Shown here: piece by piece, positions 1 to 41,947 of the stretch
Layout: every line of letters begins with the position of its first letter
Numbering within the stretch: position 1 is the stretch's first letter
Origin: a virus
Direction: 5' to 3' (one strand)
Length of the DNA: 41,947 bases
Virus record (IMG/VR): IMGVR_UViG_3300042278_000030
Position numbers and translations under genes: made by a program
Notes under the pieces: generated by a model
Told to the model about the DNA's origin: nothing
Databases searched by the model: none
What the model saw: only the letters and a program-made list of their open reading frames with translations

Positions 1-127
1 CGGTGACGCTTGGCACGCTGGTGCACTACGCAGAAGAGGCGGGATGGATTGCGCCGGTGGCGTTTACCAGCGACGTCCATTTTGAGCTGCCGGAAGAGTC
101 GCCAAGCCTGGAGGATGAAAGCGTAGA
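1..127. repeat. Exact 127-bp terminal duplication, copy 1 (identical to 41821-41947)
   Basis: Direct comparison of the first and last lines of the window: cggtgacgcttggcacgctg...gaggatgaaagcgtaga occurs at both ends with no mismatch. Confidence 0.97.
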
Positions 128-1466
128 TCTCTTGAGGCCGCCGGGGTTTGCCGGGACGCTGACTAAATGGATCAACGACCGCCAGCGGCACCCCCGCGAA
201 TATTTGGCCGTCGCCGCTGCCCTGATGACGATATCCAGCGTTGCGGGCATGAGATATGTTGATCCATTGGACGGCATAACGCCAAACCTGTTTTTGTTCG
301 GTGTTTCGGGGTCCGCAACCGGCAAAGAGTCGATCCTGAAAAGCTACTCAGAGCTTGCCCGTGCTGCTGGTGTTGCGGCTGCTACTCACGGCGGATTCAA
401 GTCTGAGCAGGAAATTTACCGGAACCTGACCAGACACCAAGCGGCCCTGTACGCAATAGACGAGCTTGGCGAGCAGCTAGCAAAGATCGTTAACGCCAGG
501 GCCAAGGGTACGGCCGCGTATCTTGAAGGCATTATCGGCACGCTGATGTCGTTGTACTCAAAAGCGAACAGCCACGCCATGATCACGGGCGACCTTAAGG
601 AGGAGATCCGCCAAGGGCTGGCGCGTGAGTATGCCGCTGTGCAAAAAAGACTGGACGAAAACGAAGGCACCGACAGGGATGAAAGCCGAGCGGAGTCCCT
701 GAAAAAGCAGCTGGACAGCATAGACAGCGGCATAGAGCGGCCATACCTGAACATCTTTGGGCTGACAACGCCCGAGCGCTTCGAGGGTCTGATGGACTAC
801 GATATGGCCACCAACGGCTTTATGGGGCGTTCTCTCATCTTTCGGGAGCGGGAAGACAACCCGAGAAGCAAGCCAAGGGGCAAGGTCAAGCGCGGGCCGG
901 CGCCAGACGACATAGCGGCGATACTGCGGAGCTTGTACGCGCCGGGGCACTCCGAGCTTTTCGAGCGGGTGGAGTGCATCGGGGAGCCGGTAGAGATACC
1001 AACAACCAAGGATGCCGAAGCCATGCTGGACGAAGTGGAGCAGGCATTCTACGAGATGGCCGAAAGGGCCAAGCATGAAAACGGATTAACGGCTATCCCA
1101 AGGCGTGGCTATGAGCAGGTTGCCAAGGTATCGATGATCCTTGCCATACCTGGGGGCCTCAGAACGCCTGAGCACGTCCGATGGGCCTATAAGCTGGTGA
1201 AGCAGGACATCGATGAAAAAATGAAGTTGGCGAATGCCAATAGTTCCAGCGACAAGCAGGACGCATTAGCCAGCGCGGTGATGAGCCATGTAACCGTGGA
1301 CCATGGTGAGACCATCGGGAGGCTGCGCAACAAGTGCCGGAAGTTCCGGCCAGAGGATGTGGACAAGATCGTTGAAAAGCTGGAGGAGGCCGGTTATCTG
1401 CGATCAGAAGACCATTCGGCAGGGCGCGGGAAGAAAACGAAAAAATATTTTGCCGTTAAAGATTGA
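3..1466 (+). CDS. Primase-polymerase / DUF3987-type helicase-like replication protein, C-terminal part (same gene as 41010..41947; unique part is 128..1466)
   Basis: Open at the window start. The frame is continuous with 41010..41947 through the duplicated ends (offset 41820 is divisible by 3). A PriCT-like segment (VTLGTLVHYAEEAGW) is followed by a large C-terminal domain of the kind fused to phage/plasmid primases. Stop TGA at 1464-1466. Confidence 0.85.
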   Translation: MTLGTLVHYAEEAGWIAPVAFTSDVHFELPEESPSLEDESVDLLRPPGFAGTLTKWINDRQRHPREYLAVAAALMTISSVAGMRYVDPLDGITPNLFLFGVSGSATGKESILKSYSELARAAGVAAATHGGFKSEQEIYRNLTRHQAALYAIDELGEQLAKIVNARAKGTAAYLEGIIGTLMSLYSKANSHAMITGDLKEEIRQGLAREYAAVQKRLDENEGTDRDESRAESLKKQLDSIDSGIERPYLNIFGLTTPERFEGLMDYDMATNGFMGRSLIFREREDNPRSKPRGKVKRGPAPDDIAAILRSLYAPGHSELFERVECIGEPVEIPTTKDAEAMLDEVEQAFYEMAERAKHENGLTAIPRRGYEQVAKVSMILAIPGGLRTPEHVRWAYKLVKQDIDEKMKLANANSSSDKQDALASAVMSHVTVDHGETIGRLRNKCRKFRPEDVDKIVEKLEEAGYLRSEDHSAGRGKKTKKYFAVKD

Positions 1467-1543
1467 CAGTGCATTATAGTTTTACTAAAGTGTGAAGTGT
1501 CGCAACAAGGCGCGACTGGCAAACCCAATGTGGAGACAATCCG

Positions 1544-2311
1544 ATGAGTAATATCCTATCTCTGGCAAAGAAGCCGGAAAACCGCCCGATCATCTGCACC
1601 ATTACAGGCGATGCTGGCGTAGGCAAAACCCGTCTTGCCGCAACTTTTCCAAATCCTGTTTTTATCCGTGCCGAAGATGGCATGCAGTCCATCCCGGAAG
1701 ATGAGCGCCCGGACGCCTTCCCCGTTATCTCTGACCCGAAAGATTTGTGGGATCAGCTTACCGCGCTGATTAACGAAGAGCATGACTACAAAACAGTTGT
1801 TATTGACTCCGTAACGGCGCTGGAGCGGCTTTTCATCCAGCATGTTGTAGATAGCGACCCGAAGAAGCCAAAGAGCATCAACCAGGCCTTGGGCGGGTAC
1901 GGTGCCGGGCTGGCGGCGGTGGCATCCATGCATCAGCGAGTACGAAAGGCGGCGGGCCTGCTGAACGCCAAAGGCATCCACGTTGTTTTCATTGCGCATG
2001 CCGATACCGTAACCATCGAGCTGCCAGACCAAGACCCGTACACCCGCTATGATCTGCGACTTGGCAAGCGTAGCACTGCGCCCTATGTCGATGACGTTGA
2101 TCTGGTCGGCTACCTCAAACTGGAAACTTTCACCACTGGGGATGGCGAGCGCAAGAAGGCCATTTCTGATGGGACCCGCGTTCTGGTGACGTACACAACC
2201 GCCGCGAACGTGAGCAAAAACCGTTATCACATTTCTGATGACTTGGAAGTGCCGGAAGGCAAAAACCCTCTGATTGATTACGTACCCACCCTGAAAGGAG
2301 AAGTGGCATGA
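1544..2311 (+). CDS. Sak4-like / AAA_24 RecA-family ATPase
   Basis: Walker A ITGDAGVGKT and Walker B-like TVVIDS. SD tGGAGAcaatccgATG. The stop overlaps the next start (ATGA at 2308-2311). Confidence 0.8.
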   Translation: MSNILSLAKKPENRPIICTITGDAGVGKTRLAATFPNPVFIRAEDGMQSIPEDERPDAFPVISDPKDLWDQLTALINEEHDYKTVVIDSVTALERLFIQHVVDSDPKKPKSINQALGGYGAGLAAVASMHQRVRKAAGLLNAKGIHVVFIAHADTVTIELPDQDPYTRYDLRLGKRSTAPYVDDVDLVGYLKLETFTTGDGERKKAISDGTRVLVTYTTAANVSKNRYHISDDLEVPEGKNPLIDYVPTLKGEVA

Positions 2312-2844
2312 GCTTTTTTAACTTTGATGACAAAGTGGACGGCAACTTTGATTCCGGCGCTGGAATGGAACCGATTCCAAACAACACTAACGTCCTGGCG
2401 GCGCCAGACGAGGCCAAATGGGACGAATATGATGGTGACCGTTACATCAGTTTGCGCTGGTCGGTGATTGCGCCGAAGGAGTACAAGAACCGGAAAATCT
2501 TCCAAAAGGTCCGCGTCATGGACTCTGACGCGAAAAAGGCGGAGAAGGCCAAGCGCATGCTGGCGGCTATCGACGCGAACGCGGGCGGCAAGTTGATGAA
2601 GGCCAACGAGGAGCCCACGGATAAAAGTCTGACCATGGCGCTCGTCAACAAGCCGATGGTGCTGAAGGTCATGAAGTGGGAGATTCCGGCGGAGCAGTCC
2701 AACGACGGCCAGCATCGCGAAGGTAACTGGGTGGCAGCGGTAAGCCCCCGAAAAGGCAGCGAGCCAGTGGAGCCGGTGAAGAAGGAGGAGCCAGCGCCTG
2801 CGCCTGTTGATGATGAATTCGAGGATGACGTGCCTTTTAATTGA
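2308..2844 (+). CDS. DUF669-like phage ssDNA-binding protein with SSB-type acidic C-terminal tip
   Basis: Lies immediately after the Sak4-like ATPase, which is the usual DUF669 position. The Pro/Glu-rich linker ends in DDEFEDDVPFN, resembling the DDDIPF tip of bacterial SSB. Confidence 0.7.
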   Translation: MSFFNFDDKVDGNFDSGAGMEPIPNNTNVLAAPDEAKWDEYDGDRYISLRWSVIAPKEYKNRKIFQKVRVMDSDAKKAEKAKRMLAAIDANAGGKLMKANEEPTDKSLTMALVNKPMVLKVMKWEIPAEQSNDGQHREGNWVAAVSPRKGSEPVEPVKKEEPAPAPVDDEFEDDVPFN

Positions 2845-2882
2845 CGCCGCCCTGGGCGTTCCGAAATACAGGAAGCTTTTAG

Positions 2883-2907
2883 GGGCGGTGCTCGCCGCCC
2901 TTTCTTT
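2883..2907 (+). terminator. Intrinsic terminator/attenuator after the SSB-like gene
   Basis: GGGCGG (2883-2888) pairs with CCGCCC (2895-2900) around loop tgctcg, followed by tttcttt. Confidence 0.5.
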
Positions 2908-2926
2908 CCCGATGCGGAGTAAAAAG

Positions 2927-3784
2927 ATGGAAAAGCAGCGATCAAACGCATGGTTTGAAAAGCGAAAAGGCCGCGTTACAGGCTCCAATGTCGGGGCAAT
3001 ACTTGGCCTGAACAAATACAAAACCGCAGATGACGTGCTGCGCGAAATGGTTCGGGCATGGCACGGCGCTGAACGAGAGTTTGAGGGCAATCAGGCCACG
3101 GAGTGGGGGACCTTTAACGAGGATGGCGCTATTGCGGAGTACCAGATGGAAACCGGCAATAAGGTTGAAGAGTGCGGTTTCTTCGTGCATCCAGAACATG
3201 AGTGGCTAGGCGCAAGCCCTGACGGATTGATTGGTGCGGACGGTACAGTGGAAATTAAGTGCCCATATGGTAAGCGGGACAGCGCCGATTTTAAGCCTTT
3301 GGATGACCAGCCGCATTACGCCGCGCAAGTACAAATTGAAATGGCATGTACCGGCAGAACGTGGTGCCACTTCTATCAATGGAGCCCGAAAGGAACGAAG
3401 TTAGAGCGCGTAGAGATCGACCCCCTGTTTCTGGAGTGGGCCATTCCCGAGTTGCGTCGATTCCATGACCGCTTTCTTTCAGAGATTGACAACCCCGAAC
3501 ATTTGCAGCCGAAGCGCAAGCAAATCAACAGCGCCATAGCTGAAAAGCTGGTGCAAGAGTACGACGAACTGACCGAAGCGCTGGAGCGCGCCAGCCAGCG
3601 GAAAAAGGAAATCCTGGACACGCTCGTCCTGTTAGCCAAAGAGCGCGACGCGGAAATCTGCGGCAAGAAGCTTACCAAGGTGGAGCGCAAGGGCAGCATC
3701 GACTACAAAAGGATCCCGGAGCTGGCCGGCGTCAATCTTGAGCAGTACCGCAAGGCGAGTTCTAGTTATTGGAGGCTGTCGTGA
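2927..3784 (+). CDS. YqaJ / lambda-exonuclease-like PD-(D/E)XK recombination exonuclease
   Basis: SD GGAGtaaaaagATG at 2927 (chosen over the longer 2807 start in the ORF track). Motifs RVTGSNVGAILG, ASPDGLI and VEIKCP match the YqaJ catalytic core. Confidence 0.85.
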   Translation: MEKQRSNAWFEKRKGRVTGSNVGAILGLNKYKTADDVLREMVRAWHGAEREFEGNQATEWGTFNEDGAIAEYQMETGNKVEECGFFVHPEHEWLGASPDGLIGADGTVEIKCPYGKRDSADFKPLDDQPHYAAQVQIEMACTGRTWCHFYQWSPKGTKLERVEIDPLFLEWAIPELRRFHDRFLSEIDNPEHLQPKRKQINSAIAEKLVQEYDELTEALERASQRKKEILDTLVLLAKERDAEICGKKLTKVERKGSIDYKRIPELAGVNLEQYRKASSSYWRLS

Positions 3785-4566
3785 GCAAAAGAGACTGGAG
3801 AAGAGAGCATGAAGTAGCGTGCCAAGCCCTTGAGGTTGCGAAAGGGCGGGCAGAAGATCGGTATAGTCTTCCGGCTTCGGTAATTGTTTTCAGGAAAATA
3901 GACAAAAACGGCAAGGTCTCCGTTGGATTTAAGGACTATTCGTCCGGCAAAAATTTCAGGCTTATCCCTAGAAAAGAAGTTGAGTCAATGGGAATTGATG
4001 TTTACTCGTTGCCTGAGTACACGGAGTTCAGCAAAAAATACTATGAACTTCTGGATGCCGCAAACAAATATTTCTATGAGTGCAGAAAGGCATCAAAGGA
4101 CGTGCTCTATTCTGCAAAAATAGAATACTTGCATCGTTTTTATGCAGATCGGCGTGAGATATACGATTCTTATATGTCCAGCCCTGAATGGGCAGCTAAG
4201 CGTCAGCAATGCTACCAGGTGCACGGAACTACTTGTGTGGACTGCATGGAGCGCCCTGCCACGGATATTCATCACAAGCACTATGAGACTCTGGGTGATG
4301 AGTGCCCTCAGAATGACATTGTTCCGCTTTGCTCGCAGTGCCATAAGGCAAGGCACGATTCCGGAGACCTAGAAAACGCCCCTAAAAAGTACGCATACGG
4401 AAATGGTGGCGTGAAGGTTGGCAAGGTGGTGGATCATCCAAGGTTCGGAAAAGGATTGGTTGTAGAGGTTAATGGAAGTGGGAAGATGGCCAGGGTTAAA
4501 GTTAATTTTTGCGATTTCGATAGGTGGCTTGTGCTTGCTTATGCGCCACTAAGGTTGATCGGATGA
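3781..4566 (+). CDS. HNH nuclease fused to a UvrD/PcrA C-terminal Tudor-like (DUF3553-like) domain
   Basis: GTG start at 3781 follows GGAGG (3771-3775) and overlaps the upstream stop (GTGA). HNH motif CVDCMERPATDIHHKHY...NDIVPLCSQCHKARH. The C-terminal VGKVVDHPRFGKGLVVEVNGSGKMARVKVNFCDFDRWLVLAYAPLRLI matches the UvrD/PcrA CTD pattern. GC is visibly lower than in flanking genes. Confidence 0.75.
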   Translation: MSKRDWRREHEVACQALEVAKGRAEDRYSLPASVIVFRKIDKNGKVSVGFKDYSSGKNFRLIPRKEVESMGIDVYSLPEYTEFSKKYYELLDAANKYFYECRKASKDVLYSAKIEYLHRFYADRREIYDSYMSSPEWAAKRQQCYQVHGTTCVDCMERPATDIHHKHYETLGDECPQNDIVPLCSQCHKARHDSGDLENAPKKYAYGNGGVKVGKVVDHPRFGKGLVVEVNGSGKMARVKVNFCDFDRWLVLAYAPLRLIG

Positions 4567-6374
4567 TCCTCCAAAACCTCCGCCCCTATCAGCGGGAGGC
4601 ATTCCAGGCGGTCATGGACTGGGTTCGCCAGTCCGTAGACCCATGCCTGATAGAGTCGGCAACTGGTAGTGGAAAAAGCTGGATAATCGCGGCCCTGGCT
4701 TACGAGCTTCACCGAATCAGCAAGGGCAAGCACGTCCTGTGCCTCGCCCCGAATGCCGATCTGGTAAAGCAAAACCGAGAGAAATACCTTACCACTGGCG
4801 ACCCGGCAAGCGTGTATAGCGCCTCTGCCGGAGGGCGCTGTTTAAGGCATCCGGTTGTTTTCGCCACCCCTGGAACTTTCAAGAAAGTCGCCCGCACCAT
4901 GGGCAGCAAATTTTGCGCGGTCATCATTGACGAGTGCCACGGCATTACGCCTACCATCAAGACAATCATCGACCTGATGCGGGACAGCAACCCGAACTTG
5001 CGAATTATCGGGACAACTGCCACCCCATATCGCCTAGGTGAAGGATTCATCTACCAGATGGATGAAGAGGGCAATCTAAACGGCGACCATTGTGCCAAGG
5101 ACCCGTATTTCGTCAAAAAGGTTTATACAGTTCCGGCAAGGCTTCTGATTGATAGCGGTTACCTGACGCGGCCCGTCATTGGCGCCATTGGCGCTGAGCA
5201 ATACGATACGGCAAATCTTGTACTGAATAATTCGGGCAAATGGAAGCAATCAACCGTCGATCAGGCATTTGTGGGGCACGGTCGGAAAACGGCGGCCGTT
5301 GTTGCCGATGTTGTCAGGCAGTCGCAAGGGCGCAAAGGCGTTATGCTGTTTGCAGCAACCGTAGAGCACGCCAGAGAGATCATGGCAAGCCTTCCGCCTT
5401 CAATGAGCCGCATGATAGGGGGCGACGAAAACACCGGGAAAAAGGCGCGTGAGGCGCTTGTGCGCGACTTCAAAGAGAGGAAGTTTAAGTATTTGGTATC
5501 AGTACAGACCATGACAACCGGCGTTGATTTTGTCCACGTCGATGTAATCGCTATTCTCCGCGCTACGGAGTCCGTGGCCCTGCTTCAGCAGATCATCGGG
5601 CGCGGCCTGCGCGTATGCGAGGGCAAAGACGATGTACTGATTCTGGACTACGCTGAGAACCTGGAGCGGCATTGCCCAGATGGCGATATTTTCGCGCCAG
5701 AAATCACCGCCAGCATGACTAGTGGAGAAAAGGGCATCATTGACGCCGAGTGCGCTGAGTGCGGAGCGATCAACAAATTCAGCGCCCGCAAGAACCCTGA
5801 GCAGTTTAAAGTCAACCGATACGGTTACTTTGTGGATCTCGCAGGCCAGGAGATTGCCACGGAGCATGGTCCAATGCCCGCCCATTATGGAAGGCGCTGC
5901 CAGGGTCTCGTTAAGCGCGGGCCGACTCATGTGCAATGCAGCCACCGATGGACATCGAAAGAATGCAAAAGGTGCGGAGAGCATAACGACATTGCCGCTC
6001 GGTATTGCGCGTCATGCCGTGAAGAGCTTATAGACCCAAACGAGAAGCTGCGTATCGAGTTTAAGCGCATGAAGCGCGACCCGAGCCAGATACAGACCGA
6101 CCGCGTTATCAACATGGAGCAGAAGCCAGTCGTTACGCGCAGCGGCAAAGAGTGCCTGCTAGTGACATTTGAAACGGAGTGGCGGTCATTCAGCGTGTGG
6201 CTGCATCCAGAAGCTCGGAACGGAAGAATGCAGGCCGAATACCTGCAATTTATGGACGCCACTAAGAGCGGCGTAGAGCGGCCTGAGACCGTGACTTACC
6301 TAAAGGAAGAGTCTGGGTTTTATCGAATATTTGATTATGGGAGAAAAGCTGATGAGATTCCCGAGATGGCTTAA
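4563..6374 (+). CDS. SF2 (DEAD/DEAH, ResIII-type) DNA helicase with C-terminal zinc-ribbon region
   Basis: ATGA overlap with the upstream stop. Motif I ATGSGKS, motif II IIDECH, motif III TATP, motif VI QQIIGRGLR. The C-terminal part carries CAECG...C and CKRCG...CASC pairs. Confidence 0.9.
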   Translation: MILQNLRPYQREAFQAVMDWVRQSVDPCLIESATGSGKSWIIAALAYELHRISKGKHVLCLAPNADLVKQNREKYLTTGDPASVYSASAGGRCLRHPVVFATPGTFKKVARTMGSKFCAVIIDECHGITPTIKTIIDLMRDSNPNLRIIGTTATPYRLGEGFIYQMDEEGNLNGDHCAKDPYFVKKVYTVPARLLIDSGYLTRPVIGAIGAEQYDTANLVLNNSGKWKQSTVDQAFVGHGRKTAAVVADVVRQSQGRKGVMLFAATVEHAREIMASLPPSMSRMIGGDENTGKKAREALVRDFKERKFKYLVSVQTMTTGVDFVHVDVIAILRATESVALLQQIIGRGLRVCEGKDDVLILDYAENLERHCPDGDIFAPEITASMTSGEKGIIDAECAECGAINKFSARKNPEQFKVNRYGYFVDLAGQEIATEHGPMPAHYGRRCQGLVKRGPTHVQCSHRWTSKECKRCGEHNDIAARYCASCREELIDPNEKLRIEFKRMKRDPSQIQTDRVINMEQKPVVTRSGKECLLVTFETEWRSFSVWLHPEARNGRMQAEYLQFMDATKSGVERPETVTYLKEESGFYRIFDYGRKADEIPEMA

Positions 6375-6771
6375 GGTATACGGTCAGCAGGACTACCGGG
6401 GCGACTGCCCCCAAGAATCCGCAGAACAGATAACCTTCTTCGGCCAGCTTCGCGCCCAGTACCCAGACACGCTCGGTGTTTTGGCGTTGCACCCGAAGAA
6501 CGAAGAGAAGCGCAAGGGGCGGGATTTCCAGAAGCTGGCGCGGGATAAAGCCATGGGGCTGTCGCCCGGCGCCAGTGATATCATCATTCCGGGATGCCCG
6601 GCTTTTGTGTGCGAGATGAAGCGAGCCGACCATACAAAAAGCAAATGGCAACCTGGGCAGCTTGAGTATCTGGAGGCTGCCCATAATGCGGGCGCTTTCG
6701 TGTGCGTGGCACTGGGATGGGAAGCGGCAATGGAGGCAGTAGCAGATTGGCTAGAACAGAAGAAAGGCTGA
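6352..6771 (+). CDS. VRR-NUC domain nuclease
   Basis: SD GGGAGAaaagctgATG. The sequence PGASDIIIPGCPAFVCEMKRAD supplies the D...ExK nuclease core. The helicase-adjacent position is typical. Confidence 0.8.
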   Translation: MRFPRWLKVYGQQDYRGDCPQESAEQITFFGQLRAQYPDTLGVLALHPKNEEKRKGRDFQKLARDKAMGLSPGASDIIIPGCPAFVCEMKRADHTKSKWQPGQLEYLEAAHNAGAFVCVALGWEAAMEAVADWLEQKKG

Positions 6772-6989
6772 AAGACGCACTTAGCGGCAGGCTCCGGGTA
6801 TCTGAGCTTTGCGACTTTGAGCGCTCCGCATTGCGCATTCATATTTATTTTAGAGCTTCTGAGCTTCTGGACATGCCAAGAAACGAAATGAAGAAGGCAG
6901 GCGAAAGCCTGCCAGAAGACATACGCGATTTGGTGCGGGCGGAATGCCAGCGGATAATCCAATATAGGAAGCAAAAAAGCGGCCCCTAA
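6747..6989 (+). CDS. Hypothetical protein (start uncertain, TTG 6747)
   Basis: Open frame 6702..6989. GGAGG at 6732-6736 lies 10 nt before TTG 6747. This is the last ORF of the rightward block. Confidence 0.4.
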   Translation: MARTEERLKDALSGRLRVSELCDFERSALRIHIYFRASELLDMPRNEMKKAGESLPEDIRDLVRAECQRIIQYRKQKSGP

Positions 6990-6997
6990 GAGCCGCT
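6978..6997. terminator. Short hairpin at the convergent junction of blocks A and B
   Basis: AGCGGC (6978-6983) pairs with GCCGCT (6992-6997). The stop codons of both convergent ORFs (TAA 6987-6989 on +, TAG 6986-6988 on -) sit in the loop. Short stem, no clear U-tract. Confidence 0.35.
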
Positions 6998-7147
6998 ATC
7001 CTCCATCTCCTCCGGCGTAGTCGTCGTGTCCAGCTCGATCTCGCCGTCACAGAGCCTATCCCAGCACAGCCACCGGTCGTAGTCCCACTGACAGCCATAG
7101 AAAAACGACATGCGCCCGCCACAGATGGGGCATTCTGGCTCGGTCAT
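6986..7147 (-). CDS. 53-aa zinc-ribbon-like miniprotein
   Basis: Not in the ORF track (<60 aa). GGAGGcaatacccATG. Translation MTEPECPICGGRMSFFYGCQWDYDRWLCWDRLCDGEIELDTTTTPEEMEDSGS. ATGA overlap with the upstream ORF. Confidence 0.6.
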   Translation of the reverse strand: MTEPECPICGGRMSFFYGCQWDYDRWLCWDRLCDGEIELDTTTTPEEMEDSGS

Positions 7148-7332
7148 GGGTATTGCCTCCACTTGCAGTCGCTACAACTGGGGTCTGTCGTGCGCCATGT
7201 GTGGCCGCAGGAATTCGACTCCTCCAGCGGCAACCAAGGCTCCCCAGGGCGCGGCCTGTCCTTGCAGGCGTAGCGGTGGTTTGGGTCGATTGGAGCGTGG
7301 TGGTTTAGGTCTGATTCGGGTTTGTAGGTCAT
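7144..7332 (-). CDS. 62-aa Cys/His-containing hypothetical protein
   Basis: SD GGAGtgcgaaaATG, with ATGA overlaps at both ends. Confidence 0.6.
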   Translation of the reverse strand: MTYKPESDLNHHAPIDPNHRYACKDRPRPGEPWLPLEESNSCGHTWRTTDPSCSDCKWRQYP

Positions 7333-7547
7333 TTTCGCACTCCAATCCAGTTAAACAACCTCCGGAGCGCATACGAGCGCACCAGAGACACGAGAGTAAA
7401 GATTAAGGCGATGCCCGCATGCTGGCCCGTGCTGGCGTAAAAGCCGAACAGCGGGAACACGAGGGCTTGTGTCAGCATTGCCACGGCGTAGCCGACTGCG
7501 ACGTTGCAGGCGGCTTCGGTGGCGCTGGCTAGTTTGGTTTGGGTCAT
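7329..7547 (-). CDS. 72-aa membrane protein (two predicted TM helices)
   Basis: Hydrophobic stretches AACNVAVGYAVAMLTQALVFPLF and GIALIFTLVSLV. ATGA overlap downstream. Confidence 0.7.
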   Translation of the reverse strand: MTQTKLASATEAACNVAVGYAVAMLTQALVFPLFGFYASTGQHAGIALIFTLVSLVRSYALRRLFNWIGVRK

Positions 7548-7684
7548 TTGGCTTTCCTCTCCTTCCGCTCATGCGGACAATACGAACAATACCCATAACG
7601 CCCGCAAGGATTGCTCCCATCCGGGCAAAGGTAAGGCGGCTTGCTGTGCCGCCCTTTGGTGTTTTCTGGCTTGGCGTCAGGCAT
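7544..7684 (-). CDS. 46-aa Cys-rich basic miniprotein
   Basis: Internal ATG 7684 is preceded by GGAGGtttc. Sequence MPDAKPENTKGRHSKPPYLCPDGSNPCGRYGYCSYCPHERKERKAK. Overlaps the upstream stop by 8 nt. Confidence 0.5.
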   Translation of the reverse strand: MPDAKPENTKGRHSKPPYLCPDGSNPCGRYGYCSYCPHERKERKAK

Positions 7685-7871
7685 GAAACCTCCCCCGCTT
7701 AGCGGCATCCTCAGCACACTCCGCCGAACAATAAGCCCCTTGCTCAATCGGCTCATCACACCATCGGCAGCGGCCGCAATAGGCCATCTCAGGCCGCGCA
7801 ATCACCGCCCGGATTGCGGCAATTCGTTCCATTTCCGCCAGGTCGTTTGCTTTGTCGATTTCGTCAGCCAT
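7677..7871 (-). CDS. TraR/DksA-family C4 zinc-finger protein
   Basis: CGRCRWCDEPIEQGAYCSAEC is the TraR/DksA-type CxxC-(n)-CxxC pattern, and the size is typical of phage TraR homologues. Confidence 0.75.
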   Translation of the reverse strand: MADEIDKANDLAEMERIAAIRAVIARPEMAYCGRCRWCDEPIEQGAYCSAECAEDAAKRGRFHA

Positions 7872-8070
7872 CGTTAATCATCCCCCTCTGTCGCTTATTA
7901 GGCTCCATCGCCCGATGCACAGCAATCGCCATGTCGGCAACGCCCTGTTGATAATCCTCAGAGCCGCCCGTAGGCAGCTCGATTGCTTTGATCCTGTCCA
8001 GCTTGGCCCTCAGCGCTTTGATTTCGCGCTTGGCGTGGCCGAGTTGGTCTTCCAGCCGTTTATTTCGCAT
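7864..8070 (-). CDS. 68-aa coiled-coil hypothetical protein
   Basis: Heptad-like LEDQLGHAKREIKALRAKLDRIKAI. First ORF after the terminator at 8078-8104. Confidence 0.6.
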   Translation of the reverse strand: MRNKRLEDQLGHAKREIKALRAKLDRIKAIELPTGGSEDYQQGVADMAIAVHRAMEPNKRQRGMINDG

Positions 8071-8077
8071 AGCCCAC

Positions 8078-8104
8078 CAAAATAAAGCCCCGGCTCGCCG
8101 GGGC
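8078..8104 (-). terminator. Intrinsic terminator downstream of the beta-clamp gene
   Basis: Minus strand reads GCCCCGGCgaGCCGGGGC followed by TTTATTTT. Confidence 0.6.
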
Positions 8105-8111
8105 GGTAAGT

Positions 8112-9095
8112 TTAGAGTCTGACCGGCATAACGATCAGGTTGTCATTGATCAGGCAGGGCCTGCCCTCCTGTATTGCCATGGTAACCGCGCCCCCGCCGA
8201 TGGTCGAAAGCGCATCAATCAGATATTGGATATTGTACCCGATAACCAGATCCGCTTGCCCCTCGAAATCAATGGCCGTTTCGGCTCCCTCGTTAACCAT
8301 GGCAATCTGGCCGTCAGCGAAGGTCATTTTGACAAGCGTCCCGCCAAGCGCCATGGTGCGCAGCTCGGCAATCATGGCGTCACAATCAAACGTCACGGAC
8401 TGCGCCAGGTCTTTAGGCACCACTCGCCGCCAATCCACATACTTGCCGTCAATTAGCCCCGTGCTGAACCGGCTGGAGTCACCGTCAATGACTAGCTGTC
8501 GGTCAGATACCATAACCTGGCCGCTCATGGCGCCAATCTGGCGGGCGCTGTCAGCCGGAATAATGATATCCGGCCCTTCGTATGGCAGCTCCGTAAACGC
8601 CAGCCTGTGGCCGTCTGTGGCCACGCAGAAGCCGTTAGTCAGGTGAACGCCGTTAAGGATATGTCGAACGTCCTTTGTCGGGATAGCATGAGCCACAAAC
8701 GCGATAGCATCCGCCAGCTGCTCACCAGTAATGCCGCAATCATCCGCCGCGCCGTAGTCAGGCTGAGGAAAATCAGCGTACCGCAGGCTCTCCAGCTTCA
8801 GTTTTGACCGCCCCTGCTTAATCTGCGTCGGGGTCAGCTCTATTTCGCCTGACTTCATCCCGCCGGCTGCCTTTGCCAATTTGTCAGCTTCAATCGTGCA
8901 CTGTCCCGGCTCGCCTTGCGCCGGGAACTTTTCGGAATAGGTGCGGATGCTATCGTTGGCGGTAATGGTCACGGTTTCGCCGTCGAAGTCTACAGCGACA
9001 TGCGACAGCACCGGGATGGTGCTTTTTGCTCTTGCAACCTTGGCCGCTCGCTTTGTCGCAGCTGCCAGTACGTCTTTTGTGGTCTGGATTTTCAT
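8112..9095 (-). CDS. dnaN: DNA polymerase III beta sliding clamp homologue (short, 327 aa)
   Basis: DnaN-like N-terminus (STIPVLSHVAVDFDGETVTITANDSIRT), central ATDGHRLA and the characteristic C-terminal ...LIVMPVRL. Confidence 0.9.
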   Translation of the reverse strand: MKIQTTKDVLAAATKRAAKVARAKSTIPVLSHVAVDFDGETVTITANDSIRTYSEKFPAQGEPGQCTIEADKLAKAAGGMKSGEIELTPTQIKQGRSKLKLESLRYADFPQPDYGAADDCGITGEQLADAIAFVAHAIPTKDVRHILNGVHLTNGFCVATDGHRLAFTELPYEGPDIIIPADSARQIGAMSGQVMVSDRQLVIDGDSSRFSTGLIDGKYVDWRRVVPKDLAQSVTFDCDAMIAELRTMALGGTLVKMTFADGQIAMVNEGAETAIDFEGQADLVIGYNIQYLIDALSTIGGGAVTMAIQEGRPCLINDNLIVMPVRL

Positions 9096-9109
9096 AATGG
9101 TTCCTTTTT

Positions 9110-9125
9110 GCCCGCCGTAGCGGGC
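9110..9125 (-). other. Intercistronic GC hairpin between the methyltransferase and clamp genes
   Basis: GCCCGC cgta GCGGGC. On the minus strand it is followed by AAAAAGGAACC (the clamp RBS), not a U-tract. Confidence 0.4.
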
Positions 9126-9131
9126 TTTTGG

Positions 9132-10094
9132 TCAAAACAGGTCGTATTGAACTTTTTTTGCGGCTTCCAGGTTTCGGATAGCCAGCTTGAAATAAGATTC
9201 CTTGAGTTCCGCGCCGATGAATTTCCGGCCAGCCTTCAGGCTCATGTAGCCCTCTGAGCCAATACCCATGAACGGGCTCCATACGATTTCGCCTGGGTTG
9301 CTCCAAATCTGCAAGCAGCGTTGGATGACATCCAGCTGCAACGGGCAAATATGCCGCTCGTCGTCGTCGTCACGGCCTTCGCGGAAGTTCAGCGTATCGG
9401 TCTGGTTAATATCGTCCCATACCGGAGAGGCGTACCTTTGCCACACGTCTACGCTGGTGTTGTGGCTGCCCTCTTCTACCGTCCACCCTTCGCGCCCGTC
9501 ATCCCAAACGTGGCGCTTGAAGCCTGGAGCCGGATTCGTGCCAACGTAGTAGGTGAATGCGCCGCTAACTGGCTCTGCGTTATCGCCAGGCTTACGCATC
9601 ATCACCATAGTGTCAGGGATGCCCATGCGGCTCATGGTGCTATCTTTTTTGATCGTCTTATGCAGCAGTCCTAGCGCCTTGGTGCGCTGCATGGCAACCA
9701 CAGGATCCTTCCAGATGCACACCTCAGAGTGAAAAATGAACCCGGAATCCTGATACGCTCGGATTATCTCGCCGCGAAAGTCACGGATACCGATAAAGCC
9801 GTCATTCTGCTTGCTGGTCGGTAGATTCATGCAGTGGATAGCAATGATTCGCCCCGGCTTCATAACTCGGAACTGCTCCTTGATCAGGTACAGGTACTGC
9901 TTCCAGAACTCGTCAGAGTCTTTGCTGTTGCCTATGTCGCGGTCACTGTTGCTGTACGTGTAAAGCGACTCAAAAGGCGGACTGAACACTGAGAAATGAA
10001 CAGATTCGTCCGGCAATCCCATTGCCACTTCTACGGTGTCGGCGTGGTACGCGGCATAGTCGTCTGTCATTACTTGGTCGATTACATTACCCAT
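9132..10094 (-). CDS. Orphan beta-class amino DNA methyltransferase (N4-C/N6-A family, motif IV = SPPF)
   Basis: Motif IV FSVFSPPFESLY lies near the N-terminus and motif I VWSPFMGIGSEG near the C-terminus (beta-class order). No restriction partner is present. Confidence 0.9.
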   Translation of the reverse strand: MGNVIDQVMTDDYAAYHADTVEVAMGLPDESVHFSVFSPPFESLYTYSNSDRDIGNSKDSDEFWKQYLYLIKEQFRVMKPGRIIAIHCMNLPTSKQNDGFIGIRDFRGEIIRAYQDSGFIFHSEVCIWKDPVVAMQRTKALGLLHKTIKKDSTMSRMGIPDTMVMMRKPGDNAEPVSGAFTYYVGTNPAPGFKRHVWDDGREGWTVEEGSHNTSVDVWQRYASPVWDDINQTDTLNFREGRDDDDERHICPLQLDVIQRCLQIWSNPGEIVWSPFMGIGSEGYMSLKAGRKFIGAELKESYFKLAIRNLEAAKKVQYDLF

Positions 10095-11452
10095 TGCGGC
10101 AGCTCCATTTTCTGGTTTGCGTTGTATTCGGTTTTTGTTGTGGCAGCTGAGAATATCTCTCTGTCCATCATGGTCTTCATGTGCTCTACCATTTTCTGGC
10201 CTAGCACGGCGTTCTGTTGGTCTTTGCGTCGTATGTTCTCAACCACTGCGCCCTCGGTATCGGCAGACACAACATGCACATGGACGCGCTCTTTTTGCCC
10301 AAACCGCCAGCATCGGCGGATTGCCTGGTAGTAGGATTCCCAGCTGTCAGACAGCCCGACAAAAATCATTTGGTGGCAGTTTTGGAAGTTCAACCCAAAC
10401 CCGGCAATCTTTGGCTTGCTGACCAAAACTCGAACGTCGCCATGAGCGAACCCGATCAGGCTGTCCGTTTTGTGCTCCGGTTTATCCGAGCCCTTAACTT
10501 CTACTGCGTCGCGGATTGCCGCCGTCAACTTTTCGGATTCTTCGTTCAGGTGGCACCAAACAAGAACCTGCCCATCCATGCTGTTTGCAATCTCGGCAGC
10601 CTTGGCTACACGATCATCCACGCTGGTTTTGCGCGCCTTGTTTCGATCTTGCAGCCCTTGGGCCGGCTCAGCGAATAGAGCGCCTTCCGGAGTCGTCTCC
10701 ACCACGTGAGAGTGGTACACGATGGGCGGTAATTCGTGACGCGAGCCATCAAAGCCGAGATCGTCAGGCTTTCTGATCACGACTGCCCACGTCGCCATCC
10801 ACTGGAAGAACTTGCTTTCCCCGTGTCCCTTGAGCCGCCACTTGCTCACATCACCGCCATCATGGATAAAGAACATGGCGAGCATTTCAACCTGGCTCAT
10901 GATGCCGAGAAATTCCGACTGCGTGCCAAGCTCCATGTAGTCGTTCGGGCTTGGCGTCGCCGTGCAGCTCAATCGGTACGGAATGTGCCGCCCAAACTCC
11001 GTGATCTCTTTCCGGCGTCGCCCATCCATGCCTTTCAGGATGCTGGATTCATCCAGCACGATGCCCTGAAATTCATCCGGGTTGAGCTTATGCAACTGCT
11101 CGTAGTTTGTGATTACAATGCCGGGACCAAAAAACGCCGCGCCGGGATCAGCCTTCTCAACATGAATGCCGTACTTCTGGCCCTCCTCAATCGTCTGACT
11201 GGACACCGCAAGCGGGGCTAGAACGAGAACCGTGCCTTTTGTGTACCTCGCCACTTGATCCGCCCATGCAAGCTGCATGATGGTCTTGCCAAGCCCGGTA
11301 TCGGCAAAGATCGCTGCCTTGCCTCGTTTCAGAGCCCACCTGACGATGGGCTCTTGGTAGTCAAAAAGCGGATAAGGCAGCTCACCAGGCGTAAAACCTG
11401 CCTCAACATGCCGGAACGCCTTTTGCTTCAAAAAATCCTGATAACTAATCAC
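10082..11452 (-). CDS. SNF2-family helicase/ATPase
   Basis: Motif I ADTGLGKT, motif II VLDESSILK, motif VI YYQAIRRCWRFGQ. Confidence 0.9.
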   Translation of the reverse strand: MISYQDFLKQKAFRHVEAGFTPGELPYPLFDYQEPIVRWALKRGKAAIFADTGLGKTIMQLAWADQVARYTKGTVLVLAPLAVSSQTIEEGQKYGIHVEKADPGAAFFGPGIVITNYEQLHKLNPDEFQGIVLDESSILKGMDGRRRKEITEFGRHIPYRLSCTATPSPNDYMELGTQSEFLGIMSQVEMLAMFFIHDGGDVSKWRLKGHGESKFFQWMATWAVVIRKPDDLGFDGSRHELPPIVYHSHVVETTPEGALFAEPAQGLQDRNKARKTSVDDRVAKAAEIANSMDGQVLVWCHLNEESEKLTAAIRDAVEVKGSDKPEHKTDSLIGFAHGDVRVLVSKPKIAGFGLNFQNCHQMIFVGLSDSWESYYQAIRRCWRFGQKERVHVHVVSADTEGAVVENIRRKDQQNAVLGQKMVEHMKTMMDREIFSAATTKTEYNANQKMELPQWVM

Positions 11453-11925
11453 CCCTCCAACTCCCCAGCCCGCAACGCGGACGCCACAATATCGATCATG
11501 TCTTGCTCGCGTGTTTTGTGCCCACGACCGCCGGGCTGCAACGCCTTCTTGACCAGGTGCTGCAATGCCGGATTTTGCACGCGCCAGGCGTGTAGCACGT
11601 CGTACACGTCCACCCAGACGCCGGGCTTGATTTCGCGGTGGTACTTACTGTGGACTCCTTCGGGTACGCTTTGGCCCCACTCCTGCGCCGGCGCGGCTTC
11701 CTCTTCCTCCGTCATAACCAGCCCCAAGTCTCGGCGGGCTTGGAGCCATTGGGCTTTGGTGTATTCGACAGAATAGGGGCGAACTCTCCTGATATAGTCA
11801 GGCTCCCTTCCGTCGTCGTTAATTCCATTCCAGCCAACCGCCCATAAACTGCCCTTTGGCTTTAATGGCCACTTGCTCACATTCTTCGCGAGCCATTTAA
11901 GGTCTGGGTGCATATCATTGCTCAT
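11449..11925 (-). CDS. Hypothetical protein with DUF3310-like C-terminal domain
   Basis: ATG 11925 forms an ATGA overlap with the upstream stop. The C-terminal KPGVWVDVYDVLHAWRVQNPALQHLVKKALQPGGRGHKTREQDMIDIVASAL resembles the DUF3310 pattern as I remember it. Confidence 0.6.
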   Translation of the reverse strand: MSNDMHPDLKWLAKNVSKWPLKPKGSLWAVGWNGINDDGREPDYIRRVRPYSVEYTKAQWLQARRDLGLVMTEEEEAAPAQEWGQSVPEGVHSKYHREIKPGVWVDVYDVLHAWRVQNPALQHLVKKALQPGGRGHKTREQDMIDIVASALRAGELEG

Positions 11926-12185
11926 ACCCGCCACCCCTTAGCCAGCTCGATCAACTCCGGCACGCTCTTATGTTCGCACCCCTCCGGCAGTCGCCCAGAC
12001 TCAACCGCCAGCGCCGTAACAGCGCTGCGCAGCTTGCCAAACTTGGACAAGTTGGGGCTTACCCCATGCCCGCGCCACCGCGACCAGTTCGACGGCGCGA
12101 TGCCCGCCCTGGCGGATGCCTCGTAAACGCCGACGGCGGTCAGCCTCATCAGCTCCGCCAGCTCTTTAACCTCTTTGTCTGCCAT
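11922..12185 (-). CDS. Small HTH DNA-binding protein (Cro/YdaS-like), first gene of block B
   Basis: ASARAGIAPSNWSRWRGHG is an HTH-like segment. SD aGAGGAaccgaaATG. Confidence 0.6.
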   Translation of the reverse strand: MADKEVKELAELMRLTAVGVYEASARAGIAPSNWSRWRGHGVSPNLSKFGKLRSAVTALAVESGRLPEGCEHKSVPELIELAKGWRV

Positions 12186-12216
12186 TTCGGTTCCTCTTTG
12201 TTGGTTGACGGATGGA

Positions 12217-12245
12217 AGTATGGATCATCTACAGCATAGCGTCAA
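12217..12245 (-). promoter_or_regulatory. Sigma70-like promoter for block B
   Basis: Minus strand TTGACG - 17 nt - CATACT, back to back with the + strand promoter. Confidence 0.45.
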
Positions 12246-12270
12246 GGCTAAAATAAATTGCTTTTTAGTG

Positions 12271-12299
12271 TTGACCGTATTGCTTTTGGGTCATACAAT
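12271..12299 (+). promoter_or_regulatory. Sigma70-like promoter for block C
   Basis: TTGACC (12271-12276) - 17 nt - TACAAT (12294-12299), about 35 nt before the ATG at 12335. Confidence 0.6.
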
Positions 12300-12334
12300 G
12301 GAACCATCAAATCAGAAACAACGGAGAGATAGAG

Positions 12335-12601
12335 ATGAAAAAGGTAGGCGGCAACAACTCAGCTCTGAGAGCGCTTGGCGACCGGAATCAAATTACTTAC
12401 AACCTGATGGCGGATGTAGTCGGCGGAGTAAGGCTGCTCGACGTGGATATTGCCGAGGACTTCCGGGAAATTTATGAGGCAATCGACGGCGAGGATTTTT
12501 ATAACAGCTTGGCCGACTGCGGGGAAGATCAGGTTGTGATCTGCTATGACGTAAGCCAGTACTGGAAAGACAAAATTGAGGCCGAGTACGGCATCAACTA
12601 A
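12335..12601 (+). CDS. 88-aa strongly acidic early protein
   Basis: SD GGAGAGatagagATG. About 18 D/E against 8 K/R by my count. First gene behind a near-consensus promoter. Confidence 0.75.
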   Translation: MKKVGGNNSALRALGDRNQITYNLMADVVGGVRLLDVDIAEDFREIYEAIDGEDFYNSLADCGEDQVVICYDVSQYWKDKIEAEYGIN

Positions 12602-12608
12602 GCTAAAC

Positions 12609-12625
12609 GCCGCCCTTCGGGCGGC
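12609..12625 (+). other. GC hairpin after the first gene of block C
   Basis: GCCGCCC ttc GGGCGGC with no U-tract afterwards. Confidence 0.5.
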
Positions 12626-12655
12626 AACACCAACAACGGAAACGGGAGAAACCCA

Positions 12656-12883
12656 ATGACCACCCCACAACACCCCTGCTACATCCAGCAAGCCAGTGAC
12701 CTGCTGGAGACCGGCAAGTGCCAGCTACCGGTTGACTGGTCAGACTTGGCGCGCCGGGTAGCGGCGCACCAGCATTACTCGAAAGCATTGCAGGCCAGTT
12801 ACAAGGGCAACCCCCGGCTGCTGAAACTGATCACTGAAAACGCGGCAATTGCGCTGTGTAAGGATTTTGACCGTGAACTATAA
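12656..12883 (+). CDS. 75-aa hypothetical protein
   Basis: SD GGGAGAaacccaATG. Confidence 0.7.
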   Translation: MTTPQHPCYIQQASDLLETGKCQLPVDWSDLARRVAAHQHYSKALQASYKGNPRLLKLITENAAIALCKDFDREL

Positions 12884-13055
12884 CCCCATAATCGACATCG
12901 CCCTACTCGGCACTGCACTGACCATCGTTGGCCTTATTATCCACGCCACGCAAAAGCCGAAGCGCGGTGCAACACCGGAGCCTGACCGAAAAAAGCTGAA
13001 AGAACATCAGGCCATCCGACGGCTGATTGCGGAGGATAAGCGCCATGGGCTTTGA
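12873..13055 (+). CDS. 60-aa single-pass membrane protein
   Basis: GTG 12873 follows AAGGA. TM helix IIDIALLGTALTIVGLIIHA is followed by a basic tail. Confidence 0.55.
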   Translation: MNYNPIIDIALLGTALTIVGLIIHATQKPKRGATPEPDRKKLKEHQAIRRLIAEDKRHGL

Positions 13056-13707
13056 GTATCAGCGCCACGAAGAACGGGGAATTGAAACAGGTGTATTTAT
13101 GAGCATGAGAGCTGAGTTTGAGAAGCGCTTTACGGTACCCAAGGACGCATGCTGGGATGAGCAATGCCAGAGCTACTGGTGGGACACCAGCCCTGGTGTT
13201 TTCCATCCTTTTAACGAGTCCTGGCTGATCTGGAAAGAGGCGTGCGAATGGCAGGTCTCCGCACTACATGGTGAGGAAATCCACGTGAACGTCGAAGGCG
13301 ACGACGTTTACATGCTGCCGCTCCAGCCGTCCGGCATGGAGTCGCCCAGGTTTGTAGTGCATGTGCCGGCGGTGTCGCATCTGGAGTGGAGCCACACGCT
13401 GCTGGACGGTGAACCCGTCACCCTGAGCGAAGCGGAAGAAGCCGTTGCCAAACTCGGCGAAGGCTGGCGCCTGCCAACTCGGCAGGAACTGGAAAGCCTG
13501 CTTGATCTGTCCCGCCACGATCCGGCCATCGACACCAGCAAATACCCGGATACCAAAAGCTGCGCCTACTGGACCAGCACGCCGGTGGCCGGTTACGAAG
13601 ACGCCGCCCGCTGGGCGGTCTATTTCTGCGACGGCAGTGTCAGCGGCTACGGCCGGAGAGGCAGCGCCTTCGTGCTGGCGGTTCGTGACGTGGAGGAGGG
13701 CGCGTGA
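13045..13707 (+). CDS. DUF1566 (Lcl C-terminal-like) domain protein
   Basis: GGAGGAtaagcgccATG at 13045. The C-terminal GWRLPTRQELESLLDL...YWTSTP...AVYFCDGSVSGYGRRGSAFVLAVR is the DUF1566 signature. No signal peptide. Confidence 0.75.
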   Translation: MGFEYQRHEERGIETGVFMSMRAEFEKRFTVPKDACWDEQCQSYWWDTSPGVFHPFNESWLIWKEACEWQVSALHGEEIHVNVEGDDVYMLPLQPSGMESPRFVVHVPAVSHLEWSHTLLDGEPVTLSEAEEAVAKLGEGWRLPTRQELESLLDLSRHDPAIDTSKYPDTKSCAYWTSTPVAGYEDAARWAVYFCDGSVSGYGRRGSAFVLAVRDVEEGA

Positions 13708-13865
13708 TGAGTGAAAACAAATTCCAAACCAAGCCCCTAAAAAACTGTCGTGACTGCGGGCGCTTTGCCGAGAAGGAACGGTGGGTTCCTGCTTATGAAC
13801 GTAAGGAGCGGCGCCCGCTTTGCCGTGAATGTGCCAGTCTTTACGACAACCCATGGTGTATGTGA
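13707..13865 (+). CDS. 52-aa zinc-ribbon miniprotein
   Basis: Not in the ORF track. TGATG overlap with the upstream stop. Contains CRDCG...CRECA. Confidence 0.6.
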   Translation: MSENKFQTKPLKNCRDCGRFAEKERWVPAYERKERRPLCRECASLYDNPWCM

Positions 13866-13866
13866 C

Positions 13867-14334
13867 ATGAAAGAACTTATTGAATTGTTTGTCGAAAAAT
13901 TTGGTCGTTTTCCGCTCGGATATGTGCATGACGAACTTCTATCATGGGCAACCAGGGAAATCATCACCCTCCGCCAGCAGATTGCCGAGAGCGAAGCGCG
14001 GATAGCGGAGCAGGTAGAATTTGAAGATTATGACCCTGGCCTTCTCAACGACTGGGGTGGTGGAAATGTGGCTTGGTGGATGGAGTACATCAGAACTGAA
14101 ATAGAAAGAGCAAACGATCACTGGCGAGAGCAGCTAGAATCGCTGCCGCTCTACACCCACACCCAGCCCGCCGTGCCGGAGGGGTGGAAGTTGGTGCCGA
14201 TTGAACCTACCCACGAGATGACTGAGCAGGGTGCACAAGAGGCCGATTGGTATGCGCATAATGCGTATGACTGTTACAAAGCAATGCTCGATGCAGCCCC
14301 ACAACCACCGAAGGGGGGCGAAGGCGATGAGTGA
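13867..14334 (+). CDS. 155-aa hypothetical protein (Ead/Ea22-like flavour)
   Basis: ATG 13867 lies just after the previous stop. The C-terminal GWKLVPIEPTHEMTEQG...YKAMLDAAP pattern is common in lambdoid early-region proteins. Confidence 0.7.
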   Translation: MKELIELFVEKFGRFPLGYVHDELLSWATREIITLRQQIAESEARIAEQVEFEDYDPGLLNDWGGGNVAWWMEYIRTEIERANDHWREQLESLPLYTHTQPAVPEGWKLVPIEPTHEMTEQGAQEADWYAHNAYDCYKAMLDAAPQPPKGGEGDE

Positions 14335-15109
14335 TTTCGTTTGGCCATCAGACAGCCACAGGGCCGAAAACCGGGAGCTTGATCGCGTGTGTGATTACCT
14401 GGAGGACACGCTCGACAAACTCGATGCGCTGCGCGCCACAAACAGCGATTTGCTGGCCCTGTACGAAAGCACCAGGGTGGAGCTTGGGAAGGCCCGGGCG
14501 CGGGTGGCGGAACTTGAGTGGAGCCTCGCAATTGATCGTATTGTGCCTGACCTATCTCCCGAGCCTGATCAAAACGAGTATCCGGCAGAATGGTCTGTAT
14601 GGGCGGATCGTCAGAGGGTCAGGCGAGAGCTGTCCCTACTCTCCGCCCCACCATCCGCTATGGTAATGATTAACGAAAAGCCAATCCAAAGACGACCTAG
14701 TTACGGAGGATTTAATATGGAAGACCAAGTAATTGAAAAGAAGATTGACGACAGTCGGTCAGCCAAGGTAACATGGAATGAGTATGGATGTCAACTGCTC
14801 ACACTGAACAACGGCAGACAGTGGTCAGGAGCCGCTATTTATAGTGTTGAAGTGGCAGAGGCAGCTATTGAAGTTTTGAAAGCTTACGTCAAGCAACAAA
14901 AGGGGGCGAACAACGGGGGAGGCAAGCGAAAGATGATGTTCGACGATATGCAAATAGAACGAGTCGCCCGAGCCATTTGCACTGCTTGTGGCGAGGACCC
15001 GGATCATAGCGGGGACTGTCGGGGGAACGACTTCAGATGGCAAGACTACCGGGAAGCCGCAATGGCTGCGATCCGGGCTGTGTTCGATAACACGGGGGAG
15101 TGCGAGTGA
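14327..15109 (+). CDS. 260-aa three-module hypothetical protein with two in-frame internal SD+ATG sites
   Basis: The ATG at 14327 overlaps the end of the upstream gene (stop TGA 14332-14334) by 8 nt. Internal GGAGG+ATG at 14717 and GGAGG+ATGATG at 14933 are both in frame with no stop between them. Confidence 0.7.
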   Translation: MSDFVWPSDSHRAENRELDRVCDYLEDTLDKLDALRATNSDLLALYESTRVELGKARARVAELEWSLAIDRIVPDLSPEPDQNEYPAEWSVWADRQRVRRELSLLSAPPSAMVMINEKPIQRRPSYGGFNMEDQVIEKKIDDSRSAKVTWNEYGCQLLTLNNGRQWSGAAIYSVEVAEAAIEVLKAYVKQQKGANNGGGKRKMMFDDMQIERVARAICTACGEDPDHSGDCRGNDFRWQDYREAAMAAIRAVFDNTGECE

Positions 15110-15279
15110 TGACCCCGGTATCCAAAACCCTGCCGCCCGTCGGCGTGCAAGTCTGGGTAAAGTACGACAACGGGCGCGAAGGCATTAACTGGATAGAGCA
15201 CCTGATTGGTGGCTTTTTCTGGTGCGAAGATGAGGGCAATGTCGTGGAGTGGTGTTATTTGTCTGAGGTGGGACGGTGA
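15109..15279 (+). CDS. 56-aa Trp-rich protein (DUF551-like?)
   Basis: Not in the ORF track. TGATG overlap with the upstream stop. Sequence MTPVSKTLPPVGVQVWVKYDNGREGINWIEHLIGGFFWCEDEGNVVEWCYLSEVGR. Confidence 0.55.
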   Translation: MTPVSKTLPPVGVQVWVKYDNGREGINWIEHLIGGFFWCEDEGNVVEWCYLSEVGR

Positions 15280-15285
15280 GTCGCA

Positions 15286-15579
15286 TTAACCGTCCGACGA
15301 CTCAGGCTTAAAAAGCTGCATCATGCGCGCGCGGTGCAGCTCCGCCTCTCTTTGCTCTCTGGCGCGCTCGCGTTCGTTGCGTTTTCGCTGGTAGTGGAAA
15401 TTGACGACAAAGGTTAAGATGCCAAGCACCAGGGTGATGCCCATCACCCACTGATTGAAGGTAATCGCCCCAAAGGTAAAGCCTGCTGCGTTTGCGGTAT
15501 AGGATGCCTGCGGGGCTAGAGACTCTAACTTGACGTGCAAATTAGGGGCGGCGTTTTCTATGAAATTTCTGAGCGACAT
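15286..15579 (-). CDS. Phage-21 S-like (pinholin-family-like) holin candidate, 97 aa
   Basis: NQWVMGITLVLGILTFVVNFHYQRKRNERERAR parallels [33 protein letters not shown] of S21 (from memory). It is preceded by a weakly hydrophobic Gly/Ala segment. No obvious SD. Confidence 0.55.
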   Translation of the reverse strand: MSLRNFIENAAPNLHVKLESLAPQASYTANAAGFTFGAITFNQWVMGITLVLGILTFVVNFHYQRKRNERERAREQREAELHRARMMQLFKPESSDG

Positions 15580-15657
15580 AATGCACTGGCTCGCGTGTCA
15601 ATTGGTGGCGTTTATGATTAGGATTGTATCGCATATATGGGCGGTTTTCGATCCTGA

Positions 15658-16815
15658 TTAACTCGACAGCATAGATGGCTTAACAAAGTTGCTGGCAACG
15701 TGACCGTGCTCTTTATGATAAGTCATGCAGTCAACGGCTCTATCTGAAATGTAGCCGCCATGACTTGCGTGAGCGTCCCTAGCTGCCATTGTCTGATGCT
15801 GATACACCGTCATGCCGCTACGCTCTTTCGTCTCCATGTGATGCCTGTGGCCGGTGTGCGCGTGACGGTATTTTGTGGCGCCCCAGATTTCAGGGAATTG
15901 AGACGCAAAAAGTAGCGGTAGTTCGTGATTTGGCTTTTTGTGCCCGTGATGCCAGCCCAGCATCACTTTTCCGAACTGGTATGCGTAGTACGGTATTTCT
16001 GTGTCTATGATCTCAACTCGAGGTTCGTTGATATAGAGCGCGGCAAACATCTTCCGCATCCACATGCTCGAGACGATGTTGTGATTACCTTCCGCCATAA
16101 GGCAAATAACTTTCTTGTGACGCTTTAGCGCCTCATCAATAAACCGCCGCCTAATCCTGATGCTGGTTTCTATGATCTTCGGGAATCTTCCGTCTGCGTC
16201 CAATTGGTAACGATTAGTCGGAGTTACTGCATCGAACCCGTCGAAATGCTCAAAGTCGCCAAGCTCGCCAACAATTGCGTACTCTGAATTTGGAGCGCCG
16301 TCCATCATTGCTATAAATGCGCCAACCAGCGTTTCTTCTGCTATTTTCAGATCCCAATCAGCTCCGCCCTCTCTATGCCATGCCAGCATGCCTACGTGAC
16401 AATCGGTTAGAGTGTAAAGATTCAGAAGGTCCGAGTTTAGTTGCCGCTTTGGCTTTTTGATCGGGGAGGATGGCGGGATTTCTTTTGATAGTTCTGCTAC
16501 TGCGGCCTGCATCAACTCCAACTGCCGTTCTGCGTCCTGGTTCGTCTTAACCCATTGCAGAACCGGCTGGCCTTCTTTGTATAGCGTTGATGTCCCTTTG
16601 ACTGCGTAGCCGTCAGGTACGGTATGGCGCATATCGTGCTCGGGCGCATGGCCTTTCTTGGCCGCTCTGGCGCGTATCGTGCGCATGGCCTTCCGTATGT
16701 TTCCCGGGTCTGCGCCCACCTTCTCGGCAATCTGCGCGCTTGATAGTCCTTCATCCATCAGGCGCCCGATTTCTTTCTGTCTCTCTGAGTTGGCATAATC
16801 GACAAAACCAGCCAT
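15658..16815 (-). CDS. N-terminal HTH fused to a calcineurin-like metallophosphoesterase
   Basis: ATG 16815 follows GGAGcgcttgcg. HTH segment LSSAQIAEKVGADPGNIRKAMRTIRARAAKKG. Phosphoesterase motifs DCH, GDFEH, GNHN, GWHHGH and GHRHH occur in canonical order. Confidence 0.85.
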   Translation of the reverse strand: MAGFVDYANSERQKEIGRLMDEGLSSAQIAEKVGADPGNIRKAMRTIRARAAKKGHAPEHDMRHTVPDGYAVKGTSTLYKEGQPVLQWVKTNQDAERQLELMQAAVAELSKEIPPSSPIKKPKRQLNSDLLNLYTLTDCHVGMLAWHREGGADWDLKIAEETLVGAFIAMMDGAPNSEYAIVGELGDFEHFDGFDAVTPTNRYQLDADGRFPKIIETSIRIRRRFIDEALKRHKKVICLMAEGNHNIVSSMWMRKMFAALYINEPRVEIIDTEIPYYAYQFGKVMLGWHHGHKKPNHELPLLFASQFPEIWGATKYRHAHTGHRHHMETKERSGMTVYQHQTMAARDAHASHGGYISDRAVDCMTYHKEHGHVASNFVKPSMLSS

Positions 16816-16846
16816 CGCAAGCGCTCCGTTATGAGTAGTAGCCCGT

Positions 16847-16876
16847 AGTATAGCCTTAGTAGGCATATAACAACAA
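16847..16876 (-). promoter_or_regulatory. Candidate promoter (TTGTTG-18-TATACT) overlapping the terminator U-tract
   Basis: Minus strand ...GCGCCTTTTTTGTTGttatatgcctactaaggcTATACT. Confidence 0.4.
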
Positions 16877-16896
16877 AAAAGGCGCATATCAGCGCC
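16875..16896 (-). terminator. Intrinsic terminator after the lysis cassette
   Basis: Minus strand GGCGC tgatat GCGCC followed by TTTTTTGTTG. Confidence 0.5.
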
Positions 16897-16935
16897 CGTT
16901 CTGTCCACAGTACCAATTTGGGTATCATCGTACCT

Positions 16936-17184
16936 TTATTGGGACTGGTAGAATTGTCGTTCAGCCCGCTGCTTTTCATTGCACTTCAGCAGGCTTTGCC
17001 ACAGCTCAAACGACCAGTCGTAATAGTCGCCAAGTGTGCCGCCGTTGCGGGGAGGGATTTCACAGTCAGCCATCCACGCCGGTTCTGGCTTTATCATCAC
17101 TGTTTCCGTCTTCACGTTGCGGCCCAAACTGCAAGCTGTCATCGAGATGCAAAGCCATGCACTCACTAGTAACCTTGTCCACAT
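16936..17184 (-). CDS. Rz1: o-spanin (Rz1-like outer-membrane lipoprotein)
   Basis: AGGAGGccagaaagaATG at 17184. Lipobox LCISMTAC. Overlaps the 3' end of the i-spanin gene in another frame. Confidence 0.8.
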   Translation of the reverse strand: MWTRLLVSAWLCISMTACSLGRNVKTETVMIKPEPAWMADCEIPPRNGGTLGDYYDWSFELWQSLLKCNEKQRAERQFYQSQ

Positions 17185-17485
17185 TCTTTCTGGCCTCCTG
17201 TATCGCAAACCGATAGGCCCGCTCGCTTCGTTCAAGTTGCTGAGCTCTGCGTTGCTGTTCGGTTAGTGCCTGCTGGCGCTGTTCACTGATCTTGCTCAAC
17301 TGCTCAAGCCTTGCGTTTTGGATGGCAATCGTCTCTTCTTGAGCCACCGCCCGCTGCTCAAGCCCGCCAAACTCCTTGAGTTCAGTCCAGAACCAATAAG
17401 CGGCGCCACCAGCCACCACCAACAGGGCAATGGCGAGGTAGCCGCTAAACGGTGTTGCCGCGAATCGTTGAATTAGCTTTAGCAT
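17066..17485 (-). CDS. Rz: i-spanin (Rz-like)
   Basis: AGGAGcgagagaATG at 17485. N-terminal TM helix GYLAIALLVVAGGAAYWFW is followed by a coiled-coil periplasmic domain. Confidence 0.8.
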   Translation of the reverse strand: MLKLIQRFAATPFSGYLAIALLVVAGGAAYWFWTELKEFGGLEQRAVAQEETIAIQNARLEQLSKISEQRQQALTEQQRRAQQLERSERAYRFAIQEARKNVDKVTSECMALHLDDSLQFGPQREDGNSDDKARTGVDG

Positions 17486-17645
17486 TCTCTCGCTCCTGAA
17501 GCCATTTATACAACCCAAACACCCCGGCATTCATAACAAGGAATTCTTCATGCGCTGCCGGGTTGGTTATCACGATATACGTACACAGCACGCAATACCA
17601 GAATATCAGGATTTCGTTGGCGGCGTTTTTAAGGATATCCATCAC
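17445..17645 (-). CDS. Small membrane protein, holin/antiholin candidate
   Basis: ATGA overlap with the endolysin stop. TM helix EILIFWYCVLCTYIVIT, a second short hydrophobic stretch and a charged C-terminus. Confidence 0.6.
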   Translation of the reverse strand: MMDILKNAANEILIFWYCVLCTYIVITNPAAHEEFLVMNAGVFGLYKWLQERENAKANSTIRGNTV

Positions 17646-18052
17646 TCCACCAGCTCAAAATGCACAAGATCATCAAAACCGTTATCAGCCACTTCCGTGT
17701 CACGGTCCCAGTCGCCGCCCCATCGCAGCCGATGCGTTATCATGCCTTCGTCGTGCAGCACCTGGGCCACGCCCATGACATACCCAGCGAACAGGATCAT
17801 CCGCTCCCTATCCTTCCAGTCGATAGGGTATGGCGCCGCATCAACCGCCATGCTAGGCGTTTTGTTGTGCTTTCCGTTCGGCCATTTAACCTTTGATTTG
17901 CCGGAGTTGTACGCCTCCATTTGTGCGGCCTTGCCCCTGTGACCGCACAGAATCGAGTTGTCGAAATGACTGATAACCGTGTTAAATATTAGCTGCAAGT
18001 CCTTGTGGCATGTTTTTAGCCTGGCTTTGCTGGTTTCGCTGTACCTTGGCAT
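17642..18052 (-). CDS. Endolysin, peptidase M15 (VanY / L-alanyl-D-glutamate peptidase type)
   Basis: GKHNKTPSMAVDAAPYPIDW and GGDW...DDLVHFEL are the zinc-ligand motifs of T5-type endolysins. No SAR or signal sequence. Confidence 0.9.
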   Translation of the reverse strand: MPRYSETSKARLKTCHKDLQLIFNTVISHFDNSILCGHRGKAAQMEAYNSGKSKVKWPNGKHNKTPSMAVDAAPYPIDWKDRERMILFAGYVMGVAQVLHDEGMITHRLRWGGDWDRDTEVADNGFDDLVHFELVE

Positions 18053-18163
18053 ACCGCCTCCCGATAAACACCCGCCCCGAAACAGGGGCTGTCAGTTGCG
18101 CCAGGCGCTTCGATTCTGTGCATTACTTACCACCACCACACCTTGTTTTTAGCGGCTCCCATT

Positions 18164-20377
18164 TTAATCCACACTGAACACAACGTTTATAGAAAATAGT
18201 GCTGGCTGCACACTGCCCCAGTTAATAACAACATCCCCGGTTTGTGCGTTTATAAGCGCATATGCACCTTCAAACTCACCCACTCCAGACACATACATTG
18301 AAGATGGTGGCCTGTACCCAATCGGCAGATTAAAGGCGCTGGTATTGTCTGTCCCACCTGATAACGTAACACTAATATGCACACGACCGTCAAACAACCT
18401 TCTGTATCCCATGGATGAAGGATTCAGCGTAAATCCGTTTTGCATGGATGGAGTTTGCCAATCTAACCCTTCATCCTTTGATCCAGACAGTTCATTTGGA
18501 GCAACGTTATATTTGATATCCGCGCTTGCTACTGTGTTGTTGCGCAACTTAGCACTTGACACGCCTGACATTCTAATCCCGCTGTTGTACACATCCCCAG
18601 CCGTGCTTAAAATGTCGTTGTTGACGACTGTGGGTCGAGGGGAATTTTCGATCACGATAGCATCGCGCTTGACAGAATCGATGGTGTAGTCGTTGTTTGC
18701 GTTATGTATCACGTTGCTCATTACATTAATACGATTACAGTTATCGATTACTACCGCTGTGCGAGTTGTGTGTCTAATAACGTTGTTCGATATCGTTAAA
18801 TTGCTGACCCCACTTACAACGAACGCGCTACTACAGACTGACCCGATTGGATCATTTGATGTAACAAATTTTCCATTTATGGAATTATCCGTAATGGACT
18901 GAACAAAGAATGTGGAAGCAAGAACGTTATCTGGGTCAGTTATTTTTGAGTACACAAATGTCGGGTTGTATTCTCTGATTATGTTCCCGCTTATCTTCGC
19001 TCCAGCCAAGTAACCCTTGTAGAATCCTGCACCACAAAAATCGGCGTTGTTATCAACTACCTCTATGTGGGACGTTGCTACTGATGTGGTAGGCATCTCT
19101 ACGCACCAGCTATCCAAGCTATCTTGGTCAGCGGGAGCAGCAACTCCGGAGGGTATAGTGTACTGATACCCCAGACTGTGGAACCGGTTTGATAATATCC
19201 TCCACCCACGGAAACTCGACACCGTTCCTGAGTTATATGTGTGCAGCTTTCCTACTACACCGCGTTTACATACCGAAAATAAAGAATCTGAAATTATCGC
19301 ATTCCTACCGACTCCAACAACTGAGTCGTTCAGATACGCGAATATACAATTCTTAACGATAAAATCCAAGTTTGAGTATACTTCTGCATCTCCGACCGAC
19401 GTTCTGTCTACTACCAACCCATTTGCTGATCCGAAGCTGGTGGTACTACCGTTTCCTCGAAGCGCAATGTTTTCTACTCGAAGTCCATACCCAGAACACT
19501 GGATGATATCTATAGGTTGATCGGTATAAAAGCCCTCCGTATATTCAGCAGATGGCTCGGAGTATAAAGTAAAGTCATTAGCGTTTATTGCTATACTCGA
19601 TGCAACGTAATACGATGGATATCCATTTGACAGACTTCCAGATTTTGGAACCCGAACAGAACCACCATCTCCAGCAAACCGTATGGCTGCATTAATAGCT
19701 GGCGAACAATCGGTAGTTTGATCTCCGACGGCCCCAAACTGAACTATGCTAATAACACCGTTGGTAAACAGTCCTTTAGCCTGCAAGCCGCTGCCGACCA
19801 AATCAATATAGCTGCCGCCATCATCAACCCCAGTCCCCGTGGCCACAATTTCGTAGTCGTTTCCGCCACCATCGCCAGGAGTGTAATACCCAAGCGTCCG
19901 GACCTTTTGTCCAACTTTCAGGTATGTCGCAGCTGCCATATCTGCAACATTGTCAAATGTGATAACACGCGCACTGATCGCGGCTTGAACGCTTACACCA
20001 TCTTCGGTACCAATCAAACCAGCGCCGCCGGCAGCGGCCAAGTCTTGGCGCAGCACAGCATCCCCAACCGATACAAGATTGCTGTCTACGTCCGGAGTAG
20101 TGGCGGTGGTTGTGTAAGGCAGGGTGCCGGCAGCCGCTCGGTAGAACTCGCCGTTGTATTCGATAACTTGGTTGTACATCGTCAGCTCAATGCCGGGCGC
20201 ATACGAGCCAAGAATATGATATCCGGCCTGCCCGGCCAGCGTTACGCGAGAGCGACCAAACCGATCAGTCCACGTGGTATCGGTAGAGTTGACCGCAGCG
20301 TCCAGATTTTCCGAGTTATCCGAAAGGTCACGCGGATCGGTGGAGCCAAGTGGATTGCCAGTGTTATAAGTCGTCAT
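18164..20377 (-). CDS. Tailspike / depolymerase-like receptor-binding protein (right-handed beta-helix, pectate-lyase-3-like)
   Basis: Conserved adaptor N-terminus NPLGSTDPRDLSDNSENLDAAVNS. IVQFGAVGDQTTDCSPAINAAI is typical of pectate-lyase-fold spikes. Repetitive N-x-I/V beta-helix rungs follow. Confidence 0.9.
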   Translation of the reverse strand: MTTYNTGNPLGSTDPRDLSDNSENLDAAVNSTDTTWTDRFGRSRVTLAGQAGYHILGSYAPGIELTMYNQVIEYNGEFYRAAAGTLPYTTTATTPDVDSNLVSVGDAVLRQDLAAAGGAGLIGTEDGVSVQAAISARVITFDNVADMAAATYLKVGQKVRTLGYYTPGDGGGNDYEIVATGTGVDDGGSYIDLVGSGLQAKGLFTNGVISIVQFGAVGDQTTDCSPAINAAIRFAGDGGSVRVPKSGSLSNGYPSYYVASSIAINANDFTLYSEPSAEYTEGFYTDQPIDIIQCSGYGLRVENIALRGNGSTTSFGSANGLVVDRTSVGDAEVYSNLDFIVKNCIFAYLNDSVVGVGRNAIISDSLFSVCKRGVVGKLHTYNSGTVSSFRGWRILSNRFHSLGYQYTIPSGVAAPADQDSLDSWCVEMPTTSVATSHIEVVDNNADFCGAGFYKGYLAGAKISGNIIREYNPTFVYSKITDPDNVLASTFFVQSITDNSINGKFVTSNDPIGSVCSSAFVVSGVSNLTISNNVIRHTTRTAVVIDNCNRINVMSNVIHNANNDYTIDSVKRDAIVIENSPRPTVVNNDILSTAGDVYNSGIRMSGVSSAKLRNNTVASADIKYNVAPNELSGSKDEGLDWQTPSMQNGFTLNPSSMGYRRLFDGRVHISVTLSGGTDNTSAFNLPIGYRPPSSMYVSGVGEFEGAYALINAQTGDVVINWGSVQPALFSINVVFSVD

Positions 20378-20424
20378 TACATTCCCCTGTCGTCTCGACG
20401 GTGATTAATGTGTTCATTGTAGCG

Positions 20425-23124
20425 CTACTGCGGGCTGTTGTCGTCATCTGCATAGACTCGATCATCGTAATTCGATGCCGTCACGCTGACCTCTAGCGGC
20501 CCGTTCGGGCTTATCTGTGTGATCAGCGCCGGGAAGCACCATCGTTCGGTGGTGCCAAAGTAGACGTGCGTCGGTTCTCTGTCGCCGGGGAGTACGGCAG
20601 GCCACGGCTGCGGGATTTCCACCAGCAGCGTGTATTCGTCTGGCCCCTGAGTGCATGGAAACGGGCCAACGGTTTCGCCACTCTCGGCGCGATAGGCGAC
20701 AACGTGACTCTTGCCAGGCTCAAATTCCATGGGTTCGGACACAGTGATCCGGTCGGCTTCGATGCCTTCCAGGATCGCCACCTTGCCGTAACCCGGGACA
20801 TCGTCCAACAGCGGCACGTAGGAAAGGTAACTTGAATTGAGCGCGTCCAGCTCAGTATCGAACGTATACGTCCAACGCCGGTAACGCTGCGCCCTTCTGC
20901 GCCTCATGCCGATGCGCCATGCGCGGGTACGATCTGTCACGCCGTCCAGCTTGATCTTGTCCACCTTGATCTGCTGATCGCCGGGCAAGGTGCACATAAC
21001 CGTCTCGGTCGTCCATGTGTCTGCGTCGGTGTACTCCACTTCAACGCCGTCCGACTCGTCCGGCTGCTTGCCGCTGAACTGCCGGCGTAGTGGCGCGGTC
21101 ATGTTCTCCGGGCTGTATCCGTCTTCCAGTTGCGTGCGGGGCTCGTCCCTGACCGGGGTAATGATGCCGTTATCCAGCGTCACGTCTGCAAAGCCAGCCC
21201 TGAGCATCATCTTCATGGCGTCCAGTGCGGTGCCGTCGTTAATGACAAAATCAAAAGTGTCGCCACGCGGTTGCCAGATGCCATCCAGCCGCTGAAGCTC
21301 GCTGATATTGATCTGGTCATCGCCGTAACCCAAAGAGCGTGCAACGTAAGCCGTGGCGTCAGCAATAGAGCGGGTGGTTGTCGGGGTTCCGCCTGCGACG
21401 GGCGGCAGTTTGCGCGTGGCAACGAGGTTGATCTGGTTGTTGGACTGGCTGCCAATCTTGTCCGTTCCCGTGATCGTCACGGCCATGGTGGTGACGCCCG
21501 CATAACTCGTCACCGTGGGCAGCCGGGCTTTCAGTGCTTGCCATTCGATTCGATCAAGGTCAGCGAGCTCGGAGCTTTCAGCGGTCACACGACGAACCCG
21601 AACTTCTGGGCGTATGGCCGAACCAAGGTCTAGCCGGTACGTAAACCCAAGCTGGTCGCGGGTGGCATTGTCCAGCGTGTAAATATGACTGTTCCAAGCG
21701 GTGCTCCCCAGCTCTCGCCACTGGATTTCAATCTGCCGTTTGCTCCCGAAAGGCACCACTTTGTCACCGTCGATTCTGCCTTGCCCTTGGGGCAGAAATA
21801 CATCGATCTCGATCGTGGATGTGGTTTCACCGGAAGGGCAGGCGACGAACGGCCCGGCCCAGCCTTCGGACTCAGACCGCTCTGCAAGTAGCACGTCAGC
21901 GTAACCTGTGCCGCCAGAAAATCCCGTCCATGCGGTGTCTTCTGCGCCGTTCAGAAAGCGGGACAGGCCGAAGCCGTCTACCAGTTCGGGGTAGGTGGTA
22001 TCGTAAATGATGCTGTCGATGCGAAAGTCTTCGTCCTCCCGGCGCGTGAACATGAGATAGGTGCCGGGCGTCCAGCCGGTTACGGGCGATCCGTCTTGGG
22101 TGATGGTGATGTCGTTGCCCGCTTTGGTGTCGATCAGGAAGACGCCATTAGCTTCGGCAAGCTCTGTTGATCGCAGTCTGATCTGATCGCCCACGTCAGC
22201 ATCACCCCAATCACCGGTCAGGGTTACGATGCCGTTAACATCAACCGAAACCGTGACGCTCTGGCGGACAGAAATTGCGATGAAATCGCCCTCAGCCCAG
22301 TCGCCCGGGAAGAATACCGTTGTGCTGGTAGTGCGGATTTCGTTGCCGCTGTAACTGAGCTGCACGTTATTCAGCCCGGCGGACAGGGAGCGGCCACGGT
22401 ACAGACGTATACCGCTGGAGCCGGTGGTGGCCCCGACTTCGGGAGCGGTGTACCAGTTTTCGTGCGCGGGATGACTGGATACGTCTTCGCCTGGCTCGAA
22501 GATCTGGTAACTGATGGAGTCGCCAAGCTGGGCGAAAGGCGTCTCCCCGAGCTTAAGCAGGGCGATTTCAATCAAGCAGCTGCCGGCGGTCACACACAGC
22601 ATGATGTGCTGAGCCTGGGTTCGGGCGTCTCGGTAGTATTTGCGCGGCTGGTTGACGTAATCCGGGTAGCGGATGTATCGACCCAGCAGCTCTGGGATGC
22701 CTTGGCCCAGGCGGGCGGTGTTGGCGCGGGCGTCTGCGGGTGATAGCTGCGCACCCTGCTGCCCCTGGCCGCTGGATTGTATTGATGGGATGTTGATCAG
22801 AGCATCCAATGCCGCCTGACCAGCGAGAGCTGAGCCGGCAAAGAACGGATTGAAAAGAAAGCCGCCGATGCCGCTAAAAAAATCCCCGACACTACCGAAG
22901 GGCACCACGCGAAACTCGACGTTATCGCGCTCGCCAATCACCACGTCTTTCCAGTCCATCGGGTCAACGATGGCACCGTTAATTGAGCAGCTTACGGGCT
23001 GCACTGAGCCTCGCCGGTAATCCTCGGTCTGCCCCTTGAGCCAATCCTCAACCGTTATGCCGTAGTCGCTATAGACCTCAACCGGATCAGCGGGCATGAT
23101 GGTGTCGAACACTTTAATCGTCAT
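20425..23124 (-). CDS. Central tail tip / host-specificity protein (lambda gpJ-like)
   Basis: 899 aa, immediately after the K/L/M-like genes. Assigned from size and position. Confidence 0.85.
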   Translation of the reverse strand: MTIKVFDTIMPADPVEVYSDYGITVEDWLKGQTEDYRRGSVQPVSCSINGAIVDPMDWKDVVIGERDNVEFRVVPFGSVGDFFSGIGGFLFNPFFAGSALAGQAALDALINIPSIQSSGQGQQGAQLSPADARANTARLGQGIPELLGRYIRYPDYVNQPRKYYRDARTQAQHIMLCVTAGSCLIEIALLKLGETPFAQLGDSISYQIFEPGEDVSSHPAHENWYTAPEVGATTGSSGIRLYRGRSLSAGLNNVQLSYSGNEIRTTSTTVFFPGDWAEGDFIAISVRQSVTVSVDVNGIVTLTGDWGDADVGDQIRLRSTELAEANGVFLIDTKAGNDITITQDGSPVTGWTPGTYLMFTRREDEDFRIDSIIYDTTYPELVDGFGLSRFLNGAEDTAWTGFSGGTGYADVLLAERSESEGWAGPFVACPSGETTSTIEIDVFLPQGQGRIDGDKVVPFGSKRQIEIQWRELGSTAWNSHIYTLDNATRDQLGFTYRLDLGSAIRPEVRVRRVTAESSELADLDRIEWQALKARLPTVTSYAGVTTMAVTITGTDKIGSQSNNQINLVATRKLPPVAGGTPTTTRSIADATAYVARSLGYGDDQINISELQRLDGIWQPRGDTFDFVINDGTALDAMKMMLRAGFADVTLDNGIITPVRDEPRTQLEDGYSPENMTAPLRRQFSGKQPDESDGVEVEYTDADTWTTETVMCTLPGDQQIKVDKIKLDGVTDRTRAWRIGMRRRRAQRYRRWTYTFDTELDALNSSYLSYVPLLDDVPGYGKVAILEGIEADRITVSEPMEFEPGKSHVVAYRAESGETVGPFPCTQGPDEYTLLVEIPQPWPAVLPGDREPTHVYFGTTERWCFPALITQISPNGPLEVSVTASNYDDRVYADDDNSPQ

Positions 23125-23515
23125 AGAAAACGACTCGCAGGTAGCGTTGCTGGAAGGGTTTAAGGCTCACAAGGCGAGGGCCGTGCCGGCCTTTGCCGGG
23201 CTCATCGGTTTCGAGAATCATCAGGCGCCCGTCGATCTCGACAACGATGGCGATGTGCGTGCATAGACTGCCCCGGTAGCAGCAGGCGATGGCCCCAGGA
23301 CGAGGATCGCAGGTGTGGTAGTTCACCGACTCTGCCAGCATGGCCTTAGTCAGCGCTCGCTTGTCCGAGCCTTCGACCGCCCCGTGCTCCGGCATCCAGG
23401 GCTTGCCGAACAGATGCACCCTTGCCAGCCGTACCAACCCGTAGCAGTCTGCGCCAGTCGGCAGCCGACCATTCGGCACGTAGGGGACTTTCAGGAGATC
23501 GTCGAGCGTCATCAT
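23114..23515 (-). CDS. NlpC/P60-domain tail tip protein (lambda gpK-like)
   Basis: GADCYGLV (catalytic Cys) and CTHIAIVV (His) motifs. Position between the L-like and J-like genes. Confidence 0.85.
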   Translation of the reverse strand: MMTLDDLLKVPYVPNGRLPTGADCYGLVRLARVHLFGKPWMPEHGAVEGSDKRALTKAMLAESVNYHTCDPRPGAIACCYRGSLCTHIAIVVEIDGRLMILETDEPGKGRHGPRLVSLKPFQQRYLRVVFYDD

Positions 23516-23997
23516 ATGTACCGGAGCCCAGGGAACTCGTTAGCAGTGTAGCGTCTGCGCGGCCATTGGGTGTTCAGTAAATCGAAGTAGCCAGCCTCCA
23601 CCTGAACCATCATCCCGTTAAACGAGCCGCCACGCATAACCATCTTGTATGGCCGCTTTGCAGGGGCTGTCAGGTCGGTAGACAAGAACACGCGATAGTT
23701 AACTGGCACATGCGAGTCTGACTCGATAGCAGCCTCTACAGCCTCCTGAGCCTGCCCCGTGACGTTGGCAATAGCAAACGTTAGTGTCTGGTTTCCGCTT
23801 GTGTCTTTGGACGGCTCCTTGTACTCAAACGGCCCAGCCTGAAACGTGACTGTCTCGCCAGTCTCAAGCGTTGCGGTCAAGTCCTCATACGCTGCCACAA
23901 CGCGGATAGGATCGAAGCCTGGCACTAGAATCTCCAGCGTCGGCAGAATCACATACTCAGCCGGGGCGCTGGCGTACACCGTGCTAATGATGCTCAT
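23512..23997 (-). CDS. Minor tail protein L-like (DUF1833-like)
   Basis: ATG 23997 chosen over the GTG at 24015. Assigned from size and position in the tail-tip cluster. Confidence 0.75.
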   Translation of the reverse strand: MSIISTVYASAPAEYVILPTLEILVPGFDPIRVVAAYEDLTATLETGETVTFQAGPFEYKEPSKDTSGNQTLTFAIANVTGQAQEAVEAAIESDSHVPVNYRVFLSTDLTAPAKRPYKMVMRGGSFNGMMVQVEAGYFDLLNTQWPRRRYTANEFPGLRYI

Positions 23998-24086
23998 ACA
24001 GGCCACCACTTGCACAGGGCCAGATCAATCACGGCTCGTCTTTGTGGCCAGTTCACGGCCATGTCGATGATTGCGTTACTGTTCAT
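23994..24086 (-). CDS. 30-aa mini-ORF coupled by ATGA overlaps at both ends
   Basis: MNSNAIIDMAVNWPQRRAVIDLALCKWWPV. Its start overlaps the M-like stop and its stop overlaps the L-like start. Confidence 0.35.
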   Translation of the reverse strand: MNSNAIIDMAVNWPQRRAVIDLALCKWWPV

Positions 24087-24547
24087 GCTTCAGGCCACCT
24101 CTGATTTAAGGAAATGTCGATAATGGACGAACCTTGGATAAACTCTTGGCCATACTGCCACCATTCCCGAGTCAGCACAGGCCGCTCCCTGATTTCCAGT
24201 TGCGCACTGAATCGCCAGTTGTTGGCGTCGTCAATGGTCGGGCCATCGTACATTTCCATGAACCGGCATTCGTAGGGCGCAAAATTGCCAACGGGTGTTT
24301 TCAGGTCGATGTTGAACCATTCTGCCCCGTCCGTGATTTCGTATTTGAACCACGCCTCGAATAATTGGGCGTTCGTTTCATTCATGTACCAATTCAGCGT
24401 TACCACCGACGGAACACTGGTAAACGTCCTGCGCTGCCTCGCCCGCCCGGTGGCCATGGCGGTACGCGCAAATGGGCTCACATGCTGAATGTCATAGTTG
24501 TCACGCAGCGGTTTTGGCAGATAGCTTGGGTAGTCTTTGGTCGCCAT
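24083..24547 (-). CDS. Minor/distal tail protein (lambda gpM position)
   Basis: Directly follows the tape measure gene. 154 aa. Confidence 0.75.
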   Translation of the reverse strand: MATKDYPSYLPKPLRDNYDIQHVSPFARTAMATGRARQRRTFTSVPSVVTLNWYMNETNAQLFEAWFKYEITDGAEWFNIDLKTPVGNFAPYECRFMEMYDGPTIDDANNWRFSAQLEIRERPVLTREWWQYGQEFIQGSSIIDISLNQRWPEA

Positions 24548-26386
24548 TTATCGGCCCTGCCTTCTGAGTCCAAAGGTGCTTTGCATGGATTTTGACATTG
24601 GGCCGCCTGTTGCCATGTCGGCTTGGAACATATCAATCGTAATTGTTCCGTCTCGTTGTCGCGTGACATTGGCCCCTGTCCCAGCTGGCGCGTTGTTGAT
24701 AACCACGTTTACATCCCCGCCCATGCCCTGTCCGCGAGTGTGGTCAATAACCGTTTCATTAGGGTGGAGAATGGCCGGAAACCCGCCCTTTCCGTCTATC
24801 CCGCCAGACCGAGAGCCGTAGCCCGTGAAGCCGCCGCCGTCATACGATTGCGCTACGCCAACCAGCGTCTGAGCAGCTATGACGCCAACATTTGCCGCGC
24901 CAAGCGCCTCTATTGTCGCAGCGTAAGGCGCGCCAGCGACTGGGCCAAGGCCGATAGGGGGCGGAGCCAGAGCGGCGACAGCGGCCATCTGTGTGTTAAT
25001 GATAGATGTGGCGATAGCAAAGCCCTGCTGGGCAAGGAATGCAATCCTGTAGGCGTCTGATTGCCTGCCCGCCATATCCGCAACTGCACCGGCAATGTTG
25101 CCTGCCAGCTGAGTCGTGCTCGATAGGATGGCTTGATCAAGATTTTGTTTAGCTTGACTAAATGCCTGCTGGTTCTGCAATTGCGTCTGATTGCCTTGCT
25201 GTGCAATCTGCGCCATGCGCTCCTGGTGCTGCGCGAATGCCGCCTCCCTCAGCCGCTCTTTTTCAGCCGCAGAGATGTTGAATTGCTCAATCTGGTCAAT
25301 CTGGTCGGCGTAGCGGTTGAACTCGGCCATGGCTGGATCGGCCATGGCTCGCATTTCTGCTAGAGCTTGCTCTTGCTCCCTTTGCTCTTTCAGTCGCTGC
25401 TGCTCTTCTTTTCTAGCCTGCTTAATGGCCTCCTGCTCTTTCTGGTAAGCCTCAATTCTTTGGTAAGCCCGATCAATCGCAAGGATTTGCTCAGCGTTAG
25501 CTCCAGCCAGTGCAGCTTCATAGGTCGCCGTAGCGCGGGCAGATAGGCCGATGGTTGCCGCTTGTCGTTCGGCGGCTTGGACCATTTCGAGGACTTTATC
25601 TGTAGCTTCGTCGGTTTTTTTGCCGGTCTTCTCGACCTCTTCCCAAAACTCCCTTTGTTGCTTGGTGATTTGCTCAATAGAGGCGTTTGCGTTATCAATT
25701 GTCAGCCCTGCATCGGTCAGCGCTTTTCTAAGCGACTGCACAGCGGAGTTTGAGTTGAATACAGCATCGGGGACATTTTTTCCCACAACCCTGCGGAAAG
25801 CCTCAAGGCGAGCATTTGCGAAGCGGATTGACTCTTCCGCTTCGGCTATCGCCGTCCTTTGGGTCTGGATGCTTTGCTGGAATTGGGCGTTAATGAATTG
25901 GCGCTGAAGGTCTGTGGCTCGGCCAAGCTCAGTAACAAGTTCTTTTGTCTTGTCGACAAGCTCCTCGGTAGACTCTGAGCCGGTCATCATGCTGCGGGCA
26001 AACGCGCCAGCAATGCCAGAGCCAATAGCAATCACAGCACCAAGCAGCGCACCGCCAGGCCCCATGATACCGGCAAGCTGGCTGGCCTGCTGTCCAAAGG
26101 CGACGATAGCGGACTGGCCGGCGCTAACTTGAGTGGCAAAGTCGCCGATCTGGTAGCCGGCCTGCTGGATTGCGCCTTTTTGCAGCCGGAAGGCTCCGGC
26201 CATCCTTCGGCCTGATACGGCGCTTGCTTGAAATGAGCTATTTAGGCGGAATTGGGCTGCAACTTGCGCATCTGTAGCGCGGGTGAGCTGAACAGACCCA
26301 GATCGCAAAGCCTCCATTGCCGACTGCGCCCGCTTCGCGCCGGTTACATCAAACGCTAGTGCTAAGCGGGCAACATCAGTAGCCAT
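24548..26386 (-). CDS. Tape measure protein
   Basis: 612 aa. Ala/Gln-rich coiled-coil centre with Gly-rich hydrophobic segments. Position after the G/GT genes. Confidence 0.9.
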   Translation of the reverse strand: MATDVARLALAFDVTGAKRAQSAMEALRSGSVQLTRATDAQVAAQFRLNSSFQASAVSGRRMAGAFRLQKGAIQQAGYQIGDFATQVSAGQSAIVAFGQQASQLAGIMGPGGALLGAVIAIGSGIAGAFARSMMTGSESTEELVDKTKELVTELGRATDLQRQFINAQFQQSIQTQRTAIAEAEESIRFANARLEAFRRVVGKNVPDAVFNSNSAVQSLRKALTDAGLTIDNANASIEQITKQQREFWEEVEKTGKKTDEATDKVLEMVQAAERQAATIGLSARATATYEAALAGANAEQILAIDRAYQRIEAYQKEQEAIKQARKEEQQRLKEQREQEQALAEMRAMADPAMAEFNRYADQIDQIEQFNISAAEKERLREAAFAQHQERMAQIAQQGNQTQLQNQQAFSQAKQNLDQAILSSTTQLAGNIAGAVADMAGRQSDAYRIAFLAQQGFAIATSIINTQMAAVAALAPPPIGLGPVAGAPYAATIEALGAANVGVIAAQTLVGVAQSYDGGGFTGYGSRSGGIDGKGGFPAILHPNETVIDHTRGQGMGGDVNVVINNAPAGTGANVTRQRDGTITIDMFQADMATGGPMSKSMQSTFGLRRQGR

Positions 26387-27128
26387 CAGCGCTTTCCTTT
26401 ACCTTTGGGTTGCGGGTTCTCTCTAGCCCATTGCGCGGCCTTCTCGGCCTTTAGGGCATTCACATACGCGGCATCCATGTCAATCAGCACGGCAAACTCT
26501 TCTGGCCTAATGACCTGCCCCGTGATATTCGCCCAAGCCTGCCATTCAAGCGGTGTCAGCATTTGCGGGATTCCGTTCTCGTAGCGCCGTGTCCGTGACG
26601 CCTGCTGATACCAGTTCCACAGTTGCCGCCCTCGCTCTGGATAATCCGGCTCCGGCGATTCCTCGCCAAACCTGGCATTCCGCTGCCGTCTGGTTTCGCC
26701 CTTGCTGTCCGGCGTGTTGTAGCGGGCCTCAATCCGTAAAGCCTCGCATAACTGGCGGCTCAGGCTTTGTAAAAATCCTTGATGCGGGCCGTCTCCTTGA
26801 TTATCTGCTGCTTGATCGCGGGATTGGACGCAATCTCAAGGGCCAGGGACTTGCTGTAAGCCGGAGTCTTGCCGTTCCATACCGCGTCACGCTCAAAGCG
26901 CACATCAACGATATACGCAGCCGCAATGCGGTTGTCGTGCTCGTCTTCGTCAGCCTTGGTTGCATCCTTGCCTTTCTTCAGCAGCCAGTCATTGGCCTCC
27001 CGGATGCCAGCCTTTACACGCTCATCGTGGACGCACGCCAGGGTCAGCACCAGGCCGGTCGGCTCATCGGTGGCCGGATGTACTACCTCATATTCCTTTT
27101 CAACGGGCTTGATGTTGGCAAGATCCAT
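26386..27128 (-). CDS. Predicted -1 frameshift fusion of the tail assembly chaperone (gpGT-like)
   Basis: The -1 frame is open from 22 codons before the G stop down to a TGA that overlaps the tape-measure ATG (TGATG). It has no start codon for about 70 codons. It ends in ...LTPLEWQAWANITGQVIRPEEFAVLIDMDAAYV, which is T-domain-like. Confidence 0.5.
26760..27128 (-). CDS. Tail assembly chaperone (gpG-like)
   Basis: 122 aa and acidic, lying between the tail tube and tape measure genes. Confidence 0.8.
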   Translation of the reverse strand: MDLANIKPVEKEYEVVHPATDEPTGLVLTLACVHDERVKAGIREANDWLLKKGKDATKADEDEHDNRIAAAYIVDVRFERDAVWNGKTPAYSKSLALEIASNPAIKQQIIKETARIKDFYKA

Positions 27129-27616
27129 TACGCAGCCTCGACAACGATTTCTTTCTGGTTCAGGCCGAGGGTGTAAACCTCAAGGTCGAAATCCTCGTTA
27201 CCGCCGTTCGGACGAGTCGGACCCATCACCAGGCCACGGTTGTAAAAAGTGGTCCCGTTGGTGCCTGCGGAGTTGTCCAGTTCATACTTGAATGCGTAGG
27301 AGGATTTGGTAGCAGCAGCGGCGCGCATCTGGATTTGACCAGGGTCAGTGCCGATCCGACGGCACTCGATCTCAGGGTCGCCAGCGTTGGAATTGCCCTT
27401 GCCCTTCTGGGTTACTTCGGTGGCAAGCTCGTCATAGCTGACCACGTTGGTATCGGTGCCAGTCTGCCCGACATTACCAACGCCTTTGACTTCCAGCCAG
27501 GTCAGGGCTTCATACTCGGCTTGGGTAAGGTCGATGTCTTGCGGTAGTGCAGCTTGGGTCGTGGTGTCCACCGCGATATAGAACTTTGCGCCCGCTTGGG
27601 TCAATGCTCCGGCCAT
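27128..27616 (-). CDS. Major tail tube protein
   Basis: 162 aa. It has its own promoter and a strong SD (GGAGAcaccaaaATG). Position is consistent. Confidence 0.85.
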   Translation of the reverse strand: MAGALTQAGAKFYIAVDTTTQAALPQDIDLTQAEYEALTWLEVKGVGNVGQTGTDTNVVSYDELATEVTQKGKGNSNAGDPEIECRRIGTDPGQIQMRAAAATKSSYAFKYELDNSAGTNGTTFYNRGLVMGPTRPNGGNEDFDLEVYTLGLNQKEIVVEAA

Positions 27617-27672
27617 TTTGGTGTCTCCAGTTTCAGGATTGTGCTGTCATCACGACAGGGGTCTGTGGTTGC

Positions 27673-27700
27673 AGTATAACCTATGTTGGGGTATAGGCAA
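27673..27700 (-). promoter_or_regulatory. Sigma70-like promoter for the tail tube gene
   Basis: Minus strand TTGCCT - 16 nt - TATACT. The -35 lies within the preceding terminator U-tract. Confidence 0.55.
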
Positions 27701-27724
27701 AAGAAAGCCCGCAACAAGGCGGGC
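27698..27724 (-). terminator. Intrinsic terminator upstream of the tail tube gene
   Basis: Minus strand GCCCGC cttgtt GCGGGC followed by TTTCTTTTG. Confidence 0.6.
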
Positions 27725-27781
27725 AAGGAAATGAGTACAACAACAGATCGGAGCGTCATCAGCGACGAGTCCGCAACTACT

Positions 27782-28177
27782 TTAACCTGAATATGGGATG
27801 GTGACAACCTTCATCATCATACCGCCCTCTGCGTCAAGGCTCAGGAAGTAGGGCGGCTCCTGCACTCGCACATTGCCAGTAATTGCCGTGCCCTTTGGAA
27901 ACACCGCCTTAACTTCCTCCGCCGCCGCGTCCAGCGCGTTAACTCCATTACCGGGCCGGTCGTACACTGTCACCTGAAACAGCCCTTGTGGCGTAACTTC
28001 CTCGGTGTTGCCGGTATCGTAGGCAATGCCACGGTTTGGCATGAACATGACTTCCAGCCAGACGCCGGAGTCTGGGGGCGTGAAGTTGTAGCCGGGGTAG
28101 GCGGTGGGATGACCTAGTGCCGCGTTGTTTAGCAACGTGATCAGGGCGGTATAGATTTCGTTGTTGGTTGGGGTCAT
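27782..28177 (-). CDS. Tail terminator / tail completion protein (DUF4128-like)
   Basis: 131 aa. Position immediately upstream of the tail tube gene. Confidence 0.7.
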   Translation of the reverse strand: MTPTNNEIYTALITLLNNAALGHPTAYPGYNFTPPDSGVWLEVMFMPNRGIAYDTGNTEEVTPQGLFQVTVYDRPGNGVNALDAAAEEVKAVFPKGTAITGNVRVQEPPYFLSLDAEGGMMMKVVTIPYSG

Positions 28178-28599
28178 CTCTTAACCCTCTCCTCAAGCCG
28201 TTTGGCGTTGCGTTGGACAATGCTGTTCCAGTTTTGGGCGGCTAGGCGGAGGAAGCGATACCTTGCCTCCATATAAACGCTGTACCGGGCAGTCCAACCA
28301 AATATGATTCTGTCGCCTAGTTGTGCCCTTGAAATTATAAGAGCGGCTGCATCAGAATCCCACGTTCCGCCTGCATAACTGTCTGGCTTTATAGACTCTC
28401 CAGACGGCGTATTATTTAGGGCGGCGACACCGCTATTCCTCAAGAACCCGGTATCTACTGGCATGTTCCCGCCAGATCCTCTTGGCCTTTGAGCTTCCTC
28501 AATCAAATCTTGCGCAGACTGCCTAAACACAGCAGTCATTCTCGGCGTTGATTTGGCAACAAAAGCGCCAACCTGGCTGGCGAAGTCGTTTTTTGCCAT
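28174..28599 (-). CDS. HK97 gp10-like head-tail joining protein
   Basis: ATG 28599 overlaps the HNH stop (TAATG). VDTGFLRNS is the gp10-family motif. Confidence 0.75.
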   Translation of the reverse strand: MAKNDFASQVGAFVAKSTPRMTAVFRQSAQDLIEEAQRPRGSGGNMPVDTGFLRNSGVAALNNTPSGESIKPDSYAGGTWDSDAAALIISRAQLGDRIIFGWTARYSVYMEARYRFLRLAAQNWNSIVQRNAKRLEERVKR

Positions 28600-29423
28600 T
28601 AAATATGCCTCCAATTTCGCCCCTGCCTGATGCAGTAAATGGTTGTTGGCTTTACGCCAAGTATGTTTGCAACCTCTGCGGCAGTCAAATGGGCCAGATC
28701 ATACTTAGCCATCCTTGCCTGATCTTCCGTTAGCTTTGACCATGGTGCTTTTTCTCCGTACAAGTGCGTCCCATGATCGTATCTATCGTGGCAATTGTCG
28801 ATTACGGTTGCCCATCTTAAATGCCGTGGGTTTACGCAACCCTTATTCCCATTGCCGCAACTGTGTGCGGCCTGCATGTCGTCCTTGGGCGGCATACCGT
28901 GAGCCGCCTCGCACATGACTCTCGATGCTATCCGCTTCCTGCCGTCTTTTGTTTGAATAGTTCCATAGCCATTTGTCAGAGTTGAGAATGGCCAGCGCAG
29001 ACAATCGTCGCCATCATAATCCTTGTGTCGATCAATCCAGCCAGTCGGGCTATTTTTCTCATGGTACAGAGGGTCGCCATGAGCTAAAAAGCAATTGTAG
29101 TGCCTTGAGCAATACGATTTTGAGTAGTGCTTTCTTTCGCAACCCTCGATCGAGCAATATCTAGGCTTTTCGGATTCATACAATGCGTCAACTGAGCCAA
29201 GTCGCTTCTTTCTTAGGTGGTGTGCTCGGCACAGCCCTCTTGTGTCGGGCTTGCTATGGCATCCCTCAACAATGCATTCTTTTGGAACTTGGCCGGGGCC
29301 GTAGGTATTGGTACGCCCTGCTAGAGGATCACCATATTGCTTATACTTTGCGTAATGCTTGCCACAATAACCGATCTTCACATGCCGCTTATTCTCGCAG
29401 CCATCAACAATGCAGGTTTTCAT
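28599..29423 (-). CDS. Free-standing HNH homing-type endonuclease with three N-terminal Cys/His repeats and a C-terminal HTH
   Basis: Three repeats of C-x-V/I-D/E-GC...G-x-C-x-x-H. HNH core AAHSCGNGNKGCVNPRHLRWAT...N. HTH AAEVANILGVKPTTIYCIRQG. GC is lower than in neighbouring genes. Confidence 0.9.
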   Translation of the reverse strand: MKTCIVDGCENKRHVKIGYCGKHYAKYKQYGDPLAGRTNTYGPGQVPKECIVEGCHSKPDTRGLCRAHHLRKKRLGSVDALYESEKPRYCSIEGCERKHYSKSYCSRHYNCFLAHGDPLYHEKNSPTGWIDRHKDYDGDDCLRWPFSTLTNGYGTIQTKDGRKRIASRVMCEAAHGMPPKDDMQAAHSCGNGNKGCVNPRHLRWATVIDNCHDRYDHGTHLYGEKAPWSKLTEDQARMAKYDLAHLTAAEVANILGVKPTTIYCIRQGRNWRHI

Positions 29424-29441
29424 AACGTCGCCTCGCGTTCT

Positions 29442-29509
29442 CGCCTATAGAAAGGATGTGTGGCAACGCGATAGGCGTAACGCGCTTTCGGGGATCAGCC
29501 TAGCCACAC
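29442..29509 (-). promoter_or_regulatory. Interleaved 7-bp inverted repeats (pseudoknot topology) in the 5' leader of the HNH gene
   Basis: On the + strand, CGCCTAT (29442-48) pairs with ATAGGCG (29471-77), and GTGTGGC (29458-64) pairs with GCCACAC (29503-09). The arms interleave as B-A-B'-A'. Confidence 0.35.
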
Positions 29510-29526
29510 AAAACAGTATAGCAGTT

Positions 29527-30582
29527 TTACTTGAACCCTTCGATCCTTACTTGGCGGCCCAGGAAATTTATGCGTGTTATGAGTGCACACCTGCACTGAA
29601 CGACTTGGCTTGCACTCGCACCCAAAGCAGTGTCGCCAGGAAATCTAAGGCGACTCCCATCTGGCGCGATAAAGGCTTGCTCGAACGGGATTGGATTCGC
29701 CATATATTGTTGTTCCATCTGCAAATGATCCAGCCTTGTCCGAGCATCTGAGCTGCTGTCCCACGCCTTCGATACGTCCTGCGCATCCAGCTCGCCACGA
29801 ACAACCGCCTGCCGAATGGCCTCAAACTGTCCGGCGCGGAGGGCGTTGATAGACTCCGTGCGGCTTATGACCTCGCCCCGGTAGCGCAATGTGCGCGCCT
29901 GCATCCGACTAATCGCCGTATTGATCTGGCGCTCAGTCAGCGGCTTGCCCTCCTCGATTGCTTTCCGCACAGCGCCATCTAACCGCTTGTCCCTGAGTTC
30001 GCGGGTCAGATAGTTCGGGTTCAGGCTTTCAAGCTCCTCTCGGGCGGTGGCTACCCATTGGGCCTGCCTGCTCGTGAGGCCAATAAAGCCGCCAACCCTT
30101 TGCCCGCTTTTGCGGTCAATCCTCCCCACCAAGTCTAACGCGCTCTGACGCGGATTATCGCCACGCGCAAGGCCAGCCGTCAGCCGCTCCCTGACCATCT
30201 GGCGCTGCTCGTCAAAGACCTCAGTGATCAGCCGTGACGACAGGTTGGCCAGCCACGCCTCGGCAGCCGGAGCGGCCATATTAAAGCGCATGACAAGCGT
30301 GCCGGTTTCGGTGGGTATGGTGCCGATCTGCTCAGCGCCCGTTAGTCCGCCTTGCCGGTATGCCTGCCTGATGGCTTCTTCAAGCGGCTCAAACGTGGCG
30401 CGGTCAAGCTGCAAAAGCTCAATCACGCCATCCACGTTGCCCACCTCCAGCAGGCGCACGATCTCATGAATGACCACCTGATCCTTGACGGACTGGACGG
30501 CCTTGCGGAAGGCGCTGAGGACGGCGAGTTCGTTGTCTTTTGCTATTCGGGAGAGGTTCACTTTCTGCACCCGACAAACCAC
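29527..30582 (-). CDS. Head morphogenesis protein (SPP1 gp7 / Mu F-like)
   Basis: The C-terminal ...SSSDARTRLDHLQMEQQ...VVQCRCALI resembles the Mu F family. The start may instead be GTG 30561 (GTGA overlap with the upstream stop). Confidence 0.8.
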   Translation of the reverse strand: MVCRVQKVNLSRIAKDNELAVLSAFRKAVQSVKDQVVIHEIVRLLEVGNVDGVIELLQLDRATFEPLEEAIRQAYRQGGLTGAEQIGTIPTETGTLVMRFNMAAPAAEAWLANLSSRLITEVFDEQRQMVRERLTAGLARGDNPRQSALDLVGRIDRKSGQRVGGFIGLTSRQAQWVATAREELESLNPNYLTRELRDKRLDGAVRKAIEEGKPLTERQINTAISRMQARTLRYRGEVISRTESINALRAGQFEAIRQAVVRGELDAQDVSKAWDSSSDARTRLDHLQMEQQYMANPIPFEQAFIAPDGSRLRFPGDTALGASASQVVQCRCALITRINFLGRQVRIEGFK

Positions 30583-30917
30583 ACCAACTGCCCATCAGCA
30601 GGCAGAACAGTAGGCGAGTCAACCATCACAATCTGGTACGTTTCGCCGTTAATCGTCATCGTACCCGACAACGTAGGCTCAACCTCAAACGGCGCAACGG
30701 CTAAAAGAATGTCAGTGGCGACGATATAGCCGCCGTCGATGTAGGTCTGCTTTTCGCGGCCCTGAGGCTGTACGGCGCTAACTGGGTATGACTGGCCGGG
30801 AGTGGGTGGGTTAAACGGGTCGCCGTCTGAGCCTGGGGCGTTATATACCACCGCGCCTTGCTGGTATTTGCCAATCAAGCGGCTGGCTGTGGCTTGCATT
30901 CGGGTGTAGAAGCTCAT
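30558..30917 (-). CDS. Head-tail joining / head closure candidate
   Basis: ATG 30917 forms an ATGA overlap with the upstream stop. Assigned from position only. Confidence 0.6.
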   Translation of the reverse strand: MSFYTRMQATASRLIGKYQQGAVVYNAPGSDGDPFNPPTPGQSYPVSAVQPQGREKQTYIDGGYIVATDILLAVAPFEVEPTLSGTMTINGETYQIVMVDSPTVLPADGQLVWFVGCRK

Positions 30918-31201
30918 TGAATCGCCTCCATCCACTCAAAGTTTAAAACGCCGCAACGTCTGCACTGATGGCCACTTGGGGTCAAGTAAAACAGATTACT
31001 CCCGCAATTACAGCGCCACATTGTGTCTGGAACTTGCGGGCCGCGCATGACACCAAAAAACTTGCGGCAGCTCGGGCACTCCATTAATTCGGCATCTTTC
31101 TCTTTGACCATCACCGCCTGCCATTCATGGCCGCACTCGGTGCAGATAGCAGGGCCAGAAAGGTGTGGCTTAAAGCTGTTTATATCGACAACTTCAGCCA
31201 C
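30914..31201 (-). CDS. 95-aa double zinc-ribbon protein inside the head-tail module
   Basis: GTG 31201 follows GAGGTG. Four Cys pairs: CTEC, CPSC, CNC and CRRC. Confidence 0.55.
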   Translation of the reverse strand: MAEVVDINSFKPHLSGPAICTECGHEWQAVMVKEKDAELMECPSCRKFFGVMRGPQVPDTMWRCNCGSNLFYLTPSGHQCRRCGVLNFEWMEAIQ

Positions 31202-31562
31202 GGCGCACCTCAAACGTATTCCCACCAGCACTCCCCAAATAAGGCCGCAACAGCGCCGCCAACTGCGGGTAGTAGGTTGACTGCCTCCCGGTGTCGCTGT
31301 AGCTCACAGACACAGCCCCTGCTACGCTCTCGGACAACACGCGCTGGCCCTGCGGGGCTAGCAGGTCTTCGCCTGAGTCGATCAGCAGGGCGGCAACCAT
31401 TTGGGCGGTTTTGATCTGGTCAGGCACAGGGTCAGGGACAGTTAGGTTTTGCGTGTCCAGGTAGTCCATGGCTTTGATCAGCAAAACGTCAGGGTCGCCA
31501 ACCAGCGTTATTCCTCGGGCGCTGGCGTAGCCTTGCAGTTCTGTAGCGGTTGCGTAGCTCAT
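31194..31562 (-). CDS. Head-tail adaptor (DnaT-like/gp6-like)
   Basis: MSYATATELQGYASARGI... is a typical adaptor N-terminus. SD GGAGcctcaataATG. Confidence 0.75.
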   Translation of the reverse strand: MSYATATELQGYASARGITLVGDPDVLLIKAMDYLDTQNLTVPDPVPDQIKTAQMVAALLIDSGEDLLAPQGQRVLSESVAGAVSVSYSDTGRQSTYYPQLAALLRPYLGSAGGNTFEVRRG

Positions 31563-31589
31563 TATTGAGGCTCCGTTTAATTTTCACTC

Positions 31590-31598
31590 ATTCTAGCA
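31590..31598 (-). promoter_or_regulatory. Extended -10 element (TGcTAGAAT) right after the capsid terminator
   Basis: Minus strand GCGGGGCTTTTTTGTGCTAGAATgagtg. No good -35. Confidence 0.35.
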
Positions 31599-31624
31599 CA
31601 AAAAAGCCCCGCATATAGCAGGGC
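31597..31624 (-). terminator. Intrinsic terminator after the capsid gene and mini-ORF
   Basis: Minus strand GCCCTGC tatat GCGGGGC (one G-U pair) followed by TTTTTTGTG. Confidence 0.75.
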
Positions 31625-31643
31625 TCCTTTGCAGCCTTTCGGC

Positions 31644-31760
31644 TTACTTCTTGCGCTTTTCCCGCTTAATTTCAGCCAGCTTTTCCGGGCTAACGCGCTG
31701 GCCCGGAATCAGGCCGTCCTTGTTTCGCTTTTCCTGTTGCGCTTTTGCTTCTTCGGCCAT
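31644..31760 (-). CDS. 38-aa Lys/Glu-rich mini-ORF downstream of the capsid gene
   Basis: GAGGAAactgaccATG. Sequence MAEEAKAQQEKRNKDGLIPGQRVSPEKLAEIKREKRKK. Confidence 0.4.
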   Translation of the reverse strand: MAEEAKAQQEKRNKDGLIPGQRVSPEKLAEIKREKRKK

Positions 31761-31771
31761 GGTCAGTTTCC

Positions 31772-32785
31772 TCAGTTGTGAACGTAGAAGGCCATGCCAA
31801 CGTTTTCACGCTGGTATGTCCGGGTCCAGTTGGCAGCCGCCTCAACCTCAGCCACTGTCGGGCCAGCGGCAGCTGCAACAGAGGCCTCGTTCCAGCGGTA
31901 GCCCATCGGGTGGATCAGCCACTGCTTGCGCTCCCACAGGGTCTCAATGCCCGCACCGTTACCAGCGGACTCGTCGTACTCGACAGCAACAGGACGCTCC
32001 GGGGTGCCTTCTGCGTAGCCGAAGACGCCGCCAGTGTACAGTACAGACACGTACTTGAAGCCAGAAGTGCCGCCAGCAATAACCGGCATCTTCTTGTCCT
32101 GAACGAGTCGCTTGCCGTTGTAGAACGGGATCATCAGGCCGGTCTCGCTGTCCTGAATGAACTCGATCTGATTCTGCTTGCGCATCTGCGCCATGGTGTC
32201 GGGATGCACAGCCAGCAGGGTGATGTTGTCGTCGGACTCGCCCATGGTAGCGACGGCGTCAACGAATCCCTCAAAGCTCCACTTGTTGGCGGCGGTTGCG
32301 TTATCGCCGTCCTCGGTGGACACGTCGAAGATCATATCGCCAGTGCCGGCGGCGTTTTCGTTGAAGATGCCAAGCGTTGCTGCCTGAATCCGAGCGGCAA
32401 AGCGCTGATCCCAGTAGGCCGCAGTGCGTGACGCAATCTGCTGCATCGGGTTTTCGGAGCCCATCACAGAGGACACCAGGTTAGCAGTCTGCCAGCCGTT
32501 GTTCAGGTGAACACGACGGGCAACCATGCGGCCAGTGTCGATCTTGTCAGGAGTGGCGTTTTCAGTCGGGTCGTCGCTGGAGATATTCTCGCCAGAGGCG
32601 TCCAGATCCTTCCAGTACGGCACAGAGGTAATGTCGCCAGAGCCAGAAGCGCGGGCGGCGAGGTCTGCGTTAGTGACGGCTACACCGGATTGAATGTAGG
32701 CGTTGCGGTCCGGGCGATTTTCCTGCACATACGACAGGTACACATCCGGATCAAATTGAATATCAGAGAGTTGTGTGGTGGCCAT
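31772..32785 (-). CDS. Major capsid protein
   Basis: 337 aa. Follows the scaffold gene and is followed by a strong terminator. Confidence 0.9.
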   Translation of the reverse strand: MATTQLSDIQFDPDVYLSYVQENRPDRNAYIQSGVAVTNADLAARASGSGDITSVPYWKDLDASGENISSDDPTENATPDKIDTGRMVARRVHLNNGWQTANLVSSVMGSENPMQQIASRTAAYWDQRFAARIQAATLGIFNENAAGTGDMIFDVSTEDGDNATAANKWSFEGFVDAVATMGESDDNITLLAVHPDTMAQMRKQNQIEFIQDSETGLMIPFYNGKRLVQDKKMPVIAGGTSGFKYVSVLYTGGVFGYAEGTPERPVAVEYDESAGNGAGIETLWERKQWLIHPMGYRWNEASVAAAAGPTVAEVEAAANWTRTYQRENVGMAFYVHN

Positions 32786-32788
32786 GGT

Positions 32789-33448
32789 TTAGGCTCCTTT
32801 CAGGTTTCGGTAAAATTCCGCAGGGTTGTCCTGCTTGAGCTGCAATCGCTCTTTCTCGCTCATTTCAGACCATTTTTTCCCTGCACCCGAGGGTTTGCCA
32901 CCGGTAGCGCCTCCACCAGTAGCGCCGGAATCTGCGAGGTAGTATTCATATTCCTCGCCTTCCATGATCAACCGCTTCAGCTCTTCGGCGCTGGTTACGT
33001 TCTCGCCGCGAACTGTAAACTCATTCTTTTCGATATCGACATCAAACTCAAAATCCGCCTTCAGCAACTTGCGCAGATGCTTGGCGCGGGTTGCGTCAGC
33101 TGGCTTGACCTCCTCGAGAAGGCTGGTGATGAAGTTTTCCACCTTTTCCTTCTTGGTCATATTCAGCAGGTCCGAAAATTTCTTACGCTCGTCCTCTACC
33201 GCTTGGCGCTTCTCGGCTTCCCGCTCTTCGGCAATCCGGCGCAACGTCTCGTTATCGCCCTCCGCCTTGGCCTTTGCCTCCTCCAGTTCTCGGACCTGTT
33301 CTTTGGCGTGTCGAACCTTGTCGGCCAGCTCTTTCTTCTCGGCTTTCAGGTTCTCGTTGGTCACCTGAAGCCCTTTAACCTCGGCATTCAGCTCATCTTG
33401 AGTGTATACCGTGATCGTCTTTCCTTCGCGTTCGATTTGCATTGGCAT
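32789..33448 (-). CDS. Scaffolding protein
   Basis: E/K-rich coiled coil between the portal and capsid genes. ATG 33448 follows AGGTG. Confidence 0.8.
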   Translation of the reverse strand: MPMQIEREGKTITVYTQDELNAEVKGLQVTNENLKAEKKELADKVRHAKEQVRELEEAKAKAEGDNETLRRIAEEREAEKRQAVEDERKKFSDLLNMTKKEKVENFITSLLEEVKPADATRAKHLRKLLKADFEFDVDIEKNEFTVRGENVTSAEELKRLIMEGEEYEYYLADSGATGGGATGGKPSGAGKKWSEMSEKERLQLKQDNPAEFYRNLKGA

Positions 33449-33515
33449 TCTGAGCACCTGTCAGATTGTTGTTACAGCGCCTGCTGTAACGGGTTTGTTG
33501 AATTATAACACCTGC

Positions 33516-34955
33516 TTACTCGAATTCGCTACCGTTCGTCAATAGGGACGAGGCCGCGTCATCCAGGATGGCATCATCCTCCCTGTCCGGGTTAAGGATA
33601 ATGCGCCCCTCTCGGATCATGTGGATGGCGTCAATAGCGCCGTAAATGGTCCCCACGCCCTGCTGAATCGCGGCCAGGTCTTGCGCGCTTAGGCTGGTTT
33701 CCCAGAAAGACTGGTTCAACCGGTACAGTACGCCTTTCGGGTCTTCCCCGGCAAATCTCGCCACGTCCTCAAGGGCCGCTTCCAGCGCCTCGCTGCCATT
33801 GCCAACAAGGTTATCCAGTGTTGACGCCTCAGCACTTGCCGCCAACCTTGCGGCTTCTGCCGTTTCGGTTTGCCCGCCTCTCTGAACCAGGCGCGCACCA
33901 ATGGCCACCATTTGCGCCTCTTCGTGCGCCATCGTGCCCAGAATATCGCCCTGACGACTATCGCCCTGTAATAGCTTTGCAGAGCCGCCGCCCGCCGTGA
34001 CAAGGCCGTTACGCCTACCAATGGTTACGCCGTTGGGGTTAGCCCTTTGGAACTCATCAAGATCCATTGTGCCGATATCAAGATGCAGCGTGCCCTGGGC
34101 GCTGAAGAACTGGTTTTCTTTCAACTCTGCCGTGCTTTGGTAGTGCGCAATGTTCAGCACAGCCATATCGTAAAGCGGAGCAACATCCGGCTCCGGATAG
34201 TTGTTCGTTGCGCCTGCGATGTGGAACGGGATGTGGTCGAACGTAGCGCCGCCAGCCATGCGAGGTGTATATTCTGCCGTCAGAGTTTCGCCGGACTCGT
34301 CGTAAACGGCCTGGCTGTAAACGCCGTCTCTCAAGCGCAATACGCGGTAAATAAGCTTGTCTTCGTGGCCGAACTCGTCGTTCGAATCGTCCACCGATTC
34401 CGCCAGCACGACAAGCGTCAACATCTTGCGCCCGTTAACGCCTTCGAATCGCCAGTTGATAATGCTTTCGGCAGGGTAAGCTGACACCGTAGGCCGCAGT
34501 CCTAGCTGCCTGGCTTTGCGCTTGTCCGACTTGGCCGGAGCTTCCGGGTAATCGACCAATAGGCCATACCGCCCAACGGTCAACAGCTCGCCAACCATCT
34601 CTTTCGCCAGCTGGTCAACGCTCTGTCCCGCCCCGTCGATATTCTCCAGCAAATCCTCAACTGCCTTTGGCAATTCATAGGTAGGCGGCTTTCGGAAAAC
34701 CATCCCCGTCAGGGCTTCTTTGGTGCGGCTTGTCACGCCCATGAAGTAGGCGCGCTCAATGTATTGCCTGTAGCGCACCGGGTCAGCAGGGCTGATCACT
34801 GTACCGCTTGCATCCTTCGTGTCCTCGGCAAACGATGCCGGCAGGTAGACGGTCCCGCGCCGCTTAATTGCGCTCTGCCCCGCCACACAGTCACGGACTA
34901 GCTGCCAATCTGGTAGGTTTCGCGTATAGTCTGGGTGCGGAGTTGATACCGGCAT
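33516..34955 (-). CDS. Portal protein
   Basis: 479 aa, immediately after terL. Confidence 0.9.
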   Translation of the reverse strand: MPVSTPHPDYTRNLPDWQLVRDCVAGQSAIKRRGTVYLPASFAEDTKDASGTVISPADPVRYRQYIERAYFMGVTSRTKEALTGMVFRKPPTYELPKAVEDLLENIDGAGQSVDQLAKEMVGELLTVGRYGLLVDYPEAPAKSDKRKARQLGLRPTVSAYPAESIINWRFEGVNGRKMLTLVVLAESVDDSNDEFGHEDKLIYRVLRLRDGVYSQAVYDESGETLTAEYTPRMAGGATFDHIPFHIAGATNNYPEPDVAPLYDMAVLNIAHYQSTAELKENQFFSAQGTLHLDIGTMDLDEFQRANPNGVTIGRRNGLVTAGGGSAKLLQGDSRQGDILGTMAHEEAQMVAIGARLVQRGGQTETAEAARLAASAEASTLDNLVGNGSEALEAALEDVARFAGEDPKGVLYRLNQSFWETSLSAQDLAAIQQGVGTIYGAIDAIHMIREGRIILNPDREDDAILDDAASSLLTNGSEFE

Positions 34956-35011
34956 ATGGCGTGTCTCACGACAAGGCTGTTGGTTTGTTTCGTATTATGG
35001 CACGGCGCTGA

Positions 35012-36406
35012 TTATAGGGCAAAAGTGACTGGGATGGGTTTGTTTATGCTTCGCCTTGATACAAGCATATCCTGAACCGCATCCATAAGAGGGTCAACCG
35101 TGTCATCATGGGCTGCAACCGGGAACAGGCTCAGCTCGTGCAATAGATCGGACAGGCATTCATGGCGCATTGGCAGCCACACATTGCCAGCCTCGACCAT
35201 GGGCGCGGCGTCGTACCCTCTGGTGATCTTGTCCTTGTCTCGCTGAATACCTTCAACCGGTATGCCGCCTTGCTTTAGCTGCTGGATCAGACCGGTTCCG
35301 CTGGCCTTGTCCTCAACTTTCATTTTCCTAAGATTTCCGGTTCCTGCGTGCCGACACTTATCCCAAAACGCCCGCGCCTGGCTCAAAAGCTGGGGCGCTT
35401 CCCACTTGCCCCTGATCATGTCAATCAGGTAAATCTTGCCGTCTTTGCCCTTGCCCCAGTGTTGGAACACGCTGAAGTCGTTTTCCTGTCCGGTTTTCAT
35501 GGCCGTGTCTGCGTAAATCATGCGGTATTCAAGTGGCGGCAATTCGTGCCAGTGCTTCAGCCACTCGTCTTTAAATATGCCGCCCCCAGACGGTGCGGGG
35601 CGCTGCATGTACTGGCCCGAGAACACGTAACTGTTCGCTGCCTTGAGCCTGTCCAGCATATCTAGCGGGAACTGCTCAGGCCAGAAGCTATCGCCGTTAT
35701 CCGTCATGGCTGGAATGCATAGATGATCCCACTCTTCGCCGTTGCCGCCAGCCAAAAGCCAGCCGGTCAGGTCTGACTCGTGAAGCCGCTGCATGATCAA
35801 GATGATAGGCGTGTCCGGGCTGTTTTTGCGGCTTTCCATGGTGGTGGCGAACCAGTCCAAAACGTTTTGGCGCATGGTCTGACTGTTTGCCTCGCCAGCC
35901 TTGTGAGGATCGTCTATTACTATTGCGCCCTTGAATCTCCCCCCCATGCCTCCGGCGCCATATCCAGTTATAGAGCCTTCCGCCCCAGTTGCGTACACAA
36001 TGCCGCCCTGAGCCGTGCGGAACTCATCCTTTGCTTTTGAGTCCCCGGCCAGTGCGGTGTGGCTGAATATCTCGGCATAGGTTTCGTGCTGCATGATCGC
36101 CCTAACGGCATAGGCGTTTGCGGTGGCGAGCCGCTTGGAATAGCTGGCGTGAATGAATTCGGACTCCGGGAAGTTGCCCATGCACCACGCGATAAAGTTG
36201 ATCACCGCCAGCTCGGTCTTGCCGGAGCGCGGCGGGACGTTAATGATCAGTCGCTTGGTTTTGCCGATTACGACGCGCTCAAGGGCATTGCAGATTTCGG
36301 CTTGGTGCCAGTTCTCTTTTAGCTCCGCACCCTTTCGGGCGCGAAACATGGTCTTCGTAAAGGTGAGAAGGTCGGTGCGGTTGTCCGCGATGTCATTCGG
36401 GTTCAT
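35012..36406 (-). CDS. terL: Terminase large subunit
   Basis: Walker A VPPRSGKT, Walker B-like AIVIDDPH and a C-terminal RNaseH-like nuclease region (HDDTVD). Confidence 0.95.
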   Translation of the reverse strand: MNPNDIADNRTDLLTFTKTMFRARKGAELKENWHQAEICNALERVVIGKTKRLIINVPPRSGKTELAVINFIAWCMGNFPESEFIHASYSKRLATANAYAVRAIMQHETYAEIFSHTALAGDSKAKDEFRTAQGGIVYATGAEGSITGYGAGGMGGRFKGAIVIDDPHKAGEANSQTMRQNVLDWFATTMESRKNSPDTPIILIMQRLHESDLTGWLLAGGNGEEWDHLCIPAMTDNGDSFWPEQFPLDMLDRLKAANSYVFSGQYMQRPAPSGGGIFKDEWLKHWHELPPLEYRMIYADTAMKTGQENDFSVFQHWGKGKDGKIYLIDMIRGKWEAPQLLSQARAFWDKCRHAGTGNLRKMKVEDKASGTGLIQQLKQGGIPVEGIQRDKDKITRGYDAAPMVEAGNVWLPMRHECLSDLLHELSLFPVAAHDDTVDPLMDAVQDMLVSRRSINKPIPVTFAL

Positions 36407-36812
36407 GCTTTGCTTTCAGGGCTGCCAATACGGCGTCCTGGACAGACTGCATTGGTTGGCCTGCCGTGGTGTGGTCGATTTCTTGTCGTGCGCTGTGTGA
36501 CTTCGGGGCCATGCGCTCAGCCGCCCACTTCAGGCCATCCAGCATAGCTCTAGCTGATTGCGGGTCAATCTCTCCGGCGGCCACTCGGTCAACGGTATCA
36601 ATAACCCTGTCAGCGTGCGAAAAGCCGCCAGCTGTCCGCGCTTGCATGTATTGTTCCGAAAACCCATCCCGGTTTTGGACTACAGCAAGTAGCACGGTGC
36701 TGATAGCGGGGAATGACTCATCTCGGCAAATGGAACGCAACGACTCGCCGGACGACAATCTAAAGCAGATTTCGTCTCGGATTTCTTGTGTCATTACAGT
36801 CGGTCTTGCCAT
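36393..36812 (-). CDS. terS: Terminase small subunit
   Basis: 139 aa with an N-terminal HTH (EIRDEICFRLSSGESLRSICRD). Overlaps the terL start. Confidence 0.8.
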   Translation of the reverse strand: MARPTVMTQEIRDEICFRLSSGESLRSICRDESFPAISTVLLAVVQNRDGFSEQYMQARTAGGFSHADRVIDTVDRVAAGEIDPQSARAMLDGLKWAAERMAPKSHSARQEIDHTTAGQPMQSVQDAVLAALKAKHEPE

Positions 36813-36819
36813 ACCTAAC

Positions 36820-36847
36820 AGTATACCTCGAAAAAAAATCCCCGCAA
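36820..36847 (-). promoter_or_regulatory. Candidate promoter (TTGCGG-16-TATACT) ending 7 nt before the terS ATG
   Basis: Minus strand TTGCGGggattttttttcgaggTATACTgttaggtATG. The -35 lies in the terminator stem. Confidence 0.35.
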
Positions 36848-36855
36848 TCGCGGGG
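36831..36855 (-). terminator. Strong intrinsic terminator separating the early region from terS
   Basis: Minus strand CCCCGC gatt GCGGGG followed by TTTTTTTT. Confidence 0.7.
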
Positions 36856-36998
36856 CAAGATGGAGAGAGAGGAAGCCCCGACTATCTGCCGCCGTCGGGA
36901 TGGCGGGTTTTGGCGTGTGGCGTCAGGGCGTGACTCCAGATTACTCCGCCGCTGGCTGCTTAGTCTGTGACACCACAACCACCTTTTCGCACCACACT

Positions 36999-37088
36999 GA
37001 TCAGCAGCCTCTGACCGGCCTGCAACGAGCATCCTGTAGGCGTTGGCGGTTGGCGGGCGCTCGTCTCAGATCTCAGAGACTGCTGATC
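36999..37088. other. Nested imperfect inverted repeats in the 328-bp non-coding region upstream of terS (cos/pac or structured-RNA candidate)
   Basis: Outer arms GATCAGCAGcCTCTGA (36999-37014) and TCAGAGaCTGCTGATC (37073-37088). Inner arms ACGAGC (37025-30) and GCTCGT (37059-64). Tandem TCTCAGA TCTCAGA at 37064-37077. GTTGGCG occurs twice. Confidence 0.5.
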
Positions 37089-37102
37089 GGTGTAGTAACA
37101 AC

Positions 37103-37130
37103 CCCAACGTACTCGCGCAGAGGTTGGGGG
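37103..37130 (-). terminator. Possible terminator after the OMP-like gene
   Basis: Minus strand CCCCAAC - 14 nt - GTTGGGG followed by ttgtt. Long loop and weak U-tract. Confidence 0.3.
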
Positions 37131-37140
37131 CGTATTGCGC

Positions 37141-37590
37141 CTAGTATAGCCCAACCCTCACCGTCAAAGCCAGCGCCTCGCCGAACAGCACAAAACCAGG
37201 CTGGACACGGTACTTTGTGTAGTGCAGCGACGGAAACGCCATCGGACACACTCGCGCCTTATCGCCGTCATCGCCATAGCAGCTCCTGTAGCCGTGCACG
37301 GCGCCGACATACAAAGACCCGCGCCAATCGCCCCACTGCTTCGACCATCCGTAGCCCGCAAGGTATGAGCGCCGCCCGTAGCTGTTGCGGAAGGTGGCCG
37401 CCATGACTGAGCCAACCTCTACGCCGATCAGATCGTGACTGCTGGTGTAATCGACCTTGTTGCCTGTGACGATGTGGTAGCTCCAGCCTCCGGCGTGCAG
37501 GGCGGTTTCTGCATGCGCGGGCACGCATAGGGCCGTAGCGGCCAGAAAGGCGAAGATGGTGGTGATGCGGTAGGCTGTGTTGGTTTTCAT
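37141..37590 (-). CDS. Secreted small beta-barrel outer-membrane-like protein (moron candidate)
   Basis: AAGGAtttccccATG at 37590. Signal peptide MKTNTAYRITTIFAFLAATALCVPAHA|E. Alternating hydrophobic pattern with a C-terminal ...LTVRVGLY aromatic end. Confidence 0.7.
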   Translation of the reverse strand: MKTNTAYRITTIFAFLAATALCVPAHAETALHAGGWSYHIVTGNKVDYTSSHDLIGVEVGSVMAATFRNSYGRRSYLAGYGWSKQWGDWRGSLYVGAVHGYRSCYGDDGDKARVCPMAFPSLHYTKYRVQPGFVLFGEALALTVRVGLY

Positions 37591-37690
37591 GGGGAAATCC
37601 TTGGGAGCTGCCATTGGCGGGCGGTTGGGGAGATGATGTTAGGCCAGTTTTACGCCATGGCCCCGGGCCTGAGCCCAGGGCGGAGGCTGG

Positions 37691-37999
37691 TTAATCTGGC
37701 AGACGTATACGATGAGGGCCAGGGATTATGCGCAGTATACTAAACCCGTATTCAATGCTGTTTTCCTGCTCTTCTTCTGGAATTTCGACATATTCTTGGG
37801 CGCCAGGATGTTCGCACATGTTACGAACTCGGACTGGAAAAGTAGGGACCTTCCCATAAGCCATCCAAGCAGACCAGGTTTTGCGGTAACCGTTCCAACC
37901 GTAATCTCGGCAGAACCATACGCCGTCCGTGCGCTCCGCTACTTCGACTGCACGGCCATAAGAATCGTACCCGCTGTAAAGTCGCCTAGCTTTAGCCAT
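37691..37999 (-). CDS. 102-aa hypothetical protein
   Basis: GGAGAaatgttATG at 37999 (internal to ORF 37691..38140 in the track). Confidence 0.6.
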   Translation of the reverse strand: MAKARRLYSGYDSYGRAVEVAERTDGVWFCRDYGWNGYRKTWSAWMAYGKVPTFPVRVRNMCEHPGAQEYVEIPEEEQENSIEYGFSILRIIPGPHRIRLPD

Positions 38000-38033
38000 A
38001 ACATTTCTCCGCATTCCGTGTTGGTATTGTTGA

Positions 38034-38062
38034 ACTATACCTATCGGGGCTGCCACTGTTAA
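38034..38062 (-). promoter_or_regulatory. Sigma70-like internal promoter
   Basis: Minus strand TTAACA - 17 nt - TATAGT. Confidence 0.5.
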
Positions 38063-38091
38063 ATACCGATTAGCATCAACAGCCGCCCGCC

Positions 38092-38313
38092 TTATAACTT
38101 TTCGTTGCCTGCCTGGCGTACCGGCAACAACCGCCAGCACTCATGCGGGTATCGCGGCGCACTGTCAATGCTGACTGGCTGACTGGCGTCGGCCTCCAGG
38201 TAGTCCAGGTACCGCTTGCACCGGCTGCGCTGCGGGCAGAGCCTGGTGCGGTTTGCGCCTGTGCATAAGCGGGCGGGTGTCTGGGTCATTGGGCGTGCTG
38301 CTGTCAGTCCCAT
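38092..38313 (-). CDS. Cys-containing basic hypothetical protein (start 38313 or 38289)
   Basis: Open frame in operon orientation. Weak SD. Confidence 0.45.
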   Translation of the reverse strand: MGLTAARPMTQTPARLCTGANRTRLCPQRSRCKRYLDYLEADASQPVSIDSAPRYPHECWRLLPVRQAGNEKL

Positions 38314-38618
38314 ACGTCCTTACCTGTTTCTGCGTAGTACCAACTTGAGTCCATTTGAGCGGCGCGCATAAAGCTCTCAACATCACCCATGTTCAGCAGG
38401 CCGATGATGTCGTTTTCTGTTGCTGTCTGCTCAATCAGCTCAGGCTCAACGCCAGCCTCGATCGCGGCTGCGAAGCTGTGGTGGCCGTCAAGGATCACCT
38501 GATATTCCTCGCCCTCGTACTCAAACGTCGGGCTTACTTGCACTTCAAAATCCTGCGCCTCAATCTTCTTAGCTACGATTTCGTCGTCGATATAGCGCTG
38601 GCTGCTGATAAGTTTCAT
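38304..38618 (-). CDS. 104-aa acidic protein with ParB/Srx-like core (DGHHS)
   Basis: YQVILDGHHSFAAAIEAGVEP resembles the ParB N-terminal/sulfiredoxin-fold DGHHR...A..G motif with Arg replaced by Ser. SD GAGGAAAGGAAAATG. Confidence 0.7.
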   Translation of the reverse strand: MKLISSQRYIDDEIVAKKIEAQDFEVQVSPTFEYEGEEYQVILDGHHSFAAAIEAGVEPELIEQTATENDIIGLLNMGDVESFMRAAQMDSSWYYAETGKDVWD

Positions 38619-38653
38619 TTTCCTTTCCTCGTTTCCGTCTCTCTATGGTTCCC

Positions 38654-38683
38654 ATTATCGCAACCACGGCCCCTACTTGTGAA
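38654..38683 (-). promoter_or_regulatory. Candidate promoter (TTCACA-18-TGcGATAAT)
   Basis: Minus-strand hexamers with an extended -10 TG, about 35 nt before the ATG at 38618. Confidence 0.45.
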
Positions 38684-38725
38684 ATATCAATTGGTAGCAA
38701 AAAGCGGTTTGCTTATTCCGTTTTG

Positions 38726-38833
38726 TTAGTGAGCCGGCTTTGCTGCCGTTGCTGCCGCCAGTATCTCTTCCTGTATCGCGCAGTTGTACAGCTCTTCGTT
38801 GTTGTGATTGGCCTGTTCTGCGTTGAGTGTCAT
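38726..38833 (-). CDS. 35-aa mini-ORF
   Basis: AAGGActaacaccATG. Sequence MTLNAEQANHNNEELYNCAIQEEILAAATAAKPAH. Confidence 0.35.
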   Translation of the reverse strand: MTLNAEQANHNNEELYNCAIQEEILAAATAAKPAH

Positions 38834-38837
38834 GGTG

Positions 38838-39155
38838 TTAGTCCTTTTTTGTGTCTAGTAGCTTATTCACCAATGCACTGCCCTCACTGTAAACCTCGCT
38901 GTCCTCAATGCTGAAGCTATCAATTCCGACCAGCATGCAGCCAAGAGCCTTATCCAGCAATTCCACCAAACGATAATGATAATTCGCGGCGGTTACGATG
39001 AATTGGGCGTTGGCTTCCGCTTCTGACTTATCTGGCCATTTCCTGTCGCCCTCCCAACTGTCGGTTTCGTAAGGTTTTACCCATACTCCGCTATGGCTAA
39101 CTACAGCCTCACCATCTACAACGCTCCAAGGTAGCGGCGTATGCCTATCGCTCAT
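38838..39155 (-). CDS. 105-aa hypothetical protein
   Basis: ATG 39155 forms an ATGA overlap with the release-factor-like gene. Sequence begins MSDRHTPLPWSVVDGE... Confidence 0.7.
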   Translation of the reverse strand: MSDRHTPLPWSVVDGEAVVSHSGVWVKPYETDSWEGDRKWPDKSEAEANAQFIVTAANYHYRLVELLDKALGCMLVGIDSFSIEDSEVYSEGSALVNKLLDTKKD

Positions 39156-39364
39156 TGTGATTCCCCTCTGGACAACTTCTCGTTTATTCGGCGCATACAC
39201 TCATCCCGATTCTGATGCTGCGACCGGAAGTCTTCGCAAGTCTCCGTCAGGCCGCTTGGGATATGCGTAACCTTTATGCCCTTGGACATTCTTGGAACTT
39301 GCATGCCGTGCCCAGACCTTTGCGGCCACTCCTGGATTACCCAGTCGTTACACTTGCTCATCAT
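39152..39364 (-). CDS. Stand-alone class-I release-factor GGQ-domain (RF-1 domain) miniprotein with GMQ in place of GGQ
   Basis: QRSGHGMQVPRMSKGIKVTHIPSGLTETCEDFRSQHQNRDECMRRINEKL aligns by eye with RF2 [51 protein letters not shown] (from memory). It is only 70 aa. Confidence 0.8.
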   Translation of the reverse strand: MMSKCNDWVIQEWPQRSGHGMQVPRMSKGIKVTHIPSGLTETCEDFRSQHQNRDECMRRINEKLSRGESQ

Positions 39365-39659
39365 TCGCCTCCTTATTCTTCAGCCTCGCCATAACATCCT
39401 CAAACGATCCGGCGGGCTGGTGGTCTTGGTTGATCTTCCTGACTTGGCGGCAGTTGCAATCCCATATATCTGTTCCGTCGGGGCCAATAGTTCCTGTTTT
39501 TATTTCTATGCCGTCGGGCTCGCTTGGTCCTACAACCGTGCACAATTTTCCTAAATCAGGGTCGTTTTTGATTTCAGAGTCAACCAAAACAACCTCATCG
39601 CCCACCCGCAATGGCCTTCCGTCGATGTCGTGTCCAAGAACTGCGCTCATCTCTTCCAT
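39348..39659 (-). CDS. 103-aa hypothetical protein
   Basis: ORF in operon orientation, overlapping its neighbours at both ends. Confidence 0.7.
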   Translation of the reverse strand: MEEMSAVLGHDIDGRPLRVGDEVVLVDSEIKNDPDLGKLCTVVGPSEPDGIEIKTGTIGPDGTDIWDCNCRQVRKINQDHQPAGSFEDVMARLKNKEANDEQV

Positions 39660-39826
39660 TGCACATACTCCATGAATGCATCAAACCCATCGACGTCTAC
39701 CCCGTTATCGTCTCCCCACTGCTCGGCAGCGTGCTCAAGCATGGCTTGCCGAGCTCCATCCGGCATTTCGTCATTATCAACGGCAGACATATAGCCAAAC
39801 ACCTGAATTTTCTGATACTCACTCAT
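39647..39826 (-). CDS. 59-aa acidic miniprotein
   Basis: Not in the ORF track. Sequence MSEYQKIQVFGYMSAVDNDEMPDGARQAMLEHAAEQWGDDNGVDVDGFDAFMEYVQWKR. Overlaps its neighbours by 8 and 13 nt. Confidence 0.55.
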   Translation of the reverse strand: MSEYQKIQVFGYMSAVDNDEMPDGARQAMLEHAAEQWGDDNGVDVDGFDAFMEYVQWKR

Positions 39827-40022
39827 CTCGCCCCCTCAATCTCTTGTCGCCTACAGCGCCCTTGTCGTTGTTGGTGGCAGTCTGCCCAGCGTTAAGCACC
39901 TTATGCGCCTCCACGGCCTTCCTGAGCCCGTCTGCGTAGCCGTTTCCGATACGGCCCAGGTAATCATAGTCCTCTTGCTTGATGTATAGGTTGCGGCGGT
40001 TTTTGTCGGTTGGGCGGGTCAT
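39819..40022 (-). CDS. 67-aa ribbon-helix-helix-like protein
   Basis: NRRNLYIKQEDYDYLGRIG...GLRKAVEAH fits a beta-strand/helix/helix RHH layout. ATGA overlap upstream. Confidence 0.55.
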   Translation of the reverse strand: MTRPTDKNRRNLYIKQEDYDYLGRIGNGYADGLRKAVEAHKVLNAGQTATNNDKGAVGDKRLRGRDE

Positions 40023-40201
40023 AGTGCAAACCTCCAGCCGCCGTTGGTGTCCATTTCCACTCTGCGCCAGCCGCCTGGAATAACATCGGCTTGAAAGCGG
40101 TCTGTGTCGTCAAGGTCTGCAAACCGGTACAAGCCCGCCTCGTATGAGACTGCGTAAACTGCCCGGTTGTTTGGCTCCAGGTAGAATCCTAGGTTTTTCA
40201 T
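40019..40201 (-). CDS. 60-aa hypothetical early protein
   Basis: ATG 40201 forms an ATGA overlap with the upstream ORF. Sequence begins MKNLGFYLEPNNRAVYAVSYEAGLYRF... Confidence 0.6.
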   Translation of the reverse strand: MKNLGFYLEPNNRAVYAVSYEAGLYRFADLDDTDRFQADVIPGGWRRVEMDTNGGWRFAL

Positions 40202-40356
40202 TTCGCGCCCCCATTCCGTGCCAGCCACTTCTCCGCACCTTTGCGGGTTTTGAAGTCTTTGGACTTGGTGAAAGTCATGGCGGTGAAGGTGCCGTTGCCG
40301 TTATCGAAAATGCCTTTGCTGATCTGCTCGTTGTTGCCGAGGTTGATTGTTTTCAT
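40198..40356 (-). CDS. 52-aa hypothetical protein, first gene of the leftward early operon
   Basis: Not in the ORF track. GGAGcaacaaccATG. Sequence MKTINLGNNEQISKGIFDNGNGTFTAMTFTKSKDFKTRKGAEKWLARNGGAK. Confidence 0.55.
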   Translation of the reverse strand: MKTINLGNNEQISKGIFDNGNGTFTAMTFTKSKDFKTRKGAEKWLARNGGAK

Positions 40357-40392
40357 GGTTGTTGCTCCGTTGCCGTTGTCTTGATGATTCTA

Positions 40393-40420
40393 ATTATACA
40401 CACATACACACCTTGCGCAA
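40393..40420 (-). promoter_or_regulatory. Leftward early promoter
   Basis: Minus strand TTGCGC - 16 nt - TATAAT, about 35 nt upstream of the ATG at 40356. Confidence 0.6.
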
Positions 40421-40433
40421 GAAAGGCAGGGCT

Positions 40434-40453
40434 AGTTTTGTAAAGTTTTGTAA
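40434..40453. repeat. Perfect tandem 10-mer AGTTTTGTAA x2 just upstream of the leftward -35
   Basis: Read directly from the sequence: ctAGTTTTGTAAAGTTTTGTAAcagg. Confidence 0.9.
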
Positions 40454-40462
40454 CAGGAGAGA

Positions 40463-40703
40463 ACGGGTAGTAACGGTTAGTATTTTACTTGCTAAGCCTT
40501 TTCTTCTTTTAACTTATTGTTTTTTATATATATTTTAGAAGGGTTAGTACGGATAGACGGTTAGTTAAAGACAATGGAAATCCGAAACCCTAAATTGTTT
40601 CTTTAGAGTCCTGCTATCCGTACTAACCGTTTTTAAGTGATTGATTCTGAAAGGATTAACGCTTAGCAAGATTCGACTAACCGTTGACTAAGCCACTAAG
40701 CGT
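40463..40703. repeat. Iteron cluster flanking an AT-rich tract: putative replication origin / regulatory region
   Basis: ACGGTTAGT at 40473-81 and 40557-65. Its complement ACTAACCGT at 40622-30 and 40676-84. Degenerate copies at 40463, 40540, 40549, 40614 and 40695. A 15-bp inverted repeat GGTTAGTACGGATAG (40542-56) / CTATCCGTACTAACC (40614-28). AT-rich ttttcttcttttaacttattgttttttatatatatttt at about 40499-40538. Confidence 0.55.
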
Positions 40704-40770
40704 TAAGGGCTAAATCCATGAAAACGAGGCGTTTTCGGTGCTCAAGCTTCATGTATAACCCCGCTGTGGC

Positions 40771-40800
40771 TTGCCGTCAACCCAGCCCGTGGTCTATAGT
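40771..40800 (+). promoter_or_regulatory. Rightward early promoter
   Basis: TTGCCG - 18 nt - TATAGT, then AGGAG (40826-30) and the ATG at 40840. Confidence 0.5.
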
Positions 40801-40839
40801 TCGCTGTACCTTTACGACAATCAACAGGAGTAAAACGCT

Positions 40840-41013
40840 ATGATGACCATTGAAGAAATCCGCAAGCAACTGCAAGACCTGCGCCCCGTCAGGGTTTCCG
40901 AGGCTACTGGCCTGCACACCAACACCGTTCGGGATATTCGCGACAACCCACAAGCCAATCCAACCTACCGTGCCCTCAAAGCGCTGTCTGACTACCTGGA
41001 GTCCCGCCAATGA
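40840..41013 (+). CDS. 57-aa HTH DNA-binding protein (Cro-like)
   Basis: Not in the ORF track. VSEATGLHTNTVRDIRDN is an HTH segment. SD AGGAGtaaaacgctATG. Confidence 0.7.
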   Translation: MMTIEEIRKQLQDLRPVRVSEATGLHTNTVRDIRDNPQANPTYRALKALSDYLESRQ

Positions 41014-41947
41014 TGTATCGGGATTTTCTAGAGGCCGATATCAGGGTAATCGCCCTTTGGCCTATACGCGGTGGCGAATGCGCGTGCGGCGATCCGCTGT
41101 GCGCCATGGCCGGCAAACATCCCCTAGCCTCAAACTGGCAGCACTCCCCGCTATGGTCTGATGACCAGCTGGAAGTCATGGAAGAAATGGACCAGTTCGA
41201 GACCGGCTACGGCGTACTGGCGGACGGCTTGCTGGTGGTTGATGTGGATGAGCGTAACGGCGGAGCGGAATCTTACGCCAAGTTGATAGAGGAGATCCCG
41301 CAAGTCGCAAGCGCCGGGCTAATCGTGAGAACTGGGAGCGGCGGCGAGTCGAAACACCTTTACTTCCGGATGCCGGAGCCCGCCGCGCTGGTGCAGTCGC
41401 TGCCGCAATACCCAGGCATTGACTTTAAGTCCACCGGCTATGTGGTAGGTCCAGGCAGTTTACACGCAAGCGGGAACCGATATGAGGTTCTGGTTGGCGA
41501 GCCTTCGGAGATCGAGGCCGCGCCGGAAGCCTTGGTAAACCTGCTTAAAAAGCCGGAGCGTCACCGCGCCAACGTTAACGGCAATCCAGTGGATTATACG
41601 CTGGAGGACCTGCGGAGCATGGTAGAGGCCATACCAAACGACGAAAGTACGGGATATGAAAAATATATCCGCGTCGGCATGGGGCTACACCAAGCCACCG
41701 GTGGACTACCAGAGGCGTTTGATATTTGGTTGGAGTGGGCGCGGAAGTCGCCACGCCATAGCAAAAACGGCCGCAGCCGCATCGAAAACCGCTGGCACAG
41801 CTTCGGGAAGTGCGCCGACCCGGTGACGCTTGGCACGCTGGTGCACTACGCAGAAGAGGCGGGATGGATTGCGCCGGTGGCGTTTACCAGCGACGTCCAT
41901 TTTGAGCTGCCGGAAGAGTCGCCAAGCCTGGAGGATGAAAGCGTAGA
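41010..41947 (+). CDS. Bifunctional primase-polymerase (Prim-Pol/AEP) N-terminal part; continues at 128..1466
   Basis: No stop to the window end, so it is absent from the ORF track. ATG 41010 overlaps the upstream stop. Motifs GLLVVDVDERNGG, GSGGESKHLYF and IDFKSTGYVVGPGSLHASGNRYE, then a PriCT-like region. Confidence 0.9.
   Translation, partial: MMYRDFLEADIRVIALWPIRGGECACGDPLCAMAGKHPLASNWQHSPLWSDDQLEVMEEMDQFETGYGVLADGLLVVDVDERNGGAESYAKLIEEIPQVASAGLIVRTGSGGESKHLYFRMPEPAALVQSLPQYPGIDFKSTGYVVGPGSLHASGNRYEVLVGEPSEIEAAPEALVNLLKKPERHRANVNGNPVDYTLEDLRSMVEAIPNDESTGYEKYIRVGMGLHQATGGLPEAFDIWLEWARKSPRHSKNGRSRIENRWHSFGKCADPVTLGTLVHYAEEAGWIAPVAFTSDVHFELPEESPSLEDESV
41821..41947. repeat. Exact 127-bp terminal duplication, copy 2
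   Basis: Identical to 1-127. Confidence 0.97.

Follow-up and report, generated by a model that had tools for sequence, protein, structure and literature searches.

A predicted phage HNH nuclease fused to a UvrD/PcrA-type Tudor domain, encoded in a recombination operon

The DNA analyzed here (the window) is the whole 41,947-nt stretch of IMG/VR virus record IMGVR_UViG_3300042278_000030, read on one strand. It contains a recombination operon in which the gene studied, here called HNH-Tudor, is enclosed between an exonuclease gene and a helicase gene (Table 1). A single plus-strand promoter-like site is found in the operon region, at 1463-1491. None flanks the HNH-Tudor gene, which has neither a promoter nor a terminator of its own and overlaps both of its neighbors by four nucleotides. 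In the relative L001, an equivalent overlap is present where the exonuclease and HNH genes join. A megablast comparison of the operon with 50,697 phage records gave zero matches. No RNA polymerase of the phage's own is found among the annotated genes, and the same genome carries a second HNH gene, of the classical HNH_3 + HTH homing type. The genes for the large terminase (35012-36406) and portal (33516-34955) are both on the opposite strand, about 30 kb from the HNH-Tudor gene, which sits in the early recombination operon. Since the gene is not next to terminase or portal, its identification as a terminase-associated packaging HNH (HK97 gp74 or GVE2 type) was dropped.

Table 1. Features of the HNH-Tudor locus, with positions in the window.
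Feature	Position	Strand	Basis or remark
Recombination operon	1544..6374	+	Sak4-like annealase, DUF669 SSB, YqaJ/RecE-like exonuclease, HNH-Tudor, helicase; domain searches
Sak4-like annealase gene	1544-2311	+	
DUF669 SSB gene	2308-2844	+	
YqaJ/RecE-like exonuclease gene	about 2912-3784	+	
Shine-Dalgarno GGAGG	3771..3775	+	5 nt ahead of the GTG start; sequence inspection
Whole HNH-Tudor gene	3781..4566	+	261 aa; GTG start, TGA stop (4564-4566); ORF list and translation
GTGA overlap	3781..3784	+	HNH start codon with stop codon of the upstream exonuclease gene
Family-specific N-terminal domain, residues 1-132	3781..4176	+	conserved in all family members
HNH (beta-beta-alpha-metal) core with CxxC...CxxC zinc site, residues 133-196	4177..4368	+	PHROG, fold
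Flexible linker, residues 197-214 (about 20 residues)	4369..4422	+	no secondary structure; model
UvrD/PcrA-type Tudor domain, residues 215-261	4423..4563	+	Pfam, NCBIfam, PDB chains, fold
ATGA overlap	4563..4566	+	HNH stop codon with start codon of the downstream helicase gene
RadD/YejH-like SF2 helicase gene	4563-6374	+	helicase domain matches

GTG 3781 is taken to be the correct start, on the evidence of the GGAGG upstream and of homologues starting at that residue. An alternative gene call (P0003, 192 aa) starts at an internal ATG corresponding to residue 70 and omits 69 conserved residues; this start was rejected, as was a TTG at 3769, which has neither a ribosome site nor homologue support. 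The full protein is modelled by AlphaFold2 with a mean pLDDT of 93.4.

The N-terminal domain, which is also modelled at a pLDDT of 93.4 when taken alone, is built from a helix (residues 6-27), three strands (34-62) and a long helix (80-132). It has no Pfam match and no convincing fold match, the best reaching Z 4.0 at an rmsd of 11 Å, with Foldseek E values above 0.1. The initial annotation had called these ~130 residues unassignable, and so they are, yet they are conserved throughout the family. Their role is probably the recognition of DNA or of a partner, in a manner specific to this family.

The HNH core that follows had been recognized by its motifs, and these are found at CVDC 152-155, DIHHKHY 162-168, CSQC 184-187 and HKARH 188-192. 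Among 40 family sequences, the zinc and catalytic ligands C152, C155, H164, H165, C184, C187, H188 and H192 are invariant, and D179 is nearly so. The core is matched by PHROG 119 (E 1.6e-8) and PHROG 144 (E 2.2e-7), both labelled "HNH endonuclease," as well as by seven further HNH PHROGs, while Pfam HNH PF01844 gives 15.3 bits, under its cut-off of 21.4. In structure, the core superimposes on the HNH of phage GVE2 (5h0o: Z 9.6, rmsd 2.6 Å over 81 residues) and on the Cas5-HNH of 8yb6 (Z 8.0). The protein can thus be placed, by sequence and by model, in the HNH (beta-beta-alpha-metal) superfamily as a predicted nuclease with an intact zinc-stabilized site. GVE2-type phage HNH proteins (5H0M/5H0O, PHROG 119/144) have the same core, four-cysteine zinc site and preceding helix, but identity to them is 16%, and the extra N-terminal domain, the Tudor tail and the location in a recombination operon set HNH-Tudor apart.

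After the core, confidence drops in the linker (pLDDT 61 at residues 201-210), which is where the Tudor-less relatives terminate. The remaining tail had been compared to the UvrD/PcrA Tudor domain, and the profile and Foldseek searches proposed for it did return that domain. It scores 25.7 bits with Pfam PF21196 (cut-off 23.9), against which its relatives score 45.2 (P0006), 23.6 (P0005), 22.7 (P0002) and 22.0 (P0023). It also matches the NCBIfam UvrD equivalog at model positions 662-718 of 720 (E 3.8e-10), and the E. coli UvrD C-terminal domain (CTD) chains 7egs_B (E 8e-7) and 6yi2_A (E 1e-6) match residues 207-258. The best Foldseek match of the predicted tail is again 7egs_B (TM 0.82, rmsd 1.4 Å, 42% identity), followed by 6yi2, 9dqs, 5dma and 7egt, with TM values of 0.81-0.84 for the last three. 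According to their PDB titles, 7egs is the UvrD CTD with the RNA polymerase lobe, and 7egt is the same domain with UvrB. Against solved UvrD/PcrA Tudor structures, the tail gives Z scores of 7.9-8.9, three of them at 8.6-8.9; against the N-terminal barrel of Hpy99I, the score is 6.4. Taken as profile and model evidence, the resemblance to UvrD stands well above chance, and the protein can be described as an HNH nuclease fused to a true UvrD/PcrA-type Tudor domain. As in the CTDs of UvrD, PcrA and UvrD1 (PF21196; 7EGS, 6YI2, 5DMA, 9DQS, 7EGT), the same small five-stranded barrel forms the very C-terminus and follows a flexible linker. It is 42% identical to the domain of E. coli UvrD and at most 54% identical to the C-ends of other proteobacterial UvrDs, and residues are kept at the four partner-binding positions. 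Unlike in UvrD, the domain is phage-encoded, it is carried by a 200-residue HNH nuclease and not by a 650-residue SF1 helicase, one lysine is replaced by arginine, and docking is predicted.

In the cellular proteins, PcrA H681, W684, K712 and L714 and UvrD K708 are required for RNA polymerase binding (PMC5397179). By alignment mapping, H219, F222, R248 and L250 of the tail correspond to the four PcrA residues. F222 matches the F of E. coli UvrD at the position of W684, so that three of the four surface residues are as in E. coli UvrD, and the fourth is the conservative lysine to arginine change at R248. In P0005, P0006 and P0023 the lysine is retained. Although dN in the tail is roughly fivefold the value for the flanking genes, its partner-binding positions stay conserved. 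These comparisons use dN only, since saturation of dS among the relatives makes it unusable and leaves vertical descent inseparable from gene replacement. The HNH core itself, with a dN of 0.095 versus 0.07-0.08 in the flanking genes, evolves about as slowly as they do.

The gene coincides with a dip in base composition. The initial annotation had reported 40-45% GC at 3901-4020, which agrees with the GC of 0.41-0.45 measured across 3751-4200, versus a genome mean of 0.548 (sd 0.042). This is one of only three islands in the genome lying more than 2 sd under the mean, and the lowest values within the gene are in the part coding the N-terminal domain. The cultured phages most closely related to this one, Pseudoalteromonas phage H103 and Alcaligenes phage CASP1, lack the gene at this site, and in them the exonuclease gene abuts the helicase gene. 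In three metagenomic relatives (L001, L036, L037; 44-62% identity), it is present at the same site with the exonuclease-HNH-helicase order kept, and its GC deficit is common to them (0.46-0.48 versus 0.49-0.57); each of the four related contigs has less GC in the gene than on either side of it. Of the earlier view that the gene was recently acquired, its absence from H103 and CASP1 stands in support, and the age does not: because the site and the deficit are shared with three relatives and both ends overlap by 4 nt, the insertion can be considered old and well integrated. Comparison with phages lacking the gene, which had also been suggested, shows an intact junction in H103 and CASP1, but what varies within the family is the tail. 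It is carried by no more than roughly one in five to one in three members of the family. The closest relative, P0004 (83% identity), is without it, and so is L001, though its neighboring proteins are 80-90% identical. Its distribution on the family tree needs about six gains or losses. By these comparisons, the gained-or-lost part is the Tudor tail, and not the gene.

The origin of the tail can be traced by profile search, which apart from its own family finds only UvrD/PcrA helicases. In Pseudomonadota, it is matched in 215 of 401 genomes, once in each. Nearly all of these matches are in open frames of 600-1700 aa, mostly 700-900 (the size of UvrD), and identity does not exceed 54%. Pairwise identity is 40-80% among phage tails and 43-61% between these and the nearer UvrD C-ends, a star-like pattern. 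From these sequence relations, the tail is best read as the 3' end of a uvrD gene that was captured from a proteobacterium. As for the nuclease family, it appears to be phage-only: GTDB species genomes contain only remote HNH cores, none of them belonging to the family. In phage records, tblastn with the whole protein finds HNH cores only, and with the tail it finds nothing but pieces of bacterial uvrD genes deposited under phage records. When a word-based search is limited to the tail, it recovers only the protein itself and P0002. An IMG/VR scan with narrow Tudor patterns has no match, a result made weak by their narrowness; the ESM Atlas has only small HNH clusters (scores up to 0.84), and PADLOC has no match to the protein. 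The HNH-Tudor layout was not found among cultured phage records, BFVD models or the literature searched, in keeping with the earlier remark that this is not a standard homing-HNH architecture.

Much of this pattern is nevertheless what an ordinary free-standing homing endonuclease at the exonuclease-helicase junction would leave, its barrel being added DNA affinity or a near-neutral passenger. Free-standing phage homing endonucleases (HNH, GIY-YIG) are likewise present or absent between conserved genes, low in GC and fast to diverge. Here the gene is missing at precisely that junction in the two cultured phages, its GC is below that of its flanks, its tail is patchy, and its protein is 61% identical to that of L036 where the flanking proteins are 86-92% identical. 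The second HNH gene of the genome is of homing type, and in Hpy99I a beta-barrel beside the HNH site serves DNA binding. Against this, the gene lacks its own promoter and terminator, is coupled to both neighbors, and keeps its position in relatives down to 44% identity, with a slow HNH core. The usual accessory modules of free-standing phage homing endonucleases are DNA-binding, whereas this one is the protein-docking domain of a host repair helicase: specifically a UvrD CTD (42-54% identity) that retains the residues for protein binding, and not a generic barrel. We consider simple homing unlikely, and a homing enzyme could in any case be tethered too, so that this explanation is compatible with docking.

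What the tail might dock on is suggested by the helicases from which it derives. The UvrD/PcrA Tudor binds UvrB as well as RNA polymerase (PMC8318588), and therefore the polymerase is not the sole candidate partner. Its docking site is the helicase interaction motif, a short beta-hairpin that both UvrB and RNA polymerase (beta lobe/SI1) carry, and the two proteins compete for one PcrA CTD surface (PMC8318588). In the six frames of the phage genome this motif has no match, even in its relaxed D..TGE core, and a host partner is thus indicated. By homology, docking would be on host RNA polymerase or UvrB. In the literature searched, the UvrD/PcrA Tudor is a module by which repair helicases dock, and the same role is predicted for it in one polymerase family.

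Because residues are kept at all four required positions, tethering by the tail is the most likely mechanism, and on balance we lean toward a three-module phage accessory nuclease whose tail tethers the HNH to host RNA polymerase or UvrB. The N-terminal domain would supply DNA or partner recognition, and the Tudor tail, on its ~20-residue flexible tether, would dock on the helicase interaction motif of either protein. Once docked, the HNH site could work on the DNA next to a transcribing or stalled complex, and the bound tail would compete with host UvrD. One purpose may be to provide DNA ends for the neighboring exonuclease and annealase, and another may be damage to transcribed host DNA; both partner and purpose are inferred. 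The replacement by R248 of a lysine critical in PcrA/UvrD counts against docking, as does the fact that the tail is dispensable, P0004 and most other family members being without it. On the other side, there is a precedent in DinX, a mycobacterial Y-family polymerase which also has a C-terminal PcrA/UvrD-like Tudor behind a disordered linker; this indicates that the module is portable (PMC6511836). For DinX too, travel with RNA polymerase has been suggested but not proven (PMC6511836). Unlike HNH-Tudor, it is a cellular polymerase, and its tail belongs to DUF3553, a sister family of PF21196.

A more specific version of tethering, in which the UvrD docking domain was taken to make cutting transcription-coupled, at elongating or stalled RNA polymerase or at UvrB damage sites, is only tentative and rather doubtful. 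Such cuts could wreck transcribed host DNA, or they could create ends at transcription-replication conflicts and R-loops, feeding recombination-dependent replication via the exonuclease, annealase and helicase. As the phage has no annotated RNA polymerase, a polymerase-riding nuclease would meet phage DNA too, unless the N-terminal domain gives sequence or structure specificity; this counts against tethering in its general form as well.

The tail could also be a decoy, occupying the helicase interaction motif, excluding UvrD and weakening both excision repair and R-loop suppression in infected cells, with the nuclease acting separately. The competition of UvrB and RNA polymerase for the PcrA CTD surface, which the phage tail retains, is consistent with this, as are observations in B. 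subtilis, where blocking the PcrA-RNAP association increased R-loop levels (PMC8318588). A few tiny stand-alone Tudor-like barrels are seen among BFVD phage proteins, although these Foldseek matches are weak (E ~0.06; ranks 33, 34, 37 and 43). A decoy, however, does not need a covalent link to a nuclease, and the family's tail is found only fused to one; a decoy would also need a high copy number, and the gene is mid-operon without its own promoter. We hold this to be distinctly unlikely. It is very unlikely that the tail instead binds a phage partner such as the co-translated helicase, the SSB or the exonuclease to assemble a phage recombination complex, as translational coupling to exonuclease and helicase within an operon that is entirely a recombination/replication module might suggest, given the missing motif and the tail-less L001 with its near-identical neighbors.

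If tethering to a host partner is true, HNH-Tudor would be a simple natural case of an effector retargeted via a stolen host interaction domain. It would raise the questions of whether phages locate sites of DNA cleavage by transcription complexes, whether UvrD faces competition from phages, and whether the helicase interaction motif of RNA polymerase is a contested phage-host surface. If it is false, the gene is another accessory HNH with an odd tail. The experimental handle is a 50-residue tail with four defined contact residues, for which tail-less relatives with near-identical neighbors are natural controls.

A structural parallel is found in Hpy99I (3FC3), which also combines a beta-beta-alpha-metal nuclease with a small SH3/Tudor-like barrel. 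Unlike in HNH-Tudor, that barrel is N-terminal, DNA-binding and without a specific sequence relation to UvrD. SH3/Tudor-like barrels can thus also bind DNA, as the one in Hpy99I does, and this counts against docking of the tail on a host protein.

The HNH-Tudor gene is carried on the + strand and starts at a GTG, which is the correct start since a Shine-Dalgarno-like GGAGG stands upstream and the homologues start at the same residue. The stored gene call for the window's own protein (P0003, 192 aa) was rejected, as its start, an internal ATG, loses 69 residues that are kept in relatives. Overlaps join the HNH-Tudor gene to both neighbors: in GTGA its start shares bases with the upstream stop codon, and in ATGA its stop shares bases with the downstream ATG. 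The operon runs from a Sak4-like annealase through a DUF669 SSB, a YqaJ/RecE-like exonuclease and the HNH-Tudor gene to a RadD/YejH-like helicase, and the sole promoter-like site on the + strand lies ahead of Sak4.

An AlphaFold2 model built from 40 family sequences (mean pLDDT 93.4) divides the protein into an N-terminal region, an HNH core, a linker, and a small barrel. By every test applied, this barrel is a UvrD/PcrA Tudor domain. The tail scores 25.7 bits against Pfam PF21196 (cut-off 23.9), matches the NCBIfam UvrD model over its final 57 positions (E 3.8e-10), and aligns with chains of the E. coli UvrD C-terminal domain (CTD) at E 8e-7. The best Foldseek match of the barrel is 7egs_B (TM 0.82, rmsd 1.4 Å, 42% identity), ahead of 6yi2, 9dqs, 5dma, and 7egt, and an aligner independent of Foldseek gives Z 8.6-8.9 against UvrD/PcrA Tudor structures. 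Matches of the HNH core include PHROG HNH families (E 1.6e-8) and the HNH structure of phage GVE2 (Z 9.6 over 81 residues), and all 40 family sequences retain its four cysteines and four histidines. Modeled separately, the N-terminal 117 residues reach a pLDDT of 93.4, and fold searches with them returned no convincing match (best Z 4.0 at rmsd 11 Å; Foldseek E >0.1). The initial annotation, made from the sequence alone, was thus accurate in describing an unassignable N-terminus, an HNH core and a UvrD-like C-terminus, and the fusion it proposed is real, with both HMM and Foldseek comparisons matching its C-terminus to the UvrD/PcrA CTD.

Coordinates of protein segments (residues) and of genome features (nucleotides)
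Feature	Position	Strand	Basis or remark
N-terminal region, helix	residues 6-27		AlphaFold2 model
N-terminal region, three strands	residues 34-62		AlphaFold2 model
N-terminal region, 53-residue helix	residues 80-132		AlphaFold2 model
HNH core	residues 133-196		AlphaFold2 model
Unstructured stretch (linker)	residues 197-214		pLDDT drops to 61 in AlphaFold2 model
Small barrel (Tudor)	residues 215-261		AlphaFold2 model
Shine-Dalgarno-like GGAGG	3771-3775		
HNH-Tudor gene	3781-4566	+	GTG start at 3781
Exact terminal repeat, 127 bp	1-127 = 41821-41947		
Prim-pol/primase gene	41010-41945 plus 3-1466		
PHROG 947 match	8112-9095	minus	E 1.3e-56
Low-GC island	18101-19800		
Tail-fibre gene	18164-20377		
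Second HNH gene	28599-29423	minus	HNH_3 and HTH_17
Low-GC island	40201-40900		

The first and last 127 bases of the window are identical, which makes it a complete circular phage assembly of ~41.8 kb, with a prim-pol/primase gene split over both ends. The genome is of siphovirus type and encodes terminase, portal, tape measure, and tail proteins. A scan of its large ORFs turned up no replicative polymerase; one ORF matches PHROG 947, a "DNA polymerase processivity factor." A second, unrelated HNH gene sits within the structural operon, and its product has the classical layout of a free-standing homing endonuclease, HNH_3 followed by a C-terminal HTH_17, both matches being under the Pfam cut-offs (21.1 and 22.3 bits). 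Only three islands lie more than 2 sd under the genome mean GC (0.548): the dip of the HNH-Tudor gene, one in the distal portion of the tail-fibre gene, and one in the region preceding the prim-pol gene.

In the closest cultured phages by helicase, Pseudoalteromonas phage H103 (57.6% helicase identity) and Alcaligenes phage CASP1 (55%), the exonuclease gene directly adjoins the helicase gene with no gene between. The HNH gene is therefore an insertion relative to these phages, but it is an old one. The exonuclease-HNH-helicase order is kept in three metagenomic contigs, L001, L036, and L037 (62, 61, and 44% identity), and the GC deficit (0.46-0.48 vs. 0.49-0.57 in the flanks) is common to all four carriers. 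Of the "low-GC, recent insert" claimed earlier, the low GC and the absence from both cultured phages hold, but the presence of the gene at the same site in relatives down to 44% identity speaks against recency; the gene is better described as an old insert with a variable tail, and the earlier interpretation is, overall, partly supported. At E < 1e-30, the large protein collections yielded family members in 24 clusters (90% identity) and as 11 representatives (50% identity), all from metagenome-type sources, and no member was found among species-representative prokaryote genomes or in 50,697 phage records. The HNH protein diverges faster than its neighbors, and unevenly along its length: compared with L036, where dS is saturated throughout, the HNH core (dN 0.095) stays near the flanking genes (0.07-0.08), whereas dN reaches 0.37 in the N-domain and 0.43 in the tail.

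The tail is present in five of the 24 aligned clusters (P0001, P0002, P0005, P0006, and P0023) and in four of the 11 representatives (P0003, P0005, P0023, and P0028), a distribution that, on a tree built from the region common to the family, takes some six gains or losses. P0004, sister to the window's protein at 83% identity, is without it. Tail-less proteins end in the linker, with the helicase gene directly after. In the distant members P0032 and P0033, a C-terminal extension of about 60 residues with no Pfam match replaces the Tudor domain; the family seems to exchange C-terminal modules. Among the hits of the representative search, P0050 (249 aa) is an HNH protein whose N-terminus differs and whose C-terminal stretch is Tudor-like (24-57% identity to the family tails, no Pfam match); it may be an independent HNH-Tudor fusion. 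As for its source, the tail is matched in 215 of 401 sampled Pseudomonadota genomes, once each and at up to 54% identity, nearly always inside a frame open for 600-1700 aa and in most cases for 700-900, the size of UvrD. Outside the HNH family, a profile built from three phage tails retrieved only UvrD/PcrA helicases. Identities are 40-80% among the phage tails and 43-61% between these and the closer UvrD C-ends, a star-like pattern that fits one or several captures from a proteobacterial uvrD, then fast divergence.

In PcrA, mutating H681, W684, K712, or L714 abolishes RNA polymerase binding, and PcrA K712 corresponds to K708 of UvrD (PMC5397179). Via the UvrD CTD alignment, the four PcrA residues align with H219, F222, R248, and L250 of the tail; the F222 position is F in E. 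coli UvrD as well, and three other family members have K in place of R248. The partner of the CTD is a beta-hairpin, [VIL]DxxTGE[VIL][VILT], present in both RpoB SI1 and UvrB domain 2, and UvrB and RNA polymerase compete for the CTD (PMC8318588). According to the PDB titles, the UvrD CTD is in complex with the RNA polymerase lobe in 7EGS and with UvrB in 7EGT. The hairpin motif is absent from every frame of the phage genome, which favors a host partner. Because the binding residues align and the phage lacks the motif, it is plausible by homology that the tail docks the nuclease on host RNA polymerase or UvrB, to which the flexible linker would tether it.

Alternatively, the gene may be a homing endonuclease whose barrel merely adds DNA affinity, much as Hpy99I uses a barrel next to its HNH site for DNA binding. 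The presence/absence polymorphism, the low GC, and the fast divergence all fit homing, but the tight coupling of the gene to both neighbors, its slowly evolving core, and the specifically UvrD-type tail argue against a mere passenger, and homing and docking are compatible with each other. The tail may also act as a decoy against UvrD (cf. PMC8318588), although within the HNH family it is never separate from the nuclease. A phage-encoded binding partner, also possible, is unsupported, with the hairpin motif in none of the phage's frames.

Docking on a host partner would have a parallel in the mycobacterial DinX polymerase, for which riding on RNA polymerase has also been predicted and which has a related Tudor tail (PMC6511836); the Tudor module is already known to be portable. 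No HNH nuclease with a UvrD-type tail was found described in the literature searched, and its combination with an HNH core gave no spanning model in BFVD, no sizeable cluster in the ESM Atlas, and no match among defence-system models. Lastly, P0049 (387 aa), a protein from the representative search without a helicase or nuclease domain, combines a tandem array of three PF21196 Tudor domains (90.8 bits) with a CarD/TRCF RID-like segment.

Follow-up and report, generated by a model that had tools for sequence, protein, structure and literature searches.

The described systems closest to the gene analyzed here are the release factors RF1 and RF2, in which domain 3 is the part modified by PrmC, domain 1 interacts with RF3 and the L7/L12 stalk, and domains 2 and 4 read the stop codon (PxT or SPF motif) and include the switch loop. 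Few motifs in biology are known to be as strongly conserved as the GGQ tripeptide, and an intact Gln in it is taken as the mark of an active release factor. Both Gly residues of GGQ adopt torsions open to Gly only, and mutation of either abolishes release (PMC5799190; PMC4691834). The side chain of the Gln serves in packing (PMC4691834), and its methyl group packs on U2506, A2451, and A2452 (PMC5799190; PMC4691834).

ArfB (YaeJ) and ICT1 (mL62) carry a GGQ-type domain without decoding domains and act codon independently; besides GGQ, which they keep, they contain an inserted helix (alpha-i) as well as a linker and basic C-terminal helix. For ArfB, the linker and C-terminal helix are reported to be needed for ribosome binding, with the helix probing the empty mRNA channel, and ArfB without its tail, as an isolated GGQ domain, is reported to bind ribosomes poorly (PMC3950681). 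Dom34/Pelota, a three-domain protein of unrelated fold (aeRF1 superfamily) that works with a GTPase and ABCE1, offers a functional analogy only. C12orf65/mtRF-R, a small GGQ domain that does not decode, acts on split large subunits together with its partner MTRES1. In MRPS35, a bRF-PH domain that has lost the Gln acts as a structural element for ribosome binding and provides a precedent (PMC6514570). PrfH, found with RtcB2, is a horizontally spread RF paralogue that takes part in conflicts and rescues nuclease-damaged ribosomes; it retains both GGQ and a decoding-like domain and forms a pair with RtcB (PMC6514570). In phages, a coding sequence with an RF-1 domain has been reported as the core gene of mycobacterial tRNA arrays (PMC5966550), and this was the only mention bearing on the function of phage GGQ or RF-1 domains in the literature searched. 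The statement in the original prediction that no function had been described for a minimal RF domain in a phage agrees with that search, in which we also found no paper describing a viral ligand of the peptidyl-transferase center (PTC) or a conserved G-Met variant of GGQ.

The gene considered here, which we call mini-RF, is a real ORF at 39152 to 39364 on the minus strand of a 41,947-nt stretch of viral DNA (IMG/VR record IMGVR_UViG_3300042278_000030; the whole stretch is referred to below as the window), as seen from the ORF list and the sequence. Its assignment as a mini release-factor (RF-PH/RF-1 domain) gene draws in addition on Pfam, PHROG, RF2 matches in the PDB, an AlphaFold (AF2) model compared with Foldseek, and the JGI gene call. 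The product is 70 aa long from the ATG at 39364 or 69 aa from a second ATG at 39361, and the stop codon is TGA (39152 to 39154, minus strand). A Shine-Dalgarno-like AAGGAGG, read from the sequence at 39368 to 39374 (minus strand), is separated from the first ATG by 3 nt and from the second by 6 nt; the latter start is better spaced and is the one called by JGI. An upstream 103-aa gene (39348 to 39659, minus strand) with no assigned function overlaps the mini-RF start by 17 nt, or by 14 nt counted from the second ATG, and a downstream 105-aa gene (38838 to 39155, minus strand; phrog_1273, no assigned function) starts on the mini-RF stop codon in an ATGA overlap. Both overlaps had been predicted and are real by coordinates and sequence, and the predicted location in an early operon is supported by a string of overlapping early/delayed-early genes.

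A two-gene system formed with the downstream 105-aa gene had also been proposed, and this idea did not survive comparison with relatives. The supposed partner accompanies mini-RF only in near-identical phages, and the system was rejected at the family level when no homologue was found beside the relative P0002 by BLASTP or at the loci of other relatives by tblastn. The downstream gene is a co-transcribed neighbor, not a conserved partner. Within the window there are no tRNA genes, scans for promoters and terminators gave background levels only, and the genes called over about 6 kb to each side of mini-RF included no RtcB gene. Neither mini-RF nor its two neighbors matched a PADLOC model at E ≤ 1. 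In nucleotide comparisons, positions 38000 to 41000 had no megablast match among phages, positions 38300 to 39700 had no blastn match among E. coli genomes, and positions 30000 to 37000 showed distant terminase similarity only.

Profile and structure comparisons agreed on the nature of the encoded domain. Mini-RF matched Pfam PF00472 (RF-1) at an E value of 6.4e-10 and 39.4 bits, above the gathering cutoff of 35 bits, with residues 17 to 66 on profile positions 20 to 71, and it matched PHROG 20323 ("RF-1 domain") at 1.3e-11, with residues 7 to 65 on positions 6 to 63 of 73. RF2 in the PDB was matched by phmmer at 6.5e-9, and hhalign against canonical RFs gave a probability of 98.6%. The AF2 model (pLDDT, 80.6) has three strands (residues 8 to 13, 29 to 34, and 39 to 43) and one helix (49 to 68), and Foldseek placed it on domain 3 of RF2 and RF1 chains with a TMq of 0.63 to 0.79 and a probability of 1.0. 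The original description of the product as a stand-alone RF domain 3 was thus confirmed by a Pfam score above cutoff, by hhalign, and by superposition of the model on RF2/RF1. The absence of domains 1, 2, and 4 and of an ArfB-type tail, likewise predicted, was upheld by the total length of 70 aa and by the NCBIfam ArfB model, which scored 13.2 bits versus a cutoff of 100. Matches to NCBIfam prfA/prfB were limited to residues 17 to 68 (34 to 36 bits versus cutoffs of 370 to 423), and PrfH TIGR03072 scored 26.2 bits versus 166.65. The intact Gly-Gly-Gln, the domains 2/4 with PxT or SPF, and the domain 1 that identify a class I release factor are all missing from mini-RF.

Like RF2/RF1 domain 3, with which it is about 30 to 34% identical over about 52 residues, mini-RF has the same fold, an equal loop length from the first strand to THxPTG, and THIP(S/T)G, the Cys, RSQHxN(R/K), and the start of helix alpha7; retention of THIPSG, the Cys, and RSQHQNR had been noted by eye and was found in the alignments as well. 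Unlike RF2 and RF1, mini-RF has no domain 1 and no domains 2/4, its helix alpha7 is truncated, it has HGM for GGQ, and "WP" replaces "Y/F-R" before the loop. The W13-P14 codons (39323 to 39328, minus strand) encode what column statistics show to be a hallmark of phage mini-RF proteins. The core strand and turn, T33-H-I-P-S-G38 (39251 to 39268, minus strand), are conserved across groups, with H34 present in 87 to 100% and P36 and G38 near-invariant in all. R47-S-Q-H-Q-N-R53 (39206 to 39226, minus strand) forms the conserved start of the helix matching RF helix alpha7 and falls at the beginning of the model helix; R47, Q49, and N52 are conserved in the mini-GGQ, xGM, hydrophobic-type, and canonical groups. 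The protein ends 6 residues past L64, the last family-conserved helix position, and has no tail. It therefore differs from ArfB/ICT1, which share the GGQ-type domain without decoding domains, in the GGQ, the inserted helix, the linker, and the basic C-terminal helix. PrfH (9mor_A) matched the model with a TMq of 0.70, but its GGQ, decoding-like domain, and pairing with RtcB set it apart. Also unlike mini-RF, mtRF-R and MRPS35 come from eukaryotic organelles and carry additional helical domains, and mtRF-R keeps GGQ.

The tip of the domain is non-canonical, as originally predicted, and GGQ is not intact; the predicted assignment of Gly-Met-Gln to these positions was off by one. An ungapped phmmer alignment, a family HMM alignment that included canonical RFs, and hhalign all placed H19-G20-M21 opposite Gly-Gly-Gln, and the register with GMQ as the GGQ equivalent was rejected on these three methods and family conservation. 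The codons CAC GGC ATG are at 39302 to 39310 (minus strand), an assignment backed also by clade conservation and independent assemblies. Thus, rather than a second Gly changed to Met with Gln retained, mini-RF has His for the first Gly and Met for the catalytic Gln, a residue otherwise conserved throughout release factors, and only the second Gly is unchanged. The adjacent Q22 (CAA, 39299 to 39301, minus strand) is at the +1 position, which is His in canonical RFs. At the loop tip, where a PrmC/HemK substrate has Gln, mini-RF has an aligned Met and the neighboring Q22 is not conserved, so the earlier argument from a retained Gln as a PrmC substrate falls.

In the closest relatives (54 to 57% identity), G20 and M21 are invariant and position 22 is Q, G, S, S, or C; SGHGM is conserved in mini-RF and this clade, and positions 22 to 28 of the tip loop are hypervariable. 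Across 90 M-type members, position 22 is most often Q (21), S (14), H (13), L (12), or R (11). M-type homologues conserve a non-GGQ tip as G-Met, and not as GMQ, in which the +1 residue varies. Several samples together gave at least 24 contigs that encode an identical mini-RF protein, and in a second phage backbone the gene is 99.5% identical, with a single synonymous change. An artifact of sequencing or assembly as the source of the Met codon was rejected on the basis of these contigs, the two backbones, and the same codons in independent assemblies. The occurrence of the same protein on at least 24 contigs and two backbones with a single synonymous difference suggests purifying selection on the Met-bearing gene. 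The upstream 103-aa gene is only 55% identical in the second lineage, and the sequence comparison indicates that it is the site of a mosaic breakpoint.

Judged by its sequence, mini-RF belongs to a large phage family with G-Met as a conserved state. The broad family consists of "WP...G-x" proteins of about 70 aa that comprise nothing beyond the peptidyl-hydrolase core of class I release factors (a three-stranded sheet, the tip loop, and the beginning of helix alpha7), and it has two main subfamilies, mini-GGQ and xGM (M-type), with smaller sister groups that have F, W, or L in place of Met. The xGM subfamily, which was defined in this analysis, has W/Y-P before the loop, Gly-Met at the second-Gly and Gln positions, G(I/V)(K/R)(I/V)TH.P(S/T)G, and RSQH.N(R/K), in proteins of about 65 to 95 aa or short fusions. 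All of these features are present in mini-RF, which clusters with HGM and KGM relatives in the neighbor-joining leaf order. W/Y and P dominate at positions 13 and 14 in both main subfamilies, in contrast to the Y/F-R of canonical RFs. In the mini-GGQ subfamily, the first Gly, the second Gly, and GGQ as a whole are each intact in 71 of 71 members, and the +1 His is present in 55 of 71. Among the 90 xGM members, which were chosen for having Met and represent about 90 clusters at 50% identity, the second Gly is present in 85 and the first in 42, the +1 residue is variable, and loop length varies. Relaxation of the first Gly and +1 positions with the second Gly kept indicates that the catalytic-loop constraint has been replaced by another, for a Gly with a hydrophobic residue after it. 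The core THxP[ST]G and RSQHxN[RK] is kept in all groups, as are H34, P36, G38, R47, Q49, and N52, which are common to ribosome-acting RF-PH proteins, and the G-Met and RF core are conserved across the roughly 90 clusters at 27 to 58% pairwise identity.

Phage proteins of this family (PHROG 20323 and related; about 65 to 130 aa) lie in early or accessory regions and share the WP...G-x...G(V/I)K(V/I)TH motif with mini-RF, but the named ones are only 30 to 41% identical to it. They include Pseudomonas Otagovirus phiPsa374 gp006, the phiPsa347 "peptide chain release factor 1," small ORFs of Acinetobacter phages 133 and Minot, and the "RF-1" of Mycobacterium phage Phabba. Like mini-RF, phiPsa374 gp006 has Met at the Gln position (GGM). 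Unlike mini-RF, the Otagovirus proteins have an L7/L12-CTD-like C-terminal extension, and the Acinetobacter members have another degenerate tip (...GASNW...) and lie within tRNA arrays. Such phage proteins already bear the label "RF-1 domain" in Pfam, PHROG, and UniProt. Database names of the "release factor 1" kind have been transferred from the domain, and "peptide chain release factor 1" and "protein subunit release factor A" are misleading for these phage ORFs.

Gene neighbors differ in every family context that we examined. Relatives occur in accessory regions beside anti-defense-type genes, namely, an Acb2/Tad1-hairpin gene, Gad2-domain genes, and a Lar-like gene. In phiPsa374 gp006, the GGM mini-RF is fused to an L7/L12-CTD-like segment (Pfam E value, 1.5e-5); in a PDB phmmer search (E value, 3e-4), ribosomal protein L12 accounted for 11 of the 12 matches, including the top 10. 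The Acinetobacter phage Minot member sits inside a tRNA array, and tRNA genes lie within a few kilobases in 4 of 17 family loci, as counted over flanks of 3 to 6 kb. Through the L7/L12-like fusion and the tRNA arrays adjoining several members, relatives appear to link the family to translation; those carrying these links are only 30 to 37% identical to mini-RF.

The reading that we favor, and to which we give slightly less than an even chance, is that mini-RF is an RF mimic that binds the ribosomal A site and PTC with a remodeled tip and is likelier a nonhydrolytic occupant or modulator of the PTC than a canonical hydrolase. The domain would dock like RF domain 3 in the large-subunit A site, with its tip entering the PTC and the hydrophobic tip residue filling the pocket of methyl-Gln formed by U2506, A2451, and A2452. 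Since decoding domains and a tail are missing, action would be codon independent and intrinsic affinity low, and low affinity would favor ribosomes or split 50S-peptidyl-tRNA complexes with a long-empty A site, arising, for example, from tRNA or mRNA damage in infection. With His at the first Gly, the glycine geometry for canonical catalysis would have been given up, and it is this loss that makes the HGM protein the likelier nonhydrolytic occupant; such an occupant would compete with RFs, rescue factors, or acceptor ends. We infer ribosome binding only from homology and the conserved core residues, many of which may be structural. Given the poor binding of isolated GGQ domains, a 70-aa domain may need a partner, and none was found here for mini-RF. 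What a phage would gain from a PTC "plug" is not obvious.

Mini-RF could instead be an active, codon-independent peptidyl-tRNA hydrolase used in phage ribosome rescue, with Met replacing (methyl-)Gln so that activity is PrmC independent, a possibility that we consider rather unlikely. The mini-GGQ sisters, of the same size and genomic niche and with GGQ intact throughout, make hydrolysis the probable ancestral role, and both the L12-like fusion and the proximity to tRNA arrays would suit a rescue factor. In catalysis it is the backbone amide of the Gln that acts, its side chain serving mostly for packing and water selection, and a Q-to-E mutant is still active (PMC4691834); Met is hydrophobic, is close to Gln in length, and could mimic the methyl packing (PMC5799190). 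Both glycines are present in 42 of 90 M-type members, and because about half of xGM proteins are thus GGM and the side chain only packs, hydrolysis may survive in part of the subfamily. In mini-RF and its clade, however, conserved SGHGM puts His at the first Gly, and neither Gly is reported to tolerate any mutation without loss of release (PMC5799190; PMC4691834). The first Gly and the +1 His, invariant in catalytic families, are relaxed in M-type proteins and loop length varies, which speaks against a precise catalytic geometry, and the anchoring tail is missing. The sequence, with its first Gly lost, argues against hydrolysis by the canonical mechanism.

An improbable alternative is that mini-RF is a decoy or inhibitor of a protein that recognizes RF domain 3 off the ribosome, such as PrmC or an RF-targeting defense protein or toxin, with Met as a non-methylatable residue. 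The domain present is the part of RFs that PrmC modifies, its fold resembles that of RF1 as bound to PrmC (2b3t; TMq, 0.71), N5 methylation is impossible on Met, and relatives adjoin the anti-defense-type genes. Yet the hypervariable tip loop (positions 22 to 28) and free first Gly are unexpected in a pseudosubstrate of one enzyme pocket, Phe and Trp in sister clades agree less well with the Gln pocket of PrmC than with a hydrophobic pocket in RNA, and the L12-like fusion and tRNA arrays indicate the ribosome. There is no PADLOC match and no conserved partner, and the benefit to a phage of blocking PrmC is not obvious. That the gene is a functionless, decaying or neutral remnant of a captured RF fragment is highly improbable. 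Small size, loss of the canonical catalytic motif, the lack of a conserved gene partner, and a location in a mosaic region of small ORFs would fit such decay, but a reading of this kind appears largely refuted by conservation: G-Met and the RF core persist in about 90 clusters (50% identity) at 27 to 58% pairwise identity, and the ORF is intact and identical on 24 or more contigs, with only one synonymous change between the two backbones that carry it. Translational coupling, a good Shine-Dalgarno sequence, and a confident AF2 model also stand against it.

Returning to the PTC-binding reading, we tentatively suggest, as a broader proposal more probably wrong than right, that phages have evolved distinct RF-derived translation modulators, i.e., 70-aa codon-blind A-site/PTC ligands in which Gln has become Met, Phe, or Trp and which would plug the PTC or carry out noncanonical release (e.g., with His19 assisting), thereby controlling ribosomes stalled by tRNA- or mRNA-targeting defense. 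The large phage family is itself of interest as one clearly under selection, with the RF core kept, Met or an aromatic residue fixed at the Gln position, and the first Gly freed. If PTC binding is true, its members would serve as natural, genetically encoded tools for probing RF chemistry, bearing on the need for the Gln side chain and on hydrophobic substitution for methyl-Gln. They would also represent a new type of viral factor on stalled ribosomes, with possible ties to phage tRNA arrays and to counter-defense against tRNA-cleaving systems. Being small, such proteins are easily expressed, and natural mini-GGQ relatives, like M21Q and H19G back-mutants, provide ready controls.

Among longer relatives, ten family members contained no second Pfam domain. 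The 790-aa P0006 was rejected as a fusion (spurious repeat match), as was a match of P0043 to positions 39155 to 39448 that suggested an N-terminal extension, which is spurious and crosses an in-frame stop. A scan of a genome collection with the close alignment as query returned two Rickettsiales/Midichloriaceae metagenome-assembled genome (MAG) loci with canonical-type GGQ RF ORFs of about 360 aa and one mini-GGQ ORF on a 2.5-kb archaeal-MAG contig.

An ORF occupies 39152-39364 on the minus strand, with the overlaps to both neighbors that had been claimed, and several independent measures identify its product as a release-factor (RF) domain. The Pfam RF-1 model matched the protein at 39.4 bits (E=6.4e-10), above the cut-off of 35; PHROG 20323 ("RF-1 domain peptide chain release factor") matched it nearly end to end (E=1.3e-11); E. 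coli RF2 was the top match among PDB sequences (phmmer, E=6.5e-9); and profile-profile comparison with canonical RFs gave a probability of 98.6%. An AlphaFold2 model built from 98 family sequences (mean pLDDT, 80.6) contains three strands, a long loop, and a helix, and Foldseek superposed it on domain 3 of RF2 and RF1 in ribosome complexes (TMq, 0.63-0.79; probability, 1.0), with PrfH and C12orf65 ranked lower. Domains 1, 2, and 4 and an ArfB-like tail are absent, as had been proposed, and the protein scored far under every cut-off of the NCBIfam prfA, prfB, prfH, and arfB models. The description "minimal, non-canonical RF domain of unknown role" was upheld.

The ORF begins with two ATGs in tandem, preceded by an AAGGAGG sequence (39368-39374, minus strand) at spacings of 3 and 6 nt, respectively; the JGI gene call starts at the second ATG, yielding 69 aa. 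Overlap with the upstream 103-aa ORF is 17 nt (14 nt counted from the second ATG), while the stop codon and the start of the downstream 105-aa ORF share ATGA. Leaving a divergent regulatory region, the gene string passes through small unknown ORFs in the direction of the terminase genes, which makes the label "early or delayed-early operon" reasonable. No tRNA genes were found in the window.

The original prediction had aligned G20-M21-Q22 with the catalytic GGQ, a register contradicted by every computed alignment. The phmmer alignment to RF2 is free of gaps from residue 17 and sets G-G-Q over H19-G20-M21, hhalign likewise pairs G-Q with G20-M21, and M21 occupies the Gln column in the family HMM alignment, which includes canonical RFs. 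Domains in that alignment carry M (72), Q (46), F (13), L (6), or W (4) in this column, and the 46 with Q are nearly all canonical RFs, either full length or fragments. The W13-T33 spacing equals the Tyr-Thr spacing of RF2, indicating that loop length is unchanged. Comparison with the four nearest relatives (54-57% identity) shows no variation at G20 or M21; position 22 holds Q, G, S, S, or C, and the stretch 22-28 is hypervariable. Taken together, these alignments and conservation patterns show that the lesion is a change of the catalytic Gln to Met and of the first Gly to His, with the second Gly kept, and that Q22 is an unconserved +1 position. The observation is otherwise real and significant. 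The Gly-Met pair is conserved among the closest relatives, but GMQ as such is not, and the argument built on a PrmC methyltransferase substrate falls.

The implied uniqueness of the protein also falls, as it is a member of an annotated, functionally unstudied phage mini-RF family. Searched exhaustively with HMMER, 1.84 billion cluster representatives yielded 514 matching proteins (E<=1e-3), and a profile search of a 5.8-billion set matched 187 (E<=1e-5). Close matches are mostly 64-95 aa long and share W/Y-P ahead of the loop, G(I/V)(K/R)(I/V)TH.P(S/T)G, usually a Cys, and RSQH.N(R/K)..A. Three groups were distinguished among the pooled sequences. Mini-GGQ proteins (n=71; median, 70 aa) retain the first Gly, second Gly, and Gln in 71 of 71 cases each, with His at +1 in 55 of 71. 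The xGM group (n=90; median, 82 aa), defined by Met at the Gln position, has the first Gly in 42 of 90 members (H, T, R, K, or S in the others), the second Gly in 85 of 90, and a variable +1 residue. Members with F, W, L, I, or V at the Gln position (n=34; median, 118 aa) keep the first Gly in 10 of 34 and the second in 22 of 34, again with a variable +1 residue. H34, R47, Q49, and N52 are conserved throughout all three groups. Neighbor-joining order, indicative only for such short sequences, gave a coherent block per group and placed the window protein in a small HGM/KGM clade. By these residue counts, the whole catalytic tripeptide and its neighbor are frozen where Gln is kept; where Gln is replaced, that constraint is lifted and gives way to a new one, a Gly with a large hydrophobic residue after it.

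Stand-alone phage RF domains are already catalogued, given that such ORFs bear the labels "RF-1 domain" or "release factor 1" in Pfam, PHROG, UniProt/BFVD, and GenBank. In line with the original prediction, which knew of no described function, the literature yielded no functional study of phage mini-RF proteins. A broad survey of RF evolution names RF1, RF2, ArfB, and PrfH as the versions found in bacteria, with Gln retained in both ArfB and PrfH, and does not contain the word "phage" (PMC6514570). Among full-text searches pairing phage with GGQ domain or RF-1 domain, the sole relevant result was a tRNA-array paper (PMC5966550), and no description of the Gln-to-Met subfamily was found in the literature. 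What is new is a large subfamily in which an otherwise invariant catalytic Gln is swapped for Met, which is unexpected for translation specialists and readily testable.

A sequencing error at the Met codon was ruled out: at least 24 contigs drawn from multiple JGI and SRA samples encode the identical protein, and its gene sits in two distinct phage backbones with a single synonymous difference (nt 177 A>G). One backbone carries the window's replication module (Prim-Pol/PriCT_2), the other P22_Cro with Prim-Pol/DUF5906. The block encoding the RF domain and the 105-, 35-, and 104-aa proteins is 98-100% identical between the two lineages, and sequence identity directly upstream of the mini-RF gene is ~47% (55% for the upstream protein). 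This drop, together with the lone synonymous change, indicates that the gene block is a mosaic unit under purifying selection. A recombination breakpoint adjoins the upstream side of the gene (window ~39348-39700, compared with related loci L005-L008 and L017).

All mini-RF loci examined are phage-like, with the gene among small ORFs of early, replication, or accessory regions and with neighbors that are not conserved between loci. The 105-aa gene (38838-39155, minus strand; phrog_1273) is confined to near-identical phages, so the suggested two-gene system falls; PADLOC matched neither it nor the RF gene. Within a few kilobases of some relatives lie anti-defense-type Pfam domains, namely, an Acb2/Tad1 hairpin, Gad2 (twice), and a weakly matching Lar restriction-alleviation domain (L001 3271-3507, L012 6502-7044, L013 3693-4244, and L011 8892-9104), which suggests, through weak guilt by association, a location in counter-defense or accessory islands. 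The 131-aa gp006 of Pseudomonas phage phiPsa374 (L009 2986-3378), annotated just as hypothetical or "release factor 1," joins a GGM mini-RF to a C-terminal segment resembling the factor-binding (elongation-factor) helices of ribosomal protein L7/L12 (Pfam PF00542, E=1.5e-5, 25.6 bits, just under the cut-off of 25.9; phmmer against PDB, E=3e-4, with bL12 accounting for 11 of 12 matches, including all of the top 10). Acinetobacter phage Minot (L010 2328-3207) encodes a 78-aa degenerate mini-RF with the tip "...KGASNW..." within a tRNA array, directly after tRNA-Met and ~570 bp downstream of an amber-suppressor-like tRNA with a CUA anticodon (called tRNA-Pyl); a connection of RF-domain genes to stop-codon decoding is possible in this phage group. 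Four of 17 family loci have tRNA genes within a few kilobases, and a published survey names an RF-1-domain CDS as the core gene in one type of tRNA array found in mycobacteria and mycobacteriophages (PMC5966550). The L7/L12-like fusion and the tRNA-array contexts tie the family to translation.

Both GGQ glycines adopt Gly-only backbone angles, and mutating them abolishes release; the Gln works via its backbone amide, its side chain serves packing and water selection, Q-to-E is still active, and N5-methylation improves packing on U2506, A2451, and A2452 (PMC5799190; PMC4691834). The conserved xGM core is the loop-carrying core shared with the ribosome-acting proteins RF1/2, ArfB, ICT1, and PrfH, and would bring the loop into the large-subunit A site. 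The tip keeps the second Gly and would put a hydrophobic side chain into the packing position of (methyl-)Gln. Canonical catalytic geometry is no longer enforced, and the first Gly is His in the window protein. We tentatively favor, at a little short of even chances, a protein that binds the A site and peptidyl-transferase center independently of the codon. Low intrinsic affinity would limit such a protein to particles whose A site stays empty for long, either ribosomes or split 50S-peptidyl-tRNA complexes, and the HGM form would be more likely to occupy or modulate the center than to hydrolyze by the standard route. That it is still a hydrolase, with Met standing in for methyl-Gln, is less likely; the mini-GGQ sister proteins and the two glycines kept by about half of xGM members speak for it.

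A role as decoy, whether for PrmC or for a different protein that binds RFs, seems improbable, being weakened by the hypervariable tip and the F/W variants, and a functionless relic, contradicted by conservation, is very improbable indeed; some other role takes up what likelihood is left.

One candidate relative, a 790-aa metagenomic protein (P0006), was rejected as a spurious match: it has no RF core, its only Pfam domain is IcmF_C, and nine tandem repeats ("...ADWVRQEWPGRTGSE...") imitate the first strand and WP motif of the family. Matches of this type could contaminate mini-RF profiles. Within the conserved block, the 104-aa ORF (38304-38618, minus strand; phrog_4807, function unknown, E=1.3e-16) had no Pfam match and carries a "DGHHS" motif that recalls ParB/Srx-like nuclease or NTPase domains. 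Directly downstream of the small-gene string, a 157-aa ORF (37141-37614, minus strand) with a hydrophobic, signal-like N-terminal segment matches phrog_3600, [quoted passage not shown] (E=2.6e-24), and resembles a lysogenic-conversion moron; this ORF and a DUF1391 ORF (40198-40356) hint at an enterobacterial-type host. Finally, window positions 14086-14307 (plus strand), part of another ORF, weakly resemble the non-RF extensions of three longer family members (P0014, P0067, and P0127; tblastn, E=2e-4 to 7e-4), which bear a "W.LVPVEPT.EM"-type motif, and the common segment is probably a promiscuous small phage domain.
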